Origin: Thermoanaerobaculia bacterium
GTDB taxonomy: Bacteria > Acidobacteriota > Thermoanaerobaculia > UBA5066 > Gp7-AA6
Assembly: GCA_035500755.1 (NCBI GenBank)
Contig: DATJXB010000067.1
Coordinates: 36,023 to 100,022 of the forward strand
Length of the DNA stretch: 64,000 bases
Direction of reading: 5' to 3'
Shown here one piece after another: positions 1 through 64,000 of the stretch; within the stretch, counting starts at the first letter, position 1; each line of letters begins with the position of its first letter. The position numbers were made by a program, and so were the translations under genes. Under the pieces are notes generated by a model. That model was not told the origin of the DNA and did not search any database. It saw nothing but the letters and a program-made list of their open reading frames with translations.

Positions 1-238
1 CGTCGGCGGAGGCGTGGCAGTTCGGGACCCGCACGATCACCGGCAGCGACGCTCCCTCGGCGCCGCGCACCATCCGCTCGACGGACTCCGGGTTGAAGTA
101 GCCGTGCTCGGTGTCGACGACCGAAAAGTCGAAACCGGCGAGGCCGAGCACCTCGAGCGATCCCTCGACGGGCCAGGTCAGGAAGGCGCCGAGGAGAGGC
201 GCGCCGGAGAGGACGCGGGAGCGGAAGGTGTCGGACAT
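1..238 (-). CDS. HpcH/HpaI-family aldolase (2-keto-3-deoxy-acid aldolase / citrate-lyase-beta-like); N-terminal part only, gene runs off the left edge of the window
   Basis: Reverse complement of 1-238 reads from ATG (cat at 236-238) as MSDTFRSRVLSGAPLLGAFLTWPVEGSLEVLGLAGFDFSVVDTEHGYFNPESVERMVRGAEGASLPVIVRVPN. The LGxFL...GFDFxxVDxEHG motif is typical of HpcH/HpaI aldolases. Absent from the ORF table because it is truncated. Confidence 0.55.
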   Translation of the reverse strand, partial: MSDTFRSRVLSGAPLLGAFLTWPVEGSLEVLGLAGFDFSVVDTEHGYFNPESVERMVRGAEGASLPVIVRVPNCHASAD

Positions 239-245
239 CGACTCG

Positions 246-287
246 CCCCCCTCACCCTTGCCCTCTCCCCCCAAGGGGAGGAGAGGG
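246..287. repeat. Copy 1 of a ~40-bp C/G-rich palindromic repeat family (CCCCTCACCC..CCCTCTCCC..GGGAGAGGG); intergenic, between the aldolase start and the ChlI-like gene stop
   Basis: cccccctcacccttgccctctccccccaaggggaggagaggg. Internal inverted repeat ccctctcc / ggagaggg. Near-identical copies at 48257-48300, 58979-59015 (opposite strand) and 63499-63535 (opposite orientation). Confidence 0.8.
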
Positions 288-318
288 AATCTGAGGGAAG
301 CCGGTGGTCGCAAGCATC

Positions 319-1872
319 TCAGTTGGCCCGGTTCTTGACCAGGTTGAACTTCAGCATCTCCGTGTAGGAGATCCGCGAGTCGAGGTCCTCGCGCGCGATC
401 TTCAGGTGCTGCGTCAGCCCCTCGAGGACGAGCTCCATGCCGATGGCGAGCTCCTCTTTCGACGCCGGAGAGAAGTGTTCCTCGACCGCTTTCTTCAGGC
501 CCGGCACGGATTCGAGCGCCTTCAGGTGCTCGGCGAAGGGCGTTTCGTCGGAGATCGTGACGCGGTTGTCGGCGGCGAACCAGGCGGCGATCGGCTCGTA
601 GAGCGGGTGAATTTTCTCGGGCGGGGGCGTCGCCTGCCGCGCGCGGCGGACGGGCCCGGCCGTCTCCTCGTCGTCGTCGAGCTCCGGGCGGCGCCGCTCG
701 GTCGGGCGCCCCGCGTCCGGCGCCGGGAACTTCGCGTCGAAGAGCTTCTTGACCGCCGCCCCAATGAGCTTCTTGGCGATCACCTCGGCGCCCTGCTGCT
801 CGCCCTCGTAGACCATCTCGACCTTGCCGGTGATGGCCGGGAGCGTCGCCGGCAGGTCGCAGAGGCGCGGCGCCACGCGCGCCTCGCCGTGGACGAGCCC
901 GCGCCGCTCGAGGTTCGAGACGAGGATCTCGAGCGCCGAGATCGGCATGCGCGCGGACACGCCCGAGGACTGGTCGACGAACTCGGAGCCGCGCGCCGCG
1001 AACGCGATCTCCTCGACGAGCTCGCGGAAGAGCTCCGGGATCTCGATCGAGGGGCCGCCGGCGCGGTCGACCCACGCCTCCTGGGCCGTGATCTTCGCGG
1101 CCGTCTTCACGTCGTCCGGGTAGTGCGTGAAGATCTGCGACGAGATCCGGTCCTTCAGCGGCGTGATGATGTTGCCGCGGTTCGTGTAGTCCTCGGGGTT
1201 GGCCGAGAAGACGAGCAGGATGTCGAGCGGGATCCGCACCGGGAAGCCGCGGATCTGGAGGTCGCGCTCCTCGAGGATGTTCAGCAGGCCGACCTGGATG
1301 CGGGGCTGGAGGTCGGGCAGCTCGTTGATGGCGAAGATGCCGCGGTTGGTCCGCGGCACGATGCCGAAGTGGATGACTTCCTCGTCGGCGTAGGAGCGGC
1401 GCTCGGTGGCGGCCTTGATCGGGTCGATGTCGCCGATCAGGTCGGCGATCGAGACGTCCGGGGTCGCGAGCTTCTCGCGGTATCGGTCGGACCGCGGGAT
1501 CCACGCAATCGGGGCCGCATCGCCCTTTTCGGCGAGGATGCGCTGCCCGTACTTGGTGATCGGCAGGAGCGGGTCCTCGTTGAGTTCGCTGCCGGCGATC
1601 GCCGGGATCTCGGGATCGAGCAGGTTGACGAGCAGGCGCAGCAGCCGCGTCTTGGCCTGGCCGCGCAGGCCGAGGAGCAGGAAGTCGTGCCGCGACAGGA
1701 CGGCGTTCGAAAGCGCCGGCAGGACCGTCCGCTCGTAGCCGTGGATTCCGGGGAACGGTTTCTCGCCGCGGGAGAGCGCGCGCTTCAGGTTGTCGCGCAA
1801 CTCGTCCTTGACGCTGCGGGATCGGTATCCGGTCGCCTTGAGTTCGCCGAGGGTCTGGGGTTTCTTGGTCAC
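319..1872 (-). CDS. ChlI/BchI-like AAA+ ATPase (Mg-chelatase-related family) with a degenerate Walker A
   Basis: 517-aa ORF. Contains the ...FAINELPDLQPRIQVGLLNILEERDLQIRGFPVRIPLDILLVFSANPEDYTNRGNIITPLKDRI... block typical of ChlI/MoxR-type ATPases (sensor/arginine-finger region). Walker A is GLRGQAKT, not canonical GxxGxGKT. Confidence 0.7.
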   Translation of the reverse strand: MTKKPQTLGELKATGYRSRSVKDELRDNLKRALSRGEKPFPGIHGYERTVLPALSNAVLSRHDFLLLGLRGQAKTRLLRLLVNLLDPEIPAIAGSELNEDPLLPITKYGQRILAEKGDAAPIAWIPRSDRYREKLATPDVSIADLIGDIDPIKAATERRSYADEEVIHFGIVPRTNRGIFAINELPDLQPRIQVGLLNILEERDLQIRGFPVRIPLDILLVFSANPEDYTNRGNIITPLKDRISSQIFTHYPDDVKTAAKITAQEAWVDRAGGPSIEIPELFRELVEEIAFAARGSEFVDQSSGVSARMPISALEILVSNLERRGLVHGEARVAPRLCDLPATLPAITGKVEMVYEGEQQGAEVIAKKLIGAAVKKLFDAKFPAPDAGRPTERRRPELDDDEETAGPVRRARQATPPPEKIHPLYEPIAAWFAADNRVTISDETPFAEHLKALESVPGLKKAVEEHFSPASKEELAIGMELVLEGLTQHLKIAREDLDSRISYTEMLKFNLVKNRAN

Positions 1873-1912
1873 GGGGAGCTTTCTCCGGCTACCTGCCGGC
1901 GTTGCGCGAGCC

Positions 1913-2395
1913 TCAACCGGGTTTGACCTGGGGGGCCGTGTCGTCGGGGCGAAACAGGGGAGCGTGCTCCCGGCCGGCGCCCTCGGCGGCGCGCCGGGCG
2001 AAGCCCTCGAGTCGGGCGCGGTCGAAGCCCTCGACGGTCTCGGCGACGACCCCGTCGGGGCCGACGCGCACGAACGTGGGAACCGTCGTCAGGCCCAGGG
2101 CCTCGGAGGACGGCCACGGTTCGCCGTCGTACGCGGTCTCGAGGCGAGCGCCGAGCCGCTCGCCGAAGGCGCGCGTGGGCGCCGGCGCGTCCTGCGAGAC
2201 GCCGAGCACGCGGAACGAGCCGCCGTCCCCGGCGCGGCGAATGCGGTCGAGGTACGGCCACGTCAACTCGCACGTGGGGCACGTCGTCTTGAAGAAGACG
2301 TAGAGGGTCTCGCCCGCCGGGCGCGGGAAGGGAGCGCCGCGCTCGTCGCGGAGCGCCAGGGGAGGCAGCGGATCGCCGGGCTGCGGGACCGACAC
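1913..2395 (-). CDS. Thioredoxin-fold thiol-disulfide oxidoreductase (TlpA/peroxiredoxin-like, CPTC active site)
   Basis: 160 aa: ...LYVFFKTTCPTCELTWPYLDRI...VLGVSQDAP. CxxC in the thioredoxin-fold context. Confidence 0.7.
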   Translation of the reverse strand: MSVPQPGDPLPPLALRDERGAPFPRPAGETLYVFFKTTCPTCELTWPYLDRIRRAGDGGSFRVLGVSQDAPAPTRAFGERLGARLETAYDGEPWPSSEALGLTTVPTFVRVGPDGVVAETVEGFDRARLEGFARRAAEGAGREHAPLFRPDDTAPQVKPG

Positions 2396-2425
2396 GCGGG
2401 CGATTATAGACTCGCGTCACCGCGC

Positions 2426-3778
2426 ATGAAGGAAGGCTCGCGGCGCCGCTCGTCGCGCCGACAATTCGTGAAGACCGCGAGCGCCGCGCTCGCGGCGAGC
2501 GTGCTTCCCGGCCTGGCGTGCCGCCCCGCGGAACGCCGCGCCGCGGCGCCGCCGAAGAAGGCGCTGCGCATTCTCCAGTGGAGCCACTTCGTGCCGGGCT
2601 ACGACCGCTGGTTCGACGGCGTGTACACGAAGCAGTGGGGCGAGCGCCACGGCACGCAGGTCATCGTGGACCACATCGCGCCGACCGAGATCAACGCGCG
2701 CGGCGCGGCCGAGGCATCGGCGCAGAAGGGGCACGACCTCTTCCTCTTCCAGTCGCCGCCGGCCGCCTACGCGGCGCAGGTGCTCGACCTGCGCGACGTG
2801 GTCCGGGAGGTCGAGCGGCGGCACGGCAAGATGATCGAGCTCGCCGAGCGGTCCACGCTCGACCCGAAGACCGGGAAGTCCTTCGCGTTCTCGGATTCCT
2901 ACGTGCCCGATCCCGGCAACTACCGCATCGACCTCTGGAGCGAGGCCGGCTACCCGAAGGGCCCCGACTCGTGGGAAGACCTGCGGGTCGGCGGCCGGAA
3001 GATCAAGGAAAAGTTCGGCAATCCGGTCGGCCTCGGCCTGTCGCAGGAGACCGACTCGAACATGGCGCTGCGCGCGCTGCTCTGGTCCTTCGGCGGCGCG
3101 GAGACGGACGTCGACGGCCGCGTCGTCCTCAACTCGAAGGAGACGGTCGACGCGCTCGAGTTCGCGCGCGCCCTCTACCGCGAGACCGAGACGGCCGAGG
3201 TCTTTACGTGGGACCCCGCCTCCAACAACCGCGCGATGCTCGCCGGGCGCATCTCGTACGCGCAGAACGCGATCTCGATCACCCGGACGGCCGAGAAGGA
3301 GAACCCGGAGATCGCCCGGAAGATCGGGCTGACGACGGCGTTGAGAGGGCCGGTCCGCCGGATCGCGGCCGAGCATCTGATGAACTGCTACGTGATCTGG
3401 AAGTTCGCCGAGAATCCCGACGGCGCCAAACAATTTCTCGTCGACCTCATGGACGACTTCGGCTCCGTGTTCCGCGAGAGCGAGTTCTACAACTTCCCGT
3501 GCTTTCCGGCGACCGTCCCGGATCTGGCCGGCGAGCTCGCCGGCGATCCGAAGGCGGATCCCCGCGGCAAGTACTCGGCGCTCGCGACGGTTCTCGACTG
3601 GACGACCAACGTCGGCTACCCGGGCTACGCCACGCCGGCGACCGACGAGGTCTTCAGCACGTTCGTGATCCCGACGATGTTCGCGCGCGTGGCGCGCGGC
3701 GACACGCCGGCCGAGACGGCCGCGGCCGACGCCCAGAAAGAAACCGAGCGCATCTTCGCCAAGTGGCGGAAGACGTAG
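2426..3778 (+). CDS. ABC transporter extracellular solute-binding protein (carbohydrate type), TAT signal; orphan paralogue of the SBP at 17706-19040
   Basis: In-frame ATG at 2426 within ORF 1790-3778: MKEGSRRRSSRRQFVKTASAALAASVLPG... Twin-arginine motif. Alignable along its whole length with the 17706-19040 protein (ILQWSHFVP.WD.WF.G.Y.K.WG...GHDLF.F.SPPA.Y..QV.D...V...). The upstream 212 codons of the table ORF overlap the divergent thioredoxin gene and are not coding. Confidence 0.85.
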   Translation: MKEGSRRRSSRRQFVKTASAALAASVLPGLACRPAERRAAAPPKKALRILQWSHFVPGYDRWFDGVYTKQWGERHGTQVIVDHIAPTEINARGAAEASAQKGHDLFLFQSPPAAYAAQVLDLRDVVREVERRHGKMIELAERSTLDPKTGKSFAFSDSYVPDPGNYRIDLWSEAGYPKGPDSWEDLRVGGRKIKEKFGNPVGLGLSQETDSNMALRALLWSFGGAETDVDGRVVLNSKETVDALEFARALYRETETAEVFTWDPASNNRAMLAGRISYAQNAISITRTAEKENPEIARKIGLTTALRGPVRRIAAEHLMNCYVIWKFAENPDGAKQFLVDLMDDFGSVFRESEFYNFPCFPATVPDLAGELAGDPKADPRGKYSALATVLDWTTNVGYPGYATPATDEVFSTFVIPTMFARVARGDTPAETAAADAQKETERIFAKWRKT

Positions 3779-3786
3779 GGGGCGCG

Positions 3787-4203
3787 ATGTCGGAACCGGC
3801 GATCGGCGACAGCGCGGCGGTCGGCATGGCCGCGAAACCTTCGGACCTCGCGAGCGCGTTCACGCTCGGTCCGGAGGACGCTTTTCCGCCGGTCTTCGCG
3901 ACGGCCCGCATGGTCGCGCTCATGGAGCTCGCTGCCGCGCGCGTGCTTCGCCCGCACCTCGGGCCCGGCGAGTACTCGGTCGGCGTGACGGTGGACGTGA
4001 CGCACTCGGCGGCCACGCCCGAGGGCGCGCCGGTCGAGGCCACGGCCCGATACCTGGGCCGCGACGGAAAGCTCTTCGCGTTCGAGGTCGTGGCCCGCGA
4101 CGCGGGCGGCGAAGTCGGCCGCGGGACGCACCGCCGCGCGGTCGTCTCGGGCGAGCGGCTCGTCGCCGGGGCGCGACGCCGCACCGGCCTCGCGCCGGGC
4201 TGA
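3787..4203 (+). CDS. Hotdog-fold thioesterase-superfamily protein
   Basis: In-frame ATG at 3787 inside table ORF 2518-4203: MSEPAIGDSAAVGMAAKPSDLASAFTLGPEDAFPPVFATARMVALMELAAARVLRPHLGPGEYSVGVTVDVTHSAATPEGAPVEATARYLGRDGKLFAFEVVARDAGGEVGRGTHRRAVV. Pattern of small hotdog thioesterases. The rest of the 561-aa table ORF is antisense to the SBP gene. Confidence 0.5.
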   Translation: MSEPAIGDSAAVGMAAKPSDLASAFTLGPEDAFPPVFATARMVALMELAAARVLRPHLGPGEYSVGVTVDVTHSAATPEGAPVEATARYLGRDGKLFAFEVVARDAGGEVGRGTHRRAVVSGERLVAGARRRTGLAPG

Positions 4204-4217
4204 TAGGCTCCTCGGCG

Positions 4218-4511
4218 ATGACGCCTCCGGAAGAGCCCGCCGCGCTCGGACTGACGAACGCGCGCGGCCTCGGCCTCGGCCGGGTTCCCGTGCGCCTGCG
4301 CGAGCTCGGCGTGACGCTGGGCGCCTGGAGGCTCTCCCTCGACAGCGACGAGGGGGAGGGCACGGTGACGCTCATCGAGCGCGACTCGGGAGCCCTCTAT
4401 CGGGGCGACGGCGCCTGCCTGGGCTGGAGCCAGGAACGCCTCGCCGCCGCTTACGCCGCGCTCGCGCCGCGCGACGAGGCCGCGGCGCTCGAGCTCCCGC
4501 AGCTCGGCTGA
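4218..4511 (+). CDS. Hypothetical protein (97 aa)
   Basis: ORF fits the gap between the thioesterase and the convergent hemerythrin-like gene. No recognisable motif. Confidence 0.3.
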   Translation: MTPPEEPAALGLTNARGLGLGRVPVRLRELGVTLGAWRLSLDSDEGEGTVTLIERDSGALYRGDGACLGWSQERLAAAYAALAPRDEAAALELPQLG

Positions 4512-4514
4512 GCC

Positions 4515-4955
4515 TCAGAGCTCGCGAGCGGCCTTCTCGAGCGCCGCGCGCTCGCCCGCGGTCAGGGCCGTCGCCGCGGCGGGGTAGTAGACCTCGAGCA
4601 CGCCGCGCTCGTGAGCGTCGAAGCGGCGCGACAGGTTCTCCACGAGACCGAGCACGTCGGAGAGCGGCGCGGTCGCCTCGATCTGGAACCGGAGCTGGCG
4701 CGTCAACTCCCGCAGCTGCACGAACTCGAGCGTGAGCTCGCGCCGGGAGTCGCGCCCCGCGATCGGCGCCCGCTCGAGCGCCGGGACGAGGTGGCGCTCC
4801 TCTTCGGCCGTCCAGCGGCCGAGCGCCTGCTGGAAGTCGGCGAGCGCGAGTCGGTAGGCTGGCCCGTCGCGCCGCTGAAGCGCCTGCCGGAAGTCGTCGA
4901 ACCGGCTCCGAAGCGAGGCCTGCGCCGCGCGGAAGGCCGCCGTGGCATCCTCCAC
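4515..4955 (-). CDS. Hemerythrin-like (HHE cation-binding) domain protein, last gene of the fdn operon
   Basis: C-terminal 146 aa of table ORF 4515-5213: ...WTAEEERHLVPALE...SRRFDAHERGVLEVYYPAA carries H/E-rich hemerythrin-type motifs. Probable GTG start at 4953-4955, 3 nt after the fdhE stop. The N-terminal half of the table ORF overlaps fdhE out of frame. Confidence 0.45.
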   Translation of the reverse strand: MEDATAAFRAAQASLRSRFDDFRQALQRRDGPAYRLALADFQQALGRWTAEEERHLVPALERAPIAGRDSRRELTLEFVQLRELTRQLRFQIEATAPLSDVLGLVENLSRRFDAHERGVLEVYYPAAATALTAGERAALEKAAREL

Positions 4956-4957
4956 GT

Positions 4958-5773
4958 TCAGAGCCCCGCCAGGCCCGGCTCGATCCGCTCGAGGCCCTCG
5001 CGGACGGCCCAGAGGTCGAGCGACAGGCTCACGAGGTCGTCGACCTCCGGAATCGGCCGCGCGTCTTCCGACAAGTCGAGCGACTTGACGTAGCGGCGGC
5101 AGGTCTCGCAGGTCTCGAGGCGCACGGCCGGATGCTCGGGGGCCGAGAACGAAGGCAGCTTGACCGGGTCGTCTTCCCCGCAGGCGGGGCAGAGAATGCG
5201 GGCAAACGGCCATTCCCCGCCGCAGAGCGCGCAGGCGAGCAGGCGCCGGGCGCCCTCCATCGTCGAGCCCTCGCGCCGCGCCGAGACCCAGGGAAGTCCG
5301 CCGCAGAACGGACAGCGCCCCTGCTTGTGGGAGCGGTCGGGCGGCACCGGGAAGGAGCGCAGCGTCTCGACGTACGGACGCAGGATCGCGCGCGAGAGGT
5401 AGTCCTCGCGGGCGTCGCGGCCGCCGGCCCAGTAGACGAGCAGGCGCGTCCGGCGAGTGGCCGGAAGGTCGTCTCGCCGCGCCCGAGCCGCCGCGGCGAG
5501 ACCGTCGGGGCCGGCGTCGGCGGCGTAGCGCAGGAGCTCGGGGACGCGATCGAGGAACCGGTCGACGTCGTCGTCGAGGCGGCCGGTCAGCGGCGCGTCG
5601 GCGTGGGTGCGCTCGAGCGATTCGGCGACGGCCGCTTGAGCCCGGTACAGACCGGCCGCGAAGCGGAGCGGCTCTTCGACCGACGGGGTCTTTCCCGCCA
5701 GGATCTCCGCGCGGGCGGCGCGGCGCTCGAATGCCGACGCGAGGGCCGAGCCGCTAGGGGCGCCGCTCTTCAC
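4958..5773 (-). CDS. fdhE: Formate dehydrogenase accessory protein FdhE
   Basis: 271 aa with paired CxxC clusters (CPFCGG...CALCGGEW...CPACGE...CETCRRY) and FdhE-like length. Immediately downstream of fdnI with a 20-nt overlap. Confidence 0.85.
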   Translation of the reverse strand: MKSGAPSGSALASAFERRAARAEILAGKTPSVEEPLRFAAGLYRAQAAVAESLERTHADAPLTGRLDDDVDRFLDRVPELLRYAADAGPDGLAAAARARRDDLPATRRTRLLVYWAGGRDAREDYLSRAILRPYVETLRSFPVPPDRSHKQGRCPFCGGLPWVSARREGSTMEGARRLLACALCGGEWPFARILCPACGEDDPVKLPSFSAPEHPAVRLETCETCRRYVKSLDLSEDARPIPEVDDLVSLSLDLWAVREGLERIEPGLAGL

Positions 5774-6449
5774 CCGTGACTTTTCGATACCACGCCGGGT
5801 GGTGCAGCCGCGCCCACGCCCGCGTCACGGTGCCGCGGATCATCGACCCGAACGTCCCCGGCTCGGCGGCCGTCCCGAGGTAGACGTGGAAGACGAGGGA
5901 GACGGCGAAACAGATGAACGTGAAGTCGTGGATCAGGTACGCGAGCTGCATGAGGCCCTTCGGAAAGGACTGCGGAAACCACATCATCAGTCCCGAGAGC
6001 AGCAGCCCGACCGCCCCGAGGGAGACCGCCCAGAAATAGAGCTTCTGTCCGCCGTTGTACTTGCCGGTGCGCGGGTCGTCCTCCTCGTAGCGCATGTATC
6101 GGAACACGCGCGGGCCGACCCAGTCCTTTTCCCACGGCTCGAGCCGCATGTCCGAGATCCACTCGACGAATTGGACGAAGGAGGCGATGACGAACGCCAC
6201 TCCCGCCCAGGGATGGACGACGCGGCAGACCGAAAGGCCGCCGAAGAGGTGCGCCATCCAGCCGAACAGCGGCGTCCAGATCGGCATGCCGCTCAGCATC
6301 GAAACGACGAACGTCAGCGCCACCGCCCAGTGGACCAGACGGGAGTAGAGGCGGTGGCGAACGATCACGGGACCGACGACCACGTCTTCGCGCGTCCGCG
6401 CGACGGCGATCGCCGGATCCATCGGGGCGTGGGGAGCGGCGCTGCTCAT
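5754..6449 (-). CDS. fdnI: Formate dehydrogenase-N cytochrome b556 gamma subunit
   Basis: Start at internal Met (MSSAAPHAPMDP...) 19 nt after the fdnH stop, preceded by GGAGGGAACCG. Four TM helices with conserved His (RLVHWAVAL...HPWAG...LIHDFTF...FHVYLG) as in FdnI/FdoI. The first 73 codons of the table ORF overlap fdnH out of frame. Confidence 0.85.
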   Translation of the reverse strand: MSSAAPHAPMDPAIAVARTREDVVVGPVIVRHRLYSRLVHWAVALTFVVSMLSGMPIWTPLFGWMAHLFGGLSVCRVVHPWAGVAFVIASFVQFVEWISDMRLEPWEKDWVGPRVFRYMRYEEDDPRTGKYNGGQKLYFWAVSLGAVGLLLSGLMMWFPQSFPKGLMQLAYLIHDFTFICFAVSLVFHVYLGTAAEPGTFGSMIRGTVTRAWARLHHPAWYRKVTGEERRP

Positions 6450-6468
6450 CGGTTCCCTCCGTCGGCGT

Positions 6469-7350
6469 TCAAGCGGTCGGGCGGTTCGCGTTCGGGTCGT
6501 CCGGGGGCGGCACCTTGGGGCCGTACTTCGTGTAGTGCGCGAAGGCGCCGGCGACCGCGCCGAAGATCGCGAGAACGCCGATCGGCCGGAGCACCTTCTT
6601 CCAGAACTTGACGCCCCACGGCACGTGCGGGTCGGCCGGGAGGCCGTAGAGCCCGGGCTGGTCGCCAAACGCGAGCACGGTGACGACGGCCGTGCCGCCG
6701 ACGCCTGGCGGGTCGTAGACGGCGGCCTGTTTGAAGCCGCTCGCCTGGAGCTGGTGGACCCGGTTCTTCGCGAGCTCGAGCATGTCCTCCTTCGTCCCGA
6801 AGTGGAGGCAGCCCGTCGGGCAGGATTTGATGCACGCGGGCTCGAGGCCGACCGACACGCGGTCGACGCAGAGCGTGCACTTGGCCATCTTCCCCGTCGC
6901 CTGCGAGAAGCGCGGCACGTCGAACGGGCAGCCGGTCTCGCAGTACTTGCAGCCGATGCACTGGTCCGGGTTGACGTCCACGATGCCGTTGGCGTACTGC
7001 ACGATCGCGCCCGGCGCCGGGCACGCCGCGAGGCAGCCGGGCTCGTCGCAGTGCATGCACTGGTCCTTGCGCATCAGCCAGGCGAAGCCGCCTTCGAAGT
7101 CGTGCTCGTTGAACCGGATCAGGTTCCAGAATTCGGCGTGGAGGGTCGGCAGCGTCTGATAGCTCCCGACCTGCTGCGTGGCGACCGGGCCGAGGTCGTT
7201 CCACTCCTGACAGGCGACCTCGCAGGCTTTGCAGCCGATGCACGTCGTGGTGTCGATGTACTTGGAAACGGTGTCCGCGTGGCGGAGTCCCGAGAAGCTC
7301 CCGAGGACCGAGGCCGAGGAGCGGCGAAGGTCGAGCGCTTGTGTGGCCAT
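6469..7350 (-). CDS. fdnH: Formate dehydrogenase-N iron-sulfur beta subunit (4x[4Fe-4S], C-terminal TM anchor)
   Basis: 293 aa with four ferredoxin-type cysteine clusters (CIGCKACEVAC, CMHCDEPGCLAAC, CIGCKYCETGC, CTLC...CIKSC) and a C-terminal hydrophobic helix. Confidence 0.9.
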   Translation of the reverse strand: MATQALDLRRSSASVLGSFSGLRHADTVSKYIDTTTCIGCKACEVACQEWNDLGPVATQQVGSYQTLPTLHAEFWNLIRFNEHDFEGGFAWLMRKDQCMHCDEPGCLAACPAPGAIVQYANGIVDVNPDQCIGCKYCETGCPFDVPRFSQATGKMAKCTLCVDRVSVGLEPACIKSCPTGCLHFGTKEDMLELAKNRVHQLQASGFKQAAVYDPPGVGGTAVVTVLAFGDQPGLYGLPADPHVPWGVKFWKKVLRPIGVLAIFGAVAGAFAHYTKYGPKVPPPDDPNANRPTA

Positions 7351-7359
7351 CGCGTCCTC

Positions 7360-10300
7360 CTAGGCTTTCTCGAGCTGGACGAGGAACGTCTTGAATTCGG
7401 GCGTCCACGTGTTCGGATCCATGGCGGACGGGGTCAGGAAGTTGGCCAGCGGTCCCGTGTGCCCGCCCGTGGCGTCGTAACCCCAGTGCAGCGGGAAGCC
7501 GATGTACCAGACCTGCTTGCCGTCGACGGTGAGCGGACGCAGGCGCTTGGTGACCATGGCGACGCCCTCGATCGAGCCGCGCGCCGACGTGACCCGCGCC
7601 CGGCCGCCGTTGGTGATTCCCTTGTCCTTCGCGAGCTGCTCCGGGATCTCGATGAAGAAGCCCGGCTGGAGCTGGTTCAACCGGTCGATGTTCTTGGTCC
7701 AGTAGTGGTACATCTCGGTCAGGCGATACGTCGTGCAGATGATCGGGAACTTGTCCGCCGAGCCGTAGACGTCCTTGTCCGACTTGAACTTCTTGACGAC
7801 CGGGCTGGAGGTCACCTTCGGGTGCAGCGGGTTCGGGACGGCCGCCTCGACGGCCTCGTAGTGCTCGGGGAAGGGGCCGTCGTTCAACGGCGCGAAGAGC
7901 TTGCCGACGCCTTCCGGCAGCATGATGAAGGCGCCGAATTCTCCGGGCGGCGAGTCGGGCTTGATGTCGGGGACGTCGCCGACCCACTTCTCGCCGTTCC
8001 ACTTGATGCCGACCCGGGTCGGATCCCAGGGTTTTCCGGCCGCGTCCGCCGAGGCGCGGTTGTACATGACCCGCCGGTTCGCCGGCCAGGAGAAGGTCCA
8101 GTTGGGGTACATGCCGAGGTTCGACGGGCTGTCCACCGACACGCGGCGCTGCGTCAGGTTGCCGGCTTCCGTGAAGCAGCCCGACATGAGCCAGTTGCCG
8201 CACATCGTCGAGCCGTCGTCCTGGAGCTGCCCGAACCCGTCGAGCTGCTGGCCGGCGGTCTTGAGGACCTTCGTCTTGTCCTTGGGGTCCGGGATGTCCG
8301 CGAGGGCCTTGCCGTTCAACTCCTTCAGGCACTCCGCAAGATCCGGAGAGGTCGGGTTGGAGTAGGACCAGTCGACGTTGAGCACCGCCTCGGGGAGGGC
8401 CCCGCCCTCCTTCCGGTAGAGCTCGCGGACGGCGAGGAAGATGCGCGCCAGGATCTCCTGATCCGACTTGGCCTGGCCGGGCGGATCCACGGCCTTCCAC
8501 TTCCACTGGATCCAGCGCGCGGAGTTGGTGAAGGAGCCGTCCTTCTCGGCAAACGTCGCCGCCGGAAGCTGGAAGACCTCCGTCTGGATCTGCGCCGCCG
8601 GCGCGCCGCCGTATTCCTTGGGCGCCTGCCAGAAGTTGGCCGACTCGATCTCGTGGTTCTCGCCGACGACCAGCCACTTCAGCTTCGAGAGGGCGGCGAC
8701 CATTTTGGGCACGTTCGGGCCGATGCCGACCGGGTTCATGCCGAACGTGATCAGGCCTTCGGGGCCCGGCTCCTTGGCGCCGGCGCGGTCGGCGTTGCCG
8801 CGGTACATGTCGTCGTAGATGTACATCCACGAGTAGTTGCCGTCGGTTTTCGGCAGCCAGTCGTAGCCGAAGTCGTTTTCCTTCGTGGCCGCCTTCCCAT
8901 AGACGGCCTTCAGGAGCGAGACCATGAACTTGGGGTAGTTCTGCCAGTAGTTCATCGACGGGCCGAGGGCCTTCGGGACGTTGGCCTCGTTGTATTCCTT
9001 CAGGCTCTGCCACTGGGACGTCGGCGTCTTGACGTAGCCCGGCAGGATCTCGAAGGTGCCCGCGGTGTCGGTCGCGCCCTGGATGTTGGAGTGGCCGCGC
9101 AGGGCGTTGACGCCGCCGCCGGGCCGCCCGACGTTGCCGAGGAGCAGCTGCAGCATGGCGGCCGCCCGGATCATCTGGACGCCGACCGAGTGCTGAGTCC
9201 AGCCGAGCGCGTACATGATCGTCCCGCAGCGCTGCGCGTTGCCGGTCGAGGTCACGACCTCGGCGACCTTCAGGAACGTGTCTTTCGGCGTGCCGCAGAC
9301 CTTCTCGACGGTTTCCGGCGTGTAGCGGTCGACGTGCTGCTTCAGCAACTGGAAGATGCAGTGGGGGTCCTGCATCGTCGGGTCCGTCTTCGCAAATCCG
9401 GTCTTCGCGTCGAGCTGGTAGCTCCAGGAATCCCGCTTGTAGCTGCCGGAGGCCTCCTCGAAGCCGGAGAAGAGCCCTTCGTCGAACTTGTAGTCGGGGT
9501 TGACGAGAAGCGGGCCGCTCGTGAACAGCTTGACGTATTCCTCGTGGTAGCGGTTGTTCGCGATCGCGTAGCGGATGATCCCGAGCAGATACGCGATGTC
9601 GGTCCCCGGCCGGATCGGCGAGTAGAGATCCGCGACCGCGGCGGTCCGCGTGAAGCGCGGGTCGACGGCGACGAGCTTGGCGTTACGGGTCTTCTTCGCC
9701 TCGATCGCCCACTTGAATCCGCAGGGATGGTTCTCGGCGGGGTTGCCGCCCATGCACAGGACGACGTCGGCATTCTTGATGTCGACCCATCCGTTGGTCA
9801 TCGCCCCCCGGCCGAACGTGGCGGCCAAACTGGCCACCGTGGGGCCGTGTCAAACCCGGGCCTGGCTGTCCCGGTACGGCACCCCCAGGGCCGTGATCGT
9901 CTTCCACTGAAGCCAGTTGAATTCGGTCGTGTCGGTGCACCCGCCGATCATCGCGATGCCGGGCGTGCGGTTGACCAGCTGGCCCTTGGCGTTTTTCGCG
10001 ACGAAAGTCCTGTCGCGGGTCGTCTTGATGTGGCGGGCGATCTGGGAGATGGCGTCGTCCCAGGAGATGTCCTCCCAGTGGTCCGACCCGGGACGCCGGA
10101 CCTTGGGCGTCGTGAGACGGTCCTTGCTGTTGATGTCGTCCTTGACCGTTGCGCCCTTGGGGCAGAGCGTGCCGCGGTTGATCGGGTGGTCGGGATCGCC
10201 CTCCACGTACACGACGGATGCCGTCGCGTTCTTGGCCTTGTCGCCGAGGGTATGGATGATCATCCCGCACGAGACCGCGCAGTACGGACAGGTACTTCGC

Positions 10301-10425
10301 GTCTCGGTCGTGCGCGCGATCTTGAACTCGCGCATTTCGGCCTCGGCCCTGGAGACGTCGAACCCGAGGGCGATGGTGGTTCCGAGACCGGTGGCCTTCA
10401 AGAACCCGCGACGGGTGACCTCCAT
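7360..10425 (-). CDS. fdnG: Formate dehydrogenase-N catalytic alpha subunit; selenoprotein with in-frame UGA (Sec) at 9850-9852, TAT signal
   Basis: Table ORFs 9850-10425 (191 aa, MEVTRRGFLKATGLGTT...CPYCAVSCG...SQARV) and 7360-9837 (825 aa) are one frame. The junction reads DSQARV-TGA-HGPTVASLAATFGRGAMTNGWVDIK, matching the E. coli FdnG/FdoG RV-U-HGPTVASLAPTFGRGAMTN selenocysteine site. RR TAT motif at the N-terminus. Molybdopterin oxidoreductase motifs throughout. Confidence 0.9.
9820..9852 (-). promoter_or_regulatory. Candidate bacterial SECIS hairpin downstream of the fdnG UGA codon
   Basis: mRNA: UGA CACGGCCCCAC GGUGGCC AGUUU GGCCGCC. A 7-bp stem (one G.U) with a 5-nt loop starts 11 nt after UGA, matching E. 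coli fdhF/fdnG SECIS geometry. Confidence 0.5.
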
Positions 10426-10530
10426 GGACCCTCCTCTCCAGGGAATCCTGAAGCAAATGCCGCGCCCAGGTGAATTCCATTCCTCGCTGCCGCCGAAGTC
10501 AAGGAAAAGTCGAAAATTCGGCCGCTCGGT

Positions 10531-11949
10531 TCAGGCGGTTGGCGCCGCGGCGGGTTCACGGGCCGGCGCCTTGACCACGGTAACGGTGCAGGTCGCCTCC
10601 GCCGCCACCCGGGAGGAGACGCTGCCGAGGTAACGCCGCAGCGTCGAGCTGCCCCGGGAGCCGACCACGAGGTGGTCGACGTGGTTGGCCGCTGCGAACT
10701 CGACCAGGGCCGACCCCGGATCGGGAGCCTCGAGGACGTGATGAGTCACGCGGCCGACCCCGAGGCCCAGCGGCCTCGCCCAGTGCCGCAGCTCGACGAG
10801 GAGCTGGACTCGGACGCTGCGTCCTTGCGCGTTCAGGGTCGAATCCATCGCAATGCGAGAGGTTTTGAGGACGGTCAGGCACGCCAGGCGCGCGCCCGGC
10901 TCGGTTTCGAGGACCCGCCGTGTCGTCAGGAGGAGCGCCTCGAGCAGGGCTTCCGACCCCTGGGAAAGGTCGAGCGCGACCGCCACGAGGGGGGCCCGCG
11001 AAATCTGGCCCGCGGCCGACCTTCCGAGGTCCGGCTCCTCCCCGTGGGTGCGCAGCCGCCGCTTGAGGACCGTCAGGGCGCCGTCCCGGGCGAGGCGGCT
11101 CGAGCGGGCCGTCAGCGGAATCTCCTCGGGGTGCTGAAGATCGAAGGCGAGGTGGGCGGCCGTCTGGTAGCGCGTTCCGGGCGCCACTTCCAGGCACCGG
11201 AGGATCACTTCCTGGAGCCAGGGCGGACACTCGGGGTTGCGGGCGCGCGGCGGGACCGGGTCGCGGTAGAGACGCTGGCGGAGCCCCCGCACGCTCGTCG
11301 GGTTGCCGAAGGGCCGTTGGCCGGTGGCGAGGTAGTAGAGGACGACGCCGAGGGAGAAGAGGTCGCTGCGCGGATCGTTCCGGATCTGGGCGATCTGCTC
11401 GGGCGAGATGTACGGCCCCGTGCCGATCGGCAGCCGGAACTGCTCGGCCAGCAGGTCGGGCAGCCGGTCGTGCCGCGACAGCCCGAAGTCGATCAGGACC
11501 GCCGCGCCGCCCTCGCGGAACATGACGTTGGACGGTTTGACGTCGAGGTGGATGACGTGCTGCCCATGGAGGTCATGGAGGGCGTCGGCGATCCGGGCGC
11601 CGTAGGAGGCCACTTCTCGGGGCGGCAGCGGCGCGTCGTCGACCCGGGCGCGGAGCGACGGTCCGGCGAGGTGCTCCAGGACGATGTACGGCTGGGTCGA
11701 CCAGTCGCCGGCCGCCACGAAGCGCGGCACGTGGATCCCGGAGAGTGTCGGCAGGATCATCTGCTCGACCTCGAAGCCGACGAGGGCGGCGGGGTCGTCG
11801 CCGTCGCGGAAAGACGGAATCTTCATGACGAGCGGATCGGCGCCTTCGGGACGGCGCACCCGCCAGATCTCCGCCATGCTTCCCTGGTGGATCTTCTCCT
11901 CGAGGACGTAGCCGTCGAGGACGAGTCCGGGCCGTCGCGCCGCGGTCAC
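10531..11949 (-). CDS. Ser/Thr protein kinase (Hanks type) fused to a C-terminal universal stress protein (UspA) domain
   Basis: GTG start overlapping the phosphoesterase stop (GTGA). Kinase motifs ...GSMAEIWRV...VMKIP...HLDVKPSNVMF...DFGLS...GTGPYISPE. C-terminus ...HVDHLVVGSRGSSTLRRYLGSVSSRVAAEATCTVTVVK is UspA-like. The upstream 229 codons of the table ORF are out-of-frame overlap. Confidence 0.8.
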   Translation of the reverse strand: MTAARRPGLVLDGYVLEEKIHQGSMAEIWRVRRPEGADPLVMKIPSFRDGDDPAALVGFEVEQMILPTLSGIHVPRFVAAGDWSTQPYIVLEHLAGPSLRARVDDAPLPPREVASYGARIADALHDLHGQHVIHLDVKPSNVMFREGGAAVLIDFGLSRHDRLPDLLAEQFRLPIGTGPYISPEQIAQIRNDPRSDLFSLGVVLYYLATGQRPFGNPTSVRGLRQRLYRDPVPPRARNPECPPWLQEVILRCLEVAPGTRYQTAAHLAFDLQHPEEIPLTARSSRLARDGALTVLKRRLRTHGEEPDLGRSAAGQISRAPLVAVALDLSQGSEALLEALLLTTRRVLETEPGARLACLTVLKTSRIAMDSTLNAQGRSVRVQLLVELRHWARPLGLGVGRVTHHVLEAPDPGSALVEFAAANHVDHLVVGSRGSSTLRRYLGSVSSRVAAEATCTVTVVKAPAREPAAAPTA

Positions 11950-12713
11950 GGGACGGCCTCCAGGCGGATGTTGAAGGTCGGCGGCAGGCCGGCCTCGCGG
12001 ATCTTGCGGATCGCGGTCTCGACGTCGTACGGCACCCGGTGAAAGGTCAGGACGTCGGTCGCGTCGTCGAGGATCGCGTAGCAGGCGGCCGGGTTTCCGT
12101 CGCGCGACTGGCCGACCGATCCCGGGATCGCGAGCCACCGCCGCGGCCGGCCGAGCGGGATCGCGGTCCCGGGTGTCGGCGTGAAGGCGCCGGGACGGTC
12201 GTCGGGGCCGAGGTGGTAGAGGGCCGGCGTGTGCATGTGTCCGCAGAAGGTCAGGCGGCAGCGCGTCGCCCGCATGCTGTGCCCGGCGTCGAACGGCGAG
12301 GTCACGTACTCCCAGCGCTCCGGCGCCCAGGCGTTGGCGTGGACGTAGAGGCGGCCGTCCTCCTCGAGCGAAAGCGGCAGGCGCGCGAGGAACTGGAGCT
12401 GCGTCGGACCGAGCTGCGCGCGCGTCCACGCGATCGCGGCCCGTGCGTCGGGGTTCATGCGGGGTGAGGGTTCTTCGAGCGTGGCGTGGTCGTGGTTGCC
12501 CAGAACCGCCACGCCGCCGCGGGCGACGAGGCCGGAGACGACGTCGAGAACCGCCGCCGGATCGGCGCCGTAACCGACGAGGTCCCCCAGAAACACGCAG
12601 CGTGCGGCGCCGGCGCGGTCCGCGTGCGCGAGGCACGCGAGGAGGGCCTCCAGGTTCGCGTGGACGTCTGTCAGGAGCGCGATGCGCACGGGTCCTCCGC
12701 GGGCCGGCGCCAT
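11946..12713 (-). CDS. Metallophosphoesterase (calcineurin-like Ser/Thr phosphatase / diadenosine-tetraphosphatase family)
   Basis: 255 aa with DVHAN...GDLVGYG...GNHD...GHMH motifs. Confidence 0.8.
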   Translation of the reverse strand: MAPARGGPVRIALLTDVHANLEALLACLAHADRAGAARCVFLGDLVGYGADPAAVLDVVSGLVARGGVAVLGNHDHATLEEPSPRMNPDARAAIAWTRAQLGPTQLQFLARLPLSLEEDGRLYVHANAWAPERWEYVTSPFDAGHSMRATRCRLTFCGHMHTPALYHLGPDDRPGAFTPTPGTAIPLGRPRRWLAIPGSVGQSRDGNPAACYAILDDATDVLTFHRVPYDVETAIRKIREAGLPPTFNIRLEAVP

Positions 12714-12823
12714 GCTACCGCGCGGTGAAGGCCGGACGCGGCCGGGGTTGACGCGTTTGCATCAGCGGCGCCGGCTCCTGCAGTAGCATCCTCGGGCTGC
12801 CACAGTCCTGCGAGGAGGGCGCG

Positions 12824-14737
<1,914 letters not shown>

Positions 14738-14761
14738 CGCGGGCGGCCGCGAGGACCGCCC

Positions 14762-15604
14762 CTATTTCACCGAGCCGACCGTGAAGCCGGCGATGAACCG
14801 GTCGAGAAACAGGTTGTAGATGAAGCCGATCGGCAGGCTCGCGATCAGACACGCCGCCATCAGGGATCCCCAGTAGTAAACGTCCCCACGGACGAGGAAG
14901 ATCGGCACGCCGACCCCGATCATCTGGTTCGACTCGGGCGAGATGAACGTCAGCGCGTAGACGAATTCCTGCGTGACCAGGGTGAAGCTGAAAATGACGA
15001 CGGTCAGGATCCCCGAGACCGAGATCGGCACGACCATCTTCAGGAACGCGCCGAAGCGCGTCAGGCCGTCCACCATCGCCGCGTCCTCGAGCTCCTTCGG
15101 GATCGACTTGAAGAAGCCCATGAGGAGCCAGATCGAGAACGGGATCGTCATGCTCGGGTACACGAGCACGACCGAGAAGATCGAGTCCTGGAGCCCGAGG
15201 AGCGCGACGACGCGAGAGAGCGGAATGAAGAGGAGCGTCGGCGGGATCAGGTAGGTCAGGAAGATCGCGATCCCGAGCCGCTGCCCCCAGCGCCCGGTCA
15301 GGCGGGCCAGCGCGTAGGCCGCCGGCACGGCGATGGCGAGCGTGATCGCCACGACGATGGCGCCGACCAGCGCCGTGTTGCCGAGCCACCGGACGAAGCG
15401 AGTCTGCGTGAACAGAAATCGGATGTGCTCGAACGTGGGCGGCAGGTTGAACTTGAACGGGTTGTTCTCGACCGTATAGAGGTCGATGTTCTGCTTGAAC
15501 GACGCGATCAGCATCCAGAAGAAGGGAAACGCGAGAACGGTGGTGAAGAAGACCAGGACCCCGACGTGCAGGACCTTGCCGGCGACCTTCCGCCGCGCGC
15601 TCAC
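14762..15604 (-). CDS. Carbohydrate ABC transporter permease (MalG-like)
   Basis: GTG start (VSARRKVAGK...) overlapping the upstream permease stop (GTGA). Six TM with EAA-loop region ...PKELEDAAMVDGLTRFGAF... The upstream 171 codons of the table ORF are artefact. Confidence 0.8.
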   Translation of the reverse strand: MSARRKVAGKVLHVGVLVFFTTVLAFPFFWMLIASFKQNIDLYTVENNPFKFNLPPTFEHIRFLFTQTRFVRWLGNTALVGAIVVAITLAIAVPAAYALARLTGRWGQRLGIAIFLTYLIPPTLLFIPLSRVVALLGLQDSIFSVVLVYPSMTIPFSIWLLMGFFKSIPKELEDAAMVDGLTRFGAFLKMVVPISVSGILTVVIFSFTLVTQEFVYALTFISPESNQMIGVGVPIFLVRGDVYYWGSLMAACLIASLPIGFIYNLFLDRFIAGFTVGSVK

Positions 15605-16509
15605 ACGACCTCCGCGCGGTGCGCCACGCGCAGCATGAGATAGGCGACGAGCACGAGCACGGGCACGAGGAAGAGGGAGATCGCGGCGCCCGCGGCGAGG
15701 TCGCTCCCGGCGATCCCGGTCGCGAACGCGAGCGAGGGGAGCGTCTGGGTCGAGTCGAAGGGGCCGCCGGCCGTCAGGATGTAGACGACCGTCATGTCCG
15801 TGAAAGTGAAGATGATGCCGAAGAGGACGGCGACCGACAGGATCGGCGTCATCATCGGCAGGTTGATCTGGAACGTCGTCCGCCAGAAGCCCGCGCCGTC
15901 GATCGCGGCCGCCTCGGGGATCTCCTTGGAGATCGCGGAGCGTCCGGCCAGCATGATCACGGTCGAAAACGGGATCAGGCGCCAGCAGTGCACGAGGATC
16001 ACCGACGCCATCGCCAGGTGCGGCTCCCCGAGCCACATCGGGGCGTTGAACGGCTTGACGAGGTGGAGGGCGACGAGCACCCAGGTGATCACGCTGTAGA
16101 TCGAATCGAGGATCCACTTCCAGCCGATCGTCCCGAGCGAAACCGGCGCGACCCAGGGCAGCAGGATCAGGAACCGCACGAAGCCGCGCCCGCGGAACGG
16201 CTTCTCGAGGGCGATCGAGAGAATGTTGGAGCAGACGATCACGATCAACTGGGCGCAGAGCGTGAAGACGATCGAGTTGCGCAGCGCCTTCCGGAAGCTC
16301 GGGCTCTGGAGGATGCTGCGGAAGTTCTCGACGCCGACGAAGTGGAGGCCGGTCGACCCGATGCGGGCGTCGCTGAAGGCGTAGAGCACGGCGAGCGCGA
16401 AGGGCACGCCGATGAGCAGCACGATGTAGAGGACCGACGGCGCGAACATCGCCGTCCCGAGGACCCAGCCCGGCGCGGTCCCGGCCGCCCGGCGGCGGTC
16501 GCCGGTCAC
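15601..16509 (-). CDS. Carbohydrate ABC transporter permease (MalF-like)
   Basis: Probable GTG start (VTGDRRRAAG...MFAPSVLYIV) overlapping the ATPase stop (GTGA). EAA loop ...ISKEIPEAAAIDGAGFWRTTFQINLP. Confidence 0.75.
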   Translation of the reverse strand: MTGDRRRAAGTAPGWVLGTAMFAPSVLYIVLLIGVPFALAVLYAFSDARIGSTGLHFVGVENFRSILQSPSFRKALRNSIVFTLCAQLIVIVCSNILSIALEKPFRGRGFVRFLILLPWVAPVSLGTIGWKWILDSIYSVITWVLVALHLVKPFNAPMWLGEPHLAMASVILVHCWRLIPFSTVIMLAGRSAISKEIPEAAAIDGAGFWRTTFQINLPMMTPILSVAVLFGIIFTFTDMTVVYILTAGGPFDSTQTLPSLAFATGIAGSDLAAGAAISLFLVPVLVLVAYLMLRVAHRAEVV

Positions 16510-17594
16510 TGCCACGTGTGCGGCCGCGCGGCGGTGCGCTTGCCGGAGGCCCGGTCGTAGAACTTCAGGTGGCGCTCGGTGACGGCGAAGGCCTGCACGC
16601 TGCCGGGCTCGCAGCGCACGGTCAGGGTGGAGGACAGGCGGGAGATCACCTTCCTGCCGTGGAACGCGCCGCCTTCGATCGCGCCGTAGACGATGCGCTC
16701 GGCGCCGAGGTACTCCTCGTGGCCGACACGCAGCGAGAGGGGCACGTAGGGGCCTTCGCGATCGGCGACGCGGATCGGCTCGGGGACCGCCGCCCGGCCC
16801 GCGAGCACGGCGACCGGGAAGAAGTGCTCGGGGCGGAATCCGACCACGACGTCGTCTCTCTCGACGAGGTTCATCGGCGGCGAGCCGAGGAAGGTCGCCA
16901 CGAAGGTGTCGGCCGGATCGTCGTAGACCTCGGCGGGAGTGCCGATCTGGCGCACCTCGCCGAAGTTCATGACGACGATTCGGTCGCCCATGGCCATGGC
17001 CTCGACCTGGTCGTGCGTGACGTAGATCGTGGTCGTGCCGACGCTCGTGTGGAAACGCTCGAGCTCCTCGCGCGCGGAGGCGCGGAGCTTCGCGTCGAGA
17101 TTCGAGAGAGGCTCGTCGAGCAGGAACACGGCGGGCTCGCGGACGATGGCGCGCGCGAGCGCGACGCGCTGCCGCTCGCCGCCCGAGAGCTCGCGCGGCT
17201 TGCGGTCGAGGAGCCGGCCGATGCCGAGGAGGCCCGCGGCCCACTCGACCTTCTTCCGGTGGTCCGCCTTCGGCACGCCCTGTGCCTTCAGCGGGAACGC
17301 GATGTTCTTGTAGACCGTCAGGTGCGGATAGAGGGCATAGCTCTGGAAGACCATCGCGATCCGCCGCTCGCGCGGCGACAGGTCGTTGACGACCCTGCCG
17401 CCGATCAGAATTTCGCCAGACGTGGGCGTCTCCAGGCCCGCGATCATGCGAAGCAGCGTGGTCTTGCCGGAGCCCGAGGGCCCGAGGAAGACGAGAAACT
17501 CGCCTTCGAGCGTCGTCAGGCTGACGTCGTTGACGGCGCCGAGCTCGCCCTGTTTGAAGACCTTGGTGAGTCTCCTGGTCTCGACGATTGCCAT
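16506..17594 (-). CDS. ABC transporter ATP-binding protein (MalK/UgpC-like, with C-terminal regulatory domain)
   Basis: 362 aa: Walker A GPSGSGKTT, signature LSGGERQRVALARA, Walker B FLLDEPLSNLD, H-loop YVTHD, TOBE-like C-terminus. Confidence 0.9.
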   Translation of the reverse strand: MAIVETRRLTKVFKQGELGAVNDVSLTTLEGEFLVFLGPSGSGKTTLLRMIAGLETPTSGEILIGGRVVNDLSPRERRIAMVFQSYALYPHLTVYKNIAFPLKAQGVPKADHRKKVEWAAGLLGIGRLLDRKPRELSGGERQRVALARAIVREPAVFLLDEPLSNLDAKLRASAREELERFHTSVGTTTIYVTHDQVEAMAMGDRIVVMNFGEVRQIGTPAEVYDDPADTFVATFLGSPPMNLVERDDVVVGFRPEHFFPVAVLAGRAAVPEPIRVADREGPYVPLSLRVGHEEYLGAERIVYGAIEGGAFHGRKVISRLSSTLTVRCEPGSVQAFAVTERHLKFYDRASGKRTAARPHTWQ

Positions 17595-17705
17595 GGGGTC
17601 ATCCGCTCCATGCGCCGTTGCGGCGCCGCCGGCGGCGAAGAAACGAAGGCTCCGGCCGCGTGCCGCGACCGGAGCCTATCGAAGAACGTGTCTCGGATCC
17701 GTCTT

Positions 17706-19040
17706 CTATTTCCAGCGAGCGAAAATCCTCTTGTACTCCGCTTCCGCCGCCTTCGCGGCGTCCTCGGGGCTCTCGTCGCCCCTCGCGACCTTCGCGAACA
17801 TCGTCGGGATGACCCACGTGCTGAAGGCCTCGGAGATCCCGGCCGTCGCGTAGCCGGGGTAGCCGACGTTGGTTGCCCAGTCGAGGACGTTGCCGAGCAC
17901 TTTGTACTTGTCGGGCGGGTTGGCGCGGTCGTCCTTCGCGATGAGCGTCTGGAGGTCGGGGACCGTCGAGGGGAAGCAGGGGAAGTTGTAGAACTGGCCG
18001 GCCACGAAGCCGTCCCGGAAATGGTCGATCCAGTCGATCAGGAACTTCTGCGCGCCGTCCTTGTTTTCGGCGAAGTTCCAGATCACGTAGCAGTTCATGA
18101 CGTGCTCGGCGGCGATGCGGCGCGCCGGGCCTTTCAGCGCCGGGCTGATCATGATCTTCGAGTCGATCGGCAGCTTCTCGCGCTCGGACTGCCGCGTGAT
18201 CGAGATCGCGTTGGCGACGTAGCTGACGCGGCCGGCGAGCATGGCCTGGTTGTTCGAGGGTGGCGTCCAGGTGAAGACCTCGGGCGTCTCCGTCTGCTGG
18301 TAGAGGTCCTTCATGTACTTGAGCGCGTCGATCGTCTGCTTGGAATTGATCGTGACGTTGCCGGCCTCGTCCTGCTCGGCGCCCCCGAAGGACCACAGGA
18401 GAGCTCGCATCGCCATGGAGGTGTCGAGCTCCTGCGCGAGGCCGAGGCCGCAGGGGTGGCCCGTCGCGTCCCGGATCTTCTTCGCGCCCTTGAGCAGGTC
18501 TTCGTAAGTGTCGGGGCCGTTGGGATAGCCGGCGTCGGTCCACCAGTCCTTGTGCCAGTTGCCGGGATCCGGCGTGTACGCGTCGGAGAAGGCGTAGTAC
18601 TTCCTGGTCTTCGGATTGAACGTGGACTTGTGCGCGAGGTCGATCTTCTTGCCGTGCTTCTTCTCGACCTCGGCGTACACGTTCGTCATGTCGACCACCT
18701 GCGACTCGTAGGAGGCCGGCGGCGACAGGAACATGAAGAGGTCGTGGCCTTTCTTCGCCGAGACCTCCGAGGCGGCCCGGGCGGGCAGGTCCACGAGGTT
18801 GATGTTGTCGACGATCACCTCGGTGTCGTTCTTCTGGCCCCACTCCTTGACGTACGTGCCGTTGAACCACGTGTCCCACGCCGGGACGAAGTGGCTCCAC
18901 TGGATGATCTTCAGGGTCTTCCCGGCCGCCTTCGCCCGGTCTGGAAAGAGAAAGGCCGGCCCGCCGGCCGCGAGCGCGCCGACACCGGCGAGCTTCGTGA
19001 ACTGCCGGCGGGTCAGGCCGCGAGTGTTTTTCCTGGCCAT
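17706..19040 (-). CDS. ABC transporter extracellular solute-binding protein (carbohydrate type), TAT signal
   Basis: 444 aa: MARKNTRGLTRRQFTKLAGVGALAAGG... RBS AAGGAG. Paralogue of 2426-3778. Confidence 0.9.
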   Translation of the reverse strand: MARKNTRGLTRRQFTKLAGVGALAAGGPAFLFPDRAKAAGKTLKIIQWSHFVPAWDTWFNGTYVKEWGQKNDTEVIVDNINLVDLPARAASEVSAKKGHDLFMFLSPPASYESQVVDMTNVYAEVEKKHGKKIDLAHKSTFNPKTRKYYAFSDAYTPDPGNWHKDWWTDAGYPNGPDTYEDLLKGAKKIRDATGHPCGLGLAQELDTSMAMRALLWSFGGAEQDEAGNVTINSKQTIDALKYMKDLYQQTETPEVFTWTPPSNNQAMLAGRVSYVANAISITRQSEREKLPIDSKIMISPALKGPARRIAAEHVMNCYVIWNFAENKDGAQKFLIDWIDHFRDGFVAGQFYNFPCFPSTVPDLQTLIAKDDRANPPDKYKVLGNVLDWATNVGYPGYATAGISEAFSTWVIPTMFAKVARGDESPEDAAKAAEAEYKRIFARWK

Positions 19041-19068
19041 GGTCGACTCCTTCGCTTTCTCGCAGGCC

Positions 19069-20667
19069 TCAGATGTCGGCGGTCAGGTCGCGGTCCTTCG
19101 TCTCGCGCAGGAACAGGCTGCCGATGACGAACGACATCAGCGCGACGACGATCGGGTACCAGAGGCCGGCGTAGATGTCGCCCTTGGACGCCACCATCGC
19201 CGTCGCCAGCAGCGGCAGCATGCCGCCGAACCATCCGTTGCCGATGTGGTACGGCAGAGACATCGACGTGTAGCGGATGCGGGTGGGAAAGAGCTCGACG
19301 AGGAACGCCGCGATCGGGCCGTACACCATGGTCACGTAGATCACCAGGACGACCAGGATCAGGATGGTCATCGTCCAGTTGAGCCGTGTCTTGTCGAATT
19401 TCTCCGGGTAGTTGGTGGTTTTGAGGGCGTCCTTGTACTTGGCTTCGTCGAAGCCTTGCAACTCGATGTTGCCGATCTTCGTGACGACCGTCTGGCCGGC
19501 AACGGGGGGCAATTCCTGAAAGGACAGGCCCGCCTTGTTCAGAAAGCCGCGTGCTTTGTCGCAATCGGAGTAGACGGTCTTCGGCCCGGGGAAGATGTGG
19601 ACCTGGCAGTCCGTCGCCGCGACGCTGATCGGGGTCGAGGCCGAGTAGGCCTCGATGGCTGGGTTGACATTGTGAGTGAGAGCTTTGAAGAGGGGAATGT
19701 AGGTCAGCGCCGCGACGAGACAGCCCGTCATGATGATCCACTTCCGTCCGATCCTGTCCGAGAGGCTGCCGAAGAAGATGAAGAACGGCGTTCCAATCAC
19801 GAGCGAAGCGCCGATCAGAAGATAGGCGGTCAGATAGTCGACTTTGAGATAGAGCGTCAGGAAGAACAATGCGTAGAACTGACCCGTGTACCAGACGACG
19901 CCCTGGCCGGCCGTGGCGCCGAGGAGCGCGAGGATGACGATCTTCAGGTTGCTCCAGTGCGCGAAGCTCTCCGTGAGCGGGGCCTTCGAGCCCTTTCCCT
20001 GGGACTTCATCGCCTGGAAGATCGGCGATTCCTGGAGCTTCAACCGGATGTAGACGGAGACGGCGAGCAGGATGATCGAAACGAGAAACGGAATGCGCCA
20101 GCCCCAGCTCTTGAAATCTTCGGTCGACATCTTGCCGCGGCAAAGCCCGATGACGATCAGGGCGAGGAGCAGTCCGAGGGTCGCGGTCGTCTGGATCCAG
20201 GCCGTGTCGCGACCGCGCTTGCCGTGGGGCGCGTGCTCGGCGACGTAGGTCGCCGCGCCGCCGTACTCGCCCCCGAGAGCCAGGCCCTGGACCAGGCGCA
20301 GGATCAGGAGGATGGCCGGCGCGGTGAAGCCGATCGAGGCGTACGTGGGCAGCAAGCCGACCGCGGCGGTGGAGCTGCCCATCACGACGATGGTGATCAG
20401 GAAGGTGTACTTGCGGCCGACGAGATCGCCGATGCGCCCGAACACGAGGGCGCCGAAAGGCCGCACGAGGAATCCGGCCGCGTAGGCGACGAATGACGCG
20501 AGCAGGGCCGCCGTCGCATTCTCCGGCGGAAAGAAGAGCGCGGCGAAAAAGGGAGCCAGGGTCGCGTAGAGGTAGAAGTCGTACCACTCGAAGACCGTTC
20601 CCAGGGACGAAGCGAAGATGACCCGCTTGGCCTCGGGCGCCAGGTTCTGCTCCGCGGCGGTCGCCAT
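19069..20667 (-). CDS. MFS transporter, metabolite:H+ symporter (MHS; ProP/KgtP/ShiA-like) family with a large central loop
   Basis: 532 aa; RBS GAGGAGG. N-terminal motifs ...FEWYDFYLY...GRIGDLVGRK...GGEYGGAATYVAEHAPHGKRG are hallmark MHS-family sequences. Confidence 0.85.
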   Translation of the reverse strand: MATAAEQNLAPEAKRVIFASSLGTVFEWYDFYLYATLAPFFAALFFPPENATAALLASFVAYAAGFLVRPFGALVFGRIGDLVGRKYTFLITIVVMGSSTAAVGLLPTYASIGFTAPAILLILRLVQGLALGGEYGGAATYVAEHAPHGKRGRDTAWIQTTATLGLLLALIVIGLCRGKMSTEDFKSWGWRIPFLVSIILLAVSVYIRLKLQESPIFQAMKSQGKGSKAPLTESFAHWSNLKIVILALLGATAGQGVVWYTGQFYALFFLTLYLKVDYLTAYLLIGASLVIGTPFFIFFGSLSDRIGRKWIIMTGCLVAALTYIPLFKALTHNVNPAIEAYSASTPISVAATDCQVHIFPGPKTVYSDCDKARGFLNKAGLSFQELPPVAGQTVVTKIGNIELQGFDEAKYKDALKTTNYPEKFDKTRLNWTMTILILVVLVIYVTMVYGPIAAFLVELFPTRIRYTSMSLPYHIGNGWFGGMLPLLATAMVASKGDIYAGLWYPIVVALMSFVIGSLFLRETKDRDLTADI

Positions 20668-21050
20668 TGGCTCCTCCTCAGTCAGGCCGCCGGACAGGGT
20701 CCGGCGGCAAGATAAACGAGCGGACAGAAATGCCTGGCCGCCGTGGAACGAAACGGATTCGGAAGGGGAGGCGACGCGCGCCGGCTGACTCCGCGGTCAC
20801 TCGCGGGCGCGATGCTTCGTTTGAGCGCGTCGACGAGTAGCCTGAAGCCATTGCTCACGGCACCTCGGATTGCGGTGAAGTCTTTTGGAAGGCCTCCCCG
20901 AAGTCAAGCGATTGTCCCGCGGTCACGGGCGAGGCCTCGGCGCGTCGCGGCGGCTCGCGGGTGTTCGCGGAGAGCTTGCCGCTTCGGGTGGAGGAGTTAT
21001 ATTGCGGCGGTTCCCGGCGTGGCGGGAACGACAGCCGAAAGGAATCGCGT

Positions 21051-23021
21051 ATGGCCGACGCCAATGACCGGATCCTCGAGGCCCTCCTGCAAGAGAAGCG
21101 CCAGTTCGCGCCTCCCAGGGATTTCGCGAAGAAAGCCAACGTTTCGAGCCCGGCCGTGTACCGCAAGGCCGACCGCGCGTTCGCGAAATTCTGGGAAGGC
21201 TTCGCGAAAGAGCTCGACTGGTACAAGCCCTGGAAGAAGGTGCTCGACTGGAAGCCGCCGAAGGCGAAGTGGTTCGTCGGCGGCAAGCTGAACGTCTCGG
21301 TCAACTGCGTCGACCGGCACCTGAACGGTCCGCGCAAGAACAAGGCCGCTCTCGTCTGGGAAGGCGAGCCGGGCGACCAGCGGACCTTGACCTACCGCGA
21401 TCTTTACCGGGAGGTCGGCAAGTTCGGGAACGCACTGCGTAAACTCGGTGTGAAGAAGGGCGACCGGGTCACGCTCTATCTGCCGATGATCCCGGAGCTG
21501 CCGATCGCGATGCTCGCCTGCGCCCGCATCGGCGCGATCCATTCGGTGGTCTTCGGCGGCTTCTCGGCCGAGTCGCTCCGGGACCGGATCAACGACCAGG
21601 GCGCGAAAGTCCTCGTCACCGCCGACGGCGGCTGGCGGCGCGGCAACGTCGTCCCCCTGAAGCAGATCGCCGACGAGGCGCTCCAGAACACGCCGTCGAT
21701 CGAAGCGGTCGTCGTCGTGCGCCGCACCGGGACGCCGATCCAGTTCAACGAGGGCCGCGAGCACTGGTGGCACCGTCTGATGGAGGGCTCTCCGATCCCG
21801 TGCAAGCCCGAGAAGATGGACGCCGAGGATCCGCTCTACATCCTCTACACGTCCGGCACGACGGGGAAGCCCAAGGGGATCCTCCACACGAGCGGCGGCT
21901 ATCTGGTCGGCACGTACGCGACGTCGAAGTGGATCTTCGACTTGAAAGACGACGACGTCTACTGGTGCACGGCGGACATCGGCTGGGTCACCGGCCACTC
22001 GTACGTGGTCTACGGGCCTCTGGCCAACGGCGCGACGTGTCTCATCTACGAGGGCTCGCCCGACACGCCGGCGCGCGACCGGTTCTGGGATCTCATCGAG
22101 CGGCACGGCGTCACGATCCTGTACACGGCGCCGACGGCGATCCGCGCCTTCATGAAGTGGGGCACCGAGTGGCCGGCGAAGCACGACCTTTCGTCGCTGC
22201 GGCTGCTCGGCTCGGTCGGCGAGCCGATCAACCCCGAGGCCTGGATCTGGTACCAGAAGTACATCGGCGGCGGGAAGTGCCCGGTCGTCGACACGTGGTG
22301 GCAGACGGAGACCGGGATGATCCTGATCTCGCCGCTGCCCGGGATCACGAAGACGAAGCCGGGATCGGCCACGCGCGCGTTCCCGGGCATCGAGGCGAAG
22401 ATCCTCGACCTCGCCGGCAAGGAAGTCAAAGTCGGCGGCGGCTACCTCGCGATCACGCGTCCGTGGCCCGCGATGCTGCGCACGATCTGGGGTGACGACG
22501 AACGCTACGTCAAGACCTACTGGTCGAAGTGGGGCAAGGACGTCTACTTCCCGGGCGACGGGGCCAAACGAGACGCCGACGGCTACTTCTGGCTCCTCGG
22601 CCGCGTCGACGACGTGATGAACGTCGCGGGGCACCGGATCGGCACGATGGAGGTGGAGTCGGCGCTCGTCGACCATCCGTCGGTCGCCGAGGCGGCGGTG
22701 GTCGGCGTGTCCGACGAGATCAAGGGCACCGCGATCGCCGCCTTCGTCATCCTCAAGGAGCGCGACAAGACCGCGGCGGCGCACGCCGACAAGGGCCTCC
22801 ACGACACCGTCCGAAATCACGTTGGGAAGAAGATCGGCGCCATCGCCAAGCCCGACCGCCTCTTCTTCGTCTCGGACCTGCCGAAGACCCGGTCCGGCAA
22901 GATCATGCGGCGGCTCCTGCGGGACATCGCCGAGGGCCGCGTCCTCGGCGACACGACGACCCTCGCCGACGCCAACGTCGTCGCCGCGCTCAAGAGCCAG
23001 TACGAGGAGAAAGAGGGATAG
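21051..23021 (+). CDS. acs: Acetyl-CoA synthetase (AMP-forming)
   Basis: In-frame ATG at 21051 ([22 protein letters not shown]...) within table ORF 20961-23021. Full-length match to the Acs pattern (...TYRDLYREV..., [33 protein letters not shown]). Confidence 0.9.
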
Positions 23022-23077
23022 CGGCGGGAGCGGATTAACCTCGCCAAAGGCGGAGGGACGGGTCTAGAATCGATTCG

Positions 23078-24190
23078 GTGAAGGCATCCGGAAGCGTTCT
23101 GGACGGCCAGACACTTGGCCGACTTGATCGCTGGCGGAAAGCGCGCGCCGTGTTCGTCAGACCCGACGGGCTGGAGGCCGAGCGCGCGGTTGCCGCGGCG
23201 TGCGGGCGGAGCTGGGCGCGGGCGCCCATGTACGGTCGGGCGCGGCGCCTCCTGGTCGAGCGCACCCCCGAGCAGTTTCTCGAGGACCTCGAGAAAAACG
23301 TCGGTCCCATGGCCGAGCGCGTGCGGGTCGCACCCGAGGACATGCGCCAGACCAAGTGGGACGCGATGAGCCGCCTGCAGCCCCTGCCGCGGGCGCGCCG
23401 CGAGGTCGACGCACTCTGGCTCGCCGACGAGTTGACGTCGGGAGAGTTCTTCGTCGAGTTTCAGCCGATCTTCGACCTCGCGACCGGCGGCGTGATCGGC
23501 CACGAGGGGTTGATGCGCGGCCGCGGCGACGGCCGGACGCCGCGCCTGGCGGCCGACATGTTCCCCGCGGCGGAATCGCTCCAGGTGGACCGGACCTTCG
23601 AGCGCTTCTCGTGGACGTGCGTGCTCGAGGCGGCGCGGGGTCTTCCGGCCGAGAGCCTCATCTTCCTGAACGTCAACCCGCGGCTGATCGGGCGCTCCGA
23701 GCACGCCCTGGTCGCTCTCGGAGAAGAAACGGAGCGGCGCGGCGTGCCGTTCTCGCGGCTCGTGCTCGACCTCGTGGAGATCGAGACGCTGCCGTCGGCG
23801 CCCGAGCTCGCGCCGGCGCTGACGGTGCCGCGCGATCTCGGCACGGTGATCGCGCTCGACGACGTCACGTCCGGCTACGGCGCCCTCCAGCTGTGCCACG
23901 CGCTCCAGCCCGAGTGGATCAAGGTCGACAGCGAGGTCACGCGCGGCATCGCCCGCGACCCGAGGCGCCGCGCGATCCTGAAGTTTCTGGCCGACTTGTC
24001 GCGCGAGTTCTCGTTCACGCTCGTCGCCGAGGGCATGGAGTCGGCCGAAGACCTGGACGTGTGCGCCGCCGAAGGCGTCGGCGCGGCGCAGGGCTACTTC
24101 CTGGCGCGCCCCGCCGTCGAGCCGCCGCCGCCGTCGGCCGGCTTCCGCGACTGGATCGCGTCCCGCCCGCACGGCCAGCAGTCGGCTTGA
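23078..24190 (+). CDS. EAL-domain protein (putative c-di-GMP phosphodiesterase), no GGDEF domain
   Basis: 370-aa ORF. EAL motifs EFQPIF, ...NVNPRL..., ...DDVTSGYGALQ..., ...IKVDSEV..., ...LVAEGMES... Exact start is uncertain (GTG at 23078 or a downstream ATG). Confidence 0.75.
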   Translation: MKASGSVLDGQTLGRLDRWRKARAVFVRPDGLEAERAVAAACGRSWARAPMYGRARRLLVERTPEQFLEDLEKNVGPMAERVRVAPEDMRQTKWDAMSRLQPLPRARREVDALWLADELTSGEFFVEFQPIFDLATGGVIGHEGLMRGRGDGRTPRLAADMFPAAESLQVDRTFERFSWTCVLEAARGLPAESLIFLNVNPRLIGRSEHALVALGEETERRGVPFSRLVLDLVEIETLPSAPELAPALTVPRDLGTVIALDDVTSGYGALQLCHALQPEWIKVDSEVTRGIARDPRRRAILKFLADLSREFSFTLVAEGMESAEDLDVCAAEGVGAAQGYFLARPAVEPPPPSAGFRDWIASRPHGQQSA

Positions 24191-24567
24191 GCGATTCCCT
24201 CCGGCTCGACGTCTGGCTCGACGTCGCCTGCGTCTTCCCGACGCGGTCGCAGGCCAAGGCGGCGTGCGAGGGCGGCAAGGTCGACGTCAACGGCGCGCGG
24301 GCAAAGGCCCACCGCGAGGTGAAGCCGGGCGACCGGATCGCCCTGCCGGGCCCCGGCGGGACGCGGCGCGAGCTCGTCGTCGTCGGCCTCGCGGCGCGCT
24401 CGATCCCGAAGGCCGAGGCACGCAAGCTCTACGAAGACGTCACACCCGCGCCGGCGCCCGAGGTGGTCGAGGCGCGGCGCCTCGACCGGATGCTCGCGCC
24501 GCGCGGGGAGGCGGGCCGCCCCGACAAGCGCGAGCGCCGCGAACGGCGGCGGCTGAAGGGCTGGTAG
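24187..24567 (+). CDS. S4-domain RNA-binding protein (Hsp15/ribosome-associated heat-shock-protein-like)
   Basis: Within table ORF 23200-24567. Probable TTG start at 24187 overlapping the EAL stop. LSDSLRLDVWLDVACVFPTRSQAKAACEGGKVDVNGARAKAHREVKPGDRIAL fits the S4/Hsp15 pattern (RLDKWL...RS.A..li..G.V.vNg...k.s..v..gD.i), followed by a basic tail. Confidence 0.6.
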   Translation: MSDSLRLDVWLDVACVFPTRSQAKAACEGGKVDVNGARAKAHREVKPGDRIALPGPGGTRRELVVVGLAARSIPKAEARKLYEDVTPAPAPEVVEARRLDRMLAPRGEAGRPDKRERRERRRLKGW

Positions 24568-24608
24568 GGAAGCGCCCGGGGCGCGCGAGGGTCTAGACTG
24601 GGGGAGCC

Positions 24609-24896
24609 ATGGACTTCGAGCTCTTCTGCCCCTGCTGCGGTGCGCGTCTCAAGATCGACCCGGACCTGAAGGCGGTCATCGACCACGAGGCGCCGAAGGT
24701 CGCGCGCAAGTACTCGAGCGTCGACGACGCCCTGGGCGCGTTGAAGGGCCAGGACGAAGAGCGCGAGAAGAAGTTCGCCGCCTCGATCGAAGCCGAGAAG
24801 TCCAAGAAGGACGTCCTCAACAAGAAGTTCTCGGAGCTCTTCGAGAAGACCAAGGGCGACTCCTCCAAGCCCCTCCGCGACATCGACCTCGACTGA
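24609..24896 (+). CDS. Small hypothetical protein with N-terminal CPCCG zinc-ribbon-like motif and Lys/Glu-rich tail
   Basis: 95 aa: MDFELFCPCCGARLKIDPDLKAVIDHEAP... Lower-GC codon usage than neighbours. RBS GGGGGAG. Confidence 0.5.
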   Translation: MDFELFCPCCGARLKIDPDLKAVIDHEAPKVARKYSSVDDALGALKGQDEEREKKFAASIEAEKSKKDVLNKKFSELFEKTKGDSSKPLRDIDLD

Positions 24897-24903
24897 GGCG
24901 GGT

Positions 24904-25848
24904 CTACTTCTGGTAGGCCATCGCGTTGAGCAGCGCGATGCGCCGGGCGACCGGCGGGTGGGTCGACCACAGCCCGGTGAAGAACCCCTGCCGGTCCGCC
25001 TCGGTGCCGCCGCGCGGGTCTTCGATGCAGAGGTGCGCCACGCCCTGTTTGATCGACGGCGTCGGCGCCACGGCCGCCGAGATCTTCCGCAGCGCCGAGG
25101 CGAGCGCGAGCGGGTTGCGCGTCAGCTCGGCGCCGGAAGCGTCGGCGAGGTACTCGCGCTGGCGGGAGACGGCGAGCGAGACCACCTGCGCGATGATCGG
25201 GGCGAGCAGGACCGCGACGACCCAGAGCGCGACGAAGAGAATGCCCAGCCCGCCGCCCTTGCCGTCGTCGCTCCGGCGCCGCCCGCCCCACCCGAGGCCG
25301 CGGCGGCTCCAGTCCGAGAGCAGCAGCACGGCCCCGGCGAGCGCGGCGACGACCGTCATGAGGCGCACGTCGTAGTTGCGGACGTGCGACAGCTCGTGGC
25401 CGACGACGCCCTGGAGCTCGTCGCGGTCGAGCGTGTCGAGCAAGCCCCGCGTCACGGCGATCGACGCGCGCTCCGGGCCCACGCCGGTGGCAAACGCGTT
25501 GGGGTCCGAGTCCGGGACGACGTAGACCGCCGGTTTCGGGATCCCGCCGGCGATCGCGATCTCCTCGACGACGTTGTCGAGGACGCGCTGCTTCGGGTCG
25601 TTGCGGTCGAGCGGGATCGCGCCCGTCGACTGGAGCACGGCCTTGTCGCCTTCGCGGAGAGACCACCACGCCGACATCCCCCCGAAGGCGATCGCGCCGA
25701 GCGTGGCGAAGGGGATTCCGGGAGAAAATCCGCCCGCGTAGAGCAGCCCGTCGGCGCCGAGCCCCATCAGGGCGAGCAGCACCACGAAGAACGCGATGAA
25801 GAGCCGGGTGTTGCCGAGGTTCTTCTTCTGCTGGTCGTAAAGGTTCAT
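24904..25848 (-). CDS. M48-family zinc metalloprotease (HtpX-like)
   Basis: Internal Met (MNLYDQQKKNLGNTRLFIAFFVVLL...). HEXXH in GHELSHVRNYD with TM helices either side. The first 202 codons of the table ORF are artefact. Confidence 0.85.
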   Translation of the reverse strand: MNLYDQQKKNLGNTRLFIAFFVVLLALMGLGADGLLYAGGFSPGIPFATLGAIAFGGMSAWWSLREGDKAVLQSTGAIPLDRNDPKQRVLDNVVEEIAIAGGIPKPAVYVVPDSDPNAFATGVGPERASIAVTRGLLDTLDRDELQGVVGHELSHVRNYDVRLMTVVAALAGAVLLLSDWSRRGLGWGGRRRSDDGKGGGLGILFVALWVVAVLLAPIIAQVVSLAVSRQREYLADASGAELTRNPLALASALRKISAAVAPTPSIKQGVAHLCIEDPRGGTEADRQGFFTGLWSTHPPVARRIALLNAMAYQK

Positions 25849-25877
25849 GGCAGAGGTCGGCCGGCGACCTCCGATGT

Positions 25878-26471
25878 TCAGGACTTCGTGCGATCGGCCC
25901 GGATGTTCAGGTCGACCCGCGGCACCGCTCGCTGCGTCTCGTCCTTGAGCTCGAAGAGCTCGACCGGCTGGAACTTGAACGTCTGCGCGATCAGATTGTC
26001 GGGGAACATCTGCTGCGCCGTGTTGAAGCGTGTCGCGATGTCGTTGTAGAACTGGCGCGCGAAGCCGATGCGGTTCTCCGTCGAGGAGAGCTCCTCCATC
26101 AGCGCCTTGACCTGCTCGTTCGACTTCAGCGTCGGGTAGTTTTCCGCCAGGGCGAAGAGGCGCGAGAGCGTGGCGGTCAGGGCGTTCTCCTTGTCCGCCG
26201 CCTCGGCCACGCCGTGCGCGGCGACCGCGGAGTTGCGCGCCTGGATCACCTTCTCGAGCGTGTCCTGCTCGAACTGCATCTCGCCCTTCACCGCGGAAAC
26301 CAGGTTCGGGATGAGGTCGTGCCGGCGTTTCAACTGGACGTCGATCTGCTTCCAGCCGTTGGAGACCTGGTTCCGGAGGGAGATGAGGTTGTTGTAGCGC
26401 CAGATGGCCCAGATCGCGCCGACGACGGCGAGAACGACGAGCAGCGTCAGGCAACCTCCGATGGCGGCCAT
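25878..26471 (-). CDS. LemA-family protein
   Basis: 197 aa: N-terminal TM, then ...WRYNNLISLRNQVSNGWKQIDVQLKRRHDLIPNLV...ENYPTLKSNEQ..., the conserved LemA core. Confidence 0.85.
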   Translation of the reverse strand: MAAIGGCLTLLVVLAVVGAIWAIWRYNNLISLRNQVSNGWKQIDVQLKRRHDLIPNLVSAVKGEMQFEQDTLEKVIQARNSAVAAHGVAEAADKENALTATLSRLFALAENYPTLKSNEQVKALMEELSSTENRIGFARQFYNDIATRFNTAQQMFPDNLIAQTFKFQPVELFELKDETQRAVPRVDLNIRADRTKS

Positions 26472-26529
26472 TTCTTTGGAGTGATCCCCTACCCGTTTCT
26501 TACGAAGACGGCCCTCGACGGTTTCCGCC

Positions 26530-27657
26530 TCACGAGTTCAACCCCTGGCGCAGCTCCCGGGCGAGGATTTCGACCCCCGACCGGGTTCCGCCCGTGAGCT
26601 TTTCCTTCCAGATGGTCTCGGTCTCGAACCGGCGGTCGCCGATCGACTCCGCCCACGGGCGCAGGGCGGCGTCGAGCTCGCCCGCCGACCAGACGTCCCC
26701 GCCGCGCTTGCGGACCATCGCGATCACGTAGGGCACGATCCGGATGAAGGCCCGCAGCGAGGTCGAGCTCTTGATCGAGTACTTGCGGCCGGCGAAGGCG
26801 GCGGGGAAGGCGCGGGCCGCCGCCTTGAAGTAGTTCAGGAAGAAGCGCCGTGAGTTCTCGCGGAACTCCCGGGCGATCCGGCCTCCGGCGGTGTCGATCG
26901 CCGCGAACACGTCGCGCAGCTCGTCGGCCAGCGAGGCCTGGGTCACCGAGCCCTTGCCGATCCCCAGCACCTTGATCGAGCCCTTCAGGGGCGAGCCCTC
27001 GTCCTCGTTCAGGGTCCGGATGACGTCGTGGGCGGCGGCCAGGTTGTCGTCGCGATAGAGCCGGCGGCCCGCCAGCGAGATCAGGTGCGACGGGTTCAGT
27101 TTCGTGTGCTTGCTGTTGATCGTCACGAAGAGCTCGACGACCTGGTCGGCCGTCAGGCTGTCGAAGACGACGGCGGGGACCTGGAAGTCCTTCAGGCTGT
27201 GCTTCTCCGCGAGCTGGTGCAGCGCGAGAAGCCGGTGCTGGCCGTCCAGGGCGCGGAGGATCCCGGACTCCTCGGGCAGCTTCAGCGACCCGGCGTCGGA
27301 CCGTCCGCTCGACGGGGAAAACTCCAGGCGCTTCTCCGACACGAGGAGAACGCTTCCCGGAATCGCGGGCAGCGTGCCGGAGTCGGCGCACTGCAGGTAA
27401 TAAGCGACGAGCTCGTCGATCTTCTTCTTGATGATGGGGCGCTGGAAGGCCTGCTCCGAGGCCGAGATCTTCCGTTCCAGGAACTCCCAGTTCACCCGTC
27501 CCGCCGCGACCTTCGCGTGGCCCCGCGTCGTCTGGCTGCCCGGCCCGAAGGAGAGGACCTCGAAACCCACCAGCGACTGGAGGTCCTCTCCCGACAGGAG
27601 AGCCTCGTAGAAGCGCACGCCGAACTGATTCAGGCGGAGCGAGGGAACCGAGATCAT
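26530..27657 (-). CDS. DGQHR-domain protein (DndB-like, ParB/Srx-fold)
   Basis: ATG with GGAGG RBS (MISVPSLRLNQFGVRFY...). Signature ...LRALDGQHRLLAL... plus ...FVTINSKHTKL... The upstream 172 codons of the table ORF are not coding. Confidence 0.75.
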   Translation of the reverse strand: MISVPSLRLNQFGVRFYEALLSGEDLQSLVGFEVLSFGPGSQTTRGHAKVAAGRVNWEFLERKISASEQAFQRPIIKKKIDELVAYYLQCADSGTLPAIPGSVLLVSEKRLEFSPSSGRSDAGSLKLPEESGILRALDGQHRLLALHQLAEKHSLKDFQVPAVVFDSLTADQVVELFVTINSKHTKLNPSHLISLAGRRLYRDDNLAAAHDVIRTLNEDEGSPLKGSIKVLGIGKGSVTQASLADELRDVFAAIDTAGGRIAREFRENSRRFFLNYFKAAARAFPAAFAGRKYSIKSSTSLRAFIRIVPYVIAMVRKRGGDVWSAGELDAALRPWAESIGDRRFETETIWKEKLTGGTRSGVEILARELRQGLNS

Positions 27658-27806
27658 GTCCACCTCCTGGCCCGGATACCGCAGCGTCCTCCGGAAGGGC
27701 TCGCGAGCCGGACTCCGGAGCGGGGAAAGGGTATACCGGGCGCCCGTCCGTTGAACCCATGAGATTGGGGCCGAAAACGGGCCCGTCGGGTCCGATCCGG
27801 AGGGAC

Positions 27807-28148
27807 TCAGGGCGGGGACACGGACTTCCAGTCTTCGCCGGCCATCATCTGCCCGTGAATCTGGCTGGCCCCGATCAGGATGCCCTTGAGCTCGGCCGTG
27901 AGGATCGCGGCGAGCTCGGGAAGGGCCTCGGGCCGGGCGACCGGAACCGAGCACTCGACGGTCGACTGGCCGAGGGACGCGAAGAAAGGAGACGGCCGGC
28001 GCGTCCAATCGGAGTCGCTGCGCCGGTGCTTGGTCATCAGGAACGCCGCCAGCCGCCGCTCGTCCCAGGGTTCCGACATCATCCAGCAGAAGTTCGCGCG
28101 GAGCGCTTTCTGCTCGACGGTGGGCGTGTCGCTGGCAATCGAGATCGA
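27807..28148 (-). CDS. Hypothetical protein (about 113 aa), no recognisable domain
   Basis: Strong GC3 bias in this frame (MSISIASDTPTVEQKALRANFCWMMSEPWDERRLAAFL...). Sits 150 nt upstream of the DGQHR gene. Confidence 0.4.
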   Translation of the reverse strand, partial: SISIASDTPTVEQKALRANFCWMMSEPWDERRLAAFLMTKHRRSDSDWTRRPSPFFASLGQSTVECSVPVARPEALPELAAILTAELKGILIGASQIHGQMMAGEDWKSVSPP

Positions 28149-28193
28149 CATGTCCCGCCTCAAACGATAGCATTCCCGCGTTCGACCAACACC

Positions 28194-28952
28194 GTGAAAA
28201 GCGCTGTTTTAGGGCTCCTGACGCTCGCCGGAGCAGCCGTGCTCGCCGCCTCGCCGGGCGACGAGCGGGTGTACGCCTCGCACCTGATGGTGGATCAGGA
28301 AGTCACGGTGGCGGCCCGCATCACGGGCATCATCGACACGATCCTCGTCGACCGCGGCAGCGCCGTGACGCAGGGCCAGGTGCTCGCGACGCTCGAGGCG
28401 AGCGAGTACGACGCGGCGATCCGGCAGGCCAGGGAAGACATGGACCTGAAGAAGATCGAGTACGAGCGGGCCGAATCGCTGGTCTCCTCGAGCGTCATGA
28501 GCGCCCAGGATCGCGACGAGAAGAAGGCCCAGTACCAGGTCGCCGTCGCGACGTGGGAGCGGGCCAAGGCGGTGCGCGACTACACCGTCATCCGGGCGCC
28601 CTTCGCGGGGATCGTCACGGAGAAGTACGCGCGCCTCGGCGAAAAGGTCATCGAGGACAAGAACGACCCGCTCTTCAAGATCACGGCGGTCGAGCCGCTG
28701 CTCGCCCGCGTGTACCTGCCGGAGGAGCAGCTCCTCCGGGTCAAGGTCGGGGACCGCGTCGAAGTGGTCGCGGATCGTTTCCCCGACGTGAAGACGAGCG
28801 GCGAGGTGCAGTTCGTCAGCCCGACCGTCGACGCCGCGAGCGGCACCTTCCAGGTGGTCGTGCGCGTCCGGAGGGACCCCGCCCGCACGGTGCTCCGGCC
28901 GGGCCTCGCCGTTCAGGTGCGATTCGCCCAGCCCGCGGCCGGGACGCGGTAA
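28194..28952 (+). CDS. HlyD-family / RND-type periplasmic adaptor (membrane-fusion-protein-like), short form with N-terminal signal anchor
   Basis: GTG start (VKSAVLGLLTLAGAAVLAAS...), then the biotin-lipoyl-like motif ...VAARITGIIDTILVDRGSAVTQGQVLATLE...IRAPFAGIVTEKYARLGE..., a short alpha-hairpin and a beta-barrel domain. No cognate pump gene adjacent. Confidence 0.7.
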   Translation: MKSAVLGLLTLAGAAVLAASPGDERVYASHLMVDQEVTVAARITGIIDTILVDRGSAVTQGQVLATLEASEYDAAIRQAREDMDLKKIEYERAESLVSSSVMSAQDRDEKKAQYQVAVATWERAKAVRDYTVIRAPFAGIVTEKYARLGEKVIEDKNDPLFKITAVEPLLARVYLPEEQLLRVKVGDRVEVVADRFPDVKTSGEVQFVSPTVDAASGTFQVVVRVRRDPARTVLRPGLAVQVRFAQPAAGTR

Positions 28953-28968
28953 CGCCGGCCGACGGGCC

Positions 28969-29669
28969 ATGGCCGGAAAGCCGCGCTCCTCGGCCCGTCT
29001 GCGCACGACGCTCGACCGGGTCCTCGTTCACGACGTCAAGAACGTTTCCTTCCGCCTGCGGCTGCTGCTGTCCAATCTCGACGAGCACTGGGACGATCCC
29101 CAGTTCCGGGAGACCGTCAAGGAGCTGCTGGCTTCGACGGTCGAGCGCCTCGAGCAAGCCGTCGGGCGGCTCTCGACCGACGAGGACGCCGTCCTCATCA
29201 AGGTCTCGCTCGACGTCAACGGCCTGATCCACGAGGTCGTCGCCCGGCCGCCGCGGCGGCAGCGTCCCGGGGCCCGGGCGGCCCCGGCGCGCCTCGCCCT
29301 CGGACAGGTGCCCCGGATCTGGGGCGACCCGTTCTACCTAGGCGACGCCTTCGCGAGCCTGCTCGAGAACGCGGCCGAGGCCGCCGGTCCGGACGGCCGG
29401 GTGCTGGTGCGGACGTTCGCGACGGGCTCCGGCCGGCGCGCGCGCGTCGTGGTCGAGGTCATCGACAACGGATCCGGGATGACCCAGGAATTCCTGCGCG
29501 ACCGCCTCTTCCGGCCGTTCGAGACCACCAAGCCCGAGGGCGTCGGGCTCGGTCTGGCGACGGCCAGCCAGATCGTGCGCTTCCACCGCGGGACGATCCG
29601 GATCCTGTCGCAGCCGGGCGGCGGCACCCTCGTGCGCTGCGCGTTCCCGGCGGCCGCGGAGGCCTCGCC

Positions 29670-29673
<4 letters not shown>
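28969..29673 (+). CDS. Soluble sensor histidine kinase (HisKA + HATPase_c, essentially no sensor domain)
   Basis: 234 aa: H-box VLVHDVKNVSFRL; ATP-lid motifs ...ENAAEAAGPDGRVLVRT...VIDNGSGM...GVGLGLA. Confidence 0.8.
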
Positions 29674-31040
<1,367 letters not shown>

Positions 31041-31163
31041 GTAGATTAATTATTCAACCGACGGCGAGTTAATTTTTCATCCTCCCGGTATCGTGGGAAA
31101 GCGACCAGGCCGTAAACATCTGAAAGATAAAGATCAGATTAGAGACGCCGAGCCACGGCAGGC

Positions 31164-31179
31164 TGGCCCCGGTCTTGCG
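31164..31179 (+). promoter_or_regulatory. Sigma-54 (-24/-12) promoter for the repeat-peptide gene
   Basis: TGGCCC-cggtc-TTGCG versus consensus TGGCAC-N5-TTGCA. GG and GC elements at correct spacing. About 11 nt from the implied TSS, about 30 nt upstream of RBS/ATG. Directly downstream of the sigma-54 activator gene. Confidence 0.65.
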
Positions 31180-31209
31180 ATGAACGCTGGCCAGGAGGGA
31201 AGAAATCAA

Positions 31210-31554
31210 ATGGCCAACGAAGTGAAAATCAGACTGACGGACGCCCAGAAGGCGAAGATCAAGGAAGCCACTGGGAAGGACCTTCCGGAGATTCACGTCG
31301 AGAGTTTCGGCTCCACGCCGGCGGTTTCGGCGCCCGCTCCGAGCGCTTCGCTCAAGTCGGCGAAGTCGATGCGCGCGGCGAAGTCGCTCCGCGCCGCCAA
31401 GTCGATGCGCGCGGCGAAGTCGCTCCGCGCGGCGAAGTCCATGCGGTCGGCCAAGTCGATGAAGGCGGCGAAGTCGATGCGCTCGGCCAAGTCCATGCGC
31501 TCCGCCAAGTCGATGCGCTCGGCCAAGTCGATGCGGTCGGCCAAGTCGCTCTAA
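31210..31554 (+). CDS. Small secreted-peptide-like protein: 48-aa N-terminal region followed by ~11 tandem basic hexapeptide repeats (AKSMRS/AKSLRA)
   Basis: ATG at 31210 with RBS AGGAGGGAAG 7 nt upstream: MANEVKIRLTDAQKAKIKEATGKDLPEIHVESFGSTPAVSAPAPSASLKS(AKSMRA)(AKSLRA)...(AKSL). Table ORF 31093-31554 is the same frame with a longer, RBS-less start. A rho-independent terminator follows. Confidence 0.7.
   Translation: MANEVKIRLTDAQKAKIKEATGKDLPEIHVESFGSTPAVSAPAPSASLKSAKSMRAAKSLRAAKSMRAAKSLRAAKSMRSAKSMKAAKSMRSAKSMRSAKSMRSAKSMRSAKSL
31351..31554 (+). repeat. Tandem 18-bp direct repeat (~11 units, consensus GCSAAGTCGATGCGCKCG), in-frame within the peptide gene
   Basis: Units begin at 31360, 31378, 31396, ... 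Each encodes A-K-S-[ML]-[RK]-[AS]. Not CRISPR: no unique spacers. Confidence 0.9.
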
Positions 31555-31573
31555 TCCCGGTCCGAAGCAGGAA

Positions 31574-31603
31574 CGCCCCGCTTCGGCGGGGCGTTTTTTT
31601 TTG
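31574..31603 (+). terminator. Rho-independent terminator after the repeat-peptide gene
   Basis: gccccgc-ttcg-gcggggc followed by a 9-T run. Confidence 0.75.
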
Positions 31604-31699
31604 CGGTTCTAGCGGCGGCTCGACGCCGCCGAACAGGAGCAGGCGGCCGCTACCGACCAGCCCATGGTTGTGGCGCGGCCTCGCGGGGAAGAGTCGCCG

Positions 31700-33853
31700 C
31701 TACCACCAGATCACGGTCTGGAGCCAGTGGCGCAGGACGCGCCACGAGCGCGACAGAAACGAGCGCCGGCCGAGCGAGATCTTGGCGTGCCCGGTCATGC
31801 CGGGCAGATAAGCGCCATCGGGGTTGTCGAAGGCGACGACCGCCACGAAACGCTCCGGCAGGTCGCGCGCCCGGAGCGTCTGCGTCGTGCCGTCGGCGGT
31901 GTGGGGCAGCTCGTGCGCCGCCGCGCCGACCTGGACGATGCGTCCTTCGAGGATCCGCGCGGGTCTCGCCCTCAGCTGCATCGCCACCGGTGCCCCCGGG
32001 TGCAGGTAGGCGAGCAGGCGCTCGGAGACGGGAATCTCGGCCTTCAGTCGGTCGCACTCGCCGACGCGCGCGATGACGGCACCGGCGGGAACGAAGCGAT
32101 CCGCCAGGTCCTGGGTTCGGCGGGTGAGCAGGCGCCCGGCGATGGGGCTCTCGACCGAGAGGCGCCGCAGGCGATCCTCCTCGCGGGCGAGCGCCATCGC
32201 GGCGGCGACCTCGCGGTTCTCGGCGTGGAAGACACCCTGGGCGTCGGCGGCGTCGCGCTGCCGGCTCGTGCGCTTGCGCGAGGCGTCGCGGACGGCCGAG
32301 GCGCCGGCGAATCCGGACGCGACGTCGGGGCTGTCGAGGACCGCGACGACGTCGCCCATCTTCACGCGGTCGCCTTCGCGGAAGCGCACGGCGACGATCG
32401 TGCCGTCGTCGGGCGCCTGGATCGCCGCCTCGGTCCAGGGTTGCAGCTCCGCCTCCGTCTCCAGTCTCCACGGCGCCCAGGGCACGATCAGTGCCAGCAG
32501 GAGGACGGCCCCTCCGGCGACGAGAGCCGTCCGGGATCGACGGGACATGAGCAACTCCTTCTTGTCGAGGTAGAGGAGGCGGAGGCCCTGGAGGAACGCG
32601 CGGACGTCCTTCCGGAAGAGGCGCAGCAGCGTCAGGATCAGGAGAACGAGGGCGACGTGGGGGAAGTATTTCGCGTAGAAGTTGTAGAAGAGCTTCGCGA
32701 GGAACACCATGATGAAGACGGTGAACCCGAGGGCGAGCGGGGCGTAGACGAGGAAGATCCGGCGCTTGCGCCGCGACAGGACCGGCACCTCGACGTTCAG
32801 GCGCAGGACGTGGCGCTTGAGCAGCGCGCCCAGGTACTCGATCGAGTCCTCGCGCAGCTCCGGGATCTCGAGGACGCTGCACAGGGCGTGGTAGCCGTCG
32901 ACCTTGCGGAGCGGGTTGATGTTGAAGAAGAGCGTGGAGATGCCCGTGAAGAGCATCAGCTTGTACGCGAGCTCGTGAAGCAGCGTGTCGGGGTACGACG
33001 CCACCCAGGCCGCGACCGCGAAGCTGCAGATGATCGCCTCGATGTACATGCCGGCCAGCACGACCCACAGCCGGTGCCACTTGTTCTGGAAGAGCAGCGC
33101 GTCGGTCGTGTCGCAGTAGAACGCCGGCATGAAGTAGAGCAGCGCGACGCCGATGTCGTGGACGTCGCCGCCGTAGAACTTGCAGACGTAGCCGTGCGCC
33201 ATCTCGTGGATCAGGCCGATGCCGCAGAGGATGACGAAGAACTGGACCGCGTCCCAGAACGGTTTGCGGAGAAACGCGTAGAGCTCGAGTGTCTGCTCCC
33301 AGATCGGGCCGAAGTGCCGGACGATGACGCCGGTCATCAGCGCGATCATCACGAGCGACACGGCGACGGTGGCGGGGCGCCAGATCCAGCGGACGTACTT
33401 CTGGGTCCGGTTCATGAACTCGTTCGGGTCGAAGACGTGGAAGGGGATGAGGAAGATGTCGAACCCTTCCGCCTTCTGCTCCGCCGTCCGGCGACGCGCG
33501 TCCTTGATCCAGTTCAGCTGCTCGAGGTTGCGCTCGACGGAGGACTTCTCGAGCAGGTCCATGTTCCGGAGAGACTCTTCGTACTCCGGGACGAGCGAGG
33601 CCTCGATCGGCTCGGTGAAGCGGGCCTGGTACGCGTCGTGGATCTCGGACAGAGTCCGCGTTCCGTCGAAGAGCTTCATGAGGTCCCAGGTGGCCTCGTC
33701 GAAGCTGTAGTACTGGGTCCGGTCGGGATTCTTGACGACCCAGTTGACCTCGCCCATCTGAACGACGCGGCGAATGACGAGGTTGCTCTTCAACCGCGGC
33801 CGGCCGGTCGAGCCCTTCTTGAACGCGGCCAGGGGAGCCGCGCCCGACTCCAT
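31700..33853 (-). CDS. Three-part fusion: N-terminal PqqD-like RiPP-recognition-element (RRE) domain, site-2-protease (peptidase M50) polytopic metalloprotease, C-terminal HlyD-like periplasmic domain
   Basis: C-terminal 717 aa of table ORF 31700-35161 (MESGAAP... start; MGEVNWVV at 33757 is the alternative). N-terminus ...YYSFDEATWDLMKLFDGTRTLSEIHDAYQARF...VPEYEESLRNMDLL fits the PqqD pattern (LNETGAxIWxLxDGxRTVxEI...). HEXXH (LIHEMAHGYV) inside a TM helix plus NINPLRKVDGYH (NxxPxxxxDG), the S2P signatures. C-terminal ...GTIVAVRFREGDRVKMGDVVAVLD...SPIAGRL... is HlyD/biotin-lipoyl-like. The upstream part of the table ORF overlaps the GAF gene out of frame. Confidence 0.75.
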   Translation of the reverse strand: MESGAAPLAAFKKGSTGRPRLKSNLVIRRVVQMGEVNWVVKNPDRTQYYSFDEATWDLMKLFDGTRTLSEIHDAYQARFTEPIEASLVPEYEESLRNMDLLEKSSVERNLEQLNWIKDARRRTAEQKAEGFDIFLIPFHVFDPNEFMNRTQKYVRWIWRPATVAVSLVMIALMTGVIVRHFGPIWEQTLELYAFLRKPFWDAVQFFVILCGIGLIHEMAHGYVCKFYGGDVHDIGVALLYFMPAFYCDTTDALLFQNKWHRLWVVLAGMYIEAIICSFAVAAWVASYPDTLLHELAYKLMLFTGISTLFFNINPLRKVDGYHALCSVLEIPELREDSIEYLGALLKRHVLRLNVEVPVLSRRKRRIFLVYAPLALGFTVFIMVFLAKLFYNFYAKYFPHVALVLLILTLLRLFRKDVRAFLQGLRLLYLDKKELLMSRRSRTALVAGGAVLLLALIVPWAPWRLETEAELQPWTEAAIQAPDDGTIVAVRFREGDRVKMGDVVAVLDSPDVASGFAGASAVRDASRKRTSRQRDAADAQGVFHAENREVAAAMALAREEDRLRRLSVESPIAGRLLTRRTQDLADRFVPAGAVIARVGECDRLKAEIPVSERLLAYLHPGAPVAMQLRARPARILEGRIVQVGAAAHELPHTADGTTQTLRARDLPERFVAVVAFDNPDGAYLPGMTGHAKISLGRRSFLSRSWRVLRHWLQTVIWW

Positions 33854-33894
33854 GGGGGCGGCGGAGGCGAGTCGGGCCGTCCGCGGCCTGGCGC

Positions 33895-36357
33895 TCACGG
33901 CAGCAGCGGCCAGAGCTTGAGCCAGAAGTAGCGCACGGGCTTGCGGAAGAGGGCGTAGCCGAGCGGTCGGGTCGCCGCCGCGACCTTTCCCGTGCCGAGC
34001 ATCCCGGGCTTCATCGCTTCGTCCGGGTTGTCGACGCGGGCCTCCGCGATGACGAAGCTCTCCTCGCCTTCCTGGCGGAGCTCCGCGCCGACGCGCTCGA
34101 CCCGGCCGCGGAACACGCGTGTCGGGTAAGGATTCATTTTCAGCGCGACCGGCTGACCCGCCTTGACCAGCGCGGCCTCGGCTTCGGGGACGGCGACTTC
34201 GGCGGTGACGCTGCCCAGATCGGCGACGATCGCGAGCTCCGCGCCGCGGGCGAGCGCCTGTCCGACGCGCTGCTCGACGTGCGGCGTGATCAGGACGCCG
34301 GCCGCCGGAGCGCGCAGAAGGGTCTTGGCGAGCTGCTCCTCGGCGAGCGCCCGCCGGGCCTTCTGCTCCTCGCACCGCGCGCGGGCCTCGAACATCGCCG
34401 CGGCGTCGCCCTCCTGGGTGTGCTGCGCGACGTCGCTCTCGGCGATCGCGAGGGCCGCCGAGGCCTCGGCCAGCGCGGCCCGGTAGGACTCGTCCTTCAG
34501 CGTCGCGACGACGTCGCCGGCGGCGACGCGGTCGCCCTCGCGGTGGAGGACCTCTTTGACGACGCCCTCGACGGCGGCCGTGATGGCGGCCCGGCGCGCC
34601 GGGAGCACGCGGACCGGCCCCTCCACGCGAATCTTCCACGGCACCGCGACAAGGGCGACCAGCACGATCCCCGCGCCGATCAGCCACGCCTGCCGCCGAC
34701 GGATCGGGATGTCGAGAAGCTTCCGGCGCTTCTCGAGCAGGGGGGCCAGGAACCCGGCGAGCGGGACCTGCTGATAGAGCTGGGCGTTGCGGACGGCGAC
34801 GGTGGCCTGGTTGACGAGGATCGCGAGCAGGTCGCGGTTCCCTTCGTCGAAGGCGAGGGGCTCGGCGCTCTCGAAGCCGAGCGCGCCGAGTTTTCCCTCC
34901 TCGTCCTTGAGGAGGACGCCGAAGAACGACTTGAGGCCCGTCTCGGCGAAGATTGCCCGGAACTTCTCGACCGTCTCCGGCCGCTCGGCCGTGATCTCGC
35001 CGTCCTCGGTCTGGGTGACGGCGACGTCGGTGCCGGAGAGGAAGACCCAGTTGAGCAGATCGTCCAGGCGCCGGACGTTCGGGTCCTTGCGGTCGATCTC
35101 CTTGGCCCCCGAGACGGCGCCGAGGCGGAACCGCCCCTTCTCGAAAATGCCGATGGCGCACCGGTCGTACGGGATCAGCGCGGACGTGGCGTTGACGACC
35201 GTGGCCATGACCTTGTCGAGGTCGAGGGTCGCCGTGATCTCGCGGCTGACGGCGAGCAGGGCGTCGAGCTCTTCGACCTTCTTCTCGGCCTCGTGCTGCC
35301 GCGCGGTGCGGAGCGCGCGCACCGCCTGGCGCGACAGGTCGGCGAGGAGCTCCTCGTCTTCCGCCGAGAACTCGGGGTGGCGGCCGCGCTTGTTGACGAG
35401 GACGAGCGCGCCCACGGGGATCTCGTCCTCCACGAGCGCGATGCCGAGCACCGAGCGCGCGAGGTAGCCGTCGTTCTCCGTGGCGACGGGATCACCTTCG
35501 GGGATCCGGTTGCGCCGCAGCGGCGCCTGGTCGGCCAGGAGGTCGCCGACGACCGGGCTCCCGACGGCCTCGGGCGCGTTCTCGACGTCGTAGTTCTCGT
35601 TGAGAGCGGTCGCGGCGAGCGTCACGTCCTCGCCGTCGAGCCGCCAGAGGGACGCGACCTCGGCGGTCAGGAAGTCGGCCGCTTTGCGCACGATGAGGTC
35701 CGAGAGCTCTTGCTCGTCGATGGTCGACCCGAACGCCTTCGAGAGGTCGTAAAGATTCGTCAGGCGCTCGATGGCGTGGAGCATGCCGACGGTCTTGCGC
35801 TCGGAGCGCAGGGCCCGGCCGAGGGCCGGCGCCGCCTGCTCGAGAAAGCGCTCGAGCCGCGCGAGCGCCTCGTCGGCGTCGGGCATCTCGGTGAAAAAGA
35901 GCGCCAGGAGTCCGACGACGAGGTTCTCGGCTTCGAGCGGCACCGCGAGGCACGCGCGGAAGCCGGGCGGCAGGCCGCGGACGAACGGGTCGCCGTCCGT
36001 GAGCTCCGCACCCGTCAGCACGATCGGCTGCCGGTCGCGGACGAGGTCGTGGACGAAACCGGTCTCTCGAGGCGCCGAACGCCTCAGGAATTTGTCGACG
36101 CCCTCGCCGGAGGCGCCGATGCAGAGAAAGAGCGGGTTGACGGTGTCGGGCGCCCAGAGCAGCGTCGCGTCGGCGCCGGCCATGACCGTGCTCCACCGGG
36201 CCGCCCAGCCGGAAGTCTGGGACAGGTTCTCGCAGAGGGCCAGCTCGGCGAGCGCCGTGACCTCCGCCTCCGCCGCCGAGGTGTCGGCCTCCTCGGCCGC
36301 GTCGCCGTCCTCCCCGTCGACCGGTTCGTCCTCCGGATCCTCGGGTTCGTCCGCCAA
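33895..36357 (-). CDS. Acidic N-terminal tail + three GAF domains + TM + C-terminal HlyD-like periplasmic domain
   Basis: 820 aa: MADEPEDPEDEPVDGEDGDAAEEADTSAAEAE (acidic), three GAF-like blocks (ends ...VGLLALFF, ...VGALVLVNKRG, ...LGALGFESAEP), a TM helix (WLIGAGIVLVALVAVPW) and an HlyD-like domain (...AAITAAVEGVVKEVLHREGDRVAAGDVVATL...LRAPAAGVL...). Confidence 0.8.
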   Translation of the reverse strand: MADEPEDPEDEPVDGEDGDAAEEADTSAAEAEVTALAELALCENLSQTSGWAARWSTVMAGADATLLWAPDTVNPLFLCIGASGEGVDKFLRRSAPRETGFVHDLVRDRQPIVLTGAELTDGDPFVRGLPPGFRACLAVPLEAENLVVGLLALFFTEMPDADEALARLERFLEQAAPALGRALRSERKTVGMLHAIERLTNLYDLSKAFGSTIDEQELSDLIVRKAADFLTAEVASLWRLDGEDVTLAATALNENYDVENAPEAVGSPVVGDLLADQAPLRRNRIPEGDPVATENDGYLARSVLGIALVEDEIPVGALVLVNKRGRHPEFSAEDEELLADLSRQAVRALRTARQHEAEKKVEELDALLAVSREITATLDLDKVMATVVNATSALIPYDRCAIGIFEKGRFRLGAVSGAKEIDRKDPNVRRLDDLLNWVFLSGTDVAVTQTEDGEITAERPETVEKFRAIFAETGLKSFFGVLLKDEEGKLGALGFESAEPLAFDEGNRDLLAILVNQATVAVRNAQLYQQVPLAGFLAPLLEKRRKLLDIPIRRRQAWLIGAGIVLVALVAVPWKIRVEGPVRVLPARRAAITAAVEGVVKEVLHREGDRVAAGDVVATLKDESYRAALAEASAALAIAESDVAQHTQEGDAAAMFEARARCEEQKARRALAEEQLAKTLLRAPAAGVLITPHVEQRVGQALARGAELAIVADLGSVTAEVAVPEAEAALVKAGQPVALKMNPYPTRVFRGRVERVGAELRQEGEESFVIAEARVDNPDEAMKPGMLGTGKVAAATRPLGYALFRKPVRYFWLKLWPLLP

Positions 36358-36397
36358 CTTGTCCTCGCCGAGCGTGGGCCGTGCCCGGTCGGCCGGC

Positions 36398-36733
36398 CTA
36401 GAAGCTGGAGACTGCCGCCTCGAGATCCTCGTGGATCTCGAAGACGGAGTCGAGCTTGGTCATCTGGAGGAGCTTGCGGACCTGCTGGCCGGCGTGGAGG
36501 AGCTTGGCCTGACCGCCCTCCTTCTGGGCGAGCGTGAGCGCCCGCACGAGCGCGCCGAGGCCGGAGCTGTCGAGGAAGCCGACCGCCTTCAAGTCGACGA
36601 GCAGGTTGGTCTTGCCCTCTTCGAGCAGACGCGTGACCGTCTTCTTGAACGTCGTCTCGGGCTCGCCGATGACGAGGTCTCCAACCACCGTCAGAATCGT
36701 GACGTCGCCGTCTTCGCTTGTCGTCAGGTCCAT
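36398..36733 (-). CDS. STAS-domain protein (anti-sigma-factor antagonist, SpoIIAA-like), first gene of the GAF-HlyD / M50-HlyD operon
   Basis: 111 aa from internal Met of table ORF 36398-38395: MDLTTSEDGDVTILTVVGDLVIGEPETTFKKTVTRLLEEGKTNLLVDLKAVGFLDSSGLGALV... Conserved DSSGLG phosphorylatable-serine region. Confidence 0.8.
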   Translation of the reverse strand: MDLTTSEDGDVTILTVVGDLVIGEPETTFKKTVTRLLEEGKTNLLVDLKAVGFLDSSGLGALVRALTLAQKEGGQAKLLHAGQQVRKLLQMTKLDSVFEIHEDLEAAVSSF

Positions 36734-36814
36734 TGGAACGGGGCGGATTATGTCAAAAAAGGCCCGGCGCGCCAGTGGGGAGGCCGGGGCTTGAAAGGCG
36801 GTAAATTGCACCCC

Positions 36815-37825
36815 ATGACGACTCTCGATCGCCGCCGGTTCGTCGCCCTGTCCGCCGGGTCGCTCGCCGCGCTGCGCTGGCGGCAACCCGCGCCCCCGGC
36901 GCCCACGCCCGCGGCGGAGGTCAAGACCGCCGGCATCCGGATGATCCCGGTCGAGGGCGGCAAGTACAAGGTCTGGACCAAGAAGCTCGGCGCCGGGAAG
37001 ATCAAGGTGCTCACGCTGCACGGCGGTCCGGGCGTCACGCACGAGTACTTCGAGTGCTTCGAGGACTTCCTGCCGCAGGCGGGGATCGAGTTCTACTACT
37101 ACGACCAGCTCGGCTCCTTCTACTCCGATCAGCCGGAGGACAAGAGCCTGTGGACGATCGAGCGCTTTCGCGACGAGGTCGAGCAGGTGCGCCTCGCCCT
37201 CGGGCTCGACCACTTCTTCCTCTACGGGCAGTCTTGGGGAAGCATGCTCGCGATCGACTACGCGCTGAAGTACCAGAGCCACCTGAAGGGCCTGGTCCTC
37301 TCGAGCATGACGGCCTCGATCGCTTCCTACGTCGAGTACGTCAACAAGCTGCGGGCGCGGCTGCCGCCCGAGGTTCTCGCGGTGCTCGTCAGGTACGAGA
37401 GCCAGGGCCAATTCGACGCGCCCGAGTACCAGGAAGTGATGTTCAAGGAGGTCTACGGCCGGCACGTCTGCCGGCTCGACCCCTGGCCGGACCCGGTCGC
37501 CCGGGCGTTCAAGCATTTGAATCCGCAGGTCTACAACACGATGCAGGGGCCGAACGAGTTCGTGGTGACGGGGACGTTCAAGGACTGGGACCGCTGGAAG
37601 GACCTGCCGAAGATCCAGACCCCGACGCTCCTGATCGGGGCGACCCACGACGAGATGAATCCCGAGGACATCGAGAAGATGGGCCGCCTGATCCCCGACT
37701 CGCGGGTCGCGATCTGCCCGAACGGCAGCCACCTGGCGATGTGGGACGACCAGGAGGCCTATTTTCGGGCCCTGATCCCCTTCCTGCTGGACGTCGAGGC
37801 GGGGCGCTTTCCCTCGCGGTCGTAA
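36815..37825 (+). CDS. Alpha/beta hydrolase (proline iminopeptidase family), TAT signal
   Basis: In-frame ATG at 36815 of table ORF 35771-37825: MTTLDRRRFVALSAGSLAAL... GQSWGS nucleophile elbow, HGGPG oxyanion motif. Confidence 0.8.
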   Translation: MTTLDRRRFVALSAGSLAALRWRQPAPPAPTPAAEVKTAGIRMIPVEGGKYKVWTKKLGAGKIKVLTLHGGPGVTHEYFECFEDFLPQAGIEFYYYDQLGSFYSDQPEDKSLWTIERFRDEVEQVRLALGLDHFFLYGQSWGSMLAIDYALKYQSHLKGLVLSSMTASIASYVEYVNKLRARLPPEVLAVLVRYESQGQFDAPEYQEVMFKEVYGRHVCRLDPWPDPVARAFKHLNPQVYNTMQGPNEFVVTGTFKDWDRWKDLPKIQTPTLLIGATHDEMNPEDIEKMGRLIPDSRVAICPNGSHLAMWDDQEAYFRALIPFLLDVEAGRFPSRS

Positions 37826-38087
37826 CCCTCGCCCGGGGGCGGCATCGAATCTCCGGCGGGATGAGATCCGGGACGTCCGGTTTCTCGTATTCGTGTCTGG
37901 AGGTCCTCGAAGGCCGCATGAATCTTGACGTCGCGGCGGGGAGGCGGAGGTAAGATTCGGCGCCAATGGCGCTCCCCGCGGGAGGAGCGCGAGGCAAACC
38001 GGTCGATCGCAGGCGTAGCTCGGCACGGCCATGTCGGCTGGACCGAATTCGATGACGCCCCGTCGGGGCAAGAAAAGGAGACTGGGG

Positions 38088-38495
38088 ATGAAGAAGGGTG
38101 ACCTGACGACGAAGGCGATCGGGTTGGCGATCGCCGGCGTGCTCGCGGGCTCGGGCCTGGCGAGCGCGATTCCTGCCAAGAACGCGAGCGCGAAGACGAC
38201 CGCCGGCGACGAGAAGGCCAAGGACACGAAGGCCGCGTCGGACAAGCACGTCTGCAAGGGCCAGAACTCCTGCAAGGGCAAGGGCGGCTGCAAGAGCGGC
38301 GACGCCGGCTGCGCGGGCAAGAATTCCTGCAAGGGCAAGGGTGGCTGCGCCTCGGCCGACATGAAGCACTCCTGCAAGGGCATGAACTCCTGCAAGGGTC
38401 ACGGCGGCTGCAAGACGGGCGACGGCGGCTGCGCGGGCAAGAACTCCTGCAAGGGCAAGGGCGGCTGCGCGGTCCCGGTCAAGAAGGCGGCGTAA
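38088..38495 (+). CDS. Bufferin-like RiPP precursor (BUF_6/12Cys type): Sec signal peptide + 12-Cys core of four CKGxNSCKGKGGC-type repeats
   Basis: ATG at 38088 with RBS AAAAGGAG: MKKGDLTTKAIGLAIAGVLAGSGLASAIPAKNASA... then ...HVCKGQNSCKGKGGCKSGDAGCAGKNSCKGKGGCASADMKHSCKGMNSCKGHGGCKTGDGGCAGKNSCKGKGGCAVPVKKAA. Lower GC than flanks. Immediately upstream of the MNIO + DUF2063 genes. Confidence 0.75.
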   Translation: MKKGDLTTKAIGLAIAGVLAGSGLASAIPAKNASAKTTAGDEKAKDTKAASDKHVCKGQNSCKGKGGCKSGDAGCAGKNSCKGKGGCASADMKHSCKGMNSCKGHGGCKTGDGGCAGKNSCKGKGGCAVPVKKAA

Positions 38496-38505
38496 GTCGG
38501 ATCCG

Positions 38506-38535
38506 TTCTGCCCGGGGGTCCTCGCGGCCCCCGGG
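38506..38535 (+). terminator. Hairpin / candidate partial terminator (attenuator) between precursor and MNIO genes
   Basis: cccggggg-tcctcgcg-gcccccggg (perfect 8-bp stem) followed by a T-rich tract catttctcttt, in the 60-nt precursor-MNIO gap. Confidence 0.4.
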
Positions 38536-38555
38536 CATTTCTCTTTGACGACTCC

Positions 38556-39449
38556 ATGACCCCGAACGCTGCCTCCCGCGTCCCCGCCGTCCGGAACCGC
38601 TGGGGCTTCGAAGACCTCGGCATCGGCGTGGGCCTCCGGACCATTCACTATCCGCACATCCTCGAGAACCGGCCCGACGTGGACTTCTTCGAGATCCTCT
38701 CGGAGAACTACATGGACACGGGCGGCCGCCCTCTCTGGGTGCTCGACCAGGTCGCGGAGCGCTACCCGATCGTGATGCACGGCGTCTCGATGAACATCGG
38801 CAGCGCCGATCCGCTCGACCGCGAGCACCTGGCGAAGTTGAAAGCCCTCGCCGGGCGCACCAGGGCGCGCTGGGTGTCGGACCATCTCTGCTGGACCGGC
38901 GTCGCCGGCCGCAACACGCACGACCTCCTGCCGATGCCGCTGACCGAAGAGGCGCTCGCGCATGTGGCCGCGCGGGTCCGCCAGGTCTCGGAGATTCTCG
39001 AGCGCCCGCTGATGCTCGAGAACGCTTCGACCTACGCCGAGTTCGCGGCCTCCTCCATGCCCGAGTGGGAGTTCTTCGGTCGCCTGATGGAGGCGGCCGA
39101 CTGCGGCATGCTCCTCGACGTCAACAACGTCTACGTCAGCTCCTTCAACCACGGCTTCGACCCCGAGCGGTACGTGGACGCGATCGACCCGGCGCGCGTG
39201 ACGCAGTACCACCTCGCCGGGCACACCAACAAGGGCACGCACATCATCGACACGCACAACGACCACGTGATCGACCGCGTCTGGGAGCTCTACGCGCGGT
39301 CCTCGGCGAGGACGGGCAACGTCTCGACGCTCCTCGAGTGGGATGCCGACATCCCGGCCTTCGACGTCGTCCACGCCGAGGCCCTGAAGGCCCGCGCGCA
39401 CCGGCGCGCGGAGAAGAGGGACAAGAAGGTTGCCGCCGCCGCCTCTTGA
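38556..39449 (+). CDS. MNIO enzyme (DUF692, multinuclear non-heme iron oxidative enzyme; MbnB/BufB family)
   Basis: 297 aa: ...LGIGVGLRTIHYPHILENRPDVDFFEILSENYMDTGGRPL...YPIVMHGVSMNIGSADPLD...WVSDHLCWTG...LENASTY... match DUF692 blocks. Confidence 0.85.
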   Translation: MTPNAASRVPAVRNRWGFEDLGIGVGLRTIHYPHILENRPDVDFFEILSENYMDTGGRPLWVLDQVAERYPIVMHGVSMNIGSADPLDREHLAKLKALAGRTRARWVSDHLCWTGVAGRNTHDLLPMPLTEEALAHVAARVRQVSEILERPLMLENASTYAEFAASSMPEWEFFGRLMEAADCGMLLDVNNVYVSSFNHGFDPERYVDAIDPARVTQYHLAGHTNKGTHIIDTHNDHVIDRVWELYARSSARTGNVSTLLEWDADIPAFDVVHAEALKARAHRRAEKRDKKVAAAAS

Positions 39450-40278
39450 TCTCGGCCTGCCGCACTTGCAGCGGTGGATGCAGGCGGTGATCGAGCAGCC
39501 GGGCACCGTCGACGACGCGGTCGTCTCGCCCGCGGCGCGCCGCGAGCTCGACCCCGTCCGGATCGGCCGCGTGGTTCTCCCGTCGAAGACGCTCACGTCG
39601 GTCGAGCGCGTCGGCGTGTACCAGGGCATGTATCTCCTCCGGATGATCGAAGCGCTCGAGGGCGACTATCCGGCCGTCGCGCACTTCCTCGGCGACGAGG
39701 AGTTCGCCGACCTCGTGACCCGCTACGTCGCGGCGCACCCGTCGACGAGCTACACGTTCAACCGCCTCGGAAAGCGATTCCCCGAGTTCATCCAGGAAGC
39801 GCGCGGCGTCCGGAAGAAGGGCTTCGTCGCCGATCTCGCGCGCCTGGAGCTTTCCGTGACGGAGGTCTTCGACGCGCCCGAGTCGCCGGCGTGGCCGGAC
39901 GACGCGGTGGCCCGCCTCCCGAAGGAGGCCTGGGCGTCGGCCGTGCTCAAGCCGATCGCCGCGTTCCGGCTCGGGAGCTACGCCCATCCCGTCAACGCCT
40001 ACCTGCAGTCGGTCAAGGAGGAGAACCACGACCATCCGGGCGTGGGCCGCCAGGCGACCCGCGTCGTCGTGTGGCGCAAACGCTACGAAGTGTGGCGCCT
40101 CGAGCTCTCGAAGCCGGCCTTCGATTTTCTCGCCTCGCTCGCCAAGGGGCGTCCGTTCGGCAAGGCCGTCGTCGCCGCCGCCCGCGGCCTGCAGGGGAAC
40201 CCCGGCGAGCAGCTCTTCCGCTGGCTGCGCGACTGGGTCGCCGAGGGGATGTTCGAAGGCGTCCAGACGGCGGGCTGA
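39430..40278 (+). CDS. DUF2063-family protein (MNIO partner, BufC/MbnC-like)
   Basis: 282 aa, 20-nt overlap with the MNIO gene (translational coupling). N-terminal ...LPHLQRWMQAVIEQPG... conserved start of DUF2063. Confidence 0.8.
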   Translation: MPPPPLDLGLPHLQRWMQAVIEQPGTVDDAVVSPAARRELDPVRIGRVVLPSKTLTSVERVGVYQGMYLLRMIEALEGDYPAVAHFLGDEEFADLVTRYVAAHPSTSYTFNRLGKRFPEFIQEARGVRKKGFVADLARLELSVTEVFDAPESPAWPDDAVARLPKEAWASAVLKPIAAFRLGSYAHPVNAYLQSVKEENHDHPGVGRQATRVVVWRKRYEVWRLELSKPAFDFLASLAKGRPFGKAVVAAARGLQGNPGEQLFRWLRDWVAEGMFEGVQTAG

Positions 40279-40312
40279 GCCCAAGCGCGCGATCACGATA
40301 GGCTCTGCCGCG

Positions 40313-42241
40313 ATGCGCGAGTGGCTCGAGGCCGACGGCCTCGGCGGGTTCGCGTCCGGGACCGCCGACGGCCTCCGGACCCGGCGCTACCACGCGCTGC
40401 TGCTGACCGCGAAGAATCCGCCGACCGGTCGGGTCGTGCTCGTCAGCGGCTTCGACGCCTTCGTCGAGACGGCGTCGGGGCGCTTCGCGATCTCGTCGCA
40501 GCGCTACGCGCCCGACGTCGTTTCTCCCGACGGCGCCGGGCGGGCCGAGTCGTTCGACCAGGAGCCCTGGCCGCGCTGGGTCTTCGCGCTGCCGGACGGC
40601 ACCCGCGTGGCGCAGGAGATCTTCGTCCCGAAGGACGCGTCGGCGGTCGCGGTCTCCTGGAAGCTGCTGACCGGAGCCGGTCCCGTGCGCCTCGAGGTGC
40701 GCCCGTTCTTCGCGGGGCGCGACTACCACGCGCTGCACCACGAGAACCCCGCCTTCCGCTTCGACGCCGCGGAGGGCGACGCCGGCCTCGTCCGGTTCCG
40801 GCCCTATCCGGACATGCCGTCGGTGTCCGTCCGCTCGAACGGCGCCTTCGCGCCGGCGCGCGACTGGTATCGCCGTTTCGCGTACGCCGAGGAAGAAGCG
40901 CGCGGACTCGACTTCGAGGAGGACCTCGCGTCCCCGGCGCTCTTCCGCTTCGACCTCGCGGCCGGCGAGGCGGTCTGGCTCGCCGCGGCGGAGGGCCACG
41001 AGGCGGCTCTCGGGTCCGGCGGCGCCGCGGCGGCGCTGGAAGCCCTGCGCCTCGCCGAGCGCAGCCGGCGGGCCCGTTTCGTCGACCGCCTGGACCGGTC
41101 GGCCGACGCCTACCTCGTCCGCCGGGGGAGCGGCCGCACGATCGTCGCCGGCTACCCCTGGTTCACCGACTGGGGGCGCGACACGTTCATCGCGCTGCGA
41201 GGCCTGTGCCTGGCGACGGGCCGTCTTGCGGAAGCCGAAGGCATCCTCGTCGAGTGGGCGGGCGCGGTTTCGGAGGGCATGCTGCCGAACTTTTTTCCGG
41301 ACGCGGACGCCGAGCCCGAGTTCAACGCGGTCGACGCGTCGCTCTGGTACGTGATCGCGGTCTATGAGTACCTGGAAGCGATGGCCTCGACGGGCCGCGT
41401 CGCCGCGCGGGCGTCGGTGGCGAAGCTCCAGGCGGCGGTCGAAGCGATCCTGACGGGCTACGCGAACGGCACCCGCTTCGGGATCCGTGCCGACGGCGAC
41501 GGTCTTCTCGCGGCCGGGAAGCGCGGCGTCCAGCTGACGTGGATGGATGCGAAAGTCGGCGACTGGGTCGTCACGCCGCGGATCGGCAAGCCCGTCGAGG
41601 TGCAGGCCCTGTGGCTGAACGCGCTGTGGATCGCGACCGCGTTCTCGGAGCAGTGGCGGCCGCTCCACGACCGCGCGTTCGCGGCGTTTGGGGCCCGGTT
41701 CTGGAACGAGGCCGGCGGCTACCTCCACGACGTCGTCGACGTCGACCACGACCCGGGAACCGCCGACCCGACGTTTCGCCCCAACCAGATCTTCGCGGTG
41801 GGCGGCCTGCCGTTCCCGGTGCTCGAAGGGGAGCGCGCGCGGCGCGTCGTCGACGCGGTCGAGGCCAGGCTGTCGACGCCGCTCGGCCTGCGGTCGCTCG
41901 ACCCGGGCGACCCCGCCTACACCGGACGCTACGAGGGCGGGCCTCGGCAGCGGGACGGCGCCTACCACCAGGGCACCGTGTGGCCGTTCCTGGCGGGAGC
42001 GTTCGTGGACGCCTGGGTCCGTGTGCGCGGTGAAACGGAGGCGGCGAAGGACGAGGCGCGGCGCCGCTTCCTCGAGCCCTTGCGCGCGCACCTCGGCGAA
42101 GCCGGCCTCGGGCACGTCTCGGAGATCGCCGACGGGGACGCCCCGCACACGCCGCGCGGGTGTCCGTTCCAGGCCTGGTCGGTGGGAGAGCTGATCCGGA
42201 TCGAGAAGGTGATTCTGGGACGGCCCTCGACACGCTGCTAG
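40313..42241 (+). CDS. Amylo-alpha-1,6-glucosidase / glycogen-debranching-enzyme-family glycoside hydrolase (GDE_C)
   Basis: 642 aa with ...GYPWFTDWGRDTFIALRGL... and the six-hairpin (alpha/alpha)6 catalytic-domain pattern ...LTWMDAKVGDWVVTPRIGKPVEVQALW... Confidence 0.8.
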   Translation: MREWLEADGLGGFASGTADGLRTRRYHALLLTAKNPPTGRVVLVSGFDAFVETASGRFAISSQRYAPDVVSPDGAGRAESFDQEPWPRWVFALPDGTRVAQEIFVPKDASAVAVSWKLLTGAGPVRLEVRPFFAGRDYHALHHENPAFRFDAAEGDAGLVRFRPYPDMPSVSVRSNGAFAPARDWYRRFAYAEEEARGLDFEEDLASPALFRFDLAAGEAVWLAAAEGHEAALGSGGAAAALEALRLAERSRRARFVDRLDRSADAYLVRRGSGRTIVAGYPWFTDWGRDTFIALRGLCLATGRLAEAEGILVEWAGAVSEGMLPNFFPDADAEPEFNAVDASLWYVIAVYEYLEAMASTGRVAARASVAKLQAAVEAILTGYANGTRFGIRADGDGLLAAGKRGVQLTWMDAKVGDWVVTPRIGKPVEVQALWLNALWIATAFSEQWRPLHDRAFAAFGARFWNEAGGYLHDVVDVDHDPGTADPTFRPNQIFAVGGLPFPVLEGERARRVVDAVEARLSTPLGLRSLDPGDPAYTGRYEGGPRQRDGAYHQGTVWPFLAGAFVDAWVRVRGETEAAKDEARRRFLEPLRAHLGEAGLGHVSEIADGDAPHTPRGCPFQAWSVGELIRIEKVILGRPSTRC

Positions 42242-42253
42242 GATTCGCGCCGC

Positions 42254-43156
42254 TTGATCAGACGACTTGCGGTCTGGGCCGGCCTCCTCCTGGCCACGGG
42301 ACTGGGCGCGGCCTCCGCGCAGCAGCTCGAGCCGCGCGCGTATGTGCCCGTCCCCGTCGACGTCAATGTCGCCGGAATGCCGTTCGTCTACCAGACCGGC
42401 GCGGTCGTGACGGATCCGTCGCTCCCGTTCTCGAACATCGACGCCCACGTCGAGACGCTCGCCGCGTTCTACGACCGGAGCTTCGCGTTCTTCGGCCACT
42501 CGGCCACGGCGCTCGTCTCCGTGCCCTGGGTCTGGGCGCAGGTGTCGGGGGAGGTGTTCGAGCAGGCCCGGCGGGTGACGCGGTCCGGTCTGGCCGACAT
42601 GTCCATGCGCTTCAGCGCGAACATCCTCGGTTCGCCGGCCCTCACGCCGCAGGAGTTCGCGAAGACGCCGATCAAGCCGACCCTGGGGGCGAGCCTGACC
42701 GTCACGGCGCCGACCGGCCAGTACGATGGCACGAAACTGATCAACATCGGCACGAACCGTTGGGGCTTCAAGCCGGAGGTGGGGCTTTCGGTGCCGACGG
42801 GTCCCTGGACGTTCGAGGCCTACGCCGGCGCCTGGTTCTACACCCCGAATGACGACTTCTTCGGCGGGCGTCGCCGCACCCAGGATCCGATTCCCGAGTT
42901 TCAGGGCCACGTCGGCTATACGTTCAAGCCGGGGCTCTGGCTATCGATCGACGGGACCTGGTACTCGGGCGGCCAGACCACGACGGCGGGCGTGTTGGAC
43001 GACGACCGGCTGAAGAACACGCGCGTCGGGGCGACGTTCGCCGTGCCGCTCGGGCACGGCAACGACATCAAGCTCGCCGGGGCCCGGGGCGCGACGACTC
43101 GCTTCGGACAGAACTTCACGACCGTCGGCCTGACGTTTCAGCACCACTGGTTCTGA
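42254..43156 (+). CDS. Outer-membrane beta-barrel protein ('transporter'/MetA-pathway-like family), signal peptide
   Basis: 300 aa: MIRRLAVWAGLLLATGLGAASAQQ..., alternating hydrophobic beta-strand pattern, C-terminal ...TFQHHWF aromatic terminus typical of OM beta-barrels. Confidence 0.6.
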   Translation: MIRRLAVWAGLLLATGLGAASAQQLEPRAYVPVPVDVNVAGMPFVYQTGAVVTDPSLPFSNIDAHVETLAAFYDRSFAFFGHSATALVSVPWVWAQVSGEVFEQARRVTRSGLADMSMRFSANILGSPALTPQEFAKTPIKPTLGASLTVTAPTGQYDGTKLINIGTNRWGFKPEVGLSVPTGPWTFEAYAGAWFYTPNDDFFGGRRRTQDPIPEFQGHVGYTFKPGLWLSIDGTWYSGGQTTTAGVLDDDRLKNTRVGATFAVPLGHGNDIKLAGARGATTRFGQNFTTVGLTFQHHWF

Positions 43157-43204
43157 CGGGGCGACGCCGCGCCGCGGTATAGGCTGAAACGGGAAGGAGC
43201 CGAC

Positions 43205-43672
43205 ATGCCGTTCATGGACCGGGCCTCGCGGCTGCGCCGTCTCGTGCACGCGGTGTCGAACCGGCTGCGGTGGCTGCCGCCGACCGTCGCGCGCGTCACG
43301 ATCGGCTGGATCTTCCTGCAGTCGGGCTGGGGCAAGCTCACGAACCTGGCAAAGGTCGTCGGGTTCTTCACCGAGCTGGGGATTCCGGCCCCGGAGATCC
43401 AGGCGCGCCTGGCGGCCGCATCGGAGTTTCTCTGTGGCCTCCTGATCCTGGTCGGCCTCGGCACGCGCGTCGCGACGCTGCCGCTCCTCGGCGTGATGGC
43501 CGTCGCGATCCTCACGGCCCGCCGGGGCGACATCCACGAGCTTTCGGACCTCTTCGCGATGGCCGAGTACCTCTACATCGTGATCCTGCTCTGGCTCGGA
43601 GCCTACGGCGCGGGCCCGATTTCTCTCGATGCCTTCTTCGCCAGGCGCCTCGAGCGGGAAGAGAAGGGGTAG
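43205..43672 (+). CDS. DoxX-family membrane protein
   Basis: 155 aa, four TM: ...RVTIGWIFLQSGWGKLTNL...ASEFLCGLLILVGLGTRVATLPLLGVMAVAI... Confidence 0.8.
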   Translation: MPFMDRASRLRRLVHAVSNRLRWLPPTVARVTIGWIFLQSGWGKLTNLAKVVGFFTELGIPAPEIQARLAAASEFLCGLLILVGLGTRVATLPLLGVMAVAILTARRGDIHELSDLFAMAEYLYIVILLWLGAYGAGPISLDAFFARRLEREEKG

Positions 43673-44038
43673 CGGCCGACTCGGCCTCACGAACTTTCCG
43701 AGAATTTTCGTCCGAAGCCGCCCCGCTCCGGGCCGGCGTTCGGCTTTTTGGGCGTTCCCCGGCTTTCCCGGTTCAAAACTCCGGAACCGCGATCCGTGCG
43801 GGTCCGGCCGCGTTTCGCGAATCCCGTCCCGCGAGCGGCTCGTCATCGGCGACGCGGGGCTCGTCCGCCGTTCCGGTTTCGTCCCGCCGCTTCGGTGAAC
43901 CGACCGCGCGTCCACGATTCTGAATGGGGCGACGCGCGGCCTCGTGCGGCGACGTCCGCGGTCCCGCGCGGCGCACGCTTCGTCCGCTCGCGCGCGGCGC
44001 TCGGCCCCGAGCGGCCGCGCTCCACGGTTTCGGACGCG

Positions 44039-44054
44039 TGGCACCCGCGTTGCT
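44039..44054 (+). promoter_or_regulatory. Sigma-54 (-24/-12) promoter upstream of the TonB-dependent-receptor-like gene
   Basis: TGGCAC-ccgcg-TTGCT, perfect match to TGGCAC-N5-TTGCW. About 50 nt upstream of AGGAGG RBS and the ATG at 44106. Confidence 0.65.
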
Positions 44055-44105
44055 CTCCGCATCCGTTGCGCCGACGCCTCGCCGGCGTAAGGAGGAATGA
44101 CGAGA

Positions 44106-47018
44106 ATGAACTGTCACCGACCGACGCGCCGGAAAGCGGCCTGGCTCTGGGCGGCGGCCCTCACCGCCGCGCTGGCCCTCGCGCCGCTCGTCTCCGCGCA
44201 ACAGCTCACCGGCAACATCTTCGGCAAAGTCGTCGACGAGCAGGGCGGCAAGCTGCCGGGCGTGACGGTCACGCTCTCCGGCATCGGCGCCGCGAAGACG
44301 CAGACGACCGACGCCCGCGGCGAGTTCCGCTTCCCGAACCTCGCTCCCGGCGTCTACACGCTGACCTACGAGCTCCAGGCATTCACGAGGGTCACCAACA
44401 GCGACGTGAAGGTCTCCGTCGGCCAGAACACGGAGACGAACGCGACGCTGAAGATCTCGAGCGTCGAGGCGACGGTCGTCGTCGAAGGCGCGCCGGCCCT
44501 GCTCGACACGCGGCAGGTCCAGACGGGAGCCGTCGTCGATCAGACCGAGCTGACGCAGATCCCGACGGCCCGCGACCCGTGGGTCATCCTGTCGACCGTA
44601 CCCGGCGTGCAGCTCGACCGCGTCAACGTCGGCGGCAACGAGAGCGGCCAGCAGTCGACGTACGTCGGCAAGGGCGCCGACTCGAGTCAGAACACGTGGA
44701 ACGTGGACGGCGTCACGATCACCGACATGGGCGCTCTCGGTTCGTCGCCCAACTACTACGACTTCGATTCCTTCCAGGAGATGCAGGCATCGACGGGCGG
44801 CAGCGACGTGACGGCCGCTTCGCCGGGCGTGCAGCTGAACCTCGTGACCAAGCGCGGGACCAACGACGTCCACGGCTCGGCCCGCTACTTCCTCGCCAAC
44901 AGCGACCTGCAGTGGAACAACGTCACGCCGGAGGACCAGGCCGAAGGCGTCGTCAACGGCGGCAACCGGATCAACGAGGTGCAGGACTACGGCATCGAGA
45001 TCGGCGGCCCGCTGTGGCGGGACAAGATCTGGGCGTGGGGCGCCTACGGCCGCAACCAGATCAACCTCTTCAACGCCCAGGGCAACCCCGACAACACGAC
45101 GCTGATCGACTACAACGCCAAGATCAACTGGCAGTTGTTCGACTCGACCTCGCTCGCGGGCACCTTCTCCAACGGCAACAAGGAGAAGTTCGGCCGCAAC
45201 GTGTCTTTCTCGCGGCCGCCGCCCGCGTCGTGGGACCAGACCGGCCCGACGACGATCTGGCGCGGCGAGATCTCGCAGATCTTCTCGTCGTCGCTGTTCT
45301 TCACGGCGTCCTACTCGTCCGTCTCGGCCGGGTTCTCGCTGACGCCGCAGGGCGGCACGGACGTGAACGATCTCTACATCAACGAGCAGGGGCAGTTCAT
45401 CGGCAGCTACCTCTACGCCGACACGGTCCGCCCGCAGAAGCAGGCGACCGCGAGCGGGTCCTACTTCTTCAACACGGGCTCGGTCGGCAACGAGCTCAAG
45501 TACGGGTTCAACTACCGGACGACCGACGTCGACTCCGTCTCCTCGTGGCCCGGCAACGGCAACTACGGGGACCTCGCGGACTTCAACTCGCCGGTCGCCA
45601 TCATGACCCGCAACGCGGTCCTGAACACGCGGCTGCGGTACTACAGCGGGTATCTCTCCGACACGCTGACGTTCGGGAACCTCACGATCAACGCCGGCGT
45701 GCGGTACGACAACCAACAGGGACACAACCTCGCCTCGACGACGCCGGCGAACCCGGTCATCCCGGATCTGCTGCCCGGCATCACGACCACCGACCAGCCG
45801 GCGCCGTTCACCTGGGAGAACGTCGTCCCGCGCATCGGCGCGACGTACGCGCTCGGCCAGGACAAGAAGACGCTCCTGCGGGCGAGCTATTCGCAGTACG
45901 CGGACCAGCTCGGGGCGAACGCCGTGGCGTTCACCAACGCCGGGGCGCTCGCCGGGCTCTACTACTACTGGAACGACGCCAACGGGGACCACGTCATCAC
46001 GCGCAACGAGCTGAACCTGAACACCCTGGTCTCGCACTACGGCGTCGACCCCGCCAACCCGGGTTCTTCCACGTCCCCCAACGTCGTCGACCCCAACTTC
46101 AAGGCCGGGAAGACGACCGAAGTCATCGCGGGCATCGAGCACGAGCTGCTCGACGGTCTGGTGGTCGGCGTGGCCTACACGTACCGCAAGTACGACGGCG
46201 CGCTTTGGCCCCATCGCACGGGGCTGACCGAGAACGACTACGAGGTCGGCGGCGAGCTGACCGGCACGCTCTTCAACGGAGTTCCCTTCCAGGTTCCGTA
46301 CTACCAGCTCAAGCCGGGCGTGGACGTTCCGGCGGGTCTGACCCTCTCGAACCGCCCCGACTGGAACACGACGTACAACGGCGTCGACCTGACCTTCCAG
46401 AAGCGGCTCTCCGACAAATGGCTGGTGCGCGGCGGCGCGACGTACCAGACGTGGAATCAGCACGGCGGCGCCGGGTCCTGCTACGACCCGACGAGCGACC
46501 GCGGCGGCAACAACGAGCTCTGGCCCGGCACGCCGATCGGCATCCAGACCGGCTCCACCTGCGCGGGCAACGACATTGCCGCGCTTCCCGCCGGCGCCGC
46601 CAGCGGCGCGCGCAACGAGGTCTTCCTGAACGCGCGCTGGCTCTTCAACGTCAGCGGGCTCTACCAGCTCCCGGCGGGCTTCGCCGTCGCCGCCAACTTC
46701 TTCGGCCGCGAAGGCTACCCGTACGTCAACTACTACCGGTTCGACCCGGGCGACGGTCTCGGCCCGCGCGACAACATCCTCACGCAGCTCTCGACGTACC
46801 GCTATGGCAACGTTTACGAGCTGGATCTGCGCCTGGAGAAAGTCATCACGGTCAAGCCGCTCGAGATCACGATCGCCGCGGACGTCTTCAACGCGGCGAA
46901 CTCGGGCACCGTGCTCCAGCGCAACGCGCGCGTCGACCTGGGCCCCGGCGTCTACAACCAGATCATCGAGATGCAGAGCCCGCGCGTCGTGCGCTTCGGC
47001 GCGCGGCTGTCCTTCTGA
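44106..47018 (+). CDS. Outer-membrane TonB-dependent-receptor-like protein with N-terminal carboxypeptidase-regulatory-like domain (Acidobacteria-type)
   Basis: ATG at 44106 (9-nt spacing from AGGAGG): MNCHRPTRRKAAWLWAAALTAALALAPLVSAQQLTGNIFGKVVDEQGGKLPGVTVTLSG...GEFRFPNLAPGVYTL..., then plug-like ...PGVQLDRVNVGG... and a long beta-barrel ending ...VRFGARLSF. The table start at 44097 has no RBS spacing. Confidence 0.8.
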   Translation: MNCHRPTRRKAAWLWAAALTAALALAPLVSAQQLTGNIFGKVVDEQGGKLPGVTVTLSGIGAAKTQTTDARGEFRFPNLAPGVYTLTYELQAFTRVTNSDVKVSVGQNTETNATLKISSVEATVVVEGAPALLDTRQVQTGAVVDQTELTQIPTARDPWVILSTVPGVQLDRVNVGGNESGQQSTYVGKGADSSQNTWNVDGVTITDMGALGSSPNYYDFDSFQEMQASTGGSDVTAASPGVQLNLVTKRGTNDVHGSARYFLANSDLQWNNVTPEDQAEGVVNGGNRINEVQDYGIEIGGPLWRDKIWAWGAYGRNQINLFNAQGNPDNTTLIDYNAKINWQLFDSTSLAGTFSNGNKEKFGRNVSFSRPPPASWDQTGPTTIWRGEISQIFSSSLFFTASYSSVSAGFSLTPQGGTDVNDLYINEQGQFIGSYLYADTVRPQKQATASGSYFFNTGSVGNELKYGFNYRTTDVDSVSSWPGNGNYGDLADFNSPVAIMTRNAVLNTRLRYYSGYLSDTLTFGNLTINAGVRYDNQQGHNLASTTPANPVIPDLLPGITTTDQPAPFTWENVVPRIGATYALGQDKKTLLRASYSQYADQLGANAVAFTNAGALAGLYYYWNDANGDHVITRNELNLNTLVSHYGVDPANPGSSTSPNVVDPNFKAGKTTEVIAGIEHELLDGLVVGVAYTYRKYDGALWPHRTGLTENDYEVGGELTGTLFNGVPFQVPYYQLKPGVDVPAGLTLSNRPDWNTTYNGVDLTFQKRLSDKWLVRGGATYQTWNQHGGAGSCYDPTSDRGGNNELWPGTPIGIQTGSTCAGNDIAALPAGAASGARNEVFLNARWLFNVSGLYQLPAGFAVAANFFGREGYPYVNYYRFDPGDGLGPRDNILTQLSTYRYGNVYELDLRLEKVITVKPLEITIAADVFNAANSGTVLQRNARVDLGPGVYNQIIEMQSPRVVRFGARLSF

Positions 47019-47042
47019 CGCGTCGCCGTTCCTCCGTCCGGT

Positions 47043-47075
47043 TGCCGGCGGGCCGAAAGGCCCGCCGGACTTTTT
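47043..47075 (+). terminator. Rho-independent terminator after the outer-membrane receptor gene
   Basis: gccggcgggcc-gaaa-ggcccgccgg followed by acttttt. Confidence 0.65.
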
Positions 47076-47300
47076 CGGCGGGACGCGGCCCGTGGCAAGA
47101 TACGGCGCCTGAGCCGCGCCGCCGCCGAAACCGCCGTTGGACCGCCGAATTCCGGCCGGTTCGACCTCCTCTGCCTTCCGATCATCGACTGGGGCTTCCG
47201 GTTCCAGCGGCCCCAGCAGCTCCTGTCGCGCTTCGCGGCCGACGGACACCGTGTCTTCTACGCCGCGACCGGGTTTGCGGGCCTCGACCGCGAGCCCGCG

Positions 47301-50300
47301 GTGACGGCGGCGGCCGAGCGCGTCTTCGAAGTGAGGCTTCCGGGCGAGCACGACTTCGACGTCTACGCCTCCTCGCTCTCGGGCGAAACGCTCTCGCAGG
47401 CGCTCGCGGCGATCGAGGCGCTCGCCGAGCGGTTCGGCTTCACCGACGATCTCGTCGTCTTCGTCGAGTACCCGTCATGGGAGCCGCTCGCCCGGGCGCT
47501 GCGGGAGCGCTTCGGCTGGCGCGTCGTCTACGACTGTATGGACGAGCACACGGGGTTCGGCACGCACGGCCCGGAGACGGAGAGCGACGAACGCCGGCTC
47601 GTCGCGGAGGCGAACCTCGTCGCCGCCACGTCGCGCCTCCTCCTCGAAAAAGTCCGCCGGGTTCGACCCGACGTGCTCGCGGTACCCAACGCGGGCGATC
47701 CGGCGCATTTCGAGGCGCTGCCCGCGCGCGCGGCGAGCCCGCTCGCGGCGCTGCCGCGGCCCGTCGTCGGCTATTACGGGGCGATCGCGGCCTGGTTCGA
47801 CGCGCCGGCGGTGGCCGACGCGGCGCGGCGCCACCCGGAGTGGTCCTTCGCGCTCGTCGGCGGCGTCTCCGGCGCCGACCTCGCGAGCCTCGAGGGCCGG
47901 CCCAACGTCCACCGCTTTGGCGAAGTGCCCTACGAGAAGCTGCCCGCCTGGGTCGCGGGGTTCGACGTGTGCACGATCCCGTTCGAGCGCTCGCCCCTGA
48001 CCGAGGCGACCAACCCGGTCAAGGTCTTCGAGTACCTGGCGACCGGCAAGCCCATCGTCGCGCGCCGGCTCCCCGAGCTCGAGGCGCTGGGGGACGCGGT
48101 GAGCCTGTACGACGCGCGCGAGCGGTTTGCCGCCGCGCTCGAGCAGGCGGTGCGCGAGGACCCGGCCGCCCCGGTCGTCGCCCGCCGCCGCGCCCTCGCC
48201 CGCGAGAACACGTGGGACGCGCGTTACCGGGTGCTGAAGGACGCGATCGCGGGCATCCCCCCCTCACCCCGACCCTCTCCTCCTCGAGGGGGAAGAGGGA
48301 GCCTGGACGGCGCCGCGCTCGCCGCGCGCGTGCGCGAGATCCGCCGCCTCGACGGGATCATCCGCGAACAAAAGGAGGGGATCGAGTACCTCCGCGCCGT
48401 CGTCGACCAGCGGGAGCGAGAGCTCGAGGAAGCCCGCAGCATCTCGGACGCGAGGGACGTGCACCTCTCCGCCGCGCTCGCCGAGCTCGAGCGCTGGGAG
48501 AAGTCGCGGCTCGGGCGCCTTCGACGCGCCGCCGAACGCGTCAAGGGCGCCGCCGGCCGGGCGACGGCGCCGGGCACGCCTCTCTTCGCGGTCGGGTCGA
48601 GGGTTCTTCCGCGGCCGCTCGCGCGCTTCCTGCGGCGCGCGTTCGCGCCCGTCGCCTCGAAGGCCATGGTCGAGGCCGCCGACGCCTCGGAGACGGCCTC
48701 GGGCCGCCGCACGACGGCGGCGATTCCCATGGAGCCCGCGGGCCGCTACGACACGATCGTCTTCTCGATCATCGACTGGGACTTCCGCTTCCAGCGTCCG
48801 CAGCAGCTCGCGACCCAGTTCGGCCGCCACGGCCACCGCGTCTTCTACCTGTCGACGTCGAAGTTCCTCAACCCGAAGGGGCCGGCCTGGGACCTCGCGC
48901 GCCAGGCGGAGAACGTCGCGGAGCTGAGGCTCCGTTCCCGCCGAGGCCTCGACGTCTACGGAGGCCGCCTCGACGCCGCCGACGTCGACGGTCTCGTCGC
49001 TTCCTTCGAGGCGCTCGCCCGGGACCTCGCGATCGGCGACGCGGTCTGCCTCGTCCAGATCCCGTTCTGGGCCCCGCTCGCCTTCGCCTTGAAACGCCGG
49101 CTCGGCTGGAAGGTCGTCTACGACTGCATGGACGAGTGGACGAATTTCCCCGGCTTCGGCGAGAGCGTCCTCTCGCTCGAGGAGAGCCTCGTGCGGGCCG
49201 CCGACGCGACGATCGTCTCGGCGGACCGCCTCGAGCAGAAGTGGCGGGCGGCGGCGCCGCGCCTGATCCTCGCCCGCAACGCGATGGACGCCGAGCACTA
49301 CCGGAGCCGGTTCGGGCCCAACGACCTGCTCGCCGGCGCGCGGCACCCGATCATCGGCTACTACGGCGCGCTCGCCTCGTGGGTCGACGCGCCCCTGCTG
49401 GCGAAGATCGCGGCGAGGTACCCGAACGGCACGCTCGTGCTCGCGGGCGGCCGTTTCGACGTGGACCTCTCGACGATCGAGAAGCTGCCGAACGTGCGCC
49501 TGCTCGGCCAGCGGCCGTACGACGAGATGCCGAAGCTCCTCTGGGACTTCGACGCCTGCATGATCCCGTTTCTCGTCAACGACATCACCGAGGCGACGAA
49601 CCCGGTCAAGTTCTACGAGTATCTCTGGGGCGGCAAGCCCGTCGTCGCGCCGGCGCTGACGGAGCTTCTGCCCTACGCCGGGATCTCCTATCTCGCCCAC
49701 GGCCACGACGAGTTCCTCGCCCAGCTCGACCGCGCGCTCGCCGAGGCCCCGGACGACCCGCGCCGGGCCGAGCGCCGCCGCGTGGCCGAAGAGAACGACT
49801 GGGCTCACCGCTACGCGACGATTGCCGGCGCCCTCGACGCGGCGTTCCCGGTCGTTTCCGTCGTCGTCGTCACGTACGGCGGGCTCGAGCTGACCCGGGC
49901 GTGCCTCGCCTCGCTCCTCGAGCGCGAGACGTGGCCGCGCCTCGACGTCGTCGTCGTCGACAATGCCTCCACCGACGGGACGCCGGAGTACCTCGCCGAG
50001 GTCGCCCGCCGCGACCCGCGCGTGCGCGTGATCGCGAATCGCGAGAACCGCGGCTTCGCGGCGGCGAACAACCAGGGCATCGCGCTCTCGGCCGGCGAGA
50101 TCGTCGTCCTCTTGAACAACGACACGGTCGTGCCGCCCGGCCTGATGGGCCGCCTCGCGGGCCACCTCCAGCGCGACGCGTCGATCGGCCTTCTGTGTCC
50201 GACGACCAACTTCTGCGGCAACGAGGCGCGCGTCGAGCCGGACTACGCGGACCTCGCGGATCTCCCGGCCTACGCCGCGCGGCGTGCCCGCGAGCACCGC

Positions 50301-50660
50301 GGCCGCGTCTTCGACATCGGCGTCGCGGCGATGTACTGCGTCGCCGCGCGGCGGGCGGTTCTCGACGACGTGGGCCCCCTCGACGAGGCCTACGGCATCG
50401 GCATGTTCGAGGACGACGACTTCGCGGTGCGGATGCGCGGAAAGGGCCACCGCGTCTGCTGCGCCGAGGACGCGTACGTGCACCACGTCGGCCAGGGCGC
50501 GTTCCGCAAGCTCTCGCCCGAAGCCTACGACGCGTTGTGGAAGAAGAACCAGGCCTACTTCGAGAAGAAGTTCGCACGAGAGTGGAAGGCGCACGTGCCG
50601 CGGGAAGGCGTGGCGGCGGTGGCGTCGAAGGTCGGAGCGGAACAGGGGGAGCGCGCATGA
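47301..50660 (+). CDS. Tri-modular glycosyltransferase: two tandem GT4-like (group 1) modules separated by a coiled-coil linker, plus a C-terminal GT2 (family 2) domain; homology continues upstream to ~47150 with no canonical start codon
   Basis: Module 1 ...IIDWGFRFQRPQQL...EVPYEKLPAWVAGFDVCTIPFERSPLTEATNPVKVFEYLATGKPIV... and module 2 ...IIDWDFRFQRPQQL...QRPYDEMPKLLWDFDACMIPFLVNDITEATNPVKFYEYLWGGKPVV... are clear internal duplicates. C-terminus ...VVVVTYGGLELTRACLASL...VVVVDNASTDGTPEYL... is GT2. First in-frame ATG/GTG/TTG is GTG 47301, yet the conserved module-1 N-terminus is encoded from ~47150 in the same frame. Confidence 0.75.
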   Translation: MTAAAERVFEVRLPGEHDFDVYASSLSGETLSQALAAIEALAERFGFTDDLVVFVEYPSWEPLARALRERFGWRVVYDCMDEHTGFGTHGPETESDERRLVAEANLVAATSRLLLEKVRRVRPDVLAVPNAGDPAHFEALPARAASPLAALPRPVVGYYGAIAAWFDAPAVADAARRHPEWSFALVGGVSGADLASLEGRPNVHRFGEVPYEKLPAWVAGFDVCTIPFERSPLTEATNPVKVFEYLATGKPIVARRLPELEALGDAVSLYDARERFAAALEQAVREDPAAPVVARRRALARENTWDARYRVLKDAIAGIPPSPRPSPPRGGRGSLDGAALAARVREIRRLDGIIREQKEGIEYLRAVVDQRERELEEARSISDARDVHLSAALAELERWEKSRLGRLRRAAERVKGAAGRATAPGTPLFAVGSRVLPRPLARFLRRAFAPVASKAMVEAADASETASGRRTTAAIPMEPAGRYDTIVFSIIDWDFRFQRPQQLATQFGRHGHRVFYLSTSKFLNPKGPAWDLARQAENVAELRLRSRRGLDVYGGRLDAADVDGLVASFEALARDLAIGDAVCLVQIPFWAPLAFALKRRLGWKVVYDCMDEWTNFPGFGESVLSLEESLVRAADATIVSADRLEQKWRAAAPRLILARNAMDAEHYRSRFGPNDLLAGARHPIIGYYGALASWVDAPLLAKIAARYPNGTLVLAGGRFDVDLSTIEKLPNVRLLGQRPYDEMPKLLWDFDACMIPFLVNDITEATNPVKFYEYLWGGKPVVAPALTELLPYAGISYLAHGHDEFLAQLDRALAEAPDDPRRAERRRVAEENDWAHRYATIAGALDAAFPVVSVVVVTYGGLELTRACLASLLERETWPRLDVVVVDNASTDGTPEYLAEVARRDPRVRVIANRENRGFAAANNQGIALSAGEIVVLLNNDTVVPPGLMGRLAGHLQRDASIGLLCPTTNFCGNEARVEPDYADLADLPAYAARRAREHRGRVFDIGVAAMYCVAARRAVLDDVGPLDEAYGIGMFEDDDFAVRMRGKGHRVCCAEDAYVHHVGQGAFRKLSPEAYDALWKKNQAYFEKKFAREWKAHVPREGVAAVASKVGAEQGERA
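48257..48300. repeat. Copy 2 of the C/G-rich palindromic repeat family, inserted in frame in the glycosyltransferase linker (encodes PPSPRPSPPRGGRGS)
   Basis: ccccccctcaccccgaccctctcctcctcgagggggaagaggga. Confidence 0.8.
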
Positions 50661-51391
50661 ACGAGGCCACAGACCTTCCGACGTCGCCGGACGATCCGCG
50701 GCTGCAGGGCTGGTACCACACGATCGACCTCGGCAACGGGCTGGTGTCGAAGGGCGCGTACGACCACCGGCCGGTCGTGGACCGGTACGGCATCCCGGAG
50801 TCGCTCGCCGGAAAGACGGCGCTCGACGTCGGCACGTTCGACGGGTTCTGGGCCTTCGAGCTCGAGCGCCGCGGCGCCGCCGTGACCGCGATCGACATCG
50901 CGCGCATCGGCGATTTCGACTGGGTGCCGTCGGCGCGGGCCGCGCTCGGGCCGAACGCGGATCGGCAATCCAACTTTTCCCTCGCGAAGCGCCTGCGCGG
51001 CTCCCGCGTCGAGCGGCGCCTCTGCAGCGTCTACGATCTGTCGCCCACGACCGTGGGAACGTTCGACGTCGTCTTCTGCGGCGACGTCCTGCTTCATCTG
51101 TTCAACCCGATCCAGGCGCTCATCAACATCCGAAGGGTGACCCGCGAGGTGGCGATCATTCAGAGCTCGCTGCACGAGGGCATCGAGTCGCTGCACCCGG
51201 GGATGCCGTGGATCCATTTCGGCGCCCGTGACTTCGAGAAGACCCTCGGCGAGCACTGCACCTACTGGATCTTCAGCACGAAGGCGCTGTCCGAGATGAT
51301 GGAGTACGCCGGCTTCGCGTCGACCGAGCCTCAGCCGACGTTCAAGATTCCGGGCGGCCCGGTCTCGACGTCCGTCATCGGCCGCGTGTAG
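50657..51391 (+). CDS. Class I SAM-dependent methyltransferase
   Basis: ATG overlapping the glycosyltransferase stop (ATGA). MNEATDLPTSPDDPRLQGWYHTIDLGNG...GKTALDVGTFDGFWAFELERRGAAVTAIDIA (motif I) ...FDVVFCGDVLLHL... In the same frame as the giant artefactual ORF 43748-51391. Confidence 0.75.
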   Translation: MNEATDLPTSPDDPRLQGWYHTIDLGNGLVSKGAYDHRPVVDRYGIPESLAGKTALDVGTFDGFWAFELERRGAAVTAIDIARIGDFDWVPSARAALGPNADRQSNFSLAKRLRGSRVERRLCSVYDLSPTTVGTFDVVFCGDVLLHLFNPIQALINIRRVTREVAIIQSSLHEGIESLHPGMPWIHFGARDFEKTLGEHCTYWIFSTKALSEMMEYAGFASTEPQPTFKIPGGPVSTSVIGRV

Positions 51392-53744
51392 CGACCTGCC
51401 GGCGAGCCCGGCCCCGAAAGGCGAGCGCGCCGGTCACGAGGAGCGCCACGGCGGTGATCAGCGCCCCGATTCGGAGGGAGCGGGGCGCCATCAGGAAGCG
51501 CACGGTGTGCCGGCCGGGCGCCAGGGCCACGCCGTCGAAGGCGTAGTCGACGCGCAGCAGCGGAGCCGGGGCGCCGTCCACCGCGACCCGCCAGCCCGGG
51601 TCGTAGGACTGGCTGAGGACGAGGATGCTCGGTTCGGCGACGCGCGCGGTGAGCCGGACGTCGTTGGTCCTCTGGACGAAGTCGGAGACGCCGGGCGGCA
51701 GCTCCGGCGCCGCCTCGCCGCGGAACGGGACCGGCGCCGGCGCCGGGAGCACGACCGAGCGCGCCGGGTCGAACTCGGCCGACGTGACGCGGGCACGCTG
51801 AGCCTCCGGCGAAGGGGCGACGTCGATTCCCCACGCCGGCACCAGGAACGCGCGCGGGAGAACGGTGCGGTTCTCGAAGACGCGGACGCTCCCGTCGGCG
51901 AACACGAGCCGGAAACGGTCCGGCTGCGACGCGAGGTTTCCGACGCTCCGATTCCACGTCGTCGCGGCCAGATACTTCACGTTCATCAGATCGAGCAGCC
52001 GATTCCGATCCTCGACGATCCGCTGCGACTGGACGGCCGGCACGCCCTGGGACGTCCCCAGCGTCGCCAGGAGCGATTCCGTCCGCCAGGGAATGACGTT
52101 GAACCCGGTCGCGGACTCCAGGCCGTAGGCGAGCTCGGCGCCGGCCGGATACGTGCCGTCGACCGAGGAGACCCGATGCGGCTCCGGATCCTTTTTCAGG
52201 AACTCGAACGTGGGCGCCGCCGGGAAGATCTCCGAGGGCCGCACGAAGGGGAGGAACCGAAAACTCGCGGTGACGAGGTCGGCGGCGACGAAGGCCAGAG
52301 CCAGCGCCGCGAAGCGTGCGGGACCGAGGCGGCCGGCCAGGGCGAGGACCAGAACGAGCACGGCCGCCAGGAGAATCGCCGCCGACGACGCCGGCCCGCG
52401 GAAGGTCCGAAGAGAAACGAGCGCGTGGGTGTGGGAAGCGAACCTCCCCTGCCACCGGATCAGCGCGATTCCGCTTCCCGCGATCACGACGGCTCCGGCC
52501 GCCAGGACCCAGAACGCGGGACGTGCATGCCGGCGCTCTCGAAGCTCGACGGAAAGCGCCGAGATGCCGAGGCTCGCCAGGACGGCGAGGGAGAGGTCGG
52601 CGACGGCGAGAAGCCTCCCGTTGGGAATTCCCCGGAGGACCGGAACGTGACGCGAGAGCCCGTAGAGCGGGCCGACGCCGTACACGATCGAGAGAGCGGT
52701 CACGAGGAGGGCGAGAAAAAAGATCGCGTCGCGGCGGTTGCGGTGGAGGAGCGCCAGCGGCGCCACGAGGAGGGTCAGGATTCCGGCGTAAGCGGCGCCC
52801 TCCGGGATCGCGACGCCGGCGGAATTGGGCGTCGATCCGAGATCTCGCGAGAGGAAGGCCACGATCTCGGAGAGCGGCCGCGGGCCCCAGCGGGCGTCCA
52901 TCCCCCGGTTGAGCTGGCCGATGAATTCGAGGGCGGGGAGCGCCTGGACGGCGGCGAGACCGAGCGCGAGCAGGCCGGAGATCGCGAAGGCGGCGGCGAA
53001 GCGGAAGCGGCCAGGACCCCCGTCGGCCGGAAGCGCGAAACGAAAGAGAAAGAACGCCAGCGCCACGAGGGTCACGTGGGCGGCGCTCTCGGGCTGGCCG
53101 GCCAGCACCGGCAGGGAGAGCGCGGCGGCCGTCAGCGCGACGCGGGGTCCGGAAATCCGCCGGCGCAGCCGGTCGATCGCGAAGAGCGCGAGGGCGAGCC
53201 AGGTCACCGTGTCCAGGTGGGGCCGCGTCTGAAAGGCCGTGACCCATCCGCTGAAGGCGAAGACGACGCCCGCCGCCAGCGCGGCCAGCTCCTCCGCGCC
53301 GAGAGCGTGAGCGAGCAGCGTGACGAAGAGACCGGCGAGGACCGTGCGCAGCAGAAACTGCAGCGACCACGCCAGGGGTGTGGGCAGGAGCGCGTAGAGC
53401 AGCGTCGGCGGATAGAACAGGGCCGGCTGGGGATCGCCGACGAACGTGGTGCCGAGCAGGGAATGGCGATTCCAGAGCGGGAAGGTCCCCTCGAGAGCCG
53501 CGCGGCGCGTGTGCAGCTTCCACGGATACATCTCGGTCACGAGGTCGCCCGCCTCGGCGTGCGGGCTCGCCGTCGCGTTCGGGCCGCGCACGGACTCGAA
53601 CGGCGGGAATTGCGTCACCAGATCCGCCGGGAACGGGACCCGGCCGAAGAGCATCGGCCAGTAGTTCAGCAGGGTGAGCCCGGCGAGCAGCAGAGCGCCG
53701 CGCCGAAGGACGCGCCGATCGGGACTCCCGCGCGGGGAGTTCAC
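51375..53744 (-). CDS. YfhO-family polytopic membrane protein (GT-C-fold glycosyl/polymer transferase-like)
   Basis: GTG start overlapping the upstream stop (GTGA): VNSPRGSPDRRVLRRGALLLAGLTLLNYWPMLFG... About 14 TM, then a C-terminal soluble domain ending ...SQSYDPGWRVAVDGAPAPLLRVDYAFDGVALAPGRHTVRF..., the characteristic YfhO C-terminus (SYDKGWKATVNGK...). The first ~450 codons of the 1242-aa table ORF are out-of-frame overlap. Confidence 0.75.
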   Translation of the reverse strand: MNSPRGSPDRRVLRRGALLLAGLTLLNYWPMLFGRVPFPADLVTQFPPFESVRGPNATASPHAEAGDLVTEMYPWKLHTRRAALEGTFPLWNRHSLLGTTFVGDPQPALFYPPTLLYALLPTPLAWSLQFLLRTVLAGLFVTLLAHALGAEELAALAAGVVFAFSGWVTAFQTRPHLDTVTWLALALFAIDRLRRRISGPRVALTAAALSLPVLAGQPESAAHVTLVALAFFLFRFALPADGGPGRFRFAAAFAISGLLALGLAAVQALPALEFIGQLNRGMDARWGPRPLSEIVAFLSRDLGSTPNSAGVAIPEGAAYAGILTLLVAPLALLHRNRRDAIFFLALLVTALSIVYGVGPLYGLSRHVPVLRGIPNGRLLAVADLSLAVLASLGISALSVELRERRHARPAFWVLAAGAVVIAGSGIALIRWQGRFASHTHALVSLRTFRGPASSAAILLAAVLVLVLALAGRLGPARFAALALAFVAADLVTASFRFLPFVRPSEIFPAAPTFEFLKKDPEPHRVSSVDGTYPAGAELAYGLESATGFNVIPWRTESLLATLGTSQGVPAVQSQRIVEDRNRLLDLMNVKYLAATTWNRSVGNLASQPDRFRLVFADGSVRVFENRTVLPRAFLVPAWGIDVAPSPEAQRARVTSAEFDPARSVVLPAPAPVPFRGEAAPELPPGVSDFVQRTNDVRLTARVAEPSILVLSQSYDPGWRVAVDGAPAPLLRVDYAFDGVALAPGRHTVRFLMAPRSLRIGALITAVALLVTGALAFRGRARRQVATRGR

Positions 53745-55075
53745 CCCATCGCCGGACTCTGCGCGCGGATCCAGCCGAGGACGGCGACGGCGACGGCGGC
53801 CGGCGCAAGCTGCTCGAGCAGCCGCGGGTATGCCTGCGCGACGTGGAGCTCGAGCGGCCACGTCGTGAAGAGAAACGGCGCGATGAGTATCGCTCCCGCG
53901 GCGGCGGTCGCGCCGGCGAGGCATCGCTCGAGCGCCGAACCGCGCCGGAGGAGCACGAGCGCGGCGGCCGCGAACGCCGGCCAGAGCAGCCCCCAGCGGC
54001 GCGGCGGGAGCGCCGCCTCGAAGCACAGCCGCGCCACGTGCCGGATCCGGTGGAGCGCCTCCGTCAGATGAACGGCGTCGGGCGCGGAATACTCGAGGTC
54101 GGGCACCGCGAGCCAGCGCAGGTAGGTCAAGCGCACGGCCAAGAAGCCGGCGATCACGGCCGCGGCCTTCCACGGGCGCCGGGAGGGAGCCGGCGTGGCG
54201 CGGCGCTCGAGCCGGCGGCAGAGGAGCGCGGCCGCGCAGGCGATCACAGCCAGGATCGTGCCCTCCGCTTTGACCGTCGTCAAGCCGCCGACGAGCCACG
54301 CCAGCGCGTCGTCGTCCCTGCGGAGCGCGGCGCCGACGACGCCGGCGACGAAGGCTGCCTGGGGCATGTCGGCGTAGCCGCCGGCGGAGTGCCGCGTCGA
54401 CAGCAGCGGCAGGAACGCGAGCAGCAGCGCCCCGGTCATCGCGAGCCGCGTCGAGGCAACGGCACGAAGGCCGCCGAAGATCGAGACGAGGAGCGAGACG
54501 TAGAACGGCACGAAAACGGGCTTGACGAGGTCGAAGTCGAAGCGTCCTCGAACGCACAGGAGCAGAGCCTCGAACAGGGGCACCAGCGGCGGGTAGCGCA
54601 GGTGCCGGAGCTCGTACGCGTCGTCCGGGTACCACGCGCGGCCGAGCGAGCCCTCGTGGAAGAGCACCTGGGCCTTGCTCGCCCAGATGACGAGCCCGTC
54701 CCAGTGCAGGTCGTGGCGCAGGTCGAGCGCGAGGAAACAGCCGACGGCCACGAGGATGCCGGCGAGCGCGGCGGCCGTCCACGGGTCGAGCTCGGCCCGC
54801 CGACGGGGCGGCGCGGGACGTCGGCCGCGGAGGCGGCGCACGGCCGCCGCGGCGAGGCAGGCCGCGAGCAGACCGAGCTCGACGGACAGCGCGGCGCCCC
54901 GGGCGAGGAGCGAGAGTGGAAAGAGGGCGGCCGCGGCGACGGCCATGCCGGTCAGGAACGCCGCGTTCGCCGACACGAGGCCGCGCGACGCGCGGCCGAG
55001 CACGAGCTCCCCGGCGGCGGTGAAGGCGGCCACGAGGAGCGCCGTGGCGGCGAGGCCCGCGGCGGCGGCCGTCAT
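53741..55075 (-). CDS. Polytopic integral membrane protein (about 444 aa; possibly a GT-C-like membrane transferase)
   Basis: ATG (MTAAAAGLAATALLVAAF...) overlapping the upstream stop (ATGA). More than 10 predicted TM helices. The upstream 152 codons of the table ORF are artefact. Function not assignable from sequence alone. Confidence 0.55.
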   Translation of the reverse strand: MTAAAAGLAATALLVAAFTAAGELVLGRASRGLVSANAAFLTGMAVAAAALFPLSLLARGAALSVELGLLAACLAAAAVRRLRGRRPAPPRRRAELDPWTAAALAGILVAVGCFLALDLRHDLHWDGLVIWASKAQVLFHEGSLGRAWYPDDAYELRHLRYPPLVPLFEALLLCVRGRFDFDLVKPVFVPFYVSLLVSIFGGLRAVASTRLAMTGALLLAFLPLLSTRHSAGGYADMPQAAFVAGVVGAALRRDDDALAWLVGGLTTVKAEGTILAVIACAAALLCRRLERRATPAPSRRPWKAAAVIAGFLAVRLTYLRWLAVPDLEYSAPDAVHLTEALHRIRHVARLCFEAALPPRRWGLLWPAFAAAALVLLRRGSALERCLAGATAAAGAILIAPFLFTTWPLELHVAQAYPRLLEQLAPAAVAVAVLGWIRAQSPAMG

Positions 55076-55521
55076 GGCGCCGCGAGCGCGCCGAGCCAGA
55101 CATGCGGCTCGACGGTGGGCAGCGCGCCGAGGTCGGCGGCCTCGACGAACCCGAGGTCCGGCGGGCGGCGCGCGAGCGCGACGCCGTGCCGGATCGCCCA
55201 CCGCCTCTCGAGCGCCGCGACCTCCGCGCGCGTCACGGGCTCGAAGCGGACGAGCACGACGTGGCGCGGATAGAGGAGCCGCTGGATCAGCCAGGCGTAC
55301 CAGAGCTCCTCGGTGCGCGTGTTGCCGATCAGGAGCAGCGGCTCGCCGGCCGGCACGCGCGCCTCGATCGCCGCGATCTGGGGGGCGAGCGACGCGGGAG
55401 CGTTCGTCGGCCCGGCCTCGCCGAAGGTCGCGCGGAAGTCCCGCGAGAATGCGGCGACGCCCGAGCCGACGCCCGCGGCGAGAACGACGGCAGCCGCAGC
55501 GCGCAGGACGAGGCTCGGCAC
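55072..55521 (-). CDS. Small membrane-anchored hypothetical protein
   Basis: 149 aa with an N-terminal TM (LVLRAAAAVVLAAGVGSGVAAF). Translationally coupled (ATGA) to the downstream membrane protein. Confidence 0.4.
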   Translation of the reverse strand: MPSLVLRAAAAVVLAAGVGSGVAAFSRDFRATFGEAGPTNAPASLAPQIAAIEARVPAGEPLLLIGNTRTEELWYAWLIQRLLYPRHVVLVRFEPVTRAEVAALERRWAIRHGVALARRPPDLGFVEAADLGALPTVEPHVWLGALAAP

Positions 55522-55558
55522 GTCCCCGCATGATACGGGAGGTTCCGGGGCGGAGCCC

Positions 55559-56755
55559 CTATTCGCCGGGCGCCGGCAGCGCGCGATAGGCGAACGGCGG
55601 GTCGGGCTTCCCGGGAGGACCCGACGCCCGCAGCATGTCGGGCGGCCCTCCCGAGGCCTCGACGCTCTCGAGGAAGAACGCCGCGATGCGGCGCGCGTGC
55701 TCGTCCAGGCGCTCGCCTTCGATGTTCGACAGCATGACCGTCACCAGGCGGGCATGCGGCACGATGACGATCGCGGCACGGCCGCCGACGCCCCGGCCGC
55801 CGTGCCAGACGTAGCGCCGCCCGCGCGCGTCGCGGTCCACGTGCCAGCCGAGCCCGTAGCCCGTCTCGGTCCCGCCGCGCGTCTTCTGCGGCGTGAACAT
55901 CGCCTCGAGCGTCTCGCGCTTGACGATGTCGCCGTTGACGAGCGCCGCCCCGAAGCGGACGAGGTCGCTCGTCGTCGACACCAGGCCGCCCGCGCCCCAG
56001 CGGCAGCTCGTGTCGACGGGCCGCGCGGCGCCGAGGAGGCCGAACCAGCCGCGCTCGTAGAACTGCGTGCGGCCGGGGAGGAAGCGCCGCGGGTCGTCCA
56101 CCATCGTCGAGGCCATGCCCGACGGCGACGCGACGGTCTCGGCGAGGAGATCCGAGAACGTCCTGCCCGACGCCGACTCGAGGACGGCCGAGAGCAGCAC
56201 GTAGCCGGGCCTCGACGGCGTGTAGGAGAGCCCGGCCGGCCGGACGAAGAGGCGCGCGGGCAGGCGGCGGCAGGCCTCGCGGGCGCTGGCGCAGGGCGCG
56301 GCGACGTCCTCGTCGTCGGCGAAATCGCGCGCGCCGGACAGGTGCGCGGCGAGCTGGCGCGACGAGATCGGCGCGTTCGCGTCGATCAGGAAGGGAAGGT
56401 AGCGCTGGATCGGCGCATCGAGGTCGAGGCGTCCCTCGTCGGAGAGGCGCGCCATCACGGCCGCCGTCAGCGGCATCGCGGCCTCGTACACCCGGAACTG
56501 CGTGGCCCGCGACACGGCCCGGTGGCGCTCGACGTCGGCGTAGCCGAAGGCCGTCGACCAGACGATGTCGTTGCCGACGGCGACCGCGACCGCGGTCCCG
56601 GGGTAGAGCTGGAGGACCTCGTCGAGCATCGCCCGCGACTGCTCGATCGCGCGGGCGTAGGGCACGGGCGCCGAGCCGCCGAGGACGGGCCGCGTCGCGA
56701 GCGCGAGCGCCACCGACGCGGCGAGAGCTCCGCGGGAGAGGGTGGGGCGTCTCAT
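55559..56755 (-). CDS. Beta-lactamase-fold (class C / PBP4-like) protein with signal peptide; catalytic SxxK apparently degenerate
   Basis: ATG overlapping the kinase stop: MRRPTLSRGALAASVALALA... Family blocks ...YGLGW...GGRGVGGRAAIVIVPHARLVTV..., but the expected F-R-[IV]-x-S-x-x-K position reads FRVYEAAMPL by my alignment. Confidence 0.7.
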   Translation of the reverse strand: MRRPTLSRGALAASVALALATRPVLGGSAPVPYARAIEQSRAMLDEVLQLYPGTAVAVAVGNDIVWSTAFGYADVERHRAVSRATQFRVYEAAMPLTAAVMARLSDEGRLDLDAPIQRYLPFLIDANAPISSRQLAAHLSGARDFADDEDVAAPCASAREACRRLPARLFVRPAGLSYTPSRPGYVLLSAVLESASGRTFSDLLAETVASPSGMASTMVDDPRRFLPGRTQFYERGWFGLLGAARPVDTSCRWGAGGLVSTTSDLVRFGAALVNGDIVKRETLEAMFTPQKTRGGTETGYGLGWHVDRDARGRRYVWHGGRGVGGRAAIVIVPHARLVTVMLSNIEGERLDEHARRIAAFFLESVEASGGPPDMLRASGPPGKPDPPFAYRALPAPGE

Positions 56756-57882
56756 CCCGCGAACGCCAGCGGAATCGAGAGCGCCACGCGGCACCCGCGC
56801 CCCGGCGCTCCGTCGAAGGAAAAGGCGTGGTCCGGACCGAAGAGGAGATCGAGGCGGTCGCGGGTGTTGCGCAGCCCGACGCCCTCGCCGCCGCCGCGCC
56901 GGCCGCCCGGGGGCGGCCCCGGACCGTCGTCCCGCACGACGAGCCCGAGGCGGCGCTCGCCCTCGCGTGCCACGCAGACCTCGACGCGTCCCGCGCCCGG
57001 GCGGGCGGCGATGCCGTGCTTGATCGCGTTTTCGACGAGCGGCTGCAGGATCAGCGTCGGCACGAGGGCGTCGCCGAGTCCCGGCGCGACGTCGAAGGAG
57101 ACCGTCAGGCGGTCCTGGAACCGCGTCTCCTGGATCTCGAGGTAGACCTTGAGGAGCTCGATCTCCTGGCAGAGCGGCAGCAGGTCGCGCGTCTCGTTCT
57201 GGAGCGAGAGCCGGAGCAGATCCGACAGGCGCACGACCGTCCGCGAGGCGGCGTCGGCGTCGCGGAACACGAGCGGCAGGATGCTGTTGAGCGCGTTGAA
57301 GAGAAAGTGCGGGTGGAGCTGCATCTTCAGCGCTTCGAGGCGGGCGCTCGCCAGGCGCGTCTTGACCTGCGAGGCGCGGATCTCGCGTTCGCGCGAGAGC
57401 TTCGCGTAGGTGAGAGCCCACGCGAAGCCGACGATGGCCCAGAACGTCACGAGGTGCGTCGGCAGCGACAGCCGGAGCAGTCCCGGCAGCGCCGAGAGCT
57501 GCGCCGACACGACGCAGGGGAATCCCATCAGGAGCGGATACGCGAGCTGGTAGAGCGCGCCGTGGAACACCGCGAAGACGACGGACGCCGCCGCGAGAAG
57601 GCCGAGCGGCGCGGCCCAGGCGTCCTTGCGGGGGCGGCACCGCTTTGCCAGCGCGACGACGAACGGCGTGAAGGCCGCCCAGAGGTAGGCCCAGAGGAGA
57701 CACTGCGCGAGCGCTTCCCAGGCGCCGAACTCGAGACGGCGCAGCTGAAATGGATCCGAGAAATAGCGGTCGGCGGCGCGGAAGATCCCGACGAGGGTCC
57801 AGCCGCCGACGATCCACGCGGCGCGGCGCACGCGGCGGTCGGTGCTCGAGCGGGCGGCGGCGCCCTGGCCGAGGCGGCTCAT
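56752..57882 (-). CDS. LytS/YehU-type sensor histidine kinase (His_kinase PF06580-like), copy A
   Basis: ATG overlapping the upstream kinase stop. 4-5 TM, then ...LKMQLHPHFLFNALNSILPLV... (H-box) and an HATPase_c region. Confidence 0.8.
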   Translation of the reverse strand: MSRLGQGAAARSSTDRRVRRAAWIVGGWTLVGIFRAADRYFSDPFQLRRLEFGAWEALAQCLLWAYLWAAFTPFVVALAKRCRPRKDAWAAPLGLLAAASVVFAVFHGALYQLAYPLLMGFPCVVSAQLSALPGLLRLSLPTHLVTFWAIVGFAWALTYAKLSREREIRASQVKTRLASARLEALKMQLHPHFLFNALNSILPLVFRDADAASRTVVRLSDLLRLSLQNETRDLLPLCQEIELLKVYLEIQETRFQDRLTVSFDVAPGLGDALVPTLILQPLVENAIKHGIAARPGAGRVEVCVAREGERRLGLVVRDDGPGPPPGGRRGGGEGVGLRNTRDRLDLLFGPDHAFSFDGAPGRGCRVALSIPLAFAG

Positions 57883-59030
57883 GCCGCGCCCTCCGCGGGA
57901 AGCGTCGACTCCGACAGGGGCGCGTAGGGCAGCCACAGCGCGACCTCGTGGCCCTTCTCGAGCTTGTCGGAGATCGCGACGCCGTGCGCCGCCGGGTACA
58001 GGAGCTCGAGCCGGCGCTTCGTGCGCCGGATGAACGAGTCGTCGAGGGGCGCCGGCGAGGCGCCATACGACGGGCCGGCCGGGGATTCGTCCACCTCGAC
58101 GTGGAGAGCGTCGCTCTCGACGCGGGCGCGCAGGACGACGCGCGCGCGTCCGGCCCGCGCCGAGGCGCCGTTGGCGATCGCCCCCTCGCAGAGCGGCAGG
58201 AGGACGAGGTTGGGCACGGCCGCGTCGAGCGCCTCGGGCGCGATCGCGAAGACGACCTCGAGGCGGTCCTTCAGGCGCGTCTGCTCGATCTGGAGGTAGA
58301 GCCGGACGACGTCGAGCTCGGCCTTCAACGGCACGAGGCTCGTGGCGTCGTTGTGCAGCGCGAGCCGGAGGATGTCGCCGAGCTGGACGACGGTGCGGGC
58401 GGCCGCCCGCGGGTCGGTTCGGATCAGCGGCAGGATCGTCGCGAGCGTGTTGAACAGGAAGCCGGGGTGGAGGCGGAGCTTCAACGTCTCGAGCTGGGTG
58501 CCGACGAGCTCGCGCTCGAGCTCGGAGGCCTGGAGCTCGTGCTCGCGGTAGGCGTGGAAGTCGTCGATCGCCCAGGTCACGCCCGCGATGCCGACGAAGG
58601 TGGCCAGCCGCGCCGCGCCGCCGAAAGCGAGGGTCGCGAGGAAAGTCGCCATGAAGTCGGGCCCGCGGCCGGCCTCGTCGGCCGCGCTCCAGAAGAGGTT
58701 CGTCGCGAGCAGGTGGACGAGGGCCGCGGCCAGTCCCGCGGCCGCGAGCCCGAGCGCGTTCCGGACGAAGACGCCGCGGCGCGGACGGAAGCGCCGCGCC
58801 GCGCGCATGCAGAGCGGGGTCAGGAGCGCCCAGATGAAGGCGGTCACGGCGCTCGCGGCGACCGCGCGCCCCCACGGCAGCGCCAGGCGCGGCTGCAGCG
58901 ACGGCCCGCGCAGGTAGCGCTGGGTCGCGATGAAGAAGGCGACGGCGGTCCAGACGAGGGCGATAGAAAGCCTCGCCGCCCCTCTCCCTCCGGGAGAGGG
59001 GGTAGGGGTGAGGGGCATCCGCTCGCTCAC
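57879..59030 (-). CDS. LytS/YehU-type sensor histidine kinase, copy B (tandem paralogue); a repeat-element copy is embedded at its 5' end
   Basis: ...LKLRLHPGFLFNTLATILPLI... Same architecture as copy A. N-terminus MSERMPLTPTPSPGGRGAARLS is encoded by the repeat element at 58979-59015. Confidence 0.8.
   Translation of the reverse strand: MSERMPLTPTPSPGGRGAARLSIALVWTAVAFFIATQRYLRGPSLQPRLALPWGRAVAASAVTAFIWALLTPLCMRAARRFRPRRGVFVRNALGLAAAGLAAALVHLLATNLFWSAADEAGRGPDFMATFLATLAFGGAARLATFVGIAGVTWAIDDFHAYREHELQASELERELVGTQLETLKLRLHPGFLFNTLATILPLIRTDPRAAARTVVQLGDILRLALHNDATSLVPLKAELDVVRLYLQIEQTRLKDRLEVVFAIAPEALDAAVPNLVLLPLCEGAIANGASARAGRARVVLRARVESDALHVEVDESPAGPSYGASPAPLDDSFIRRTKRRLELLYPAAHGVAISDKLEKGHEVALWLPYAPLSESTLPAEGAA
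58979..59015. repeat. Copy 3 of the C/G-rich palindromic repeat family (forward on the minus strand), inside the 5' end of kinase copy B
   Basis: Plus strand: cccctctccctccgggagagggggtaggggtgagggg. Confidence 0.8.
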
Positions 59031-59040
59031 TGCCCGCCTT

Positions 59041-59808
59041 CTAGACCGCCAGCTTGCGGAAGTCCTTCAGGCGCTCGCGGTACGTGCTCGAGAGCGTCAG
59101 CCGCGTTCCGTCCTTCAGCGTCACGGCGTAGTCGCCGTTGAACCACGGGTGCATCTCGCGGATCTTCTCGATGTTGACGATCGTCGAGCGGTGGATGCGG
59201 AAGAAGCGCCGCGGATCGAGCCGCGACTCGATGCCCGACGTCGTCTCGTGGTAGACGTAGATCTCCTTGCCGACGTGCAGCCGCACGTTGTTGCGCGCCG
59301 ACTCGATCCAGTCGATGTCCTCGACGCGGAGGAACACGCTGCGGTCGTCCTTCTTGATGAGGAGCCACTCGGGATAGGCGCGCTCGCGCTGGATGTCCTG
59401 GAGGAGCGTGTGGAGCGCGGCCTTCAGGTGCTTCGAGGAGCTGCGGTCGACGGCGGCCCGGGCGCGCTCGACGGCCTCGTGCAGGCGCTCGGACGAGAAG
59501 GGCTTCATCAGGTAGTCGACGGCGTGCGCTTCGAAGGCCTTCAGCGCGTAGCGGTCGAACGCGGTGACGAACACGACGGCGGGAAGGTCCTCCGCGTCGA
59601 CGCTGGCGAGAACCCCGAAGCCGTCGAGACCGGGCATCTGCACGTCCAGGAGGACCAGGTCCGGCTTCTCGGCGGCGATGGTCTTGACCGCTTCGAAGCC
59701 GTCGCCGCACTCGCCGATGACCTCGAGGTCCGGCTCGTTCTGGAGCCCGTTGCGGACCCATTCGCGCGCGAGGGGCTCGTCGTCCACGATGAGAGTTCGG
59801 ATGGTCAT
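59041..59808 (-). CDS. LytTR-family response regulator (REC + LytTR DNA-binding domain)
   Basis: ATG with strong RBS GAAGGAGGACAGGG: MTIRTLIVDDEPLAREWV...LLDVQMPGLDGF... and the C-terminal LytTR domain. Confidence 0.85.
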   Translation of the reverse strand: MTIRTLIVDDEPLAREWVRNGLQNEPDLEVIGECGDGFEAVKTIAAEKPDLVLLDVQMPGLDGFGVLASVDAEDLPAVVFVTAFDRYALKAFEAHAVDYLMKPFSSERLHEAVERARAAVDRSSSKHLKAALHTLLQDIQRERAYPEWLLIKKDDRSVFLRVEDIDWIESARNNVRLHVGKEIYVYHETTSGIESRLDPRRFFRIHRSTIVNIEKIREMHPWFNGDYAVTLKDGTRLTLSSTYRERLKDFRKLAV

Positions 59809-59966
59809 CCCTGTCCTCCTTCGTATTTCTTGCAACGACGCAGTCCGTGATACGTAAGGAAACACAGGGAGTTAAGGAATATGCCGGCGGCGCCGAACTC
59901 AAGAATCCGGACGAACCGTTCAGATTCCGGAATGGTGTGACGCTTTCGCCCACCGGCGGGAAATCC

Positions 59967-60410
59967 GTGAGGACGAAGGGACAATTCCGGCGGACGGCCG
60001 GAAAGGCGCGGCGGGCGCGCGGTGACGTTCGTCCCCTTGAACTTTTTTTTCTGAGTGTCGCCCTGGCGCTCGGGGCCCTCGCGCCGGCGTCCCGGTGCGG
60101 CTCGGAGGCGTCGAGCGCGGCGCGCCCGACTCCGGGGGCCGTCGAGGTCGCCGCGGCAAGACCCGTGTCCCCGACGGCGGTCACGACCGCTCCCGCCGCG
60201 ACCTTCGCCGCCTCCGCGCGGCCGGTGCTCCTCGCCCGCTGCGCGCCCTGCCACGAGCCGGGCGGGAAGATGTACGCGACGCTGCCGTTCGACGAGCCGA
60301 CGGTCGTGGCCGGCCATCGGGCGGGGATCCTCCGGCGGCTGCAGGGGGAGAACCGCGACGCCGTGGCGAAGTGGCTGGCCACGCTGCCGCCGCCGGCGGA
60401 GTCCCCTTGA
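59967..60410 (+). CDS. Small secreted protein with PSCyt1-like (planctomycete-type) mono-heme cytochrome c domain
   Basis: ...FAASARPVLLARCAPCHEPGGKMYATLPFDEPTVVAGHRAGILRRL: CxxCH plus flanking residues resembling the PSCyt1 pattern (vRPIL...C..CHG....ggLrLd). Start is uncertain: candidate GTG at 59967 gives a signal-like VRTKGQFRRTAGKARRARGDVRPLELFFLSVALALGALAPAS. The table ATG at 59847 lies in an AT-rich probable promoter region. Confidence 0.5.
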   Translation: MRTKGQFRRTAGKARRARGDVRPLELFFLSVALALGALAPASRCGSEASSAARPTPGAVEVAAARPVSPTAVTTAPAATFAASARPVLLARCAPCHEPGGKMYATLPFDEPTVVAGHRAGILRRLQGENRDAVAKWLATLPPPAESP

Positions 60411-60459
60411 GCCTCATCCCTTGACGGCGCCGCCGGCCTTGTCCTAGGCTCGTCACCGT

Positions 60460-60475
60460 TCATCGATATCGATGA
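60460..60475. promoter_or_regulatory. Perfect 16-bp palindrome TCATCGATATCGATGA, candidate PadR operator
   Basis: Located 22 nt upstream of the padR-like ATG, between a TTGACG -35-like hexamer (60421) and the RBS AGGGGGA. Confidence 0.5.
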
Positions 60476-60497
60476 TCTATAGGGGGACGCCGCGGCC

Positions 60498-60830
60498 ATG
60501 CCGCCCCGACGCACCGAGCTCCTGAAGGGGACTCTGGATCTGCTGATCCTCCGGACGCTCGCGCTCGAGCCTCGGCACGGCCAGGCGATCGCCGACCGGA
60601 TCGCCCAGATCACGCGCGGCACTTTCGTCGTCAAGCCGGGCTCGCTCTTTCCGGCGCTCCACCGCCTCGAGCAGGAAGGCTTCGTCGTCGGGGCGTGGGG
60701 CGAGTCCGAGGACGGCTACCGGGTCAAGACGTACCGCCTCGCGGCGGCCGGCCGCCGCCAGCTCGAGCGCGAGACCGAGCAGTGGAAGCGGATCGTCTTC
60801 GCGGTCGGCCGGGTGCTCGAGGCGGAGTAG
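60498..60830 (+). CDS. PadR-family transcriptional regulator
   Basis: 110 aa: ...LKGTLDLLILRTLALEPRHGQAIADRIAQITRGTFVVKPGSLFPALHRLEQEGFV..., the winged-helix core of PadR. Confidence 0.85.
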   Translation: MPPRRTELLKGTLDLLILRTLALEPRHGQAIADRIAQITRGTFVVKPGSLFPALHRLEQEGFVVGAWGESEDGYRVKTYRLAAAGRRQLERETEQWKRIVFAVGRVLEAE

Positions 60831-60839
60831 AGAGGCCGC

Positions 60840-63494
60840 ATGCCGCTCGCGCCGCGCCTCGCGAGCCTCTGGCGGACGCTCTTCGGCAAGCGGCGCCTCG
60901 AGGCGGAGCTCGACGCGGAGCTGGAGTTCTACCGGCGCGCCTCGGCCGAACAGAAGCGGCGCGAAGGACTCGACCCCGACGCCGCGGCTCGGGCGGCCGA
61001 CGCCGAGATCGGCGACGTCGCGCGGGTCAAGGAAGCGGCGCGGGACGCGCGCGTCGGCGCCGCCTTCGACGCGGCGGTTCGCGACGCCCGCTACGCCTGG
61101 CGCGGCCTCTGGCGCTCGCCGGGGTTCGCCGCGGCGACGATCCTGACGCTCGGCCTCGGCATCGGCGCGAACACGGCGATCTTCTCGGTGGTGAACGCGC
61201 TCCTGCTCGCGCCGCTGCCGTACCGCGACTCGGCCCGGCTCGTCTTCGTCTGGTCCGACATGACCGAGGAGGGCTACCCGCGCGCACCGCTCTCGGGGCC
61301 GGAGCTCGCGGACCTCCGGCAGCGAGCGACGCGCTTCGGCGGGTTCGGCGCCATCTGGTCGAACAGCGCCGCCTTGAATGGCGAGGGCGAGCCCGAGCAG
61401 ATCCGGATCGGGCGCGTCACGACGGACTTCTTCTCGGTGCTCGGCGCCGAGGCCACGGTTGGGCGCACGTTCCGCGCCGGCGACGACGCGAAGAACGCCG
61501 AGCCGCGCATTCTCCTCGCCGACGCGCTCTGGCGGCGGCGCTACGGCGGCGATCCGTCGATCGTCGGGCGGCGGATCCTCGTCGACGGCCAGCCGACGAC
61601 GGTCGTCGGCGTGATGCCGTCGTCGTTCCGCTTGCTCCTGCCGCCGGACTCGGCGGTGCCGGACGACCTCGAGGCGTTCGTGCCGTTCTGGCCCGGGATG
61701 ACCGAGGGCAATCGCGGCCAGCAGTTCCTCCGCGTCGTCGGGCGGTTGAAGCCCGACGCCACGCTCGCGCAGGGAAGGGGCGAGGTCGACGCGATCGCCG
61801 CGCGCGTCTCGAGGGAGTTTCCCGAGTACGGGAGCGCCGGGCGACGCTACAACACGGTCGGGCTCCACGACGACGGGGTGCGCGAGGTCCGTCCGGTCCT
61901 GATCGCCCTCTTCGGCGGCGTCGGCATCCTGCTGCTGATCACGTGCGTCAACGTCGCCGGGCTGCTCGCGGCGCGGGCGGCCGCGCGCCGTCCCGAGATC
62001 GCCCTGCGCGTCGCGCTCGGCGCGGGACGGGGCCGCTTGTTCCGGCAGTGCCTCGTCGAGGGCCTCGTGCTCGCGGGCCTCGGCGCCGCCGCGGGGCTCG
62101 CCGTGGCCCAGGGCGCGCTGCGCCTCCTCGTCGCGGCGCGGCCGGCGAGCCTCGACCGCATCGCGGCCGCCGGGATCGACGGGAGCGTCCTCGCGTTCAC
62201 GGCGGGCACGAGCCTCCTCTGGGGACTCCTCCTCTCGCTCGCGCCGCTCTCCGAGGTCGCGCGGACGTCGGCCGCCGCGGGGCTGAAGGGCGCCGGACCG
62301 GGCGCGCGGTCGCGGACGCGCCACCTGCTCGTCGCCGCGCAGGTCGCGCTCGGCGTCGTGCTCGCCGTCGGCGCCGGGCTCGTCGGGCGGACGTTCCTGC
62401 GGCTGCAGGCCGTCGATCCGGGGTTTCGCGCCGACCACGTTCTCTCGTTCCGCCTCGCGCTGCCGGACTCGCGCTACGAGGATCCGGCGGCGTTCAACGC
62501 GTTTTCGCGGCGCTTCGAGACGGAGCTCCGCGCCCTGCCCGGCGTCACGGCCGCCGGCGTCGTCAGCCACTTTCCCTTCGACCACATCCCGAACTGGGGA
62601 GGCCCGTACCTCGCCCGGCCCGTCGCGGACGAGTCGGCGTCGCCGATGGCGGACTACCGCGCGGCGTCGCCCGGCTTCTTCGACGCCGTCGGCGCCCGCA
62701 TCGTCGCCGGGCGCGCCTTCGAGGAGTCGGACGACGAGCGCGGGGAGCGCGTCGTGATCGTGGACGAGAAGCTGGCGCGCGTGGCGTGGCCGGGCGAGAG
62801 CGCGGTCGGGAAGCGCCTCCGCGTCGACCCGCAGTCCAACGGCAAGCCCGAGACGTGGGTGACCGTCGTCGGGGTCGTGCGGCATGTGCGCCACCGCCGG
62901 CTGACCGACGAAGTGCGGGAGCAGATCTACTTTCCCGAACGCCAGATCAACCGCAACCCGGCGGCCTACGTCGTGCGCGCCGCGTCGGACCCGGCGGCGC
63001 TCGTCGGTCCGATCCGCGAGGCGCTTGCGAAGCTCGACCCGGCCCTCCCGATCTCGGAGGTGCGCCCGCTCCAGGACTACGTCGCGGCCGCCCGCGGCGC
63101 GCAACGGTTCATGACGATCCTCGCCGCGGCGTTCGCGGCCGTGGCGCTGTTCCTCGCCGGCGTCGGCCTCTACGGTGTCGTCGCGTACTCGGTGACCCGC
63201 CGCCGCAAGGAATTCGGCGTCCGCCTCGCGCTCGGCGCGCGGCCGGGCCAGATCGAGGCGCTCGTGCTCGCCGAGGGGTTGGGCGTGACCGCCGTCGGCC
63301 TGGCGGCGGGGCTTCCCGCGGCGGCCCTCGTCGCCCGGCTCCTGCGCGCGCAGCTCTTCGGCGTCTCGCCCCGGGACGCCGCGAGCTGGGGCGCCGCGGT
63401 CGCGCTGTTGTCGGGAGCGGCGCTGCTCGCGTCCTGGATCGCCGCGCGGCGGGCGGCGCGGGCGAACCCGCTCGAGGCGCTGCGCGCGGATTGA
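60840..63494 (+). CDS. FtsX-like duplicated ABC permease (ADOP family: two MacB-like periplasmic domains and two 4-TM FtsX modules)
   Basis: 884 aa. N-terminal cytoplasmic region then ...AATILTLGLGIGANTAIFSVVNALLL...; two FtsX-type TM bundles (around 61900-62300 and 63100-63450). Immediately downstream of PadR, the characteristic Acidobacterial pairing. Confidence 0.85.
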   Translation: MPLAPRLASLWRTLFGKRRLEAELDAELEFYRRASAEQKRREGLDPDAAARAADAEIGDVARVKEAARDARVGAAFDAAVRDARYAWRGLWRSPGFAAATILTLGLGIGANTAIFSVVNALLLAPLPYRDSARLVFVWSDMTEEGYPRAPLSGPELADLRQRATRFGGFGAIWSNSAALNGEGEPEQIRIGRVTTDFFSVLGAEATVGRTFRAGDDAKNAEPRILLADALWRRRYGGDPSIVGRRILVDGQPTTVVGVMPSSFRLLLPPDSAVPDDLEAFVPFWPGMTEGNRGQQFLRVVGRLKPDATLAQGRGEVDAIAARVSREFPEYGSAGRRYNTVGLHDDGVREVRPVLIALFGGVGILLLITCVNVAGLLAARAAARRPEIALRVALGAGRGRLFRQCLVEGLVLAGLGAAAGLAVAQGALRLLVAARPASLDRIAAAGIDGSVLAFTAGTSLLWGLLLSLAPLSEVARTSAAAGLKGAGPGARSRTRHLLVAAQVALGVVLAVGAGLVGRTFLRLQAVDPGFRADHVLSFRLALPDSRYEDPAAFNAFSRRFETELRALPGVTAAGVVSHFPFDHIPNWGGPYLARPVADESASPMADYRAASPGFFDAVGARIVAGRAFEESDDERGERVVIVDEKLARVAWPGESAVGKRLRVDPQSNGKPETWVTVVGVVRHVRHRRLTDEVREQIYFPERQINRNPAAYVVRAASDPAALVGPIREALAKLDPALPISEVRPLQDYVAAARGAQRFMTILAAAFAAVALFLAGVGLYGVVAYSVTRRRKEFGVRLALGARPGQIEALVLAEGLGVTAVGLAAGLPAAALVARLLRAQLFGVSPRDAASWGAAVALLSGAALLASWIAARRAARANPLEALRAD

Positions 63495-63498
63495 ATGA

Positions 63499-63535
63499 CC
63501 CCTCTCCCGGCGGGAGAGGGCGGGGGTGAGGGGGG
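63499..63535. repeat. Copy 4 of the C/G-rich palindromic repeat family (reverse orientation), intergenic after the permease
   Basis: cccctctcccggcgggagagggcgggggtgagggggg. Confidence 0.8.
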
Positions 63536-63540
63536 CCTCC

Positions 63541-64000
63541 CTACCGCAGCCGCCGGAACGCGTGCGTCTTGACCGCGATCCAGACGTCGACGCCGGGCAG
63601 GAGACCGAGCTCCTCGGCCGCCGCGCGCGTGACCCGCGCGGTCCACTCGACGCCGCCGGCGGCGATCCGCGTCCAGGCGTTGGCGCCGGACGGGTCGACC
63701 GCCGTGACCTTGCCCGAGAGGACGTTGCGCGCCGAGACGCCTTGGAGCGGATGGGTCGAGACGAGCACGTCCTCCGGCGCGACGGAGTACACCGCGGCGG
63801 CGGCGGGATGCTCGGCGTCCTCGCCGGGGACCGCGAGCTCGAGGCTGCCGACCCGGAAGCAGCCGGCGCCGCCCGCGCGCGCCGCGTCGAGACGGCCGGC
63901 GAGGATGTTGTCGAAGCGCGCCTCGGGGTCTTCGCGGCCCATCGCCGCCAGCGCCGCCTCCGGGGTCCCCGCGAAGACGACCGTGCCTTCCTTCAGCACG
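63541..64000 (-). CDS. C-terminal TOBE (Mop) domain of an ABC-transporter ATPase (ModC/CysA-like); gene start lies beyond the right edge
   Basis: ...LQGVSARNVLSGKVTAVDPSGANAWTRIAAGGVEWTARVTRAAAEELGLLPGVDVWIAVKTHAFRRL. The SARN...G.V motif and OB-fold pattern are typical of molybdate/sulfate-transporter TOBE domains. Confidence 0.55.
   Translation of the reverse strand, partial: VLKEGTVVFAGTPEAALAAMGREDPEARFDNILAGRLDAARAGGAGCFRVGSLELAVPGEDAEHPAAAAVYSVAPEDVLVSTHPLQGVSARNVLSGKVTAVDPSGANAWTRIAAGGVEWTARVTRAAAEELGLLPGVDVWIAVKTHAFRRLR

Follow-up and report, generated by a model that had tools for sequence, protein, structure and literature searches.

The gene of interest encodes a protein in which a PqqD-like RRE, a site-2 protease (S2P) of the M50 family and an HlyD-type adaptor are fused. 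Its surroundings, within the 64-kb stretch of DNA that was analysed (hereafter, the window), are listed in Table 1. Briefly, the fusion gene shares an operon with the gene for a second adaptor, containing GAF domains, whose stop codon is 41 nt before the ATG of the fusion gene. The operon faces a convergent gene encoding a small repeat peptide. Directly upstream of the latter is the gene for a sigma54-dependent response regulator, which a histidine kinase gene overlaps. Note that the start of the third adaptor gene is uncertain, and could be at 28194 (GTG) or 28239.

Table 1. Genes, sites and protein segments at the fusion gene locus (window positions, or residues of the fusion protein where marked aa)
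Feature	Position	Strand	Remarks
Third, small HlyD-type adaptor	28194..28952	+	N-terminal hydrophobic anchor or signal
Small soluble histidine kinase	28969..29673	+	H-box and HATPase_c; overlaps regulator start
Sigma54-dependent response regulator	29670..31040	+	REC, AAA+ Sigma54_activat, HTH_8
Sigma54-type -24/-12 promoter element	31164..31178	+	TGGCCCCGGTCTTGC; 32 nt upstream of peptide ATG
Putative substrate peptide, 114 aa	31210..31554	+	Convergent to protease gene
Intrinsic terminator	31573..31603	+	Hairpin and T-run, between convergent peptide and protease genes
RRE-S2P(M50)-MFP fusion protein, 717 aa	31700..33853	-	Pfam, NCBIfam, hydropathy, AF2, Foldseek, family profiles
RRE	aa ~20-100		
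TM1-TM7	aa ~158-456		
M50 motifs	aa 216-220, 311-320		HEMAH; NINPLRKVDG
Periplasmic adaptor	aa 460-698		Lipoyl/barrel-sandwich, short alpha-hairpin 509-563, beta-barrel
C-terminal amphipathic helix	aa 699-716		
GAF-adaptor partner, 820 aa	33895..36357	-	Cytoplasmic GAF domains, one TM, periplasmic HlyD-type adaptor
STAS-domain protein, 111 aa	36398..36733	-	Anti-sigma-antagonist type; first gene of the operon

An earlier note on this DNA had assigned the N-terminus of the protein to the PqqD/RRE fold, the central region, with HEXXH and NxxPxxxxDG motifs, to S2P/M50 proteases, and the C-terminus to HlyD/biotin-lipoyl-like adaptors. The strings that it quoted (YYSFDEATWDLMKLFDGTRTLSEIHDAYQARF, HEMAHG at 216-221 and NINPLRKVDGYH at 311-322) are all present in the 717-residue reading frame. 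There are 493 homologues, mostly of about 731 residues, with 100% coverage. Hence, the gene is not a chance open reading frame.

The Pfam PqqD model matches residues 38-82 with 22.9 bits (E 1e-4), just below the cut-off of 23.4, and reaches E<=0.01 in only 6 of 40 relatives. From 40 family members, we also built a profile of this domain; its top matches among PDB sequences were PqqD (5sxy, E 8e-4), TbiB1 (2e-3) and a second PqqD structure (3g2b, 3.5e-3). Furthermore, AF2 models residues 15-135 (pLDDT 80) with the beta3-alpha3 topology of RREs. Here, a three-stranded beta-sheet is followed by three helices, in a fold similar to that of solved RREs. For the protease region, the Peptidase_M50 model (PF02163) matches residues 205-310 with 28.2 bits, above the cut-off of 27.2, and also matches 38 of 40 diverse relatives. 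A single-sequence phmmer search of the M50 region against PDB sequences gave no match, and a family profile was needed. This aligned the core with SpoIVFB (8vjl, E 2.5e-4) over both motifs, with NINPLRKVDG opposite NLLPIWPLDG, and also with MjS2P. Residues H216, E217, H220, P314, D319 and G320 are invariant in 40 homologues of 23-45% identity, and the zinc ligands and NxxPxxxxDG are kept in 98 of 101 full-length cluster representatives. Invariance at such low identity indicates selection on catalysis.

The earlier note would have been refuted by an N-terminus without matches to PqqD/RRE profiles, or by M50 motifs outside predicted transmembrane helices. Neither is the case. The N-terminus has the profile and fold matches given above, although that to the Pfam model is borderline. 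Hydropathy and the AF2 model place both motifs within the membrane. The HEMAH motif is inside a hydrophobic segment, and an AF2 helix, spanning approximately residues 199-226; NINPLRKVDG is at the kink between AF2 helices 291-311 and 318-328. There are seven transmembrane segments, and K/R-rich loops at 329-360 and 414-437. Hence, the RRE is predicted to be cytoplasmic and the adaptor periplasmic. In the adaptor, HlyD_D23 (residues 476-686) and HlyD_3 (567-658) both exceed their Pfam cut-offs, while the RND_mfp subfamily score, of 75.3 bits, is under its cut-off of 94.9. The best Foldseek matches in the PDB are MacA, MexA, AcrA and ZneB, with E of about 1e-14. All three domain assignments therefore stand, and we regard them, together with the predicted topology and the conservation of catalytic residues, as results rather than inferences.

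Since the adaptor is the best-scoring of the three parts, the protein could be an ordinary efflux adaptor for an ABC, RND or MFS pump whose gene is unlinked. It would then have no peptide substrate of its own, and its M50 and RRE parts would be an anchor, or vestigial. Genes for pumps and for TolC are often apart, and RND and ABC genes are found a few kb away in some relatives (L085). However, the invariant protease residues described above do not fit a vestigial domain. Moreover, no ABC, RND or MFS transporter gene is conserved in the module; leader-bearing neighbours, described below, are conserved instead. We consider this explanation very unlikely. Note that, of 86 loci, only 5 encode an ABC ATPase within 7 kb, and never as an immediate neighbour.

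The earlier note had also called the combination of domains uncharacterised. For the triple fusion, this agrees with our literature searches (M50 or site-2 protease with HlyD or PqqD, and RRE-Finder), which returned no paper describing it. It does not hold for the pairing of RRE and site-2 protease. This is known from the daptide leader peptidase MpaP, an RRE-dependent intramembrane enzyme (Ren et al., bioRxiv 10.1101/2023.03.08.531785). Apparent mentions of M50 in adaptor reviews proved to be a DOI string and a residue number, not M50 proteins. The triple fusion is common, not rare, and occurs in at least 599 loci from many phyla.

The MpaP family is also the best NCBIfam match of our protein (NF041824, residues 35-407, E 3.6e-52). 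Both have the RRE before the M50 domain, and small precursor genes, putative in our case, adjoin in both. In addition, an LE(E/D)RIAP motif encoded beside relatives of the fusion resembles the daptide ELExMEAP leader. Unlike MpaP, the fusion protein has three extra transmembrane helices and a periplasmic adaptor domain of 260 residues, and its score of 177.8 bits is short of the family cut-off of 300. Furthermore, its host belongs to the diderm Acidobacteriota, not the Actinomycetota or Bacillota, and its putative substrate is a basic tandem-repeat peptide. A second NCBIfam match, NF058609, is to the YydH/LiaK family (residues 213-335, E 2.6e-11). This includes EpeP, the M50 protease of epipeptides, which is thought both to cleave and to export its own peptide (PMC10885120). 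Like our protein, EpeP is an M50 protease within the membrane and, as inferred for ours, is devoted to a ribosomal peptide. However, it lacks an RRE and an adaptor, acts on a radical-SAM-epimerised peptide and works in a monoderm. RseP, SpoIVFB and MjS2P share the catalytic core and motifs, and also have an extracytoplasmic accessory domain and partner proteins. They differ in that our protein has no PDZ or CBS domain, carrying a cytoplasmic RRE and periplasmic adaptor instead, and no anti-sigma or pro-sigma substrate is encoded near its gene.

We now turn to the small convergent gene. In the encoded peptide, a conserved leader, MANEVKIRLTDAQKAKIKEATGKDLPEIHVESFGSTPAVS, precedes approximately 11 basic hexapeptide repeats (SAKSMR/AAKSLR), the last residues being AKSL. 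The peptide has no Sec signal and no family match. No curated family matches the repeat peptides, and resemblances to L23, Hc2, the MxKDx pentapeptide and LpxD are weak and compositional. The sigma54 -24/-12 element is kept in 7 of 8 related loci although the flanking DNA diverges, and no sigma70-like site was found for the gene. In relatives with 30-83% identity, the position of the repeat-peptide gene is conserved. So is the leader, while the core is hypervariable. Small genes of the Terriglobales type, at 34 loci, encode 'MxIQKKSLI..KKAIIAT' followed by (LAKGT)n, (GGKNL)n, (AGR)n, (PAVAR)n or other repeats. Sigma54 -24/-12 elements are also upstream of the relatives' small repeat genes. At 37 loci, the DNA just 3' of the protease gene is tandemly repeated, with periods divisible by 3. 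The Thermoanaerobaculia leader HMM does not match Terriglobales leaders, nor vice versa. Hence, we count them as two leader families rather than one. A leader search of 5.8 billion proteins returned only 12 sequences; many of these are probably cut short where contigs end, since repeats break assemblies.

The repeats themselves suggest another possibility. The RRE could hold the leader while the protease cuts tandem repeats serially, so that a multi-core precursor yields many copies of a peptide of 3-20 residues, with a signal or nutrient-like role, in place of one polycation. Every unit offers the same potential cleavage site. Units are of 3, 5, 6, 10-12 or about 20 residues, with one or two K/R each, and the L085 relative encodes a single non-repeat peptide, of 29 residues, in two gene copies. 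Against this, units as short as AGR or AKV are unlikely signals, and no receptor is evident. In addition, units are wholly different between close relatives that conserve the machinery, so a bulk physicochemical role fits better than a specific ligand. We judge such dicing to be decidedly unlikely.

It is also conceivable that the peptide is modified before leader removal, either in the manner of daptides or by a nearby MNIO enzyme. The best NCBIfam match being a daptide protease, and an MNIO/DUF2063 pair 4-6 kb away in the window, are consistent with this. However, the NF041824 score is under its threshold, and daptide tailoring genes are absent from the neighbourhood, where we found no MpaB (DUF-RRE), MpaC (dehydrogenase), MpaD, MpaM, aminotransferase, methyltransferase or Thr-terminated precursor. 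We rejected a link between the MNIO/DUF2063 cluster and the repeat peptide: a separate, Cys-rich precursor belongs to the cluster, which does not adjoin the module in L003, L004 or the Terriglobales loci. Modification of this kind is therefore extremely unlikely, in our view.

Across relatives, the module has a conserved order: STAS, GAF-adaptor, sometimes a small adaptor, and RRE-S2P-adaptor, facing the convergent, sigma54-promoted small gene beside the sigma54 regulator. Synteny of STAS, GAF-adaptor, protease-adaptor, small gene and regulator is retained as protease identity falls from 83% to about 27%. The STAS gene adjoins the module in most loci, and the regulator keeps its position in about 45. 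Almost every Acidobacteriota locus has the GAF-adaptor gene directly upstream of the protease gene, as do L048 and L049. In Terriglobales relatives, the small-adaptor gene sits between the two. Planctomycete loci have no repeat peptides and encode instead a conserved downstream protein of about 120 residues (YANFCRVTGSPEELIIDFGLNPQP...). No module protein has a match in PADLOC and, hence, the module is not a catalogued defence system.

Outside the Acidobacteriota, the neighbours of the fusion gene differ. No TolC-like gene was found in the window or in Acidobacteriota loci. In contrast, 7 loci from other phyla, representing 5 lineages, have a gene for a TolC-like outer-membrane channel (OEP) directly beside the homologue. 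In other phyla, the homologue also adjoins genes whose products start with a K-rich segment and [LV]E(E/D)R[IV]AP (14 occurrences, against about 4 expected). These leader-bearing neighbours include proteins of 1119-1234 residues without a Sec signal. Channel, adaptors, protease-adaptor and leader-bearing cargo occur together in four loci. These arrangements are observed, as are the peptide's division into leader and core and the conservation of its promoter. The earlier note proposed that the fusion protein binds a peptide leader in the cytoplasm, cleaves within the membrane and contacts a periplasmic channel partner. This reading gains support from the leader/core peptide beside the gene and from the TolC-like genes at relatives.

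The same surroundings could be read as a signalling pathway. By analogy with RseP, or SpoIVFB with SpoIVFA, the protease-adaptor would be a sensor of the envelope, or of a ligand, and control the STAS, kinase and sigma54 proteins through regulated intramembrane proteolysis. The repeat protein would be a cytoplasmic output, for example a histone-H1-like binder of the nucleoid or other polyanions, and not a substrate. GAF, STAS, histidine kinase and sigma54 regulator proteins do surround the module, and the repeat proteins resemble the H1-like Hc2 in composition (Pfam HC2, E 7e-7; NCBIfam histone_lik_HC2, E 4e-4; both below cut-off). Furthermore, the positive-inside rule favours retention of polycations in the cytoplasm, and no energy source for export is encoded. 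However, RREs bind peptide leaders in every characterised case, and the closest family of the fusion protein is a leader peptidase. Conservation confined to the N-terminus, with all else hypervariable, is the hallmark of precursors that undergo processing rather than of proteins that bind DNA. A purely signalling role also fails to account for what lies beside relatives, namely small peptides with leaders, giant proteins lacking Sec signals, and TolC genes. Thus, we think this explanation unlikely.

Our favoured reading, which we hold to be somewhat more probable than not, is of a module for leader-peptide-dependent processing and export, with the product of this gene as its inner-membrane core. 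More generally, the triple fusion appears to lie at the heart of a machine, widespread but so far unstudied, for trimming and probably exporting small, highly basic repeat peptides, which the neighbouring gene supplies on demand. In such a scheme, the histidine kinase and response regulator would switch on the small convergent gene via its sigma54 promoter, with the GAF and STAS proteins probably providing further input. The product would be a cytoplasmic pre-peptide, with a conserved leader of about 40 residues and a highly basic, fast-evolving repeat tail. We infer that the cytoplasmic RRE binds the leader, and that it is removed by the protease domain, whose zinc site would be in the membrane's cytoplasmic half. 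Cleavage would probably be near the conserved G-x-x-P-A-V-S boundary. The fused adaptor, GAF-adaptor and small adaptor may then form a hetero-oligomeric, MexA/MacA-like sleeve, leading to a TolC-type outer-membrane channel presumed to be encoded elsewhere in the genome. The mature polycation would leave the cell through this sleeve. Leader binding, cleavage and its site, adaptor assembly, export and any extracellular role of the peptide are our inferences.

Several observations count against parts of this model, behind which there is no experiment of any kind. For export, the conserved module includes no ATPase or other recognised energy-coupling transporter, the window contains no detected TolC-like gene, and outward movement of a polycation opposes the membrane potential. 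For the leader, the sequence in the window lacks a clean LE(E/D)RIAP motif and that of Terriglobales is unrelated. For cleavage, site-2 proteases normally cut membrane-embedded helices, and these peptides are hydrophilic. Separately, the convergent arrangement demonstrates only linkage, and is silent on which component acts on which.

Type I secretion and peptidase-containing ABC transporter (PCAT) systems, with HlyD and TolC, offer a close functional parallel. There, as inferred here, a protease physically linked to the export machinery acts at the inner membrane, where it recognises an N-terminal leader and cuts it off. HlyD-family adaptors, the TolC-like genes in related loci, and candidate cargo ranging from small peptides to giant proteins add to the likeness. 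The differences are that our module has no ABC transporter or C39 peptidase, a zinc S2P being fused to the adaptor, and that it has two or three adaptor paralogues, one with cytoplasmic GAF domains. A broader claim is possible but doubtful: that diderms have an unrecognised class of secretion system, composed of the RRE-S2P-adaptor, its one or two paralogous adaptors and a TolC-like channel, in which the protease replaces the ABC transporter, removes an RRE-recognised leader and passes cargo into the conduit. Cargo would range from sigma54-induced polycationic repeat peptides to Sec-less LE(E/D)RIAP proteins of more than 1100 residues.

If correct, known parts (RRE, site-2 protease, HlyD adaptor and TolC) would make up a leader-dependent, ABC-less route through the diderm envelope, and what powers transport would be a sharp mechanistic question. 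Among ribosomal peptides, the basic repeat products of Acidobacteriota would form a new family: secreted polycations under sigma54 control, with a conserved leader and fast-evolving tandem repeats. Such products could be antimicrobials, matrix cross-linkers or surface modifiers, and their hosts are abundant, hard-to-study soil bacteria. A function would also be assigned to thousands of 'efflux adaptor subunit' genes in Acidobacteriota, Planctomycetota, Verrucomicrobiota, Oligoflexia, Chlamydiota and others. Triple-fusion genes are currently abundant in databases, where they have uninformative names, with the NCBI annotation being periplasmic adaptor subunit.

The protease gene is real. Its reading frame contains every string that the earlier note quoted from it, and starts 41 nt downstream of the preceding gene's stop codon. 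Public data hold one identical protein and 492 homologues, most of about 731 aa with 100% query coverage; the named sources are Thermoanaerobaculia/Acidobacteriota MAGs. The host belongs to Acidobacteriota and has a high GC content (about 70%).

The product had been described as a PqqD-like RRE fused to an M50 site-2 protease (S2P) and a HlyD-like domain, and all three parts were recovered. At the N-terminus, the Pfam PqqD match (residues 38-82) scores 22.9 bits, just under the 23.4 threshold. When a profile of residues 15-135, built from 40 family members, was run against all PDB sequences, PqqD (5sxy, 3g2b) and the lasso-peptide RRE TbiB1 came top (E 8e-4 to 3.5e-3). AF2 models this region (pLDDT 80) with the beta-beta-beta-alpha-alpha-alpha topology of RREs. 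Peptidase_M50 matches residues 205-310 (28.2 bits; cut-off 27.2), and the protease core aligns with MjS2P and with SpoIVFB, in the latter case across both catalytic motifs. Residues H216, E217, H220, P314, D319, and G320 are invariant across 40 relatives (23-45% identity). Both motifs are kept in 98 of 101 full-length proteins (at least 640 aa) from the best 150 cluster representatives. Pfam places HlyD_D23/HlyD_3 at residues 476-686, and the C-terminal 260 aa, with a short alpha-hairpin at 509-563 (AF2), superpose on MacA, MexA, AcrA, and ZneB (E about 1e-14).

Seven TM helices are predicted from hydropathy and by the full-length AF2 model (pLDDT 76.7). TM2 carries HExxH and TM4 carries NxxPxxxxDG, each toward the cytoplasmic side and, as in other S2Ps, a beta-hairpin (234-247) follows TM2. 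Since the helix count is odd, and the cytoplasmic face is identified by K/R-rich loops at 329-360 and 414-437, the RRE is placed inside and the adaptor outside. An N-terminus without a PqqD/RRE match, or M50 motifs outside the TM helices, would have refuted the fusion. Neither is the case.

The combination was thought uncharacterised. This does not hold for the RRE-S2P pair, already known from the daptide leader peptidase MpaP (bioRxiv 10.1101/2023.03.08.531785); its NCBIfam family, NF041824 (daptide intramembrane metalloprotease), covers residues 35-407 (E 3.6e-52; 177.8 bits, below the 300-bit cut-off). Of the further fusion to an adaptor, our literature search found no description. As far as we found, the multi-adaptor module lacking an ABC protein and the sigma54-driven basic repeat peptides are also undescribed. 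Databases call the family "HlyD family efflux transporter periplasmic adaptor subunit" or, in KEGG, "putative peptide zinc metalloprotease protein"; that the protein is a plain efflux adaptor is an unlikely alternative. Residues 1-450 match 9612 clusters (50% identity), 1304 of them at E<=1e-30, and most of the best are 685-720 aa long. With each GTDB species represented by one genome, a scan confirmed at least 599 loci. Matches over residues about 19-716 come from Acidobacteriota (including the isolate Granulicella sp. S190), Planctomycetota, Verrucomicrobiota, Oligoflexia, Chlamydiales, Zixibacteria, Gemmatimonadota, Binatia, Limnocylindrales, Alteromonadaceae, and Kuenenia.

Features of the module and its surroundings in the window
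Feature	Position	Strand	Remark
LemA and peptidase M48 gene pair	25878-26471 and 24904-25848	minus	after DndB gene
DndB-domain protein (PF14072)	26530-27657	minus	
Small adaptor	about 28194-28952	plus	converges on target
Minimal histidine kinase	28969-29673	plus	converges on target
Sigma54 response regulator	29670-31040	plus	converges on target
Sigma54-type element TGGCCCCGGTCTTGC	31164-31178		32 nt upstream of small-gene ATG
114-aa ORF (small gene)	31210-31554	plus	converges on target
Target ORF	31700-33853	minus	717 codons, uninterrupted (translation)
GAF-GAF-TM-adaptor	33895-36357	minus	between STAS and target
STAS	36398-36733	minus	first in order, before GAF-adaptor gene
Cys-rich small protein, CKG(K/Q)xxCKG repeats	38031-38495	plus	bufferin/HvfA-like cluster
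MNIO enzyme (MbnB_TglH_ChrH)	38556-39449	plus	bufferin/HvfA-like cluster
HvfC_N/DUF2063 partner	about 39496-40296	plus	bufferin/HvfA-like cluster

Relatives whose protease is 72%, 54%, or 53% identical have the same gene arrangement. At about 27-33% identity, in Terriglobales and related lineages, the small adaptor sits between the GAF-adaptor and protease genes; the convergent gap is kept, and the sigma54 regulator still follows it.

The small convergent gene is the key to the module. Its product begins MANEVKIRLTDAQKAKIKEATGKDLPEIHVESFGSTPAVS..., followed by about 11 hexapeptides (SAKSMR/AAKSLR), and a terminator hairpin lies 3' of the ORF. In relatives, the first ~40 residues are nearly constant and the tail is swapped, for instance for (KAQKAM)n, (KSPSL)n, 20-mers, (SGKGL)n, (KSPAKLAG)n, or (SAKNIAGRA)n. 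At 34 Terriglobales-type loci, the equivalent gene has another conserved leader, M-x-IQKKSLI-x5-KKAIIAT, with tails including (LAKGT)13, (GGKNL)8, (AGR)12, (ATKNL)14, (PAVAR)n, (KPGAF)n, (AKV)n, and (FAKAPT)n. In one relative, a 29-aa non-repeat peptide is encoded by two identical genes. At 37 loci, DNA tandem repeats with periods divisible by three lie immediately 3' of the protease gene. A constant leader joined to a hypervariable core typifies processed ribosomal peptides. Less probably, the product could be a precursor diced at its repeats, or, least likely, a modified RiPP. None of these peptides has a curated-family match or a Sec signal. Many database copies (P0300-P0311) lie on contigs of less than 1.5 kb and end at 50-80 aa. 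This suggests that short-read assemblies are regularly interrupted by the coding tandem repeats, leaving the family under-represented in gene catalogues.

No sigma70-like site was found upstream of the window small gene. Alone, TGGCCCCGGTCTTGC is a one-mismatch sigma54 match, and chance would be expected to place a match of this kind at some point in the window. The element is kept upstream of the homologous gene in seven of eight related loci despite diverged flanks, and Terriglobales and L085 peptide genes have a near-canonical TGGCA(C/T)-N5-(T/C/G)TGC at -60 to -75. Because the element is conserved, and a sigma54 activator is the immediate neighbour, the predicted sigma54-dependent induction is well supported.

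Evidence for secretion comes from other phyla, where leaders of another type occur. The motif [LIVMF]ExR[IVLM][AT]P is present in 15 ORFs of the fetched loci, with about four expected from shuffles. One, a 32-residue ORF in L029, was discounted. The other 14, in nine loci, adjoin the protease gene, and in them a Lys-rich stretch precedes the motif, near the likely product start. The motif resembles the daptide leader ELExMEAP. They include three tandem small peptides in L075 (...EELEQRIAPD...), small peptides in L046, L060, and L076 (Gly/Cys-rich in L076), and a 141-residue ORF overlapping the protease gene end in L048. Those of L027, L030, L049, and L086 span 1119-1234 residues (for example, starting MAEMKGMKKDQKKKIGKLKAKKLEERVAPA) and have no hydrophobic signal. 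The L006 repeat peptide has FKVEALEGRESP at the equivalent place. The Planctomycetaceae precursors of L076 (3-509 and 901-1203, plus strand), with a KLEERIAP leader and Gly/Cys/Tyr-rich cores such as NKGGIANGGNRYCYGGGGYAGYVWCCNNGGHCRLH, are candidates for disulfide-rich secreted peptides. In L055 (10585-14757, minus) and L073 (768-2234, minus), large proteins near the module carry an N-terminal 'LE.LE.R.LLA' motif of the kind typical of giant secreted proteins in Planctomycetota/Verrucomicrobiota, and this motif may be linked to the LE(E/D)RIAP leaders. In 11 loci, a conserved protein of ~120-130 aa, with core YANFCRVTGSPEELIIDFGLNPQP...VNFYTAKRLLAALQMSVQRHE..FGVLETD, replaces the repeat peptide. 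It lies 150-350 nt 3' of the protease-adaptor gene, on the same strand, in the Planctomycetota loci L055, L059, L065, L067, L068, L071, L077, and L079.

The L049 operon reads cargo, GAF-adaptor, protease-adaptor, small adaptor, and OEP (TolC family, E 5e-51). An OEP gene also adjoins the module in L027, L030, L048, L066, L073, and L078. Only five of 86 loci have an ABC ATPase within 7 kb, and none has one within the operon.

The most economical reading is leader processing and export. A leader-bearing pre-peptide would be produced under the sigma54 circuit, docked by its leader to the RRE at the cytoplasmic face, and relieved of that leader by the S2P site. Two or three different adaptor-domain proteins would then form a periplasmic conduit to a TolC-like channel. 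While domain identities, topology, conservation, and gene linkage are observed, leader binding, cleavage, adaptor assembly, and export are inferred. The main weaknesses are that export has no recognisable energy source, that a polycation is electrostatically costly to export, that no TolC gene was found in the 64-kb window, and that S2Ps normally favour membrane-embedded substrates. Less probably, the enzyme is a signalling protease, with a cytoplasmic H1-like polycation as output. The observation behind the earlier note is correct, and its interpretation stands up to every available test. We rate the module as a variation on known kinds, combining a RiPP leader peptidase with type-I-like secretion; that it forms a distinct class of secretion system is possible, but less likely than not.

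The STAS protein is the sole partner-switching component seen near the module, with no cognate anti-sigma kinase or phosphatase found within 10 kb. A divergently oriented alpha/beta-hydrolase gene precedes the STAS gene (window 36357-36398; L001 6029-7063). No other dnd genes are in view of the DndB gene, which is followed by the LemA/M48 pair. The bufferin/HvfA-like cluster (38031-40296, plus), with a DoxX gene about 3 kb beyond its last member, also adjoins the module in L002. In L003 and L004 it does not, and it is hence independent of the module.

Follow-up and report, generated by a model that had tools for sequence, protein, structure and literature searches.

The site-2 protease (S2P) SpoIVFB, together with BofA and SpoIVFA, is responsible for regulated cleavage of pro-sigmaK. 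MlaB is a STAS protein bound to an ABC transporter, and an NKFDE-type signature is typical of cNMP-type GAF domains in PDE2/5/6 and CyaB1/2. The daptide RRE-fused site-2 protease removes leaders (preprint 10.1101/2023.03.08.531785). The cytoplasmic N-terminal region of E. coli HlyD is needed both for TolC recruitment and for HlyB activation (PMC4446572).

We analyzed a 64-kb stretch of DNA (the window) in which a STAS gene is followed by a gene for a GAF- and HlyD-containing protein, here termed GAF-HlyD. The two genes belong to a conserved gene set of soil Acidobacteriota, which probably cuts and exports highly variable repeat peptides. No description of this cassette was found in the literature searched, and we regard the gene set as undescribed.

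A conserved seven-gene cassette

The cassette was found to consist of seven genes.

36398..36733, minus strand: STAS protein of 111 aa (SpoIIAA/RsbV-type anti-sigma-factor antagonist), whose gene opens the operon (PF01740, E=9e-18)
33895..36357, minus strand: GAF-HlyD, an 820-aa bitopic protein with an acidic tail, three GAF domains, TM helix, periplasmic adaptor domain and C-terminal Trp-rich helix
31700..33898, minus strand: RRE-S2P(M50)-HlyD fusion (M50 fusion), 732 aa, translationally coupled to GAF-HlyD
31210..31554, plus strand: repeat peptide, 114 aa, with a conserved leader (residues about 1-41) and a (SAKSMR)n core
29670..31040, plus strand: sigma54-dependent response regulator (REC-AAA+-HTH), PrsR-like (Sigma54_activat, 230.8 bits), syntenic
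28969..29673, plus strand: short soluble histidine kinase (DHp and CA only; HATPase_c), matching PrsK residues 482-679 only
28194..28952, plus strand: short HlyD/MFP adaptor with an N-terminal membrane anchor (residues 1-19; TIGR01730, 149.6 bits, above the cut-off of 94.9)

Forty nucleotides, with no terminator predicted, separate the STAS gene (36733-36398) from the GAF-HlyD gene (36357-33895), and the M50 fusion begins with a GTG that shares bases with the GAF-HlyD stop codon (GTGA). The repeat-peptide gene lies on the opposite strand and is convergent with this operon. STAS adjoined GAF-HlyD in 80/80 Thermoanaerobaculia loci, and GAF-HlyD was always paired, often by translational coupling, with the S2P fusion. 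The seven-gene synteny held in every Thermoanaerobaculia locus with sufficient flank. This is in agreement with the first-pass annotation as to the coordinates and content of the STAS and GAF-HlyD genes, the position of STAS at the start of the operon in Thermoanaerobaculia, and a link to a small repeat-peptide gene; the leader peptide gene was present in 69/69 loci with sufficient flank, none of these operons being without it.

The three HlyD-type modules reported for the locus were all conserved. The short adaptor at 28194 was found to be syntenic and retained in distant variants, and the M50-HlyD fusion is likewise real, with the correction that it also carries an N-terminal RRE domain.

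33554..33784, minus strand: RRE (PqqD-like leader-recognition) domain of the M50 fusion, residues 39-115

The HExxH and NPLxKxDG motifs of the M50 fusion were invariant, and its orthologues carry the JGI label 'putative peptide zinc metalloprotease protein'.

Repeat peptide, promoter and regulators

The peptide gene is flanked by two predicted signals.

31164..31178, plus strand: sigma54-type -24/-12 promoter ahead of the peptide gene, TGGCCCCGGTCTTGC
31579..31603, plus strand: hairpin with a T-run, resembling an intrinsic terminator, downstream of the peptide gene

The gene contains 10.6 copies of a tandem repeat with a period of 18 nt (31358-31548), and its product had no Pfam match and no significant NCBIfam family. 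The leader of about 40 aa was conserved (VkIkLTdaQKaKIkeATGkdmpEIRV.s.G.npAvs). The repeat units were hypervariable, with 61 different ones among 64 peptides, and the cores of the wider family span 59 to 1491 aa. The peptide had been described as poly-basic, which is true of most lineages; in one clade the cores are net-acidic, e.g., (AQDLS)n and (EEGLR)n.

In 68/69 loci a -24/-12 motif precedes the peptide start by 39-79 nt, and the distant loci L083-L085 have it too. The corresponding frequencies were 0/80 for STAS and 1/69 for short-HlyD upstream regions. The gene for the response regulator (bEBP) adjoins the peptide promoter, and the soluble kinase has neither a TM helix nor a sensor domain.

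Domain architecture of GAF-HlyD

GAF-HlyD is 100% identical to the NCBI entry 'GAF domain-containing protein [Thermoanaerobaculia bacterium]'. Its gene starts with TTG, with GAGGA 4 nt upstream. In most orthologues no other start codon precedes the conserved motif, and conservation extends to the N-terminus (MADEPE.PED); the acidic tail is therefore translated. The protein is divided as follows, all on the minus strand.

36253..36357, minus strand: disordered poly-acidic tail, residues 1-35, net charge -16
35878..36252, minus strand: invariant pre-GAF helix LAELALCENLSQTSGWAA and GAF1, residues 36-160
35308..35715, minus strand: GAF2, residues 215-350 (best Pfam GAF stretch 214-349)
34768..35220, minus strand: GAF3, residues 380-530 (GAF_3 match 379-524; AF2 fold)
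34630..34704, minus strand: single TM helix, residues about 552-576 (hydropathy peak 558-576; model helix 552-571)
33895..34629, minus strand: periplasmic adaptor (MFP/HlyD) module with lipoyl domain, alpha-hairpin (623-677), beta-barrel and C-terminal helix RKPVRYFWLKLWPLLP

Pfam GAF and GAF_2 each matched three stretches, and the AF2 model has GAF folds at about 45-160, 215-350, and 380-525, joined by long helices. Domain annotation and AF2 folds thereby bear out the proposed order of acidic tail, three GAF domains, one TM helix and HlyD. No well-known regulator family was matched by the GAF domains, the top score being that for NifA with 34 bits against a cut-off of 528. The adaptor module scored 77.7 bits for HlyD_D23 (cut-off 30) and 94.1 bits for TIGR01730, just short of 94.9, and its fold matched MacA, AcrA, and MexA. 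The adaptor modules of GAF-HlyD and the M50 fusion are paralogues with 33% identity and have the C-terminal Trp-rich helix in common.

Charge co-variation with the peptide core

The charge of the peptide is matched by folded GAF domains rather than by the acidic tail. Net charge opposite to that of the core was found for the RRE, GAF3, and GAF2, with PIC r of -0.75, -0.65, and -0.44 on the GAF-HlyD tree and -0.83, -0.70, and -0.51 on the independent RR tree; these correlative values come from NJ trees, net charge only and about 23 domain tests, and the signal is carried by a single large clade with acidic cores, together with smaller shifts. It survived dropping the three largest contrasts, passed sign tests, and held inside the basic-core group. 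The charge-switch sites of GAF3 were A418, E420, N427, E454, S497, and E499. The periplasmic HlyD domain of GAF-HlyD did not co-vary in charge with the core. On the GAF-HlyD tree GAF1 and the RR AAA+ domain gave no signal when robustness was checked, but both had p<0.05 on the RR tree. The idea of electrostatic matching thus holds for folded GAF2, GAF3, and the RRE of the M50 fusion, but not for the acidic tail for which it was proposed.

A candidate processing and export machine

The triad of GAF-HlyD, short HlyD, and RRE-S2P-HlyD was found again in Terriglobia, Planctomycetota, and unclassified contigs, where it adjoins leader-bearing repeat peptides or giant repeat proteins. No TolC-like gene was found in the window. 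In one distant variant (L090) a TolC-family OMF gene lies in the operon and overlaps the GAF-HlyD start (translationally coupled), and the trans-envelope conduit suggested in the first-pass annotation gains support from it.

Our best reading, which we hold tentatively, is a leader-guided processing and export machine with STAS and GAF-HlyD as subunits and GAF-HlyD as a cytoplasmic substrate-docking or gating adaptor. The small soluble kinase would feed the sigma54 activator, and the peptide gene would be switched on. The RRE of the M50 fusion would then bind the leader of about 40 residues in the cytoplasm, the repeat core may rest on a charge-matched cytoplasmic platform made of the RRE, GAF2, and GAF3, and the S2P intramembrane metalloprotease would cut the leader off. 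The paralogous adaptor modules of GAF-HlyD and the M50 fusion are envisaged to form a periplasmic tube with the short HlyD; the tube would dock to an outer-membrane TolC-family channel encoded elsewhere in the genome, and the repeat polypeptide would be released outside. GAF-HlyD would act as a much enlarged N-terminal cytoplasmic domain of E. coli HlyD, sensing or holding the substrate and coupling it to the periplasmic assembly, a step that STAS and possibly a small ligand on the NKFDE-type GAF2 may modulate.

Several points count against this reading, the lack of a TolC-like gene in the window among them. Export of mostly cationic peptides runs against the membrane potential, and substrate translocation is not known for site-2 proteases. 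No ABC, RND, or MFS transporter was found in any of the more than 70 cassettes examined, even where an OMF gene is in the operon. Finally, the net charge of the soluble kinase follows that of the core in the same direction, an observation for which the model offers no explanation.

Alternative readings

The lack of an inner-membrane transporter from all cassettes would also suit regulated intramembrane proteolysis signalling instead of export. The S2P would cleave the peptide or another substrate and free a cytoplasmic regulator. The protease would be inhibited or sensed by GAF-HlyD, STAS, and the HlyD modules, as SpoIVFB is by BofA and SpoIVFA, and the periplasmic modules would sense the state of the envelope. 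STAS proteins are partner-switch regulators, an orphan soluble kinase and a bEBP adjoin the genes, and kinase charge co-varies with the core too. However, a regulator whose target is conserved would not usually have cores of such hypervariable, low-complexity sequence and varied length. The AcrA-length hairpins of three adaptor modules and the coupled TolC-family gene of L090 point to a conduit, and the closest characterised RRE-S2P relatives are leader peptidases of exported peptides. We consider signalling unlikely.

The processing and export machine is compatible with a triple-GAF array serving mainly as a small-ligand (cNMP/metabolite) sensor that gates it, the charge matching being incidental. 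GAF2 has the NK-X6-F-X3-DE signature (N322, K323, F330, D334, and E335, all invariant or nearly so), and the top Foldseek matches of the array were the cNMP-binding tandem GAFs of PDE2A (5.7e-15), CyaB2, and PDE6. Crp-type cNMP-binding regulators are encoded in or beside the operon in three distant variants (L087, L089, and L090), and a cNMP_binding-FHA gene lies near L083. On the other hand, the NKFDE motif is structural and no proof of ligand binding, the cassette lacks a cyclase gene, and a pure small-ligand sensor does not predict the specific and robust charge co-variation that GAF2 and GAF3 show with the core. That ligand sensing is the main function of the array seems improbable.

According to the first-pass annotation, the acidic tail of GAF-HlyD docks or chaperones the poly-basic repeat peptide electrostatically. 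The first 32 residues contain 16 D/E and no K/R, and residues 1-26 have a pLDDT <50 in the AF2 model. Contact is topologically possible, both tail and core being cytoplasmic before export, and in the window the tail charge of -16 faces a core of +22. Raw tail charge was correlated with core charge (rho -0.56 to -0.58, 55 loci), and the composition is conserved, with 0-1 basic residues in the tail throughout the long-tail clade. Phylogenetic contrasts, however, left r of -0.12 to -0.22 (p 0.15-0.37). The tail varied among orthologues from 14 to 52 aa and from -1 to -21 in net charge. Basic-core lineages (L020, L030, L050, L062, L064, L067, and L079) have tails of 14-19 aa with a charge of -1 or -2, tails of the acidic-core clade are still slightly acidic rather than basic, and relatives at 24-39% identity keep the whole system with no acidic tail. 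The stronger and phylogeny-robust complementarity sits in GAF2, GAF3, and the RRE. We conclude that the tail is a lineage-specific disordered appendage, not a core docking element; the docking idea is not supported, and we hold it to be very doubtful.

A role in signal input, not peptide handling, would make GAF-HlyD the detached membrane sensor of the sensor-less kinase (a split PrsK-like protein), feeding an envelope or ligand signal into sigma54-dependent peptide expression. This would suit a kinase of DHp and CA only that lacks a TM helix, matches just the C-terminal 200 residues of PrsK, and has a net charge co-varying with the system. It is nevertheless highly unlikely: loci without the kinase (Terriglobia-type bEBP-only loci and Crp-type loci) still encode GAF-HlyD, which is invariably paired with the S2P fusion and has GAFs with no specific similarity to the PrsK GAF. 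An ordinary efflux-pump adaptor with a decorative regulatory N-terminus, unconnected to the peptide, is suggested by the database annotation 'efflux RND transporter periplasmic adaptor subunit' and the near-cut-off TIGR01730 score, but is extremely improbable given the missing RND/ABC/MFS partner, the invariant synteny with the RRE-S2P fusion and peptide, the overlap of the GAF-HlyD stop codon with the start of the M50 fusion, and the co-variation of domain charge with the peptide.

Comparison with known systems

The proposed processing and export machine shares parts with several known systems. Like E. coli HlyD, MacA, AcrA, MexA, and EmrA, which work with TolC, GAF-HlyD has a single N-in TM helix, a lipoyl domain, an alpha-hairpin, and a beta-barrel; like HlyD it has a cytoplasmic N-terminal region ahead of the TM helix, and as in type I secretion and tripartite pumps a TolC-family gene is present, here in the operon of one distant variant. 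With its three GAFs, the cytoplasmic part spans about 550 residues, compared to about 60 in HlyD, and a Trp-rich C-terminal helix replaces the membrane-proximal domain. Whereas pump adaptors have an ABC, RND, or MFS partner, none is encoded in the cassette; the membrane partner is an S2P protease bearing its own adaptor module, and each system has three distinct adaptor proteins.

The M50 fusion resembles daptide MpaP and the YydH/LiaK epipeptide proteases in its N-terminal RRE and M50 HExxH protease, and in its location near a short precursor with a conserved leader and variable core. Homology connects it with the daptide RRE-fused site-2 protease (NF041824), but its scores remain below the family cut-offs (177.7 vs 300; 44.6 vs 225 bits). 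The cassette lacks MpaB/C/D/M, a radical-SAM epimerase, and an ABC exporter; the fusion has a C-terminal adaptor module and GAF-HlyD as obligatory partner, and the peptide cores are tandem repeats. Compared to SpoIVFB with BofA and SpoIVFA, the partners (GAF-HlyD, STAS, adaptors) are unrelated, and the substrate is a hypervariable repeat peptide instead of a sigma factor.

The STAS protein is like those of SpoIIAA/RsbV modules and MlaB, with a TIGR00377 score of 68.6 bits above the cut-off of 53.45 and a DSSGLG phospho-serine-type motif (D-S-S/T-G-L) kept in 77/80 orthologues. Unlike in those modules, no cognate RsbW-type (RsbW/SpoIIAB) kinase or PP2C phosphatase was found among the window ORFs scanned; a SpoIIE-type phosphatase occurs near some distant loci only, and STAS is missing from the Crp-type variants.

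The best NCBIfam matches of the regulators were PrsR (TIGR02915, 439 bits vs a cut-off of 502.6) and the C-terminal part of PrsK (131 bits) of PEP-CTERM/XrtA systems, both below cut-off. Here too a sigma54 promoter precedes a low-complexity secreted-type product, but the kinase lacks the membrane and GAF parts of PrsK, and neither a PEP-CTERM signal nor an exosortase is present.

The GAF array finally resembles the tandem GAFs of PDE2A, PDE6, and CyaB2 in its long connecting helices and the NKFDE-type motif in GAF2. In contrast to these proteins, GAF-HlyD has three GAFs, its output is a TM helix and periplasmic adaptor instead of an enzyme, and the charge of its GAFs tracks the peptide.

Organization of the cassette

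The first-pass annotation had described a STAS gene followed by a gene encoding an acidic tail, three GAF domains, a transmembrane (TM) helix and a HlyD-type periplasmic adaptor domain (GAF-HlyD). Pfam and NCBIfam matches together with an AlphaFold2 model bear out this arrangement. The two genes open a three-gene operon that runs convergent with four plus-strand genes of the same cassette:

36733..36398, minus strand: STAS gene, 111 aa, first of three serial minus-strand genes
36357..33895, minus strand: GAF-HlyD gene, 820 aa, TTG start with GAGGA 4 nt upstream
33898..31700, minus strand: M50 (site-2 protease, S2P) fusion gene, RRE-S2P-HlyD; its GTG start overlaps the GAF-HlyD stop as GTGA
31210-31554, plus strand: repeat peptide gene, 114 aa
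31164-31178, plus strand: -24/-12 motif TGGY-N7-TTGC upstream of the peptide gene
29670-31040, plus strand: sigma54-dependent response regulator gene
28969-29673, plus strand: soluble histidine kinase gene, 234 aa, DHp and CA domains only
28194-28952, plus strand: short anchored HlyD gene, convergent with the STAS operon

The window has a G+C content of about 70%, and 40 nt separate STAS from GAF-HlyD. The GAF-HlyD product is 100% identical to an NCBI entry, 'GAF domain-containing protein [Thermoanaerobaculia bacterium]'. The databases list the proteins under generic names ('RND family efflux transporter MFP subunit', 'putative peptide zinc metalloprotease protein').

The STAS protein scored above the cut-off of the anti-sigma-antagonist model TIGR00377 (68.6 against 53.45 bits), and its serine motif DSSGLG (D-S-S/T-G-L) is kept in 77 of 80 orthologues. 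No RsbW-type kinase or PP2C phosphatase for it was found among the window ORFs scanned with Pfam, 30 further ORFs included.

In GAF-HlyD the Pfam families GAF and GAF_2 each match three stretches and GAF_3 matches two. The adaptor part matches HlyD_D23 (77.7 bits, cut-off 30) and HlyD_3 (64.1 bits), while TIGR01730 scored 94.1 bits, slightly below its cut-off of 94.9. The AlphaFold2 model (pLDDT 76.6) has GAF folds at residues ~45-160, 215-350 and 380-525 with long helices between them, followed by one TM helix, a lipoyl/hairpin/barrel adaptor with the hairpin at 623-677, and a C-terminal helix. It thus holds the lipoyl, alpha-hairpin and beta-barrel elements behind an N-terminal membrane anchor by which the HlyD family is identified. 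Foldseek matched the adaptor to MacA, AcrA and MexA at ~1e-13, and the fold also matched the tandem GAFs of PDE2A, CyaB2 and PDE6. The signature NK-Xn-F-X3-DE marks the cNMP-binding GAF subfamily (PDE2/5/6, CyaB1/2). It is present in GAF2 (N322 K323 ... F330 S A E D334 E335), where it is invariant or nearly so in 23 sequences, and distant relatives retain it as N[KR]..F..[DE]D.

The M50 fusion matches NF041824, the daptide RRE-fused intramembrane metalloprotease, at 177.7 bits, which is below the cut-off of 300, and also the YydH/LiaK model. HExxH and NPLxKxDG are invariant, and it contains the RRE, HExxH and NPxxxDG looked for in an intramembrane protease of this type. By sequence, the RRE had no significant match in the PDB (PqqD, E=0.83); its identity was settled by fold comparison. 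The adaptor modules of GAF-HlyD and the M50 fusion are 33% identical and have a Trp-rich C-terminal helix in common. This conserved amphipathic helix (33895-33963 and 31700-31760, both minus strand), which reads RKPVRYFWLKLWPLLP in GAF-HlyD and, in the M50 fusion, RSWRVLRHWLQTVIWW, occupies the place of the membrane-proximal domain of canonical adaptors and is kept by distant relatives; the short HlyD is without it.

Several other loci lie near the cassette. A bufferin-type RiPP locus, a known kind of system, is found at 38031-40278 (plus strand) and is syntenic beside the cassette in L001, a related locus. It holds a Cys-rich, two-module, BufA2-like precursor (NF050166, 51.6 bits, below the cut-off of 60), an MNIO maturase BufB (NF050167, 357 bits, above the cut-off of 310) and a HvfC/DUF2063-like partner. 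On the other side, genes for a DndB/DpdB-like DGQHR protein, a LemA protein and an M48 peptidase (24904-27654, minus strand) flank the cassette. This flank is syntenic in L001 and in a second related locus, L002, and no evidence ties these genes to the cassette system.

Conservation of the cassette and variability of the peptide

A scan with one genome per species identified 97 genomes with a GAF-HlyD relative. All of the 80 loci listed came from Thermoanaerobaculia or Acidobacteriota MAGs, and the seven cassette genes were found in constant order in every listed locus with enough flank. A peptide gene was present in 69 of 69 informative loci; listed loci with no detected peptide were contigs ending too soon and were not counted as informative. 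The tie to a small peptide gene proposed in the first-pass annotation, against which orthologous operons devoid of such a gene would have counted, therefore stands.

The peptides share a leader of ~40 N-terminal residues (VkIkLTdaQKaKIkeATGkdmpEIRV.s.G.npAvs), for which Pfam and NCBIfam returned no family. The remainder consists of tandem repeats with a period of 3 to 21 residues, and the commonest repeat unit took 61 different forms among 64 peptides. Most cores are basic, such as (KSMRAA)n, (KSIAGRAAG)n, (APRAG)n, (KPLA)n and (GKPGLS)n, while one clade has net-acidic or neutral cores, such as (AQDLS)n, (EEGLR)n, (NSADLA)n and (DDALR)n. In eight loci of the acidic-core clade (L040, L041, L042, L049, L051, L053, L057 and L058) the peptide gene is present as a tandem pair, ~0.2-1.5 kb downstream of the M50 fusion; the two genes share their leader, and both have acidic repeats. 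Apparent frameshifts within the repeat arrays were seen in long-read MAGs at five loci (L029, L061, L073, L075 and L080), which were left out of the statistics.

In the window the peptide gene contains 10.6 copies of an 18-nt tandem repeat and is followed by a terminator-like hairpin. In 68 of 69 loci the -24/-12 motif was located 39-79 nt ahead of the start of the peptide gene; of the corresponding upstream regions, it was seen in 0 of 80 for STAS and in 1 of 69 for the short HlyD. Within the window alone the motif was not above chance (3 matches, 1.6 expected); the evidence for a sigma54 promoter is its positional conservation across loci and not the window count. On the strength of this conservation, the peptide gene most probably forms a sigma54 unit under the adjoining activator. 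The STAS/GAF-HlyD/S2P operon is transcribed apart from it. A perfect -24/-12 motif, TGGCACCCGCGTTGC, was also found at 44039-44053 (plus strand), upstream of a CarboxypepD_reg and outer-membrane beta-barrel gene (44097-47018). It ends 44 nt before the start, the same spacing as at the repeat peptide gene, and this gene may be a second sigma54 target.

Charge of the cytoplasmic domains and of the peptide core

The first 32 residues of GAF-HlyD include 16 D/E and no K/R, and residues 1-26 are disordered in the AlphaFold2 model. The tail is translated, since the sole start codon upstream of the invariant LAELALCENLSQTSGWAA (in most orthologues) yields MADEPE.... Among orthologues it varies from 14 to 52 residues with a net charge of -1 to -21. 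It had been suggested that this tail docks the poly-basic peptide. Over 55 loci the raw correlation between tail and core charge was convincing (rho -0.56 to -0.58), but it was lost under phylogenetically independent contrasts (PIC) both on the GAF-HlyD tree (r = -0.12 to -0.14, p 0.3-0.4) and on the independent response-regulator (RR) tree (r = -0.22, p 0.15), and tail-core charge matching was rejected. Several basic-core lineages have short, nearly neutral tails; the tails of the acidic-core clade are short, yet slightly acidic. The acidic tail is missing altogether from GAF-HlyD relatives at 24-39% identity. The tail is therefore not a general docking element but a lineage-specific disordered appendage, the composition of which is conserved within one clade.

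We also compared the net charge of each domain of every cassette protein with the charge density of the core (~23 domain tests). Three domains were opposite in trend to the core:

Net charge of cytoplasmic domains and PIC correlation with core charge density
RRE of the S2P fusion: mean +1.6 (acidic-core), -5.6 (basic-core); PIC r -0.75 (GAF-HlyD tree), -0.83 (RR tree)
GAF3 of GAF-HlyD: mean -0.7 (acidic-core), -7.1 (basic-core); PIC r -0.65 (GAF-HlyD tree), -0.70 (RR tree)
GAF2 of GAF-HlyD: mean -9.8 (acidic-core), -13.4 (basic-core); PIC r -0.44 (GAF-HlyD tree), -0.51 (RR tree)

With the three largest contrasts removed r was -0.51 for the RRE, -0.43 for GAF3 and -0.34 for GAF2. Contrasts of opposite sign made up 31 of 43, 33 of 44 and 32 of 42, respectively, and the basic-core group alone gave rho values of -0.42, -0.40 and -0.57. 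The periplasmic HlyD domain of GAF-HlyD, used as a control, had no charge signal on either tree. The controls GAF1 and RR AAA+ were without a signal when the GAF-HlyD tree results were checked for robustness, although both had p<0.05 on the RR tree. The signals of the short HlyD and GAF1 vanished once the three largest contrasts were removed and regained significance on the RR tree. In the soluble kinase and its orthologues, net charge rose and fell with that of the core (PIC r +0.47 and +0.61). The leader is not the source of the charge effect: its own charge shifts in the same direction as that of the RRE. The sites that switch include, in GAF3, E420 (to K), E454 (to R/K) and E499 and, in the RRE, D67 (to R/K). 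Although correlative and drawn from ~23 domain tests, this co-variation is the strongest evidence so far of contact between the variable core and the cytoplasmic portion of GAF-HlyD together with the RRE, and it points to specific GAF3 and RRE residues as an experimental entry.

Distant relatives

An exhaustive profile search gave 305 clusters at E<1e-30. The wider family includes full-length relatives of ~800 aa with 29-39% identity and two-GAF versions of ~640 aa, with members in Terriglobia (Ca. Sulfotelmatobacter), Planctomycetota and Candidatus Dependentiae; in the last, a GAF-HlyD and short-HlyD pair lies on a short contig. The distant loci below carry the triad of GAF-HlyD, short HlyD and RRE-S2P-HlyD, and in all of them the partner is RRE-S2P-HlyD, with 126-202 bits on the daptide model:

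L083, unclassified 'bacterium': triad, kinase, sigma54 activator (bEBP), two STAS genes, and peptide leader with (GGRTP)n
L084 and L085, Terriglobia: triad, STAS, bEBP, and a basic peptide of 59-64 aa preceded by a -24/-12 motif
L088, unclassified: triad, bEBP, STAS, and peptide leader with (RKQALPKAAL)n
L087 (unclassified), L089 (Planctomycetota) and L090 (unclassified): triad, with a Crp-type regulator replacing bEBP and STAS
L089, 13564-18039, minus strand, and L090, 1754-5149, minus strand: giant acidic proteins rich in Pro, Asp and Thr, no Pfam family

The giant proteins, candidate substrates near the triad, are repeat proteins of 1491 aa (L089) and 1131 aa (L090) with repeats of the PDGS...CPPGT.YDP.AGT..VP type and a basic N-terminus ending ...IAPAM or ...IVAPGA. 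It is possible that they are large cargoes.

In L090 a 4-nt overlap joins a TolC-family gene (PF02321; TIGR01844, 5e-18) to the start of GAF-HlyD. Pfam scans, 30 further ORFs included, found no OEP/TolC gene in the 64-kb window. An inner-membrane transporter gene (ABC, RND, MFS or PET) was found neither in the window cassette nor in any related locus examined; MacB-like, ABC and MFS genes do occur in the window, but away from the cassette and without linkage to it.

SpoIIE-type phosphatases were found only near the distant loci L083 and L089. SpoIIE-type PP2C phosphatases and a cNMP_binding-FHA protein adjoin these cassettes (L083, 5229-6896, plus strand, and 4272-5039, minus strand; L089, 5987-7270, plus strand), and one of the phosphatases carries FHA and GAF domains. 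These neighbors hint at partner-switch or cNMP inputs that the window lacks.

Proposed function

The architecture, synteny, promoter, folds, paralogy and co-variation of the cassette were established computationally; binding, cleavage, export and gating we infer. The most economical reading is that the whole cassette is a leader-guided processing and export machine. The RRE would bind the peptide leader, GAF2, GAF3 and the RRE would hold the core, and the S2P would cut off the leader, as an RRE-S2P of this kind does in daptide biosynthesis (10.1101/2023.03.08.531785). A periplasmic conduit to a TolC-type channel would be formed by the short HlyD and the two paralogous adaptor modules, those of GAF-HlyD and of the S2P fusion. 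GAF-HlyD may be an enlarged counterpart of the cytoplasmic N-terminal domain of HlyD; HlyD lacking the helix of this domain neither recruits TolC nor activates HlyB (PMC4446572). STAS, and possibly a putative ligand of the NKFDE-type GAF2 (N322 K323 F330 D334 E335), could modulate the GAF-HlyD step.

The main weakness of the export model is that it includes neither an inner-membrane translocator nor an energy source. The main rival is that the cassette is a regulated-proteolysis signalling device.

In its full form the export reading is less likely than not but has a substantial chance, and we put it forward tentatively: a previously unrecognized trans-envelope secretion route in Acidobacteriota and Planctomycetota, built from an RRE-guided S2P-adaptor fusion, a GAF-array adaptor, a short adaptor and a TolC-family channel and working without ABC, RND or MFS transporters. 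Such a route would serve both processing and export of low-complexity, hypervariable repeat polypeptides that bear a leader and measure 59 to ~1500 residues, and its GAF/RRE platform would co-evolve electrostatically with the cargo of each lineage. If true, this would be a new way of moving polypeptides across the diderm envelope, by a leader-recognizing intramembrane protease and three periplasmic adaptors, with a TolC-type channel in at least one variant and no known inner-membrane transporter, and it would broaden the roles of site-2 proteases and HlyD-family proteins. The cargo would be an undescribed family, sigma54-controlled, with a conserved leader and repeats differing in almost every species, for which kin or strain recognition, matrix or mineral interaction and antimicrobial action are candidate roles. 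Few soil bacteria are as abundant as the Acidobacteriota, whose genetics is poorly studied.

Comparison with known systems

A full-text literature search (HlyD, M50, GAF, RiPP, site-2 protease, STAS, sigma-54, Acidobacteria, daptides) returned no description of the system; the M50 in PMC8277102 is a residue number. The cassette differs from tripartite efflux pumps in encoding no transporter. In type I secretion an ABC transporter is part of the system and the substrate signal is C-terminal or consists of RTX repeats, whereas the cassette is without an ABC gene and its conserved substrate element is N-terminal. Daptide loci differ in that the M50 fusion falls below the daptide cut-off, that MpaB/C/D/M-type genes are missing from the cassette, and that its precursors end in varied residues. 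Unlike in classical partner switching, the cassette has no cognate kinase or phosphatase at hand. It does not belong to the known defence systems, as PADLOC matched the cassette proteins to none of them and hit only the generic AAA+ region of the bEBP. The parts come from known families (MFP, GAF, STAS and RRE-S2P). The system as a whole we assign to leader-dependent peptide maturation and export, coupled to conduits of MFP and TolC-family outer-membrane factors.

Follow-up and report, generated by a model that had tools for sequence, protein, structure and literature searches.

A probable bufferin-2 biosynthetic cluster with a two-domain, 12-cysteine precursor in a soil Acidobacteriota genome

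The bufABC genes, identified in the 64,000-nucleotide stretch of DNA analysed here (the window), very probably constitute a bufferin-2 biosynthetic cluster, also named BufA2-type or 'Cys-Lys' captophorin cluster. The contig belongs to a deposited Thermoanaerobaculia (Acidobacteriota) MAG, from an uncultured soil bacterium. The locus, described below by its gene content, family assignments, metal-ligand conservation, repeat anatomy, conserved hairpin and synteny, is an ordinary member of the already described bufferin family, in its known 12-Cys two-domain form. The original prediction of a bufferin-type MNIO RiPP cluster was borne out, since the Cys-rich precursor with its Sec signal, the MNIO of the BufB class and the partner of the DUF2063 family are all present, and every feature that it described was recovered in its place (Table 1).

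Table 1. Coding and non-coding features of the bufABC locus and its downstream genes (window positions)
Feature	Position	Strand	Description
bufABC cluster	38088-40278	+	three genes: precursor, MNIO, DUF2063 partner
TAnnAT element (TAAGAT)	37951-37956	+	candidate -10 box
leader hairpin CGGCC-ATGTC-GGCTG	38026-38040	+	small, conserved, bufA 5' region
GCCCC-GTC-GGGGC hairpin	38057-38069	+	directly upstream of ribosome-binding site
bufA Shine-Dalgarno AAAGGAG	38074-38080	+	6-8 nt ahead of ATG; unchanged in 13 relatives
bufA	38088-38495	+	Buf2-type (BUF_6/12Cys, 'Cys-Lys') bufferin precursor, 135 aa
bufA signal peptide	residues 1-27, nt 38088-38168	+	predicted Sec-type
tandem duplication in bufA	38244-38470	+	120-bp, in-frame, encodes both 6-Cys domains
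bufA domain 1	38244-38363	+	
bufA domain 2	38364-38483	+	
terminator-like hairpin, then TTTCTCTTT	38509-38547	+	between bufA and bufB; 12-bp stem, 10 GC pairs
bufB	38556-39449	+	MNIO (DUF692) bufferin maturase, 297 aa
bufC	39430-40278	+	DUF2063/HvfC-type partner (PME1), 282 aa from TTG start
GDE-family amylo-alpha-1,6-glucosidase	40313-42241	+	642 aa; GDE_N + GDE_C; no signal peptide
MetA-pathway-type outer-membrane protein (OMP)	42254-43156	+	300 aa; signal peptide; PF13557 72.5 bits
DoxX membrane protein	43205-43672	+	155 aa; PF07681 78.3 bits; 2.9 kb from bufC

The BufA N-terminus, conserved among relatives, consists of a charged stretch (MKKGDLTTK), hydrophobic residues 10-24 and an ASA-IP cleavage motif. 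Behind the signal peptide, a Lys/Ala-rich linker leads to two 6-Cys domains. Specifically, the 12 cysteines (positions 56, 62, 68, 75, 81, 87, 96, 102, 108, 115, 121 and 127) are arranged in four C-x5-C-x5-C units, CKGQNSCKGKGGC, CAGKNSCKGKGGC, CKGMNSCKGHGGC and CAGKNSCKGKGGC. These are the four Cys units that had been predicted, and they really form two duplicated domains of 40 aa, identical at 31 of 40 positions, with the full pattern 2 x (C-x5-C-x5-C-x6-C-x5-C-x5-C). In an alignment of 61 homologues, each of the 12 cysteines is either invariant or conserved to 90% or more. An AlphaFold2 model built from the same alignment was uninformative (mean pLDDT 47.6, pTM 0.17).

In the profile check proposed for the precursor, the NCBIfam model NF050166 Cu_RiPP_BufA2 matched BufA with an E-value of 5e-14 in two stretches, one per domain, but the score of 52.3 bits lies below the curated cut-off of 60, and the Pfam DUF2282 model gave no match at E <= 0.01, the only hit being a weak one to DUF7640 (17.1 bits versus a cut-off of 28.1). 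The same NF050166 model assigns 64.5 bits to the 12-Cys precursor of a relative (L030), and it under-scores relatives from outside the Pseudomonadota, because 6-Cys precursors encoded beside related MNIOs, in three Acidobacteriota and one Chitinophagaceae, reach only 33-47 bits. The BufA2 E-value, the finding of at least 6485 homologues and the conserved cysteines together argue that this Cys-rich ORF did not arise by chance.

For BufB, the DUF692 check was passed with 360.9 bits against Pfam PF05114 MbnB_TglH_ChrH and 357.4 bits against NF050167 MNIO_BufB, above the cut-off of 310. The best PDB match is 3BWW (E = 3.7e-51). Ten residues, H75, H110, E155, D188, N191, H219, D232, H234, E261 and D263, are invariant among 81 homologues. 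Nine of them follow an H/H/E/D/N/H/D/H/E pattern, which we take to be the set of iron ligands, as its spacing agrees with that of the MbnB ligands and the mapping is also obtained through the 3BWW alignment; these candidate ligands and D263, the candidate catalytic Asp, are all intact. At the site putatively equivalent to FonB Phe250, BufB carries Ala264, followed by Asp265. Among 81 relatives this site is occupied by Ala (52), Glu (20), Gly (4) or Asp (4), and never by Phe. It is a published determinant of substrate specificity, reported to touch the substrate Lys, and is Asp in 'Cys-Lys' MNIOs (PMC13097082); the Ala of BufB counts against the bufferin-2 reading.

The third protein, BufC, passed the DUF2063 check (PF09836, 66.9 bits versus a cut-off of 27.2). 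In addition, its residues 58-270 align with positions 23-225 of the 237 in the NF050145 HvfC profile (E = 1.4e-15), with a score, 57.8 bits, below the equivalog cut-off of 142, as expected for a non-Hvf member. This alignment is indirect evidence for a putative RRE-like C-terminal domain in BufC. PDB searches carried out with BufC, either as a single sequence or as a 26-sequence profile, returned nothing significant and did not reach 3DEE. The genes had been described as overlapping, which is the case for bufB and bufC (20 nt, 39430-39449, provided that the TTG start is used) but not for bufA and bufB, which lie 60 nt apart with a hairpin in the gap. The TTG start is supported because relatives conserve, at the protein level, the 16 residues that precede the internal ATG, and because L010 encodes Leu at the 'ATG' position.

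The bufA-bufB-bufC order is kept in nearly all of the best 80 MNIO-similar loci, spread over Acidobacteriota, Planctomycetota and Polyangiaceae, and almost every MNIO in this set of 80 has a Cys-rich precursor-like ORF beside it. With the BufA2 match at E = 5e-14 and the BufB cut-off exceeded, the analysis yielded neither of the two outcomes that the original prediction had set against itself, namely a precursor failing the bufferin profiles and an MNIO from clades lacking precursor genes. That BufA is instead an unmodified Cys-rich protein, metallothionein-like or disulfide-rich and secreted beside an incidental or inactive MNIO, we consider extremely improbable: nothing specific favours it, the low-confidence structure model leaving the fold open, while the recurrence of the precursor-MNIO-DUF2063 order across phyla at the 80 related loci, the intact candidate iron ligands of BufB and the predicted translational coupling of bufB and bufC all argue against it.

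The non-coding sequences flanking bufA are also conserved. The T, A, A and T of the TAnnAT element are invariant across 13 aligned relatives, and a TTGACG sequence at 37925-37930 lies 20 nt upstream of TAAGAT, at an atypical spacing. A role of TAAGAT as a promoter element is putative, and a scan with the sigma-70 consensus called no promoter in the region 37700-44200, TAAGAT included. ECF-type and sigma-54-type promoters in the conserved leader block were also considered and rejected, as the consensus spacing, compared by eye, fits neither. Within the leader, RNAalifold supports the first hairpin with five pairs, two of them backed by compensatory AU-to-GC changes in 4 sequences, and a hairpin of the CCCC-N3-5-GGGG type occupies the place equivalent to that of the second in nearly all of the 13 sequences. 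On the other side of the gene, a strong hairpin was found at the equivalent place in 19 of the 19 relatives examined, with differing stem sequences and often with a T-run. This post-bufA hairpin likely acts as an attenuator or partial terminator, by which the precursor transcript would be kept in excess. When the region 37700-38700 was scanned against Rfam, neither the leader nor the hairpin matched a known RNA family. The post-bufA hairpin, the conserved leader and the repeat-number polymorphism described in the next paragraph are new details, of which the bufferin literature cited here makes no mention.

The two domains of BufA are encoded by a direct repeat at 89% identity, which TRF reports with a period of 120, 1.9 copies, 88% matches and a score of 370. 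The 12-Cys form was found in 30 of the 71 precursors identified beside the 80 most similar MNIOs, among them those of 11 of the 12 closest relatives; on the sequences compared, it is the usual form, and no rarity, in Thermoanaerobaculia- and Vicinamibacteria-like soil Acidobacteriota. It had been taken for an expanded variant, but the 12-Cys form belongs to a published subclass (BUF_6/12Cys, Buf2), in which about 10% of the bufferins carry 12 Cys in a duplicated 6-Cys domain (PMC12452194). Since the relatives have 6, 9, 12 or 16-21 Cys, and since bufA of the nearest one (L001) has exactly one 120-bp unit fewer and thus 6 Cys, the 120-bp repeats, together with 57-60-bp half-units, might tentatively be read as a recombination-driven 'dosage dial', a possibility that we hold with low confidence. 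As for the 6-Cys allele of L001, an assembly collapse is unlikely, several independent full-length 6-Cys and 9-Cys proteins being present in the clade.

Chemistry, export, copper binding and regulation can be proposed for bufABC by analogy with the characterised homologues. BufA would be translated with its Sec signal peptide, and in the cytoplasm the iron- and O2-dependent BufB, assisted by its DUF2063/RRE-type partner BufC, would oxidise the inner four cysteines of each 6-Cys domain to 5-thiooxazoles, for a total of about 8 heterocycles at -4 Da each. Following Sec export, the signal peptide would be cut after ASA27, the outer Cys pair of each domain would form a disulfide, and the resulting two-domain, Lys-rich periplasmic protein of roughly 10.4 kDa would sequester surplus Cu(I)/Cu(II), with a capacity of perhaps as many as about 4 ions. 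At the level of expression, the bufA-bufB hairpin probably ends most transcripts, leaving the precursor in excess over the enzymes, and the bufB/bufC overlap would couple the translation of both proteins. MNIO enzymes require O2, which counts against this proposal, the host being an uncultured organism.

In Buf2, a CysI-CysVI disulfide is formed and the four central cysteines are each changed by -4.03 Da; the peptide is copper-induced and copper-protective, BufB and BufC are sufficient, and both the signal peptide and DoxX are dispensable for modification (PMC11626156). 5-Thiooxazoles are the modification made by every characterised MNIO-PME1 system, and Cu is bound in each case (PMC13097082). 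Conversion of the cysteines to oxazolone/thioamide pairs, as in methanobactin, would give products of equal mass and was the structure first assigned to oxazolin (PMC11252979). This alternative appears very improbable for BufA, as oxazolin has since been revised to 5-thiooxazole, the tested MNIO-PME1 products are all 5-thiooxazoles (PMC13097082), and the MbnB model scores far under its cut-off here.

No copper-homeostasis gene (sensor, pump) and no SigF/NrsF pair were found among the window ORFs scanned, so that the link of bufABC to copper is proposed by homology. A peptide modified as described above could instead have a different thiophilic metal as its ligand (Hg, Au, Ag, Zn, Cd) or play a part in the response to redox or sulfur stress. 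The lack of a copper-specific gene among these ORFs is compatible with such a role, and MerC-Buf2 fusions, gold induction and possible other-metal roles have been noted (PMC12452194; PMC13097082). We regard it as rather unlikely, given that the characterised members, Buf1, Buf2, oxazolin, fontiphorin, gonophorin and bulbicupramide, all bind Cu and are copper- or stress-induced (PMC11626156, PMC13097082, PMC12538549).

Downstream of bufC, the glycoside hydrolase, outer-membrane and DoxX genes are present as originally described. The suggestion that the cluster may be rearranged does not follow from their arrangement: bufABC without DoxX is a standard Buf2 layout, seen in Caulobacter buf2ABC, which naturally lacks the gene, and DoxX is dispensable for modification (PMC11626156), so no rearrangement need be assumed. 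In those relatives that have a DoxX gene, it lies directly upstream of a TonB-receptor-like (TBDR-like) gene, usually after a MetA-type OMP gene, and at 0.1-8 kb from bufC-GDE with variable insertions between. The OMP and DoxX genes form a conserved pair, and the OMP-DoxX-TBDR block is found in L001, L083, L084 and L085. The GDE gene lies within about 130 nt of bufC in the window, L001, L003, L005 and L086, is split from it by insertions (genes or other sequence) in L002, L006 and L009, and was undetected within 8 kb downstream in several other relatives. It is a neighbour, probably co-transcribed here, outside the bufferin system.

A single operon running from bufA through bufB, bufC, GDE and OMP to DoxX, with DoxX as a displaced bufD and an added function of the OMP channel and/or the glycosidase, is favoured by the shared + strand of the six genes and their short gaps (12-60 nt), and by the position of terminators: none that is strong separates bufC from DoxX, and a weak terminator-like site follows the latter (43728-43743). 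In the window, as in seven relatives (L001, L002, L003, L005, L006, L085, L086), the distance from bufABC to the downstream DoxX is also no more than about 10 kb. Furthermore, with 69.5 bits against the RiPP-associated NF050144 HvfX model (cut-off 80), the window DoxX is BufD/HvfX-like by score: buf-adjacent DoxX proteins give 63-84 bits and E. coli YqjF, an unrelated DoxX and the one negative control scored, gives 30. The likeness in score may reflect an old link between DoxX and bufABC. On the other hand, in relatives 4-8 kb of variable genes (sulfatase, GH63-like hydrolase, DUF1304) separate bufC-GDE from OMP-DoxX, and six-gene co-transcription is not conserved, because one of these genes, for a sigma-54 activator, runs in the opposite direction. 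Several close relatives have neither GDE nor DoxX within 8 kb, the GDE protein is of the glycogen-debranching type and has no signal peptide, and the synteny comes from one clade and is therefore not independent evidence. In Caulobacter, where buf2 lacks DoxX, the protein is unneeded for bufferin modification or copper protection (PMC11626156). Altogether, we judge the six-gene operon to be quite unlikely. That in this clade the MetA-type OMP and DoxX together extend the function of the bufferin system is less likely than the 'dosage dial' reading of the repeats.

By comparing bufABC with known systems, the closest likeness is with bufferin 2 of Caulobacter vibrioides (BufA2/BufB2/BufC2, CCNA_02999-03001), which shares the Sec-signal precursor, the Cys-Lys motifs, the 6-Cys domain, the BufB-class MNIO, the DUF2063 partner and a three-gene layout with no DoxX gene adjoining it, as well as the chemistry and periplasmic copper buffering that are predicted here. 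The window locus differs from it in the Acidobacteriota host, in having two tandem 6-Cys domains, a published minority form, instead of one, in the long Lys/Ala-rich linker after the signal peptide, in having no evident SigF/NrsF regulon, in an apparent Ala instead of Asp where the MNIO reportedly contacts the Lys of its substrate, and in a precursor score below the NCBIfam curated cut-off. The duplicated 6-Cys architecture itself is that of WP_077285100 from Cognaticolwellia aestuarii, a catalogued 12-Cys Buf2 with a modelled duplicated domain (PMC12452194); compared with such proteins, BufA comes from another phylum and has a 120-bp repeat that is still 88-89% identical in DNA and whose copy number differs from one close relative to another. 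Bufferin 1 (buf1ABCD / gig operons) resembles bufABC in the enzyme pair, in export by Sec, in its thiooxazoles and in protecting against copper, but its precursors are 4-Cys proteins of the DUF2282 fold, which BufA does not match, and usually occur with DoxX and SigF/NrsF.

Oxazolin (HvfABC-HvfX), fontiphorin and gonophorin are likewise 5-thiooxazole copper binders made by an MNIO and a DUF2063 partner from a Cys-repeat Sec precursor, often with DoxX (HvfX). Their motif is EGKCG, with Lys before Cys ('Lys-Cys' captophorins), whereas in BufA this motif is absent and Lys or Ala follows Cys (C-K/C-A) within C-x5-C-x5-C. An oxazolin-like (Hvf) identity was ruled out by the lack of EGKCG repeats and by the HvfB score of BufB, 260 bits versus a cut-off of 360. 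Methanobactin (MbnABC) has in common with bufABC an MNIO that acts on the cysteines of a ribosomal peptide to produce a copper ligand, and differs in its MbnC partner, in a leader-core precursor that lacks a Sec signal, in its oxazolone-thioamide chemistry and in serving copper acquisition. The designation 'methanobactin-like' was accordingly dropped, and this identity ruled out, by the MbnB score of 52.5 bits versus a cut-off of 325, the DUF2063 nature of the partner and the precursor motif.

The remark that such a peptide had yet to be examined in this lineage holds for experiments only, as we found no characterised Acidobacteriota bufferin in the literature searched, while MNIO/Buf2 clusters of the phylum are already catalogued (PMC11626156; PMC12452194 supplement).

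In conclusion, the practical value of these data is a better annotation. In the public record these genes are labelled 'DUF692 domain-containing protein' and 'DNA-binding domain-containing protein', and the closest BufA homologues hypothetical proteins; they can now be named bufA2, bufB and bufC. The locus raises no new question on MNIO chemistry or copper homeostasis. If the 'dosage dial' reading were true, populations would tune copper buffering per peptide by gaining and losing thiooxazole modules, in a manner resembling metallothionein gene amplification.

The prediction of a bufferin-like cluster was borne out by both the enzyme and the precursor, and bufC encodes the DUF2063 partner. Specifically, BufB, the MNIO (DUF692) protein, scored 357.4 bits with the NCBIfam equivalog 'MNIO family bufferin maturase', exceeding its curated threshold of 310. 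As HvfB it reached 260 bits (cut-off 360), as ApyH or ChrH it stayed under the NCBIfam curated cut-offs, and as MbnB it obtained 52.5 bits against a cut-off of 325, which speaks against the methanobactin-like affinity also proposed. In BufA, the sole NCBIfam match was 'BufA2 family periplasmic bufferin-type metallophore' (E = 5e-14, over two stretches); no DUF2282 (Buf1) match and no EGKCG motif were found in it, and the protein is a member of the Cys-Lys group. Since the precursor matches a bufferin profile and its MNIO passes the maturase equivalog, rather than belonging with non-RiPP DUF692 proteins, we assign the cluster to the bufferin type.

The BufA2-profile score of BufA, 52.3 bits, lies below the curated cut-off of 60 bits. 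Because 6-Cys precursors beside related MNIOs (three from Acidobacteriota, one from Chitinophagaceae) score just 33-47 bits with the same profile, and one 12-Cys Vicinamibacteria precursor 64.5 bits, this shortfall seems to reflect the model itself. In the enzyme, H75, H110, E155, D188, N191, H219, D232, H234, E261 and D263 are intact and invariant in 81 homologues; from their spacing, an alignment with 3BWW and comparison with MbnB, we take them to be the residues that bind iron in MNIOs, together with the catalytic Asp. At the apparent counterpart of the site reported for the substrate-Lys contact in Cys-Lys MNIOs, BufB has Ala264-Asp265, not Asp, which we regard as a minor point. Contigs of uncultured Acidobacteriota match the window; the exact BufB protein occurs on ENA contig ERZ27256576:k141_1839839 and as NCBI HTR02425.1, where its annotation is just 'DUF692 domain-containing protein'. 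In the genome collection, the 80 most similar MNIO loci come mostly from Thermoanaerobaculia, Vicinamibacteria and Bryobacteraceae, with remoter ones from Planctomycetota and Polyangiaceae.

Features of the bufferin locus and of the adjoining minus-strand block (window positions)
Feature	Position	Strand	Remarks
HExxH intramembrane metalloprotease fused to HlyD-type adaptor	31700-33853	-	daptide-type NF041824, 177.8 bits vs cut-off 300
Triple-GAF protein fused to HlyD/RND-adaptor domain	33895-36357	-	block syntenic with bufABC
STAS anti-sigma antagonist	36398-36733	-	block syntenic with bufABC
5' leader of bufA	37826-38087	+	262 nt, conserved
Invariant TAnnAT	37951-37956	+	in bufA leader
'GCCATGTCGGCTG' block	38026-38040 (hairpin)	+	conserved; small hairpin, some compensatory changes
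CCCC-N3-5-GGGG hairpin	38057-38069	+	just 5' of bufA ribosome-binding site
bufA	38088-38495	+	135 aa
120-bp tandem duplication encoding two BufA domains	38244-38470	+	88-89% DNA identity
Terminator-like hairpin	38509-38547	+	12-bp GC-rich stem, then TTTCTCTTT; 14 nt 3' of bufA stop codon
bufB	38556-39449	+	MNIO
bufC	39430 (likely TTG start)	+	DUF2063 protein

The predicted Sec-signal, 12-Cys precursor with four units is likewise present, the four C-x5-C-x5-C units being organised as two duplicated 40-aa domains (31/40 residues identical). The N-terminus is of Sec type (MKKGDLTTK, a hydrophobic core, ASA/IP) and is followed by a Lys/Ala-rich linker; the gene is preceded by the Shine-Dalgarno sequence AAAGGAG, invariant in 13 relatives. 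The BUF_6/12Cys name derives from the six or twelve conserved Cys of the family members, and about 10% of Buf2 carry 12 Cys as a duplicated 6-Cys domain (PMC12452194). The supposed quadruple-repeat 'expanded variant' is therefore the published 12-Cys subclass, and it is the norm in this lineage: 12 Cys in four triads were found in the precursors of 11 of the 12 closest relatives, and in 30 of 71 precursors beside the 80 most similar MNIOs. The best-scoring BufA homologues, among at least 6485, are mostly 115-170 aa long.

The number of repeats nevertheless varies. In L001, the nearest relative, whose BufB is 94% identical, the corresponding region (L001 positions 3235-3498) differs from that of the window by an exact in-frame deletion of one 120-bp unit, and its BufA is a 6-Cys chimera of domains 1 and 2. 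Among independent full-length proteins of this clade, P0021, P0024, P0028, P0082 and P0120 contain 6 Cys and P0019 contains 9, and precursors of remoter loci (L019, L021, L041) have 16-21. An assembly error could lie behind some of these variants, but the overall picture points to gain and loss of bufA modules by recombination between repeats. A distinct precursor subtype, which contains about 9-10 Cys and is conserved in a further stretch at its C-terminus (extension …VPL.D..W.KAR..FE..M…GPAP), lies beside MNIOs of Planctomycetota and some Acidobacteriota (L046, L047, L049, L054, L059, L062-L064, L069, L072, L074 and others), in some loci in the order bufB-DoxX-bufA-bufC.

Overlapping genes had been claimed for the locus, and this holds for bufB and bufC, whereas bufA and bufB do not overlap. 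Gene callers place the bufC start at ATG 39478; given that the 16 codons 5' of it are conserved at the protein level across relatives, and that the matching codon encodes Leu in the related locus L010, bufC likely starts at the upstream TTG and shares 20 nt with bufB. An overlap of these genes is also called by the gene caller in another relative, L086, and their translation is predicted to be coupled.

A strong hairpin directly follows the bufA stop codon in all 19 relatives examined, with differing stem sequences and often a T-run; in L001 a T-G wobble of the window hairpin is replaced by C-G. A high precursor:enzyme ratio obtained through a partial terminator is common in RiPP operons, and the bufA-bufB hairpin probably plays this role. 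The leader elements and hairpins 5' of bufA gave no Rfam match and no match in a sigma-70 scan.

Downstream of bufC, genes for a glycosidase (GDE, 40313-42241), a MetA-pathway-type outer-membrane protein (OMP, 42254-43156) and DoxX (43205-43672) follow in the same direction with gaps of 12-48 nt, so co-transcription in the window is possible. A functional six-gene system is unlikely, however, as the GDE has no signal peptide and resembles an unrelated cytoplasmic enzyme. The related loci compared speak against a rearranged four-gene cluster with DoxX, for what they conserve is two separable units. In the first, STAS, GAF-HlyD and HExxH-protease-HlyD genes on the minus strand accompany a gene for a proline-iminopeptidase-type hydrolase and bufABC, frequently with the GDE next in line; in the second, (OMP)-DoxX goes with genes for a TonB-receptor-like protein and a glycosyltransferase. 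They lie side by side in the window and L001, and are parted by 4-8 kb of unrelated genes in L002, L003 and L085, among which L002 and L085 have an oppositely oriented gene for a sigma-54 activator. L006 lacks the OMP and has a gap of about 1 kb between bufC and the GDE; in L086 a sulfatase and two small ORFs take up the roughly 2 kb from the GDE to DoxX; in several close relatives both GDE and DoxX are absent within 8 kb.

Between the window (42254-43672) and L001 (7283-8704), OMP and DoxX are 67% and 75% identical, respectively, flanked by GDE at 92% and the receptor at 97%, which suggests that the pair was swapped as one unit in a local mosaic. A link of DoxX with bufABC is favoured by the RiPP-associated HvfX model, which gives the window protein 69.5 bits, similar to DoxX proteins directly beside bufB in other loci (63-84) and far more than E. 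coli YqjF, the single control (30). The odds that DoxX was ancestrally associated with bufABC are roughly even.

The minus-strand block (31700-36733) is syntenic with bufABC, in divergent orientation, in at least ten relatives, and may constitute a system of its own for peptide processing or export. In two close relatives, L004 (3265-4570) and L024 (4347-5238), a second divergent MNIO and DUF2063 pair (identities about 49% and 35-38%) lies about 3-4 kb 5' of bufA; it is absent from the window. Elsewhere in the window, a formate dehydrogenase alpha subunit gene (7360-10425, minus strand), followed by genes for the iron-sulfur subunit, cytochrome b and FdhE (4958-7350), carries an in-frame TGA (9850-9852, within SQARV*HGPTV) that in all likelihood encodes selenocysteine. 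A minus-strand ORF (26530-28173) adjoining a LemA-family gene (25878-26471) has a DndB-like domain, of a type associated with DNA sulfur modification, and is unrelated to bufABC.

Bufferins were defined by Leprevost et al. (PMC11626156). The Caulobacter BufA2, encoded by a bufABC operon without doxX (buf2), carries six Cys besides its Sec signal; a disulfide links CysI to CysVI, and the four Cys in between become 5-thiooxazoles (-4.03 Da each). BufB and BufC are enough for modification, which proceeds even without DoxX or the signal peptide, and bufferin clusters are copper-induced and copper-protective (PMC11626156). Whereas that precursor has one 6-Cys set, the window BufA has two 6-Cys domains. 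By analogy with these homologues, BufBC would turn the inner Cys, four per domain and about eight altogether, into 5-thiooxazoles, and the outer Cys of each domain would pair as a disulfide; Sec would export the precursor, with removal of the signal peptide, and the basic product (pI about 9.5, about 10.4 kDa) would buffer periplasmic copper. Before modification, the core (residues 28-135) has a calculated average mass of 10,381.8 Da. The scanned ORFs of the window yielded no copper-related gene, so the copper role draws no local support. The peptide had been described as not yet examined in this lineage; Acidobacteriota genomes are already listed in a Buf2 survey (PMC12452194), while no experimentally characterised Acidobacteriota bufferin was found in the literature searched. 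In conclusion, the cluster is genuine and represents a routine addition to the 12-Cys subclass of Buf2.
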